20,000 nt of DNA from an uncultured virus (IMG/VR IMGVR_UViG_3300034102_003702) (IMGVR_UViG_3300034102_003702:54384-74383), one strand, 5' to 3'. Shown: positions 1 to 20,000, counted from the first letter of the stretch. Notes: generated by a model not told the origin, from the sequence alone. Made by a program: numbers and translations.

Positions 1-1
1 A

Positions 2-904
2 AAAGCACTTGAATATGGTCAAGAGTTTCTAAACGTATCTAAACCTTACTTTGATAGTTTTAGAATTCTTGCTTTTATTCGTTGTAGTCAAATTCTACTG
101 AATACGGGTGATATGCAACGAGGAATGAATTATGCATTCCACGCAGTTAGTGAAGGAATGAATATGGGAGGTTCTCATTTATCTCAAGCATTCCAATACT
201 TGTTTGAACTTTCTAAGAGATTGAATAATCCCAATCTTACAATCTTTGCAACTGGTTTCAATCCAGATATGCTTTCATCACCAGAAAGAATTGATGCGAT
301 TGATAAACTATTCTTAACCAATCTTGAAGATATTCCTTCTTGCTGGAGAGGTCACCGTAGATTTGCTGAGTGGTTAGTAACGCAAGTCAACCCAGAAGTA
401 ACTGTGGATCTTGGAGTTGATTGGGGATTCTCAACTTTCTGTTTTGCGATGCCTCGTATTGGACAAGTTTATGGTGTTGATACTTTTGAAGGAGACCAAT
501 TTACTGGCGGAAATCACGGATCTTATGAGTATGTTCTTAATAAGCAAGAGAAACTGTTTATGAATGACAATGTGACTTTCATCAAAGGACTTTTTGATGA
601 GGTTGCAAAGACTTGGGATAAGCAAATTGACATTCTTCATATTGATGGTGATCACGCATATGAATCAGTAAAGCACGATTATGAAACTTGGAGTCCATTT
701 GTAAAAGAAAATGGTGTGATACTATTCCACGATACTTGTATTGAAGAACTGAATGGAAATCAATATGGCGTGAAGAAATTCTTTGATGAACTTGATCTTC
801 CAAAAGTAACATTTACTCATACTTTTGGTCTTGGAGTTGCTTCAAAAAATAAGGATCTGATTGAGTTTATCAAGAATAACTTTGATTTGAATAATCCACT
901 ATGA
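2..904 (+). CDS. 5'-truncated protein: helical TPR-like region fused to a class I SAM-dependent methyltransferase (Methyltransf_24-like)
   Basis: The frame is open from base 2 (KALEYGQEFLNVSK...), so the true start lies upstream of the window, not at 113. The C-terminal part has VDLGVDWGFS (SAM motif I), GVDTFEGD, IDILHIDGDHAYESVKHD and GVILFHD, typical of Methyltransf_24. Confidence 0.8.
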   Translation, partial: KALEYGQEFLNVSKPYFDSFRILAFIRCSQILLNTGDMQRGMNYAFHAVSEGMNMGGSHLSQAFQYLFELSKRLNNPNLTIFATGFNPDMLSSPERIDAIDKLFLTNLEDIPSCWRGHRRFAEWLVTQVNPEVTVDLGVDWGFSTFCFAMPRIGQVYGVDTFEGDQFTGGNHGSYEYVLNKQEKLFMNDNVTFIKGLFDEVAKTWDKQIDILHIDGDHAYESVKHDYETWSPFVKENGVILFHDTCIEELNGNQYGVKKFFDELDLPKVTFTHTFGLGVASKNKDLIEFIKNNFDLNNPL

Positions 905-1257
905 AGTTAGTAGTTCCTATATCAGTTGGAGAACTTTTAGATAAGATTACTATCTTAGAAATCAAATCTATGTTCACCAATGATGAATATGTATCTAAAG
1001 AACTGAATGATTTGAATGTTATCCGTAGTACTATAACTTCTTATACTACGGATAATATGAATCAGTTAAGAGAGGTAAATAAAAAACTTTGGAAAATAGA
1101 AGATAGACTCAGAGAAAAAGAAAAATTACAACAGTTTGATGATGAATTTATTGAACTTGCTCGTAGTGTTTATATCACTAATGATGAACGAGCAAGAATT
1201 AAAAAAGAAGTTAATGAGTTGTGTAATTCTGATTACAGAGAAGTAAAGGTATACTAA
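901..1257 (+). CDS. DUF6165-like coiled-coil protein
   Basis: Motifs PISVGELLDKITILEIK, LWKIEDRLR, FIELARSVYITNDERARIK and EVKVY; ATGA overlap with the upstream gene. Confidence 0.75.
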   Translation: MKLVVPISVGELLDKITILEIKSMFTNDEYVSKELNDLNVIRSTITSYTTDNMNQLREVNKKLWKIEDRLREKEKLQQFDDEFIELARSVYITNDERARIKKEVNELCNSDYREVKVY

Positions 1258-1260
1258 ATA
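1253..1260 (+). promoter_or_regulatory. T4-like late promoter (ACTAAATA)
   Basis: Variant of TATAAATA overlapping the stop codon, 21 nt before the ATG at 1282. Confidence 0.6.
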
Positions 1261-1281
1261 TTTAAAAATATATTCAATCTA

Positions 1282-1617
1282 ATGGCAGCAGTAAGTGCAG
1301 TTAATCTCACAATACATAAAGGTACTTATTTTGAGGAAACTTTTCAGTTAGCTGCTGAAGATAATAGTGGATTGAATTTAACTAACAATATTGCGACTGC
1401 TAAATTAAGAAAGCATCCGTCGTCACCTACTTCACATACATTCAGTACAACTCTTACTGTTGCAGATAGCACAGTAAAAATTTCGATGGGATCTACAATT
1501 ACTGCAGCACTTCCAAGTGGTAGATGTTATTATGATGTAATTTTGACTACTAGTGGTGGAATGATTTCAAAAGTAGTTGAAGGAAATGTAATCGTAGAGG
1601 AGACTGCTTCCGTATGA
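1282..1617 (+). CDS. Small virion structural beta-sandwich protein (LtfC/p132/BppU-like fibre attachment or baseplate domain)
   Basis: Pattern NLTIHKGTYFEETF...LNLT...AKLRKH...TAALPSGRCYYDV...KVVEGNVIV resembles a small structural family common in cyanomyophages. Confidence 0.6.
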   Translation: MAAVSAVNLTIHKGTYFEETFQLAAEDNSGLNLTNNIATAKLRKHPSSPTSHTFSTTLTVADSTVKISMGSTITAALPSGRCYYDVILTTSGGMISKVVEGNVIVEETASV

Positions 1618-1913
1618 CTTACCAAGTAAGAGTTGCAGGTAGAGGAACTAACATCAAAACAACAGTAGCTTCGGGGGTAATTATGGCAAGAAACCTAAGC
1701 GAACTTTTGGATGTTGATATCGTTGGAAAAAGTGACAAGTATGTATTAATGTATGATAATGCAACTAAAAAATGGACTGCGGTAAATCCAGATGAAGTTT
1801 TATCTGCAGCATCAACAACTGAGACGACTCAACCGGGTCTTCCTACTAATTTTGTTGACGAACTTGATGTAGACCTAGATGATAAAATTGATCTTGATGC
1901 AGGAAGTTTTTGA
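1614..1913 (+). CDS. Small tail-fibre-associated protein (alternative start at MARNL, ~1683)
   Basis: LSELLDVD...YVLMYDNATKKWTA fibre-type motif; ends DLDAGSF; ATGA overlap with the upstream gene. Confidence 0.6.
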   Translation: MTYQVRVAGRGTNIKTTVASGVIMARNLSELLDVDIVGKSDKYVLMYDNATKKWTAVNPDEVLSAASTTETTQPGLPTNFVDELDVDLDDKIDLDAGSF

Positions 1914-1916
1914 ATC

Positions 1917-1924
1917 AATAAATA
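1917..1924 (+). promoter_or_regulatory. T4-like late promoter (AATAAATA)
   Basis: Intergenic, 22 nt before the ATG at 1947. Confidence 0.7.
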
Positions 1925-1946
1925 ATAAAAAAAGAGTATAAAGAAG

Positions 1947-3989
1947 ATGGCAGCTCCTGTTTTACAGTTTAAGAGAGGTCTTCTTGCTAATCTTCCCGGT
2001 TTAAGGGTAGGTGAACCTGGTTTTACAACTGATTCATACGACCTTTATGTAGGTATTGATAGTTCTGCAAATAATAATAAGTTCTTTGGTTCTCATAGAT
2101 ATTGGACCAAAGGAACTGCTTCTACAGGTAGCGGCGTAAATCTTGTAGAAGGAACTTCAAATGGCACTTCATATATCACACTAAAGTCACCAGATTCTCT
2201 TGCTGGAATTGTAACTTATACACTTCCAGCAACTCCGGTAAATGGTGATGTTCTCACAACAGATGCTAATGGTGTTCTTTCTTGGACATCAGCTCTAGAT
2301 GAATTAGCAATTACTAATCTTGTAAGTGGGATTGGAACTTTTTCAAACAATGTTGCTTTTACTACTACTACTGACAATACTCTTGGTGATGTTAATACTG
2401 GTGCGGTTCAAATTGATGGTGGAGTAGGAATTGCCAAAAATGTAACTATTGGTGCAGGTCTTTCTGTTACTGGACAATCACATTTTATTGGTACGGCAAC
2501 ATTTTATGGTGGGCAGATTAACCTTGGTGATAGTGACACTGACGATATTGTAGTTGCTGGAGAATTTAAGTCTAACTTAATTCCAAGTGATGATGCAACT
2601 TATAATCTTGGAAATATATCAAAGAGATGGAATAATGCATCCTTTGCCGGAGTAGGTACATTTGCTACGGGAGCAGTTGTTGATGCTGTTCAGATTGGTA
2701 TTAGTAATGGCAATACAATTGATACTACAATAGGAAAATTAACTCTTAATTCTATAATTGGACTTGTAGAAGTCGCACAACATCTTGATGTTCTTGGTGA
2801 TTTAGATGTAACTGGTAATGTTTATATTGGCGGAACAACAGTTACTCTTCGCGGAACTGATGTCTTTATCGAGAACAAAGATATTGTTCTTGGTTATACA
2901 ACGACCTCTACACCAAATGACACAACTGCAAATCACGCAGGTGTTGCAATTGCATCAACGGAAGGAACTCCATTAGCAAACTTTGATGCTTCTGGAATTA
3001 ATACTCTTCCAAGCACATACAAGCAAATGATGTGGTTCAAGAGTGGAACTCTTGGATTCAGCACTGATGCATTTGGTTTTAACTATGGTGTTGCGATTGG
3101 AACCACAACAATGGCGAATGGAGTTCGCCTGGCCGTTGGTTCTGGTGTTACTGTTAGTGATACTTCAGTATCTGCTACAACCTTCTACGGTTCTGTAGTT
3201 GGTAATGTTTCTTCTGCAGACCAAGTTAAGACGGTAGATGCGGGTAGTGCAAATGCAGATTATTATCTAACCTTTGTAAATTCAAATAATGGTTCTTCAA
3301 CCAATGAGATTGTTTATACTGATGATGGCGTTTACTACAATCCAGGTACAAATACTTTTACGACACAATATGGACGTTTTACTGGTAATTTGATAGTTGA
3401 TGGTGATATTAAAGTTGGTGGTAATGATATCCAGGCAAGTGATGGCACAACTGCCATTACTTTAAGTGGTGCAGATGTAACTATTGCTGGTGATTTGCAA
3501 ATTACTGGTAATGATATTAAATCAAGCACCGGTGCTACAGCTATTACTCTTGCGGCAAATGATGTTACAATTGCCGATGACTTAACTGTTCAAGGTAATC
3601 TTTATGTAAATGGAAGCACGACTCAAGTTAATACAACTGCATTAACTGTAGAAGATCGTACTATTGAACTTGGTCGTGTTGATGGAGCTGTTCCATCGTC
3701 ATCAACTACTTGGGACCTTGGAGTTCTCTTTAATTATAATGCATCAGGTGCCAAGAAGTCCGCTGTTGTTTGGGAACATTCTGCAACAAGATTCCAGTTT
3801 GCAAGTGTTCTTGGTTCTGATACTGATGGTACTGATGTAAACACTCCTCAACTTTCAGTAACTACCTTTGCTCCTATTGAAATTGGTTCTCTGTGGGTGA
3901 CTGACTGTGCAGGAACATCTCAAGTTATTTCTTGCACTGGAACAACAAGAAATCTTGAGAACATTACGATTGATGCTGGAACTTTTTGA
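1947..3989 (+). CDS. Tail fibre protein, 680 aa (Mtd_N/gp37-like N-terminus, beta-rich repeats)
   Basis: N-terminus VLQFKRG...LRVGEPGFTTDSYDLYVG; G/T/S/N/V-rich; repeated GDLxVxGN motifs; VLTTDANGVLSW; ends IDAGTF. Confidence 0.75.
   Translation: MAAPVLQFKRGLLANLPGLRVGEPGFTTDSYDLYVGIDSSANNNKFFGSHRYWTKGTASTGSGVNLVEGTSNGTSYITLKSPDSLAGIVTYTLPATPVNGDVLTTDANGVLSWTSALDELAITNLVSGIGTFSNNVAFTTTTDNTLGDVNTGAVQIDGGVGIAKNVTIGAGLSVTGQSHFIGTATFYGGQINLGDSDTDDIVVAGEFKSNLIPSDDATYNLGNISKRWNNASFAGVGTFATGAVVDAVQIGISNGNTIDTTIGKLTLNSIIGLVEVAQHLDVLGDLDVTGNVYIGGTTVTLRGTDVFIENKDIVLGYTTTSTPNDTTANHAGVAIASTEGTPLANFDASGINTLPSTYKQMMWFKSGTLGFSTDAFGFNYGVAIGTTTMANGVRLAVGSGVTVSDTSVSATTFYGSVVGNVSSADQVKTVDAGSANADYYLTFVNSNNGSSTNEIVYTDDGVYYNPGTNTFTTQYGRFTGNLIVDGDIKVGGNDIQASDGTTAITLSGADVTIAGDLQITGNDIKSSTGATAITLAANDVTIADDLTVQGNLYVNGSTTQVNTTALTVEDRTIELGRVDGAVPSSSTTWDLGVLFNYNASGAKKSAVVWEHSATRFQFASVLGSDTDGTDVNTPQLSVTTFAPIEIGSLWVTDCAGTSQVISCTGTTRNLENITIDAGTF
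3402..3575 (+). repeat. Two tandem 87-bp (29-aa) coding repeats
   Basis: GDIKVGGNDIQASDGTTAITLSGADVTIA and GDLQITGNDIKSSTGATAITLAANDVTIA. Confidence 0.85.
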
Positions 3990-4005
3990 AGTTTAACTGA
4001 AAACT

Positions 4006-4013
4006 AATAAATA
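4006..4013 (+). promoter_or_regulatory. T4-like late promoter (AATAAATA) overlapping the 5' arm of a terminator
   Basis: Motif match 25 nt before the ATG at 4039. Confidence 0.65.
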
Positions 4014-4038
4014 GACCCAGAGATGGGTCTATTTTTTT
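4009..4038 (+). terminator. Rho-independent terminator with GNRA tetraloop
   Basis: AAATAGACCCA-GAGA-TGGGTCTATTT followed by further Ts up to 4038. Confidence 0.8.
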
Positions 4039-4224
4039 ATGAGTGAAGAAGATTTGAAGTTGGTTCTTTCAAAGTATCAACAAAAAACTTTTGAGTTATT
4101 CAATCAAAATATCGTATTAGAAACTCAAGTAGAAAAACTCAATATTACAGTAAGTGATTTGAGTGCAGAAATTGAGAAACTGAAGAAACCAAAAAGAGGA
4201 ACAAAAACAGAAGAAGATTTTTGA
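4039..4224 (+). CDS. Small coiled-coil protein, 61 aa (possible fibre assembly chaperone)
   Basis: Heptad pattern LFNQNIVLETQVEKLNITVSDLSAEIEKLK; lies between two fibre genes with its own late promoter. Function is inferred. Confidence 0.65.
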   Translation: MSEEDLKLVLSKYQQKTFELFNQNIVLETQVEKLNITVSDLSAEIEKLKKPKRGTKTEEDF

Positions 4225-4230
4225 TAAATA
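4223..4230 (+). promoter_or_regulatory. T4-like late promoter (GATAAATA)
   Basis: Motif overlaps the stop of the 61-aa ORF; a GAGGA ribosome-binding site precedes the ATG at 4285. Confidence 0.65.
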
Positions 4231-4235
4231 ATAGA

Positions 4236-4267
4236 AACTCTTATATAAGAGTTCTACGGTATATACC
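4236..4267. repeat. Two adjacent perfect palindromes with TATATA cores in the leader of the 620-aa gene
   Basis: AACTCTTATATAAGAGTT (4236-4253) and GGTATATACC (4258-4267). Confidence 0.8.
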
Positions 4268-4284
4268 ATCAATGAGAGGATTGA

Positions 4285-6147
4285 ATGGCGGATCCAAATA
4301 TTAAGATAAAAAGGTCAGCAGTTCCCGGTAAATCGCCGCAGGTAAGTGATTTGCCTTTGGGAGAACTTGGGCTTAATACATATGATGCAGAGTTATATGC
4401 CCGTAGAGAAAGAGCAGGTATCGGCACCGATATTGTAAGACTTGGTGCTGGAGCAACAGTTACTAATATACTTTATGTTACGCAAGATGGAAGCGACACC
4501 AATACAGGAAAAAAACTTGGAGACGCAAAAAGAACAATCGGAGCAGCACTTACAACAGCAACAACAGGAACAGTTATTAAAATTAGTGCTGGATCTTATC
4601 TAGAAAATAATCCTCTCACTATTCCAGAGCAAGTATCAATTGTTGGAGATAGTTTAAGAGAAGTATCAGTATCTCCACAGAATGCAAATCAAGACTTGTT
4701 CTATGTTTCTAATGGAAATTATATTGCAGAGATGTCTTATACAGGCACTCTGAATTCTGGTAAAGCAATCTTTGCATTCAATCCAACTCAAGTAGGATAT
4801 TTCAATCAGTCACCTTATATACAGAACTGCACTAACTTTATTCCAAACAGTATTGGACTAAAGATTGATGGATCAAAGGCAATAGGACCATTAAAGTCAA
4901 TGGTCCTAGATTCTTATACACAATACAATCAGGGTGGTATTGGTTGCTCAATTACCAATGAAGGTTATGCCCAGTTAGTATCACTATTTACAATTTGCAA
5001 TGAGACTGCAGTTTATTGTGGTTCTGGTGCTGCTTGTGATTTAACAAACTCCAACTCTTCATTTGGAAATTATGCACTAGTTGCTGATGGAAGAGGTCCC
5101 CTTAAATATACTGGTATTGTTACCAGTGCATCTGCAGAGAATTCAGATACTTTTGTTCTAGATTTAAATGTCCCAACTTTAAATGTAACAAATGCTTCTT
5201 ATAATAATGTAACTGGATTAACCACCATTACGGTAGGTTCAAATCATAACTTCAATGTTGGAATGGGAGTTTCGATTGTTGGACTTGCATTTACTTGTTC
5301 TTCTGGTCCAGGAATTGTAACTTATCCCTCAGGAAATAAAGGATATATTTTTGAGGTTGCAGGAGTTCCTTCACCAACTTCTTTTGAAGTTTATGTCGGA
5401 GTTTCTACTTTATCACATACTTATCAGTCAGGCGGAATAGTAAAAATAAATGTAGTAAGACCTTTTGACGGTCAAGTGATTTACTTTGATACTCTTTATT
5501 ATACTGTTGGTGGAGTAACTGTAAGTTCTGGTGGAACAGGTTACTCCCAGAATGTTGATATTACTTTTGACAATCCTTCTACGCCTTGGGGAATTCCTGC
5601 AACTGCCGTAGGAGAAGTTAAAAATGGTTCTGTAACTTCTGTTGAAATGGTCTCAAATGGTCGTGGTTATACAACGGCACCAGTACTAACCTTCAATTCT
5701 CCCGATGTTGGAATAAATTCGGCAACAGGAACAGCAAATCTTGTTCCGTCTTATTACGTAATACAATCATCAACACCAATTTCTGCTGGAATCTGTACTA
5801 TAACTATTACTGATAATGTTCCTTATGCAATTGGCGTTGGAACAACAGTTCCTTTCTTTAAGCAAAGTAGAGTATTAGCATCGGGACATTCTCTTGAATA
5901 TATTGGTTCGGGAACAAACATTGCAGCTGCACTTCCACAAAATGGTGGTGTACCAATTCAAGGAAATGAAACTGATTCTCTCAATGGTGGTCTTGTAGTA
6001 TTTACTTCAACTGACCAATCTGGTAATTTTAGAATTGGTGATGGTGTTGTAATTAATCAGCAAACAGGAACCATTAGTGGAACATTCTATTCTAAGAGTT
6101 TGTTTTCAACAATGACACCATTCATACTCGCACTAGGAGGAGATTAA
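4285..6147 (+). CDS. Tail fibre/spike protein, 620 aa (T4 gp37-like N-terminus, probable pectin-lyase-like beta-helix)
   Basis: IKIKRSAVPGKSP...LPLGELGLNTYDAEL resembles the T4 gp37 N-terminus (recalled as IQFKRSK.AG.RP...LAEGELAIN). LYVTQDGSDTNTG...KRTIGAAL...IKISAGSYLE resembles a beta-helix cap. Also VxSGGTGY/GRGYTTAP repeats. Confidence 0.7.
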   Translation: MADPNIKIKRSAVPGKSPQVSDLPLGELGLNTYDAELYARRERAGIGTDIVRLGAGATVTNILYVTQDGSDTNTGKKLGDAKRTIGAALTTATTGTVIKISAGSYLENNPLTIPEQVSIVGDSLREVSVSPQNANQDLFYVSNGNYIAEMSYTGTLNSGKAIFAFNPTQVGYFNQSPYIQNCTNFIPNSIGLKIDGSKAIGPLKSMVLDSYTQYNQGGIGCSITNEGYAQLVSLFTICNETAVYCGSGAACDLTNSNSSFGNYALVADGRGPLKYTGIVTSASAENSDTFVLDLNVPTLNVTNASYNNVTGLTTITVGSNHNFNVGMGVSIVGLAFTCSSGPGIVTYPSGNKGYIFEVAGVPSPTSFEVYVGVSTLSHTYQSGGIVKINVVRPFDGQVIYFDTLYYTVGGVTVSSGGTGYSQNVDITFDNPSTPWGIPATAVGEVKNGSVTSVEMVSNGRGYTTAPVLTFNSPDVGINSATGTANLVPSYYVIQSSTPISAGICTITITDNVPYAIGVGTTVPFFKQSRVLASGHSLEYIGSGTNIAAALPQNGGVPIQGNETDSLNGGLVVFTSTDQSGNFRIGDGVVINQQTGTISGTFYSKSLFSTMTPFILALGGD

Positions 6148-6151
6148 TCAA

Positions 6152-6481
6152 ATGGCACTAGCACTTAACGTATTCAAGACAGTTACTACAGTTGTAAATA
6201 CAAATCCAACAGAGGTTTATTCGGCACCTGTCGGATATACGGGTGTCGTCCTTTTAGCGCAAGTTGCAAATATTGGAGTAATTTCTGCAGATGTAACTTT
6301 AGTTCATCGTAGAAGTTCTACTGATACTGAAATGTTAAGGGAATATCCAATCTCAGCAAATGATACTGCAAATCTTCTAGCAGGAAAATTAGTATTAGAA
6401 AGTGGAGATAAATTAGTTCTATCAGGTAGTAATGGAATTACTTTGAAGTTTATTGCAAGTATTCTAGAAACACTTAACTAA
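6152..6481 (+). CDS. Small beta-rich virion structural/fibre adaptor protein
   Basis: NVFKT...VYSAP...QVANI...GKLVLESGDKL...SILE pattern; GGAGG ribosome-binding site upstream. Confidence 0.6.
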   Translation: MALALNVFKTVTTVVNTNPTEVYSAPVGYTGVVLLAQVANIGVISADVTLVHRRSSTDTEMLREYPISANDTANLLAGKLVLESGDKLVLSGSNGITLKFIASILETLN

Positions 6482-6490
6482 TATAAAGAA

Positions 6491-9400
6491 ATGGCAAAGT
6501 TCATCAGTAATCGTCAAAAAAATCTTAAGATTGGTATTAGTTCATATACCGAAAGTCAGACAGTGCTTGAGGTTACTGGTAAGGTTGGTATTGGAAACAC
6601 AAATGCAACACAAGAATTAGATGTTGATGGAAATGTTAGAATTCGTGGTGCAATCTACGATAATAATAATAGTCCCGGAAATAATACATATGTTCCTGTT
6701 GCAGATGGTAGTGGTGGTTGGAGTTGGCAACCAGTTACTCAAGCAGGTGCAGGAACTCTTGATGGCATTGTAGTAAGAGAAGAAGGAAATATTGTAGGAA
6801 CTGCTGGTAGCGTAACAAATTTAGACTTTAGAGGAAATAACATAATTGCTATTTCCACTACTGGAGGTGCTATTGCAACGATAAGGGTTTCCGATACTCC
6901 AACATTCAATAGTTTGACGGTTTCTGGAATTTCTACATTTAATGGATTAGTAGAACTTGATAGTTCTTTAAGAGACTTTTATGGAAATGTAGGTGCTGCA
7001 GGTAGTGTTTTAATTGCTATTGGAGCTGGTGTTTCTTGGGCGGCGCCGGCATCTGTAGGAACGCAAGGTATTCAAGGAACTCAAGGCACTCAAGGTATTC
7101 AAGGCACTCAAGGACTTCAGGGTACTCAGGGAACTCAAGGTGTCCAAGGAACTCAAGGTATCCAAGGAACTCAAGGTATCCAAGGCATTCAAGGATCCAC
7201 AGGCACTCAAGGTACTCAAGGAACCCAAGGCATCCAAGGAACTCAAGGTATCCAAGGAACTACTGGAACTCAAGGAACTGATGGAACTCAAGGAACCCAA
7301 GGTACTCAAGGTGTCCAAGGTACTCAAGGTATCCAAGGAACTACTGGAACTCAAGGAACTGATGGAACTCAAGGAACCCAAGGTACTCAAGGAACCCAAG
7401 GCATCCAAGGAACTCAAGGTATCCAAGGAACTACTGGAACTCAAGGAACTCAAGGAACCCAAGGTACTCAAGGTGTCCAAGGTACTCAAGGTATCCAAGG
7501 AACTACTGGAACTCAAGGAACTGATGGAACTCAAGGAACCCAAGGTACTCAAGGTGTCCAAGGTACTCAAGGTATCCAAGGTATCCAAGGAATTACTGGA
7601 ACTCAAGGTGTTCAAGGAACTCAAGGTATTCAAGGTGTCCAAGGTACTCAAGGTATCCAAGGAACTACTGGAACTCAAGGAACTCAAGGAACTCAAGGAA
7701 CTGATGGAACTCAAGGTACTCAAGGTACTCAAGGTATTCAAGGTGTCCAAGGTACTCAAGGTATTCAAGGTGTCACAGGTCCAGTAGCAGGTTCTGCCAA
7801 TCAAATTGTTTATAAAGATGGATCAAATAATCCTACCGGGTCTACCAATTTAACTTTTGATGGTTCTAATCTTTATGTTGGTGGAAATATCACAATTGGG
7901 GGTACATCATCATATATTATATCTAACGAACTTAGAATCAAAGATAAGGATCTTGTAGTTGGTATTGTTACCGATGGTCTTGGTAATGATACCTCTACAG
8001 ATACAACAGCTAACACGGGTGGTATTGCAATTGCATCCACAGAAGGTAGTCCATTAGTTAGTTTAAGTTCTGCTGGAGAAGTAACACCAGATACCTATAA
8101 GCAGTTAATGTGGTTTAAGTCTGGTTCCTTTACTGGTCTCAATACTGATGCTTGGATATTTAATTATGGTGTTGGTATTGGTTCTACACAAATTCCATTA
8201 GGAGTTAGACTTGCTGCTGGAGGAATGCAGGTTACTGATTCTACAGTAAGCACTCCACAATTGAGTGTTTCTGGGAGTTCTACATTCACTAACGGACCTG
8301 TATTAATAGGTTCAGCAACATCAACAGGAACAGCAGATCAAGATCTTCAAGTTACTGGTGGTGCTTATGTTTCTGGTTCTGTTGGAATAGGAACCACAAA
8401 TGCAACAACAAAATTACAAGTTAATGGAACCACAAAGGTAGAAACTTCAATAGGAAGCACTCAATCAGTTTGGTTCAATACATTAGACAGTAAGAGTTAT
8501 ACTGCACAAAATGTTTCTTTATTAGTTCAACCAGAAACTGTATATAGTTTTGATGCTTCTCAAACTGCTTTTAGATCTTATGAACCAGCAATATTCAGTT
8601 CTGCATTAACTTCTGCAAATGGAAGTTATAATTCAACTCTATATGGACTTGATAACCTTACTAATGTTGCAGGAACTTCATCTGCTGCAAGACTTACTGG
8701 AATTGGATTTTATAATTATGTTGCTAGAAACAGCACCACTGATGTTTCTTCTTATGCATCTAATTTGCTTTATGGAATTTCTAACATCGTTTTTCAAGGA
8801 TCTAATGTAGACCAATCTGTTGTAACTGGATTTGCGTATGGAAATCGTAATCTTGTAGGAGTCCAAAAAGCAACTGCAACTACCATTTATGGAAATTTTA
8901 CTACAACAAATATTGGTGCAACAGCAAACTACTCTGCATCATCAACCAGTGCATATGGTCATTATAACCTTATGCAGGTTGGTGCTGCATCAGGAACTGG
9001 TATTGGAACTCTCACCAATTACTATGGATATTATGGAGCACCAACAGTAGCACTTACAGGACAACTTACAAATTATTATGGTGTATATCTAGCAACTCCA
9101 ATTGTAAATGGAACTCTAACCAACCGTTATTCCATTTATAGTTCTGATACATCTTCACAGATGTATCACGCAGGTTCTATTGGAATAGGAACCACAAATC
9201 CAACATCAAAACTTACGGTTCAAGGTGATGTAAGAGTTTCTGGTGCTTCTACATTTGTTGGATTAGTAGAACTTGATAGTTCTTTAAGAGACTTTTATGG
9301 AAATGTAGGTGCTGCAGGTAGTGTTTTAATTGCTACTGGTGCTGGTGTTTCTTGGACAACTCCATTTGCTGCCGGAATTCAAGGTGTCCAAGGAACTCAA

Positions 9401-10927
9401 GGAATCCAAGGAATCCAAGGTGTCCAAGGAACTCAAGGAATCCAAGGTGTCCAAGGAATCCAAGGTGTCCAAGGAACTCAAGGAATCCAAGGTGTCCAAG
9501 GAACTCAAGGAATCCAAGGTGTCCAAGGTATTCTTGGAACTCAAGGAACTACGGGAACACAAGGTATCCAAGGTATTCTTGGAACTCAAGGAACTACGGG
9601 AACACAAGGTATCCAAGGTATTCTTGGAACTCAAGGAACTACGGGAACACAAGGTATCCAAGGTATTCTTGGAACTCAAGGAACTACAGGAACACAGGGC
9701 ATCCAAGGTATTCTTGGAACTCAAGGAACCACAGGAACTCAAGGTATCCAAGGTATCACAGGCCCAGTAGCAGGATCTGCTAATCAAATCGTTTACAAGA
9801 ATAGTTCAAATAATCCAGATGGTTCTACCAGTCTTACATATACTGGAGCAGTATCTGGTGTAGGTACTGTGGGAATCGGTACTATTATTGATATTGTTCA
9901 TTATGACGCTTTAAATTCAGGCACTCTTTCTTTTGAAGGTTCTGCAGGGCAGTTATTCAGTATTACTAATAACCTTACCACTGGTTCTATTTTCTCTGTT
10001 AATGATGTTTCTGGCATTCCTAGTATTGATGTAGGTGCTGCGGGGACAGTTTCTCTTGCACCTTATGGTGGTGATGTTGTAGTAGGACAAGCAATTATTA
10101 ATAGATGGGTAAGAAAAACTGCAAACTATACTGCAGTAAATGGTGATAGCATAATTGCAGACACTTCTGGAGGAACCTTTACAATTACACTTCCAGCAAC
10201 ACCATCAATAGGTCATAATATTAGAATTGCGGATGGTGCAGATTGGGCAACAACCAATCTAACATTAGGTAGAAATGGTTCAACAATTGAAGGTATTACT
10301 GATGATTTTACTTTTAATATCAAAGGCATTACTGCAGATATAGTTTATGATGGAAGTACTTGGGAAGTTTATGCTAATGCTGGTCCAAGTGGTCCTCAAG
10401 GTATTCAGGGTAGTGCTGGTTTTGTTGGTAGCAATGGTGCTCAAGGTACTACAGGTGCTCAAGGTACAGCAGGAACTAGCGGAAGTTCCTCAATTACAAA
10501 TGACAATTCCACGAATGCAACAAGATATCCTACATTTGTTGATGTTACAACAGGAACACCTAGTGCAACAAATGTTTCATCATCAAAATTTACATTTAAT
10601 CCATCTACAGGAACCTTATCTGCTACGATTTTTACATCATTATCTGATGAAACAGAAAAAACAAACATTAAAATCATACAAAATTCTATAGAAAAAATTA
10701 ATAAACTTGACGGTGTAACATTTAACTGGGTAGATAATAATGCTCCTTCATCTGGTGTTATTGCTCAACAAGTTGAAAAAGTTTTACCAGAACTGATATT
10801 AAATATCAATGGCAAAAAGACAGTTAATTATAATGGTTTGATTGGTCTTTTAATTGAGGCATTTAAAGAATCTCAAAAAGAAATGCAAAAAATTAAAAAT
10901 CATCTAAGTAATCTAAATAATCAATAA
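6491..10927 (+). CDS. Long tail fibre protein, 1478 aa, with collagen-like segments and C-terminal intramolecular chaperone (peptidase S74-like)
   Basis: Three G-X-Y tracts; VGIGTTN repeats; T4 gp34/gp9-10-like domain ([23 protein letters not shown]); C-terminal SDETEKTNI...LDGVTFNW...[15 protein letters not shown]...[16 protein letters not shown]. Confidence 0.9.
6943..7019 (+). repeat. 77-bp exact direct repeat, copy 1 (copy 2 at 9259-9335)
   Basis: tggattagtagaacttgatagttctttaagagac...gtgttttaattgcta is identical at both sites. Confidence 0.9.
7058..7786 (+). repeat. Collagen-like tract 1, 81 G-X-Y triplets ([15 protein letters not shown])
   Basis: 9-bp periodic repeat of 729 bp with higher-order repeated blocks. 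Confidence 0.95.
9259..9335 (+). repeat. 77-bp exact direct repeat, copy 2
   Basis: Identical to 6943-7019. Confidence 0.9.
9374..9769 (+). repeat. Collagen-like tract 2, 44 G-X-Y triplets including a 45-bp unit ([15 protein letters not shown]) repeated about 5 times
   Basis: Direct reading of DNA and protein. Confidence 0.95.
10382..10489 (+). repeat. Collagen-like tract 3, 12 triplets
   Basis: [36 protein letters not shown]. Confidence 0.85.
10912..10919 (+). promoter_or_regulatory. Possible late promoter (TCTAAATA)
   Basis: In the last codons of the fibre gene, 9 nt before the ATG at 10929; would give a nearly leaderless transcript. Confidence 0.35.
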
Positions 10928-10928
10928 A

Positions 10929-11438
10929 ATGCCTACTTCTCTTTCAAGTTTTTTAGGTACAACTTATCAAGGAGCCACAGGTGCTCAAGGAACCACAGGT
11001 GCTCAAGGAACCACAGGTGCTCAAGGAACCACAGGTGCTCAAGGTGCAACAGGTGCTCAAGGTGCAACAGGTGCTCAAGGAACCACAGGTGCTCAAGGAA
11101 CCACAGGTGCTCAAGGAACCACAGGTGCTCAAGGACCATCAAATGTTCCTCAAAATGCAAAAACTACTTCGTATACATTAATTGCATCAGATGCTGGAAA
11201 ACATATATCAATTACTACAGGCGGAGTAACCGTTCCTGCATCAGTTTTTAGTGTAGGTGACACAATTTCTGTTTATAATGATTCTGGTTCAAATCAGACA
11301 ATCACTCAGGGTTCCGTAACTTTGAGAAATGCTGGCACTACTAGTACTGGAAATAGAACACTTGCCTCATATGGAATTTGTACTATTTTATGTGTTGCAT
11401 CAAATACCTTTGTAATTTGTGGAGCTGGGTTATCTTAA
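10929..11438 (+). CDS. Short collagen-like fibre protein with C-terminal beta domain
   Basis: Nine (GxTGAQ) units followed by [21 protein letters not shown]...[11 protein letters not shown]...FVICGAGLS. Confidence 0.8.
10971..11141 (+). repeat. 18-bp tandem repeat x9 (collagen-like, 19 triplets)
   Basis: ggaaccacaggtgctcaa and ggtgcaacaggtgctcaa units. Confidence 0.95.
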
Positions 11439-11440
11439 TT

Positions 11441-13213
11441 ATGGTAATACATCAATTATTTTTTACTTCTATACAATTGGGATTATATCCATTTACAACT
11501 TTTACGTTTACAAATGGAACTCAAATTGGAAATATTGGACCCTCAACGGCAAATCTCCTAGCTTCATATGATACTGCATCTAATTCTTGGTTAAATAATG
11601 CATCATATTTTACCACATCAAGTGGAATTCAACTATGGACTGTTCCACGAACTGGAACCTATACTATAGAAGTTGCGGGAGCAGCTGGCGGGGGAACTGC
11701 TACTACTCCGGGATATGGTGCCAAAATGATTGGAACATTTTCACTAACTCAAGGAGATGTTATTAAAATTCTTGTAGGGCAATTAGGTCGTAACGGAACA
11801 GCTGATTGTGGCCAAGGTTTTGGTGGTGGAGGAGGAGGAACTTTTGTTGCAACAAATTCCAATGTCCCATTAATTGTAGCAGGTGGTGGAGGAGGTTCTT
11901 CTTCAGGAGTAATTACTGCTTCTAGATTAAATGGAACAACTTCCACATCAGGAAATCAAGGAGATGGTGGTTCTGGTGGAGCAGGAGGGACTGCTGGTGG
12001 TGGTGGGGGTGCTGGAACTGGATGTGTACCCGCAAGTTCTGGTGGCGGTGGATTTACTGGAAATGGTACTACAGCACAAGGAAATCCGGGGCTTTCCTTT
12101 ATAAACGGAGGAACCGGAGGGACAGGGACAAGAGCAGATGGTGGATTTGGTGGAGGAAGTGGAACCGCTAACTACACTGGTGGCGCCGGCGGTGGATATA
12201 GTGGCGGCGGCGGCGGTGGATTAAATAGCTGTGCTTGCTCCGACTTGCAGGGTGGCGGTGGTGGTGGTTCGTACAATAATGGAACAAATCAATCTAATAC
12301 TGGTGGAGTAAATACTAGTAATGGTTATTGTAAAATAACTCTCCAAGGAGCACCATCACCAGTGGTTCAGTACCTCGTTATTGCTGGCGGTGGTGGTGGG
12401 GGAGGATATATTGGAGGTGGCGGTGGTGCTGGTGGTTATAGAACTGCAACAGGATTTACTTTCAGTACTGCAACAAACTACACTGTAACAGTTGGTGCAG
12501 GTGGTGCTGGCGGTACATCCTCTGCAAACTTTAGTACTCCAGGAAATCAAGCAATCTCTAATGCAACTAATGGAGGAAATTCCGTCTTCTCAACTATTAC
12601 TTCAACTGGTGGAGGAAAAGGTGCTAATGCATATTCCCTAAACGGTGCGAATGGTGGTTCTGGTGGTGGTGCTTCTCAAGAATATGTCGGTGCTGCAACT
12701 GCAGGTACTGGAACTTCTGGAGAAGGTAATAATGGTGGAAGAGGGTCAACATCAACAAACTATGGTTCAGGTGGTGGTGGTGGTGCTGGAACAGTTGGTG
12801 CAACAGCATCTGGATCTGGAACTGGTGGAAATGGTGGAGATGGATTATCTTCAAGTATAACAGGAACTGCAGTTACTCGTGCAGGAGGTGGTGCTGGTGC
12901 AAGTTATACATCTCAGGGCGGTGCTGGCGGGAGTGGCGGTGGCGGTCAGGGAGGCAGCGGTGGCGGAACTTCACCAACAAGAGCATCAATTTCAGGAACT
13001 ACAAATACTGGCGGTGGCGGTGGTGGTGCTGCTGTAGGTGATGGAACTAATGGAGTTGGTTCTAATGGTGGTTCAGGTGTCGTTATTCTTAGTTATTCGA
13101 CTACTTACACTATAAGTAATCCAGGAGGAGGTCTAACCTTCACCACACAAACTGTAGGAAGTAATAAAGTAACTACTTTCACTCTAGGAACTGGAAACAT
13201 TCAATTTAATTAA
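11441..13213 (+). CDS. Glycine-rich putative adhesin, 590 aa, with two tandem glycine-rich modules (first is ALK/LTK-like)
   Basis: ATG at 11441 directly after the upstream stop is more plausible than TTG at 11378. Module 1: GIQLWTVPRTGTYTIEVAGAAGG...LTQGDVIKILVGQ...GGGGGTFV...PLIVAGGGGG. Module 2: VQYLVIAGGGGGG...GGGGAGGYR...YTVTVGAGG...NTGGGGGG...GGSGVVILSY. Confidence 0.8.
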   Translation: MVIHQLFFTSIQLGLYPFTTFTFTNGTQIGNIGPSTANLLASYDTASNSWLNNASYFTTSSGIQLWTVPRTGTYTIEVAGAAGGGTATTPGYGAKMIGTFSLTQGDVIKILVGQLGRNGTADCGQGFGGGGGGTFVATNSNVPLIVAGGGGGSSSGVITASRLNGTTSTSGNQGDGGSGGAGGTAGGGGGAGTGCVPASSGGGGFTGNGTTAQGNPGLSFINGGTGGTGTRADGGFGGGSGTANYTGGAGGGYSGGGGGGLNSCACSDLQGGGGGGSYNNGTNQSNTGGVNTSNGYCKITLQGAPSPVVQYLVIAGGGGGGGYIGGGGGAGGYRTATGFTFSTATNYTVTVGAGGAGGTSSANFSTPGNQAISNATNGGNSVFSTITSTGGGKGANAYSLNGANGGSGGGASQEYVGAATAGTGTSGEGNNGGRGSTSTNYGSGGGGGAGTVGATASGSGTGGNGGDGLSSSITGTAVTRAGGGAGASYTSQGGAGGSGGGGQGGSGGGTSPTRASISGTTNTGGGGGGAAVGDGTNGVGSNGGSGVVILSYSTTYTISNPGGGLTFTTQTVGSNKVTTFTLGTGNIQFN

Positions 13214-13221
13214 GAAAAGTT

Positions 13222-13605
13222 ATGGCCCATTATGCATTTTTAGACGAAAATAACATTGTAACTGAAGTTATCACTGGCAAAAATGAAGGTGAAGATGGAA
13301 TTAATTGGGAAGAACACTATGGAAACTTTAGAGGTCAGGTTTGTAAAAGAACCTCATATAATACTATAGGAGGGAATCATAATAATGGTGGAACTCCCTT
13401 TAGAAAAAATTATGCTGGTGTTGGATATATTTACGACGATGAAAAAGATGCTTTTATTTCACCAAAACCATATGAAAGTTGGATATTAAATGAAGATACT
13501 TGTTTATGGGAATCACCAATTCCTTATCCAGAAGATACAGAAAACTTATATTTTTGGAATGAAGAGGAATATAAATGGGATAATATGAACAGTTCATTAG
13601 GTTGA
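13222..13605 (+). CDS. Conserved phage protein following the glycine-rich adhesin (possible fibre assembly chaperone)
   Basis: MAHYAFLDENNIVTEVI...RTSYNT...FRKNYAGVGYIYD...DAFISPKPYESW...WESPIPYP; acidic and aromatic. Function inferred from position. Confidence 0.65.
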   Translation: MAHYAFLDENNIVTEVITGKNEGEDGINWEEHYGNFRGQVCKRTSYNTIGGNHNNGGTPFRKNYAGVGYIYDDEKDAFISPKPYESWILNEDTCLWESPIPYPEDTENLYFWNEEEYKWDNMNSSLG

Positions 13606-13613
13606 ATCTCACT

Positions 13614-13621
13614 CATAAATA
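13614..13621 (+). promoter_or_regulatory. T4-like late promoter (CATAAATA)
   Basis: Intergenic, 32 nt before the ATG at 13654 that opens the enzyme operon. Confidence 0.65.
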
Positions 13622-13653
13622 CAGTATCAAAGGATTTAATTGATAATTAAATT

Positions 13654-14625
13654 ATGAATTTTGCAAAAATTGCTTTAGATAATGGTGGTTCAATTCATCC
13701 AATCATAATTCCATCTCATTTAAATGATGGGTTGGGTATTATGAACCCATCGGTTTATATTCATAAAGGTAAGGTTTTAGTTAATCTCAGAGCAGTCAAT
13801 TACACATTTTATCATTCGGAAAAGAAACTTTTCCAGCATCCATATGGACCATTGACATATCTTCATCCAGAAGATGATATGCACCTGAGAACTAAAAATT
13901 ATTATTTGGAACTCAATGATAAGTATGAAATCACTAGAATAAATGCAATAGATACTTCAAAATTTGATACATACGAACCCCAATGGGACTTTGTTGGTCT
14001 TGAAGATGCAAGACTCTTTGAATGGGAAGGGAAACTTTATACTTGTGGAGTTAGAAGAGATTTAGATACTGTTGGAACTGGCAGAATGGAACTTTGCGAA
14101 ATCAAAGTTTCTGATAATAAAGTCGTAGAAACATCAAGATTTCGCATTCCAACTCCAGGAAATGATGACGAATATTGCTCAAAGAATTGGATGCCAATTC
14201 TAGACAAACCATATCATTTTATAAAGTGGAGTAATCCAACAGAAATTGTTAAAGTAAATCCAGAAGATAAAACCTGCGAAACAGTGTTCACTGGAGAATA
14301 TAAATCAATTCCAAGAGATCTTAGAGGAGGTTCTCAGGTCATTCCTTGGAGAGATTATTATGTTGCAATTACTCATGAAGTTGATTTGTTCAAAAGTGGA
14401 ACTGGAAGAAAAGATGCAATATATCGCCATAGAGTAGTATTCTGGGATAAAAATTTTAACCTAGTTAAATGGACAAATGACTTTTCCATTATGGGAGGGG
14501 ATGTTGAATTTTGTGTTGGATTAATTCAACAAGGTTCTGATTTCCTAATGACTTATGGATTTCAAGACAATGCAGCATATCTTATTAAGTTTCCAGAAAA
14601 AGTGTTTGAGGATTTTATCAAATGA
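13654..14625 (+). CDS. Five-bladed beta-propeller carbohydrate-active enzyme (GH130/GT91-like)
   Basis: Motifs MNPSV, GLEDARLF, KNWMP, LRGGSQ, VEFCVGL, TYGFQDN. Confidence 0.6.
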   Translation: MNFAKIALDNGGSIHPIIIPSHLNDGLGIMNPSVYIHKGKVLVNLRAVNYTFYHSEKKLFQHPYGPLTYLHPEDDMHLRTKNYYLELNDKYEITRINAIDTSKFDTYEPQWDFVGLEDARLFEWEGKLYTCGVRRDLDTVGTGRMELCEIKVSDNKVVETSRFRIPTPGNDDEYCSKNWMPILDKPYHFIKWSNPTEIVKVNPEDKTCETVFTGEYKSIPRDLRGGSQVIPWRDYYVAITHEVDLFKSGTGRKDAIYRHRVVFWDKNFNLVKWTNDFSIMGGDVEFCVGLIQQGSDFLMTYGFQDNAAYLIKFPEKVFEDFIK

Positions 14626-16718
14626 ATGAACTACAAGAACTTCTAGATTATTATGTACATCATACTGAAGAACCAGAGATTAATTTCAAATTAGCAATTT
14701 ATTATCATTCTATTGGGCAAACTGCATCTGCTATTTCTTATTATATCCGAACCGCAGAAAGAACAGAAGATAAAACTTTAATGTATGCTTGCCTGCTTTC
14801 TGCATCAGAATGCTTTGATTCTCAGGGATGTAGGAGCAATTCTGTCAAAGGACTTCTTCAAAGTGCAATTGCAGTAGATCCAAAGAGACCTGAAGGATAT
14901 TATCTACTCTCAAGATTTTATGAAAGAGAAAAGAATTATCACGATTCATATTTGATTGCATCTATTGGGGAAAAAGTTTCTGATTTTAATGCAAAACCAC
15001 TACCACTCAAGGTTGATTATTTTGGATATTGTGGAATTTTATTTGAAAGAGCAGTATCTGCTTGGTGGTGTGGACTTTGTGATGACAGCCATTTAATGTT
15101 TTTGGATCTCAAAACAAATTATTGGAATCAATTAAATGAATCGCATAAGCAAGCAGTTTTGAATAATTTAAAACTCTTCAAAAAAGAATTTGATTGGGGA
15201 GAAATTGAACAAAACAAATGGTTCAAAAAGGTTATAATCGATGAAGTCTTTACCAGAGATGTCTATCAAAAATTCTTTAAAGTGGATGAGGATGATTTGG
15301 TTGTAGATATTGGTGCAAGTGTTGGACCATTTACATATAAAATTTTAACACAAAATCCAAAGCAAGTTTATTGTTTTGAACCTCAGAGTTCTTTGTTCAA
15401 AACACTCAGTCAGAATTTAGAAAAGCATCAAAATGTAACTCTTATCAATAAAGGAATTGCATCAGTAAATGGTGAGTTTGAAACTGGTGGTCTTTATGAT
15501 AAAGACTGTACAGAAACTTGGGAAAAGATTCAAACAACAAATGGACTTAGATTTGATACTTTCCTAAAAGAAAATGATATTGAAAAAATTGATTTTCTTA
15601 AGGTAGATTGTGAAGGTGGTGAGTATGATATTTTCAATGAAGAGAATCGTCCTTGGATTGTAAAAAATGTTCGTAAGATTGCTGGAGAGTTTCATCTAGC
15701 AACACCAGACCAAAAGAAAAGATTTGTTGAATTTAGAGATACTTATCTCAATGATTTTAATAAAGTTGAAATCTATTCTTGCGATGATGTTGATATTAAA
15801 TGGAGTATGTGGGATGACTGGGCAGTAGAACGATATAATGAAATCATAATTTATATTGATAATACAGAAGTACTAGAAAACTTCTGGAACATCACTCCTT
15901 GGGCTACGATGGAATTTACTACATCAATTCCCAAGAAAGGATGTGTAGTAGATTGTGCATTCTGCCCTCAGAGAATTCTTGAGAAATCTTATGTGGATGA
16001 GACTAGATTTCTAACTCTAGACAACTTCAAAAAAATGGTAGATAAACTACCACAAGAAATTCGTGTAACCTTCGCAGGATTTACTGAACCTTGGTTGAAT
16101 AAAGATTGTACTGATATGCTTCTATATGCTCACGAAAAGGGGCACAGAATAGCAGTCTTTACAACTGGAATTGGAATGAAAGTTGATGATGTTTATAGAA
16201 TTAAAGATGTACCTTATGATTTGGGACCAAATGGTAAGTTCGTCCTACACCTACCTGATGCAGAAAGAATTGCAAAACATCCAATCACAGACAATTACAT
16301 TAAAGTTCTAGAAGCATTCAAAGAAGTTCATAAGGATATTCGAGGTTTCTATACAATGGCAATGGGTGAAGTACATCCCGATGTTAAGCACATATTCCCC
16401 GAAGCAATTGTTCCTGCTTTCTGGAATCGTGCAGGAAATCTTGTTGGTGAAGCAATGCTAAAACCAGAACTTCTCAATCTTCAAGACCGCTATAAATCAG
16501 TCTATCACGGAGAGGAACCAAGAACTTGTGGTTGTGATGAACACCTATATCACAATATTGTTCTTCCTAATGGTGATGTATCTCTATGCTGTATGGATTA
16601 TAGTTTGAAGTTTATTATCGGAAACCTATTGGACCAAGAGTATAAAGACATTGCACCTCAACCAAATACTTGTTTTGATATGTGTCGTTTCTGTGAAAAT
16701 GGAGTAAAGCACAAATGA
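14622..16718 (+). CDS. Fusion: TPR-like region + FkbM-family methyltransferase + radical SAM with SPASM/Twitch-like domain
   Basis: TPR-like helices (AIAVDPKRPEGYYLLSRFYE); VVDIGASVG, CFEP and IDFLKVDCEGGEYDI (FkbM); CVVDCAFC at 15942-15965 (CxxxCxxC) with GFTEP and FTTG; C-terminal CGC...VLPNGDVSLCCMD...IGNL...CFDMCRFC. Confidence 0.85.
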   Translation: MNELQELLDYYVHHTEEPEINFKLAIYYHSIGQTASAISYYIRTAERTEDKTLMYACLLSASECFDSQGCRSNSVKGLLQSAIAVDPKRPEGYYLLSRFYEREKNYHDSYLIASIGEKVSDFNAKPLPLKVDYFGYCGILFERAVSAWWCGLCDDSHLMFLDLKTNYWNQLNESHKQAVLNNLKLFKKEFDWGEIEQNKWFKKVIIDEVFTRDVYQKFFKVDEDDLVVDIGASVGPFTYKILTQNPKQVYCFEPQSSLFKTLSQNLEKHQNVTLINKGIASVNGEFETGGLYDKDCTETWEKIQTTNGLRFDTFLKENDIEKIDFLKVDCEGGEYDIFNEENRPWIVKNVRKIAGEFHLATPDQKKRFVEFRDTYLNDFNKVEIYSCDDVDIKWSMWDDWAVERYNEIIIYIDNTEVLENFWNITPWATMEFTTSIPKKGCVVDCAFCPQRILEKSYVDETRFLTLDNFKKMVDKLPQEIRVTFAGFTEPWLNKDCTDMLLYAHEKGHRIAVFTTGIGMKVDDVYRIKDVPYDLGPNGKFVLHLPDAERIAKHPITDNYIKVLEAFKEVHKDIRGFYTMAMGEVHPDVKHIFPEAIVPAFWNRAGNLVGEAMLKPELLNLQDRYKSVYHGEEPRTCGCDEHLYHNIVLPNGDVSLCCMDYSLKFIIGNLLDQEYKDIAPQPNTCFDMCRFCENGVKHK

Positions 16719-17326
16719 TGTATTCTCTTCACGAACAAAAACTTGCAGAGAATCCAAAACCATCAGTATTTGTGGTGGATAATTTCTACAATGACCCAGA
16801 TATCGTTCGTAGATTTGCATTATCGTTAGATTATGAGTTTTCTGATTACCACAGAGGTAGAAGAACTCAAGACCAATATTTTATTCCAGAAACTAAAGAA
16901 GCATTTGAAAGAATTATTGGTAAAAAGATTAGTGCTTGGGGAGAAACTTATGGAATGTGCGGAAGATTTCAGTATTGTACCGCAGAGGATGCACTTGTTT
17001 ATCACGCAGATAGTCAGAAGTGGGCTGGAGTCGTTTATCTAACTCCAGATGCTCCTTATGAATCTGGTACATCATTACTTGCACATAAGAAAACTGGAGT
17101 AAGACATTGTGACCATCCCGACATTATGAATGTATGGGCAGAAGCAGCACCAACTGGAGTACATTTGGATGCAACACCTTGGGAAGAGATTGATAAAATT
17201 GCGAATGTTTATAATCGCTTGGTGATTTGGGATGGTCATTGTCCTCACGCTGCATCTAAATATTTTGGATTCACTAAAGAAACTTCAAGATTGTTTCATT
17301 TGTTCTTTTTTGATACGGAATTTTAA
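16715..17326 (+). CDS. 2OG-Fe(II) oxygenase (DUF6445-like)
   Basis: VVDNFYNDPD; HAD (HxD); AGVVYLTPDAP; NRLVIWDG..PH; distal R in SRLFHLFFF; ATGA overlap with the upstream gene. Confidence 0.75.
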   Translation: MMYSLHEQKLAENPKPSVFVVDNFYNDPDIVRRFALSLDYEFSDYHRGRRTQDQYFIPETKEAFERIIGKKISAWGETYGMCGRFQYCTAEDALVYHADSQKWAGVVYLTPDAPYESGTSLLAHKKTGVRHCDHPDIMNVWAEAAPTGVHLDATPWEEIDKIANVYNRLVIWDGHCPHAASKYFGFTKETSRLFHLFFFDTEF

Positions 17327-17340
17327 TAAGGAAATAAAAG

Positions 17341-18003
17341 ATGGCACTTGCTCACTCACCCTCTATAACTACATCAGGATTAGTCCTTTGTTTAGATGCA
17401 GGAAACACAAAGTCTTATCCTGGTTCTGGAACCACTTGGACTGATTTGAGTGGTAATGGTAATAATGGAACTTTTGTAAATACACCAACTTATAGTAGTT
17501 CTAATAAAGGAAGTATTATATTTGATAGTACAGACTATGTTACCACTTCCGCAGTTGTTGAATCAGCAACAAATTCAAACTTACAGACTTTTAGTGGATG
17601 GTTGGTGGGTGATGGAGCATTATTTGGAAGTAATGCGAGCGGAATAGGTCAGAATCATTTGCGAGCATCTTTAAGTGGAACAACTTTAACTTATCGAGTA
17701 TCTTATTACGGCGGTGCCGCTGGAGAAATAGATGATACTACCACAGTTTCTCCATTTTCCATTAATAACATTGTAATCGTTAAAACAGCAGCAGAAAAAT
17801 ATGATGTTTATTTTAATGCTGTTAAAGTTATGAATCAAGTGACAAAAAAAGCATCAGTTAGCACTTCATTTTATCCTGGACTTTATTATAGTGGTTCATA
17901 TAATAACGGAACTGTTTGTAACTATATGATATACAACAGAGCACTCACAGCATCAGAAATCCAACAAAACTTCAACGCACTCCGAGGTCGTTTCTCAATT
18001 TAA
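17341..18003 (+). CDS. Concanavalin A-like lectin/LamG-domain virion protein 1
   Basis: GLVLCLDAGNTKSYPGSGTTWTDLSGNGNNGT...IYNRALTASEIQQNFNALRGRF. Confidence 0.8.
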   Translation: MALAHSPSITTSGLVLCLDAGNTKSYPGSGTTWTDLSGNGNNGTFVNTPTYSSSNKGSIIFDSTDYVTTSAVVESATNSNLQTFSGWLVGDGALFGSNASGIGQNHLRASLSGTTLTYRVSYYGGAAGEIDDTTTVSPFSINNIVIVKTAAEKYDVYFNAVKVMNQVTKKASVSTSFYPGLYYSGSYNNGTVCNYMIYNRALTASEIQQNFNALRGRFSI

Positions 18004-18011
18004 CCTAAATA
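18004..18011 (+). promoter_or_regulatory. T4-like late promoter (CCTAAATA)
   Basis: Directly after the stop codon; GAGG ribosome-binding site before the ATG at 18038. Confidence 0.65.
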
Positions 18012-18037
18012 CAAAAACGAAGAGGTATTGAGAGAGA

Positions 18038-18691
18038 ATGGGAATTGCTTATAATCCACGCACAGTTACTGATGGATTAGTTCTGTGTCTTGATGCGGGC
18101 AATACAAAGTCTTATCCTGGTTCTGGAACCACTTGGACTGATTTGAGTGGTAATGGATATAATATGACTTTAACAGGCAGTCCAACATTTACATCAACAA
18201 ATGGAGGTGTTCTTCAGTTTAATGGTTCAACACAGTATGGAACTTTAAGTTCTTTGAATTATTCTGGATCTACTTTCACTATTATTGCAGCAGCAAGATA
18301 TTCTGGTGCAACTAGAGGAAGGATAATAACTTCAAATACTAATAACTGGTTATTAGGTCATTGGGGTTCTACTACAGAAAATTATTATGCCGAAGGTTGG
18401 ATAAGTGCTGTTGGTGCTGGTGCTAATGATACAAACTGGAGAATACTTGCTGCAACAGAAAACTATGGTTCAGACTTAAGAAGTTTATATGTAAATAATG
18501 CTGTTAAAGTTTCAAACTCAACTTCAGGGTCAGCAGGATTTAATGGATTGAGTGTTGGTAGGTGGGGAGGAGGAGCATCAGAATATTCAACTTGCGAAGT
18601 TTCATTCATCTATGTTTATAATAGAATTTTATCTACAACTGAATTAACACAAAACTATAATGCATTAAGAGGGAGGTTTGGTCTTACCTAA
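18038..18691 (+). CDS. Concanavalin A-like lectin/LamG-domain virion protein 2
   Basis: Same terminal motifs as paralogue 1 (YNRILSTTELTQNYNALRGRFG) around a different core. Confidence 0.8.
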   Translation: MGIAYNPRTVTDGLVLCLDAGNTKSYPGSGTTWTDLSGNGYNMTLTGSPTFTSTNGGVLQFNGSTQYGTLSSLNYSGSTFTIIAAARYSGATRGRIITSNTNNWLLGHWGSTTENYYAEGWISAVGAGANDTNWRILAATENYGSDLRSLYVNNAVKVSNSTSGSAGFNGLSVGRWGGGASEYSTCEVSFIYVYNRILSTTELTQNYNALRGRFGLT

Positions 18692-18694
18692 ATA
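18687..18694 (+). promoter_or_regulatory. T4-like late promoter (CCTAAATA)
   Basis: Overlaps the stop codon; same octamer as at 18004. Confidence 0.65.
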
Positions 18695-18711
18695 CTAATA
18701 AAATCTTAAAA

Positions 18712-19899
18712 ATGGGTGCGTTCTCCGGTCCAGACATTTTAGAAAGTGGACTAGTTCTTGCATTAGACGCTGCAAATAAGAAATCATACTCTCAAAATGA
18801 GTTTCAGTATTCTACTGATATTTTTGCTTGGTATAATAGTAGTTCAGGAAACGCATCAACAATATCAAGAGATACTATAAGTTCTCCAGTTGGCAATACT
18901 CCATTGAAAATGGCAGTAACTGGAAATGATCCACATCTGGGAAGCTATAACTCTGGTGTTTGGAATATTGCACCTGCTGCAAATGGACAAACTTGGGTTG
19001 TAAGTGTATATGTGAAAGCAGATGTTGCTACTACAGGACAGATTTTTATTTTTGGTGCAAATAGTGCTGGAACTGGATTTGTTGGTGGTGCTTGGTTAGC
19101 AATATCTGCAGTTGGTTTTAATATAACGACTGAATGGACCAGAGTAAGTCATTATATTACTATGGCAAACGCAGATATTGCTTATATTCATACAAGATTA
19201 GACGGTCCAGATAGTGGAGGAACTGGTCAAAATATTTGGTGGGATGGACTACAAGTAGAAAGAGTACCTTCAGGAACTACAACACCAACGCCATTTACTT
19301 CATCTTATTATGGTGGAAGTGTTTATAAAGATTTGGTTGGTTCTAATAATGGAACTTTAGTAAATTATCCAACTTATAATGGGTCTAATGGAGGTTCTTT
19401 GGTTTTTGATGGTGTGAATGATTATGTAAATTTGGGGTCATTTTTTAATTATACCAATTTTACTATTTCTTTGTGGGTATATCCAGGTTCAACTCAAGTT
19501 CAATACGCGGATATTTTTGATAATAATCATACCGGAGGTCAAAATTTTGTTTGTCAACAAAACAGTACAACTACTAATCAATACAGTTTTTCTTGTATTA
19601 ATGCAACAAATGGTAGTGGTACATCAGTATTTAATTTGACCGCAAATACTTGGACATTTCTTACATTTACTTGGAATAATAGTGTTGCAAGTGCTTATAT
19701 TAATGGAGTATTTCACTCCAGTGGAGCAGCAGCAAATCCAATTAATTATTCATCTCAATATTTAAGATTAGGAACTTGGGGAGGTGGTGGTAGAAATTGG
19801 AATGGTAGAATATCTAATTTTATAGCGCATAATCGTGTCCTCACAGCATCAGAAATCCAACAAAATTACATAGCAACTAAATCCAGATACGGGCTCTGA
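18712..19899 (+). CDS. LamG-domain protein 3 with an inserted carbohydrate-binding-module-like domain
   Basis: GLVLALDAANKKSY; insert with VSVYVKA...ITTEWTRVS...WDGLQVE; then FDGVNDYV...FTISLWVYP...WTFLTFTW...YING...NRVLTASEIQQNY. Confidence 0.8.
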   Translation: MGAFSGPDILESGLVLALDAANKKSYSQNEFQYSTDIFAWYNSSSGNASTISRDTISSPVGNTPLKMAVTGNDPHLGSYNSGVWNIAPAANGQTWVVSVYVKADVATTGQIFIFGANSAGTGFVGGAWLAISAVGFNITTEWTRVSHYITMANADIAYIHTRLDGPDSGGTGQNIWWDGLQVERVPSGTTTPTPFTSSYYGGSVYKDLVGSNNGTLVNYPTYNGSNGGSLVFDGVNDYVNLGSFFNYTNFTISLWVYPGSTQVQYADIFDNNHTGGQNFVCQQNSTTTNQYSFSCINATNGSGTSVFNLTANTWTFLTFTWNNSVASAYINGVFHSSGAAANPINYSSQYLRLGTWGGGGRNWNGRISNFIAHNRVLTASEIQQNYIATKSRYGL

Positions 19900-19900
19900 T

Positions 19901-19956
19901 CCACTTTAAAAACTGTCCACTGACCTCCCAAAACCGACTTGGGAGGTTTTATAGTA
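19901..19956 (+). promoter_or_regulatory. Putative cyanophage early-type promoter
   Basis: CCACTT...AACTGTCCAC upstream element plus TATAGT -10-like hexamer at 19950-19955; resembles my recollection of T4-like cyanophage early promoters. Confidence 0.45.
19922..19950 (+). terminator. Hairpin, probable terminator of the late cluster
   Basis: GACCTCCCAA-AACCGAC-TTGGGAGGTT followed by TT; the U-tract is short. Confidence 0.55.
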
Positions 19957-19978
19957 GGTGGAGACACACAAAGACCCT

Positions 19979-20000
19979 ATGCGGTTCTCCAACCTAGACC
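19979..20000 (+). CDS. Possible start of a small ORF (MRFSNLD...) running off the window
   Basis: ATG at 19979 downstream of the putative promoter; only 7 codons are visible. Confidence 0.35.

Follow-up and report, generated by a model that had tools for sequence, protein, structure and literature searches.

We propose that a gene of an uncultured virus encodes a soluble bifunctional glycan-tailoring enzyme, probably acting on virion fibre glycans, a reading that we hold at about an even chance. The gene lies within the 20,000-nt stretch of DNA analysed here (the window), whose source phage is T4-like, from lake water and probably infects a cyanobacterial host. It is a single intact ORF at 14622-16718 (+), starting with ATG and encoding 698 aa, in which a TPR-like repeat (aa 1-211) is followed by an FkbM methyltransferase (aa 212-415) and by a radical SAM domain with a Twitch-type end (aa 416-698). 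As judged from gene layout, it takes the central place among three translationally coupled genes, PROP-fusion-DUF6445 (the cassette), and this trio is conserved across uncultured T4-like viruses. The glycan-tailoring reading draws on the domains and their motifs, the BtrN-like fold of the radical SAM part, Rosetta-stone fusions with glycosyltransferases, the coupled trio, the solubility of its products, the fibre setting and viral precedents.

The three-part architecture that a preliminary description of this DNA had proposed was borne out by the single ORF, by Pfam and NCBIfam matches and by the predicted fold. An assembly artefact, which that description had raised as a possible origin of the fusion, was ruled out: an independent metagenome run (X6) yielded one 3740-nt contig that covers 13654-17326, differing by 15 substitutions but not by any gap, and so spans the ORF without indels, and contigs from runs X7, X8 and X10 bridged the TPR/methyltransferase and methyltransferase/radical SAM junctions. 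In addition, the fusion is present at 100% identity in two IMG/VR loci (L002 and L003), and of the 120 near-length relatives that match best, 96 share its domain order.

The FkbM-family class I SAM methyltransferase domain (15255..15866, +) is matched by Methyltransf_21/FkbM of Pfam (PF05050; aa 229-377, E = 3.2e-11, 44.1 bits against a cut-off of 22.7), by fkbM_fam of NCBIfam (TIGR01444; 68.5 bits, cut-off 37.7) and by phrog_8156, 'methyltransferase' (E = 3.6e-14), and the modelled strand/helix pattern is Rossmann-type at aa 226-413. Motif I (D229, G231, S233 and G235) is invariant across 43 full-length relatives, as are E253, D324, K327, D329, G332, E334 and H358, with E331 kept in at least 90% of them; these residues presumably play the roles usually assigned to FkbM motifs. 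Members of the FkbM family are known to O-methylate sugars and macrolides, not proteins.

The radical SAM core (aa 416-625; 15867..16496, +) matched PF04055 over aa 438-533 (E = 1.6e-6) with 28.8 bits, just below the 29.5-bit Pfam cut-off, which is exceeded by its relatives P0002 (36.9 bits), P0115 (38.1) and L091 (36.9). Its CxxxCxxC motif (aa 441-448, nt 15942-15965) is intact, as had been claimed: C441, C445 and C448 are kept in 303/303 aligned radical SAM domains, together with E489 and P490 of the GGE-like motif (G486..E489-P490), whose G486 is kept in 302/303. Modelling of the domain (pLDDT 93.4, pTM 0.91) predicts the partial (beta/alpha)6 barrel fold, and the model aligned at Z >= 8 with 19 solved chains, every one a radical SAM enzyme; searches of the domain against solved structures by single sequence or by profile returned no match. 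With the motif residues of both SAM-using domains invariant, both look catalytically competent, contrary to an earlier concern that one of them might be dead. A prokaryotic viperin was considered and rejected, since the PADLOC pVip match (24.7 bits) spans aa 440-522 only, the generic cluster-binding region, with no full-length match; viperins are not known to have a Twitch auxiliary domain.

The C-terminus (aa 626-698 plus the stop codon; 16497..16718, +) forms a putative auxiliary Fe-S domain of the Twitch, or truncated SPASM, type (PF13186). Seven cysteines, in exactly the groups previously described (C636-G-C638, C656-C657 and C684-x3-C688-x2-C691), cover nt 16527-16694; across the aligned domains C636, C656, C657, C688 and C691 were kept in 303/303, C638 in 300/303 and C684 in 260/303. 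The SPASM model of Pfam matches aa 638-678 (E = 1.5e-5, 25.7 bits, cut-off 21.5), and the first half of the seven-cysteine SPASM motif, given in a passage of PMC6231123 as CX9-15GX4C-gap-CX2CX5CX3C-gap-C, fits as C638-x12-G651-x4-C656. The second half of the motif is replaced by C684-x3-C688-x2-C691 and lacks the final Cys; the chain ends 7 aa after C691, and C684 is absent from 43 of the 303 domains. A full SPASM domain that carries a pair of auxiliary clusters was rejected because of this replacement, although the Pfam SPASM model was passed. In the models, strands at aa 642-647 and 652-655 form a beta-hairpin between C638 and C656, followed by a helix and then by C688-x2-C691, a Twitch-like layout. 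We prefer Twitch to SPASM because the first Cys half matches, the second is replaced and BtrN is the best structural match, so that the 'Twitch' label of the preliminary description fits better than full SPASM. Given six essentially invariant cysteines, a second cluster site in this region is possible.

BtrN, the 2-deoxy-scyllo-inosamine dehydrogenase of butirosin biosynthesis (PDB 4M7T/4M7S) and the prototype Twitch radical SAM enzyme, was the best match of the radical SAM model (VIA Z 15.5, rmsd 3.2, 189 aligned, 19% identity) and also ranked first by Foldseek (E = 1.4e-8, TM by target 0.60). Its substrate is a sugar-like carbinol. The two are of comparable size (BtrN chains of 246 and 214 residues, against ~283 aa for the radical SAM part of the fusion) and share a partial-barrel core, a Cys-flanked beta-hairpin and a CxxC past the following helix. 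They differ in that their identity is only 16-19%, with no sequence or profile match, and in that the fusion has a methyltransferase and a TPR repeat attached, six or seven conserved C-terminal Cys instead of four, and a radical SAM family that is almost wholly viral. The fusion may work like BtrN, but membership of the BtrN-type dehydrogenases was not found at the sequence level. Among the other sugar enzymes, DesII (Z 12.9), BlsE (12.0) and SpeY (11.1), which act on nucleotide sugars or aminoglycoside sugars, have the same subfamily fold, used in their case for carbohydrate C-H abstraction; they differ in their larger size, in their place in bacterial secondary-metabolite pathways and in having no methyltransferase fused to them, and no sequence-level relation to them was detected. 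The structural ranking is shallow, as the peptide-modifying enzymes ChlB (Z 14.0), SkfB (13.7), SuiB (13.6), CteB (13.3), anSME (13.0) and EpeE (12.8) trail BtrN by only 1.5-2.7 Z and CteB takes Foldseek rank 2. A passage of PMC6231123 states that function in the SPASM/Twitch subfamily cannot be inferred from similarity.

The near-equal scores of these peptide maturases have to be weighed together with the N-terminal domain, a TPR-like all-helical repeat (14622-15254, +). Helices run across H2-H211 in the full-length model, and aa 1-211 match the designed consensus TPR 9gzg_A (TM by target 0.79, rmsd 2.9, 168 columns). By sequence the TPR-like assignment is weak, although the predicted fold supports it: TPR_17 of Pfam scored 21.2 bits on aa 78-107, below its cut-off of 24.4, which relatives pass with 27-28 bits. 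Residues 4-183 are 37% identical to the N-terminus of ORF195 of the isolate S-SCSM2R. TPR repeats are typical protein-binding modules, and the whole-chain Foldseek matches of the fusion were TPR-bearing protein glycosyltransferases such as OGT and SPY, at a TM of only ~0.2. Such features would also suit direct modification of a protein or peptide, in which the TPR repeat would recognise the fibre protein, the radical SAM domain would act on a residue (by epimerisation, a thioether or C-C crosslink, or an anSME-like oxidation) and the FkbM domain would then methylate the side chain. The collagen-like genes adjoining the cassette are in keeping with this, as is the invariance of C636 and C657 beyond the four Cys that a Twitch cluster needs, which could make them H-atom donors. 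However, neither a RiPP recognition element nor a gene for a precursor peptide was found, the radical SAM domain is often joined to the GH130-like PROP without a TPR (67 of the 120 best long PROP relatives, as PROP-rSAM or PROP-MT-rSAM, where MT is the methyltransferase), the partner modules are glycosyltransferases, and the known substrates of the FkbM family, named above, are not proteins. We consider direct modification of a protein or peptide unlikely.

PROP (13654..14625, +), a soluble and weakly GH130-like protein of 323 aa, ends in an ATGA at 14622-14625 that overlaps its stop with the start of the fusion, and the stop of the fusion overlaps the start of the DUF6445 gene (16715..17326, +; 203 aa) in a second ATGA, at 16715-16718. 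In 81 related loci, PROP was the gene directly 5' of the fusion 70 times, contig ends explaining most misses, and DUF6445 lay 3' of it 66 times. The window copy of PROP has no Pfam match, and the Glyco_hydro_130 HMM (PF04041) found nothing on the window's own genome; this model matched 4/17 PROP homologues weakly (best E = 5.2e-4), an Atlas lead gave GH130 in 32% of the members of one cluster, and GenBank labels on homologues read 'beta-mannosyltransferase' and 'MGP protein'. A PDB profile search with PROP found nothing. The DUF6445 product is matched by PF20043 (31.7 bits, above the cut-off) and by phrog_1644 (E = 2e-32), and is putatively 2OG/Fe(II)-oxygenase-like, with H97-x-D99, H178 and R192 invariant among 17 homologues; no PDB match was found for it. 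All three proteins lack hydrophobic segments (maximum KD(19) <= 1.07; 0.74 for PROP, hence no membrane segment) and are predicted to be soluble.

An oxygenase-like protein next to two SAM enzyme domains might also point to DNA hypermodification, in which the oxygenase, the glycosyl-handling proteins, the methyltransferase and the radical SAM domain would make a modified base against restriction. T4-like phages do modify their DNA, and phage base-modification systems that combine an oxygenase with a glycosyltransferase are known. Yet the cassette sits in the fibre module and not among replication or nucleotide genes, and the 17 DUF6445 homologues gave no Tet/JBP match at E <= 1, the only 2OG model to appear being 2OG-FeII_Oxy_3, touched by one of them at E = 0.15. 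Moreover, Pfam and NCBIfam revealed no kinase, DNA-binding or base-flipping domain, and the RrnaAD, FtsJ and Erm matches of the fusion are weak and confined to the generic SAM-binding motif (aa 217-283). A role in DNA modification is thus very improbable.

Two collagen-like tail-fibre genes, identified by PHROG tail-fibre/collagen-like matches at 6491-10927 (+; 1478 aa) and 10929-11438 (+; 169 aa), encode candidate substrates. Their G-x-x runs comprise 137 and 19 triplets, with repeats such as G-T-Q, G-I-Q and G-A-T in which X is mostly T, I or A and Y mostly Q or T; these are the sole long runs in the 74-kb record (411 and 57 aa), two other ORFs holding runs of 24 aa. Between the fibres and the cassette lies a Gly_rich_2 protein (11390..13213, +; PF21722, E = 1.9e-17). 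The window order of collagen, Gly_rich_2, oxygenase, PROP, fusion and DUF6445 is repeated in locus L088. In the record that holds the window, a sulfotransferase and a GT2-Methyltransf_24 fusion stand just 5' of the cassette, and tail-fibre genes flank it on both sides. Among the 47 loci that remained after deduplication and extend at least 400 nt upstream of PROP, a collagen-like ORF occurs immediately 5' of PROP in 21 and within 3 kb in 27, and 26 have none immediately 5'. The loci are related to each other, so these counts are not independent, and the adjacency may simply reflect the place of the cassette in the tail-fibre module. Over 3026 triplets the collagen repeats are Thr-rich (X = T in 40%; Y = T in 26% and Q in 60%), nearly without Lys and with Pro at only ~2% of X positions. 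The trio itself contains no nucleotide-sugar synthesis gene and no classic protein O-glycosyltransferase.

A location beside fibre genes has elsewhere been read as host-directed: passages of PMC7029224 interpret glycosyltransferase-rich hypervariable regions by the tail-fibre genes of marine myophages as O-chain modification of the host, and part of PMC12801897 places the S-SCSM2R homologue of PROP under 'cell wall synthesis and modification' genes. The cassette would then alter a sugar of host lipopolysaccharide, S-layer or exopolysaccharide, against superinfection or for release, and GT25, an 'LPS biosynthesis' family, is indeed among the fused partners. But both published readings, in the parts of these papers that treat them, are annotation-level rather than experimental; all three trio proteins are soluble, no flippase, polymerase or lipid-carrier enzyme occurs in or next to the trio within the window, and the gene order follows the fibre genes across loci that are only ~50% identical. 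Remodelling of the host surface therefore seems decidedly unlikely.

Returning to glycan tailoring, the fusion would act on a sugar residue within a glycan: its FkbM domain would transfer a methyl group by SN2 chemistry onto a hydroxyl, giving an O-methylated sugar, and its radical SAM domain would take a hydrogen off a sugar carbon. As in BtrN and DesII, the auxiliary cluster would serve as electron sink, either while the sugar is oxidised by two electrons to a keto-sugar or in a subsequent epimerisation or elimination. Through the TPR repeat, the methyltransferase-radical SAM pair might dock onto either the GH130-like PROP or the acceptor protein. Threonines of the adjoining collagen-like (G-T-Q)n fibres would be the most likely site of the glycan, so that the cassette would decorate the virion. 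Sequential action of both SAM chemistries on one protein-bound substrate is plausible in light of the fusions to glycan enzymes and the adjacency to collagen-like fibre genes. A fuller version makes the large, almost wholly viral family of compact Twitch radical SAM enzymes a dedicated step of virion glycosylation: together with the FkbM domain, the GH130-like protein and DUF6445, it would produce a sugar, both oxidised and methylated, on threonines of (G-T-Q)n cyanophage fibres. This version is tentative and rather unlikely. If true, a radical SAM enzyme would for the first time be placed in the structural-protein glycosylation of any virus, and an oxygen-sensitive enzyme would stand next to one that depends on oxygen, within an oxygen-evolving host.

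Comparable steps are known from other systems. According to passages of PMC9614988, chlorovirus PBCV-1 A064R joins two glycosyltransferase domains and a sugar 2-O-methyltransferase domain in one chain and, as a viral multidomain protein like the fusion, builds and methylates the glycan of a virion structural protein; unlike the fusion, it has neither a radical SAM domain nor a TPR and belongs to a eukaryotic virus. The same source describes mimivirus L230 in part, a GT25-like glucosyltransferase with a lysyl hydroxylase that modifies viral collagen-like proteins and so combines a 2OG/Fe(II) oxygenase (HxD...H, Arg) and a glycosyltransferase; GT25 and DUF6445 (HxD...H...R) are among the modules seen here. 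The present case differs from L230 in the G-T-Q/G-I-Q/G-A-T repeats of the fibres: being almost without Lys and with little Pro, they make hydroxylysine-linked glycosylation unlikely, and Thr O-glycosylation is, from repeat composition, the likelier analogue. The glycans of the Bacillus exosporium glycoprotein BclA sit on threonines, and we know of no radical SAM step in their pathway. As described in portions of PMC10050317 and PMC6222408, BclA is a densely glycosylated collagen-like fibre with a 2-O-methylated terminal sugar. It differs from the cassette in being bacterial and in a sugar pathway, antABCD, that is unrelated in sequence. Glycosylation of phage fibres can alter host range, particle stability and recognition, and to our knowledge is barely documented beyond mycobacteriophages and giant viruses.

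The architecture had been called unusual for a phage, which holds for isolates, with a full-length match in 1 of 50,697 records and any match in 7, but not for uncultured viruses, where relatives occur in 258 IMG/VR stretches; 888 protein clusters match at E <= 1e-3. Likewise, the triple fusion exists as proposed but is not unique, being, as far as homologous sequences indicate, one of many arrangements into which a common set of modules has been shuffled. The 120 best long PROP relatives comprise 51 PROP-MT-rSAM, 16 PROP-rSAM and 4 PROP-MT proteins, 40 in which PROP is joined to another part, 6 PROP-TPR proteins with another part and 1 PROP-TPR-Methyltransf_24-DUF6445 protein; sampled other parts were GT2, GT25, GT17 and Methyltransf_24. 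In S-SCSM2R, PROP is followed by a TPR-X-DUF6445 fusion, and the standalone radical SAM relative L091 adjoins a GT2 and an ORF with weak resemblance to Methyltransf_24 (21.1 bits, under the 26.3 cut-off). The fusion and the cassette are variants of known enzyme kinds and no rarity in uncultured viruses. Natural fusions tie five poorly or un-characterised modules (GH130-like, TPR, FkbM, radical SAM and DUF6445) into one pathway, and for enzymology the cassette offers a Twitch radical SAM family that is compact and specific to viruses. The cassette abounds in viral metagenomes from lakes and the sea but is nearly absent from cultured phages, which leaves its chemistry unexplored; a full-text search of the literature turned up no analysis of either the fusion or the cassette. 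A true full-length orthologue, annotated by name only ('FkbM family methyltransferase'), is WJZ48257 of Synechococcus phage DSL-LC02, which is 57.5% identical over 99% of the fusion and lies in the same three-gene order. With a candidate substrate encoded next door and the full trio present in this one cultured phage, the question is directly testable.

The fusion is encoded by a single open reading frame on the plus strand (window positions 14622-16718, ATG start, 698 aa). It shares an ATGA with either neighbour: at 14622-14625 its start codon overlaps the end of PROP, the gene upstream, and at 16715-16718 its stop codon overlaps the beginning of the DUF6445 gene downstream. Its FkbM methyltransferase (MT) region scored above the cut-off with two models (PF05050, 44.1 bits; TIGR01444, 68.5 bits), as did aa 638-678 with the SPASM model (25.7 bits); the Radical_SAM model on aa 438-533 fell slightly below its cut-off (28.8 vs 29.5 bits), and the match of TPR_17 to the N-terminal part was below threshold. 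Every cysteine pattern listed in the preliminary description was found in the translation. The three-domain chain is not an assembly artefact: it occurs at 100% identity in two IMG/VR loci, a contig from a run not flagged as a possible source (X6) covers the entire trio of PROP, fusion and DUF6445 with 15 substitutions and no indels, and contigs from three other runs (X7, X8, X10) extend across both domain junctions. Half or more of the sampled words were present in 24 lake-water metagenome runs, five of which are possible sources; no RNA data set was among the runs listed. Neither the MT nor the radical SAM (rSAM) domain looks inactive, judging from the conservation of their motif residues. 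In 43 full-length relatives (51-95% identity), neither the SAM-binding motif nor the FkbM block varies. Among 303 rSAM domains, conservation is 100% at C441, C445, C448, E489 and P490 and, towards the C-terminus, at C636, C656, C657, C688 and C691; G486 is kept in 302/303, C638 in 300/303 and C684 in only 260/303.

The triple fusion had been described as unusual for a phage. The architecture is real and the preliminary interpretation correct in part, yet the fusion is one permutation among a widespread, virus-specific set of modules that are putatively glycan-tailoring. When architectures were counted by searching with the domains of the window itself, the best 120 relatives close to the fusion in length were mostly TPR-MT-rSAM (96) and TPR-X-MT-rSAM (19; in some sampled proteins X is an additional methyltransferase-like region), the others being MT-rSAM (3), TPR-MT-X-rSAM (1) and PROP-MT-MT-rSAM (1). 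The best 120 short relatives consisted of standalone rSAM domains (119) and one MT-rSAM, and the best 120 long relatives of PROP were PROP-MT-rSAM (51), PROP-X (40), PROP-rSAM (16), PROP-TPR-X (6), PROP-MT (4), PROP-TPR-X-DUF6445 (1) and other architectures (2), with X matching GT2, GT25, GT17 or Methyltransf_24 in 12 proteins sampled against Pfam. ORF195 of S-SCSM2R, which adjoins the gene labelled 'MGP' there, is a TPR-X-DUF6445 protein. On a tree of the 303 rSAM domains, at least 26 architecture changes were required, as compared with 121-150 when labels were shuffled; TPR-fused and PROP-fused forms were separated by only 2 changes, and fused and standalone forms by 22; a proportion of the domains scored as standalone may come from truncated ORFs. 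The covalent PROP-MT-rSAM fusions, which lack the TPR part, suggest that the TPR repeat of the fusion may dock onto PROP.

Relatives of the fusion are abundant in metagenome-derived data (888 protein clusters at E<=1e-3) and are encoded in 258 IMG/VR stretches; Atlas clusters were 76-100% viral among the top matches listed. The rSAM part alone was matched by 315 short proteins, with 53-75% identity among the best 120 of these. Only 7 of 50,697 phage records matched some part of the fusion, and a single one, Synechococcus phage DSL-LC02, matched it full length (57.5% identity), with the orthologue annotated merely as an FkbM methyltransferase. A pattern scan of 185,579 GTDB species genomes returned just 5 loci and no informative cellular neighbourhood. 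Four of these are short MAG contigs, three carrying pieces of the same viral cassette (L087, L088, L090) and one the rSAM part alone (L089). The fifth, a MAG chromosome (L091, 3438-11686), holds a standalone rSAM relative accompanied by a GT2, an ORF weakly resembling Methyltransf_24 and a DNA polymerase of family B; this viral-looking stretch directly adjoins bacterial two-component genes, and either viral integration or a chimeric assembly may explain it. Searches of article full texts found no paper on FkbM, radical SAM and cyanophage together, on DUF6445, or on GH130, phage and radical SAM together. Radical SAM gene cassettes are mentioned without analysis in a passage on the hypervariable fibre region of pelagimyophages (PMC7029224), and a PROP homologue is listed in PMC12801897 under the words 'first MGP gene in a cyanophage'; a review of jumbo phages (PMC7824862) contained nothing relevant.

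The record is a 74-kb fragment of a T4-like myovirus (CheckV, 33% complete) that includes genes for baseplate hub, tail tube, fibres, ssb, thyX and a gnd-like protein, and DNA of Synechococcus phage S-SRM01 is 85% identical to window positions 1-1017. PROP lies directly 5' of the fusion in 70/81 related loci and DUF6445 lies 3' of it in 66/81, the missing neighbours being mostly at contig ends. Promoter-like sites (34 vs 30.6 expected) and terminator-like sites (3 vs 4.6 expected) gave no signal across window positions 11000-20000. The GH130 signal of PROP (13654-14625) is weak: the PF04041 HMM matched nothing in the genome from which the window comes, and PDB sequence and profile searches gave nothing usable. 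In DUF6445 (16715-17326), the invariant H97-x-D99, H178 and R192 would form an oxygenase-like triad, an assignment that HMM searches did not confirm and for which PDB sequence and profile searches gave nothing usable. One DUF6445 homologue in a related locus (L035:2199-2783) carries an in-frame stop, representing a pseudogene or a sequencing error. Between the glycine-rich gene and the cassette lies a 127-aa gene (13222-13605) matching phrog_7759, of unknown function (E 3e-39); apart from L002, which is identical there, L024 is the one related locus that has it (43% identity), which places it outside the conserved trio.

A full-length model of the fusion (pLDDT 82.7, pTM 0.46) predicts an all-helical repeat that ends at aa 211, followed by a Rossmann-type domain (aa 226-413) and the rSAM part. 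A designed TPR aligned well with the N-terminus by Foldseek (TM by target 0.79). OGT and SPY were rejected as whole-chain homologues (Foldseek TM ~0.2, rmsd 27-30), since these matches reflect the mere arrangement of a TPR plus a Rossmann domain rather than homology. The rSAM part matched no solved structure by PDB sequence or profile search and was modelled separately with 55 standalone homologues (pLDDT 93.4, pTM 0.91). In an all-against-representatives structural search this model found BtrN on top (Z 15.5, rmsd 3.2, 189 aligned), followed by ChlB (14.0), SkfB (13.7), SuiB (13.6), CteB (13.3), anSME (13.0), DesII (12.9), EpeE (12.8), viperin (12.6), BlsE (12.0), PqqE (11.8), SpeY (11.1) and MoaA (10.9); BtrN was also first by Foldseek (E 1.4e-8). 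A viperin-like or defence role was rejected because the match to models of prokaryotic viperins (pVip) is restricted to the generic N-terminal region. Set against the published SPASM motif (PMC6231123), the fusion has the first half of the signature and lacks the second, the chain stopping 7 residues past C691. On its sequence, then, the C-terminal cysteine layout is Twitch-type, with two invariant cysteines beyond that layout.

A sugar is favoured as the substrate by the BtrN/DesII-like fold and by the covalent links to glycosyltransferases and to a protein resembling glycoside phosphorylases. We consider direct modification of a protein by the fusion unlikely. All three trio proteins are devoid of membrane segments; remodelling of the host surface by the cassette is, in our estimate, quite unlikely. 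We give roughly even chances to the reading that the fusion is a glycan-tailoring enzyme of a soluble trio, with the virion fibres as its most likely target. The same record carries, just 5' of the fibre block, a sulfotransferase (260 aa, L085:12290-13072, in the part upstream of the window) and a GT2-Methyltransf_24 (TylF-like) fusion (511 aa, window positions 1-904, record 53752-55287), both of them further glycan-decorating enzymes. Long G-x-x runs mark two tail-fibre ORFs of the record, 6491-10927 (run of 411 aa) and 10929-11438 (57 aa), which lie at most 3.2 kb 5' of the cassette; two further ORFs, the Gly_rich_2 gene among them, have G-x-x runs of 24 aa. The start of Gly_rich_2 is ambiguous (TTG 11378 or ATG 11390, end 13213), both candidates overlapping the end of the collagen-like gene 10929-11438, and its glycine-rich stretch shows a local GC of up to 0.50 and a strong GC skew. 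A collagen-like ORF was found within the fetched flanks in 36/81 loci. After deduplication, 47 loci extend 400 nt or more 5' of PROP; in 21 of them such an ORF immediately precedes PROP, and in 27 one lies within 3 kb. These counts are suggestive only, given the relatedness of the loci and the position of the cassette inside a fibre module. In L088, for example, the gene order is collagen, unknown ORF, Gly_rich_2, 2OG oxygenase, PROP, fusion and DUF6445. Modification of DNA by the cassette appears very improbable.

The collagen-like ORFs are built of G-T-Q, G-I-Q and G-A-T repeats. Across 3026 triplets, the X position is occupied by T (40%), A (21%) and I (16%), with Pro at ~2%, and the Y position by Q (60%) and T (26%), with Lys and Pro each below 1% and outside the ten commonest residues; Lys is outside the ten commonest at X as well. 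This Lys- and Pro-poor composition argues against the hydroxylysine-type route described for mimivirus L230 on collagen-like proteins (PMC9614988), and Lys/Pro hydroxylation of this type was set aside. By analogy, threonine O-glycosylation of the repeats would be the likelier counterpart. It would fit BclA, described in PMC10050317 and PMC6222408 as having a densely glycosylated collagen-like region with a 2-O-methylated terminal sugar.

Three tandem paralogues with a Laminin_G_3/ConA-like domain (17341-19899; 220, 217 and 395 aa) have in common a motif at the N-terminus and the ending 'LTASEIQQN..ALRGRF' at the C-terminus, match PHROG 'virion structural protein' families, and contain short stretches of ~90% DNA identity to S-PM2. 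The first 36 residues of a 680-aa structural protein (1947-3989) match Mtd_N (E 1.5e-7), the domain with which the major tropism determinant of a Bordetella phage begins at its N-terminus. Further upstream, 5' of the fibre genes, are three paralogues with RCC1 repeats ('regulator of chromosome condensation'; L085:3643-4857, 5521-6768 and 11086-12273; record ~43.6-52.3 kb).
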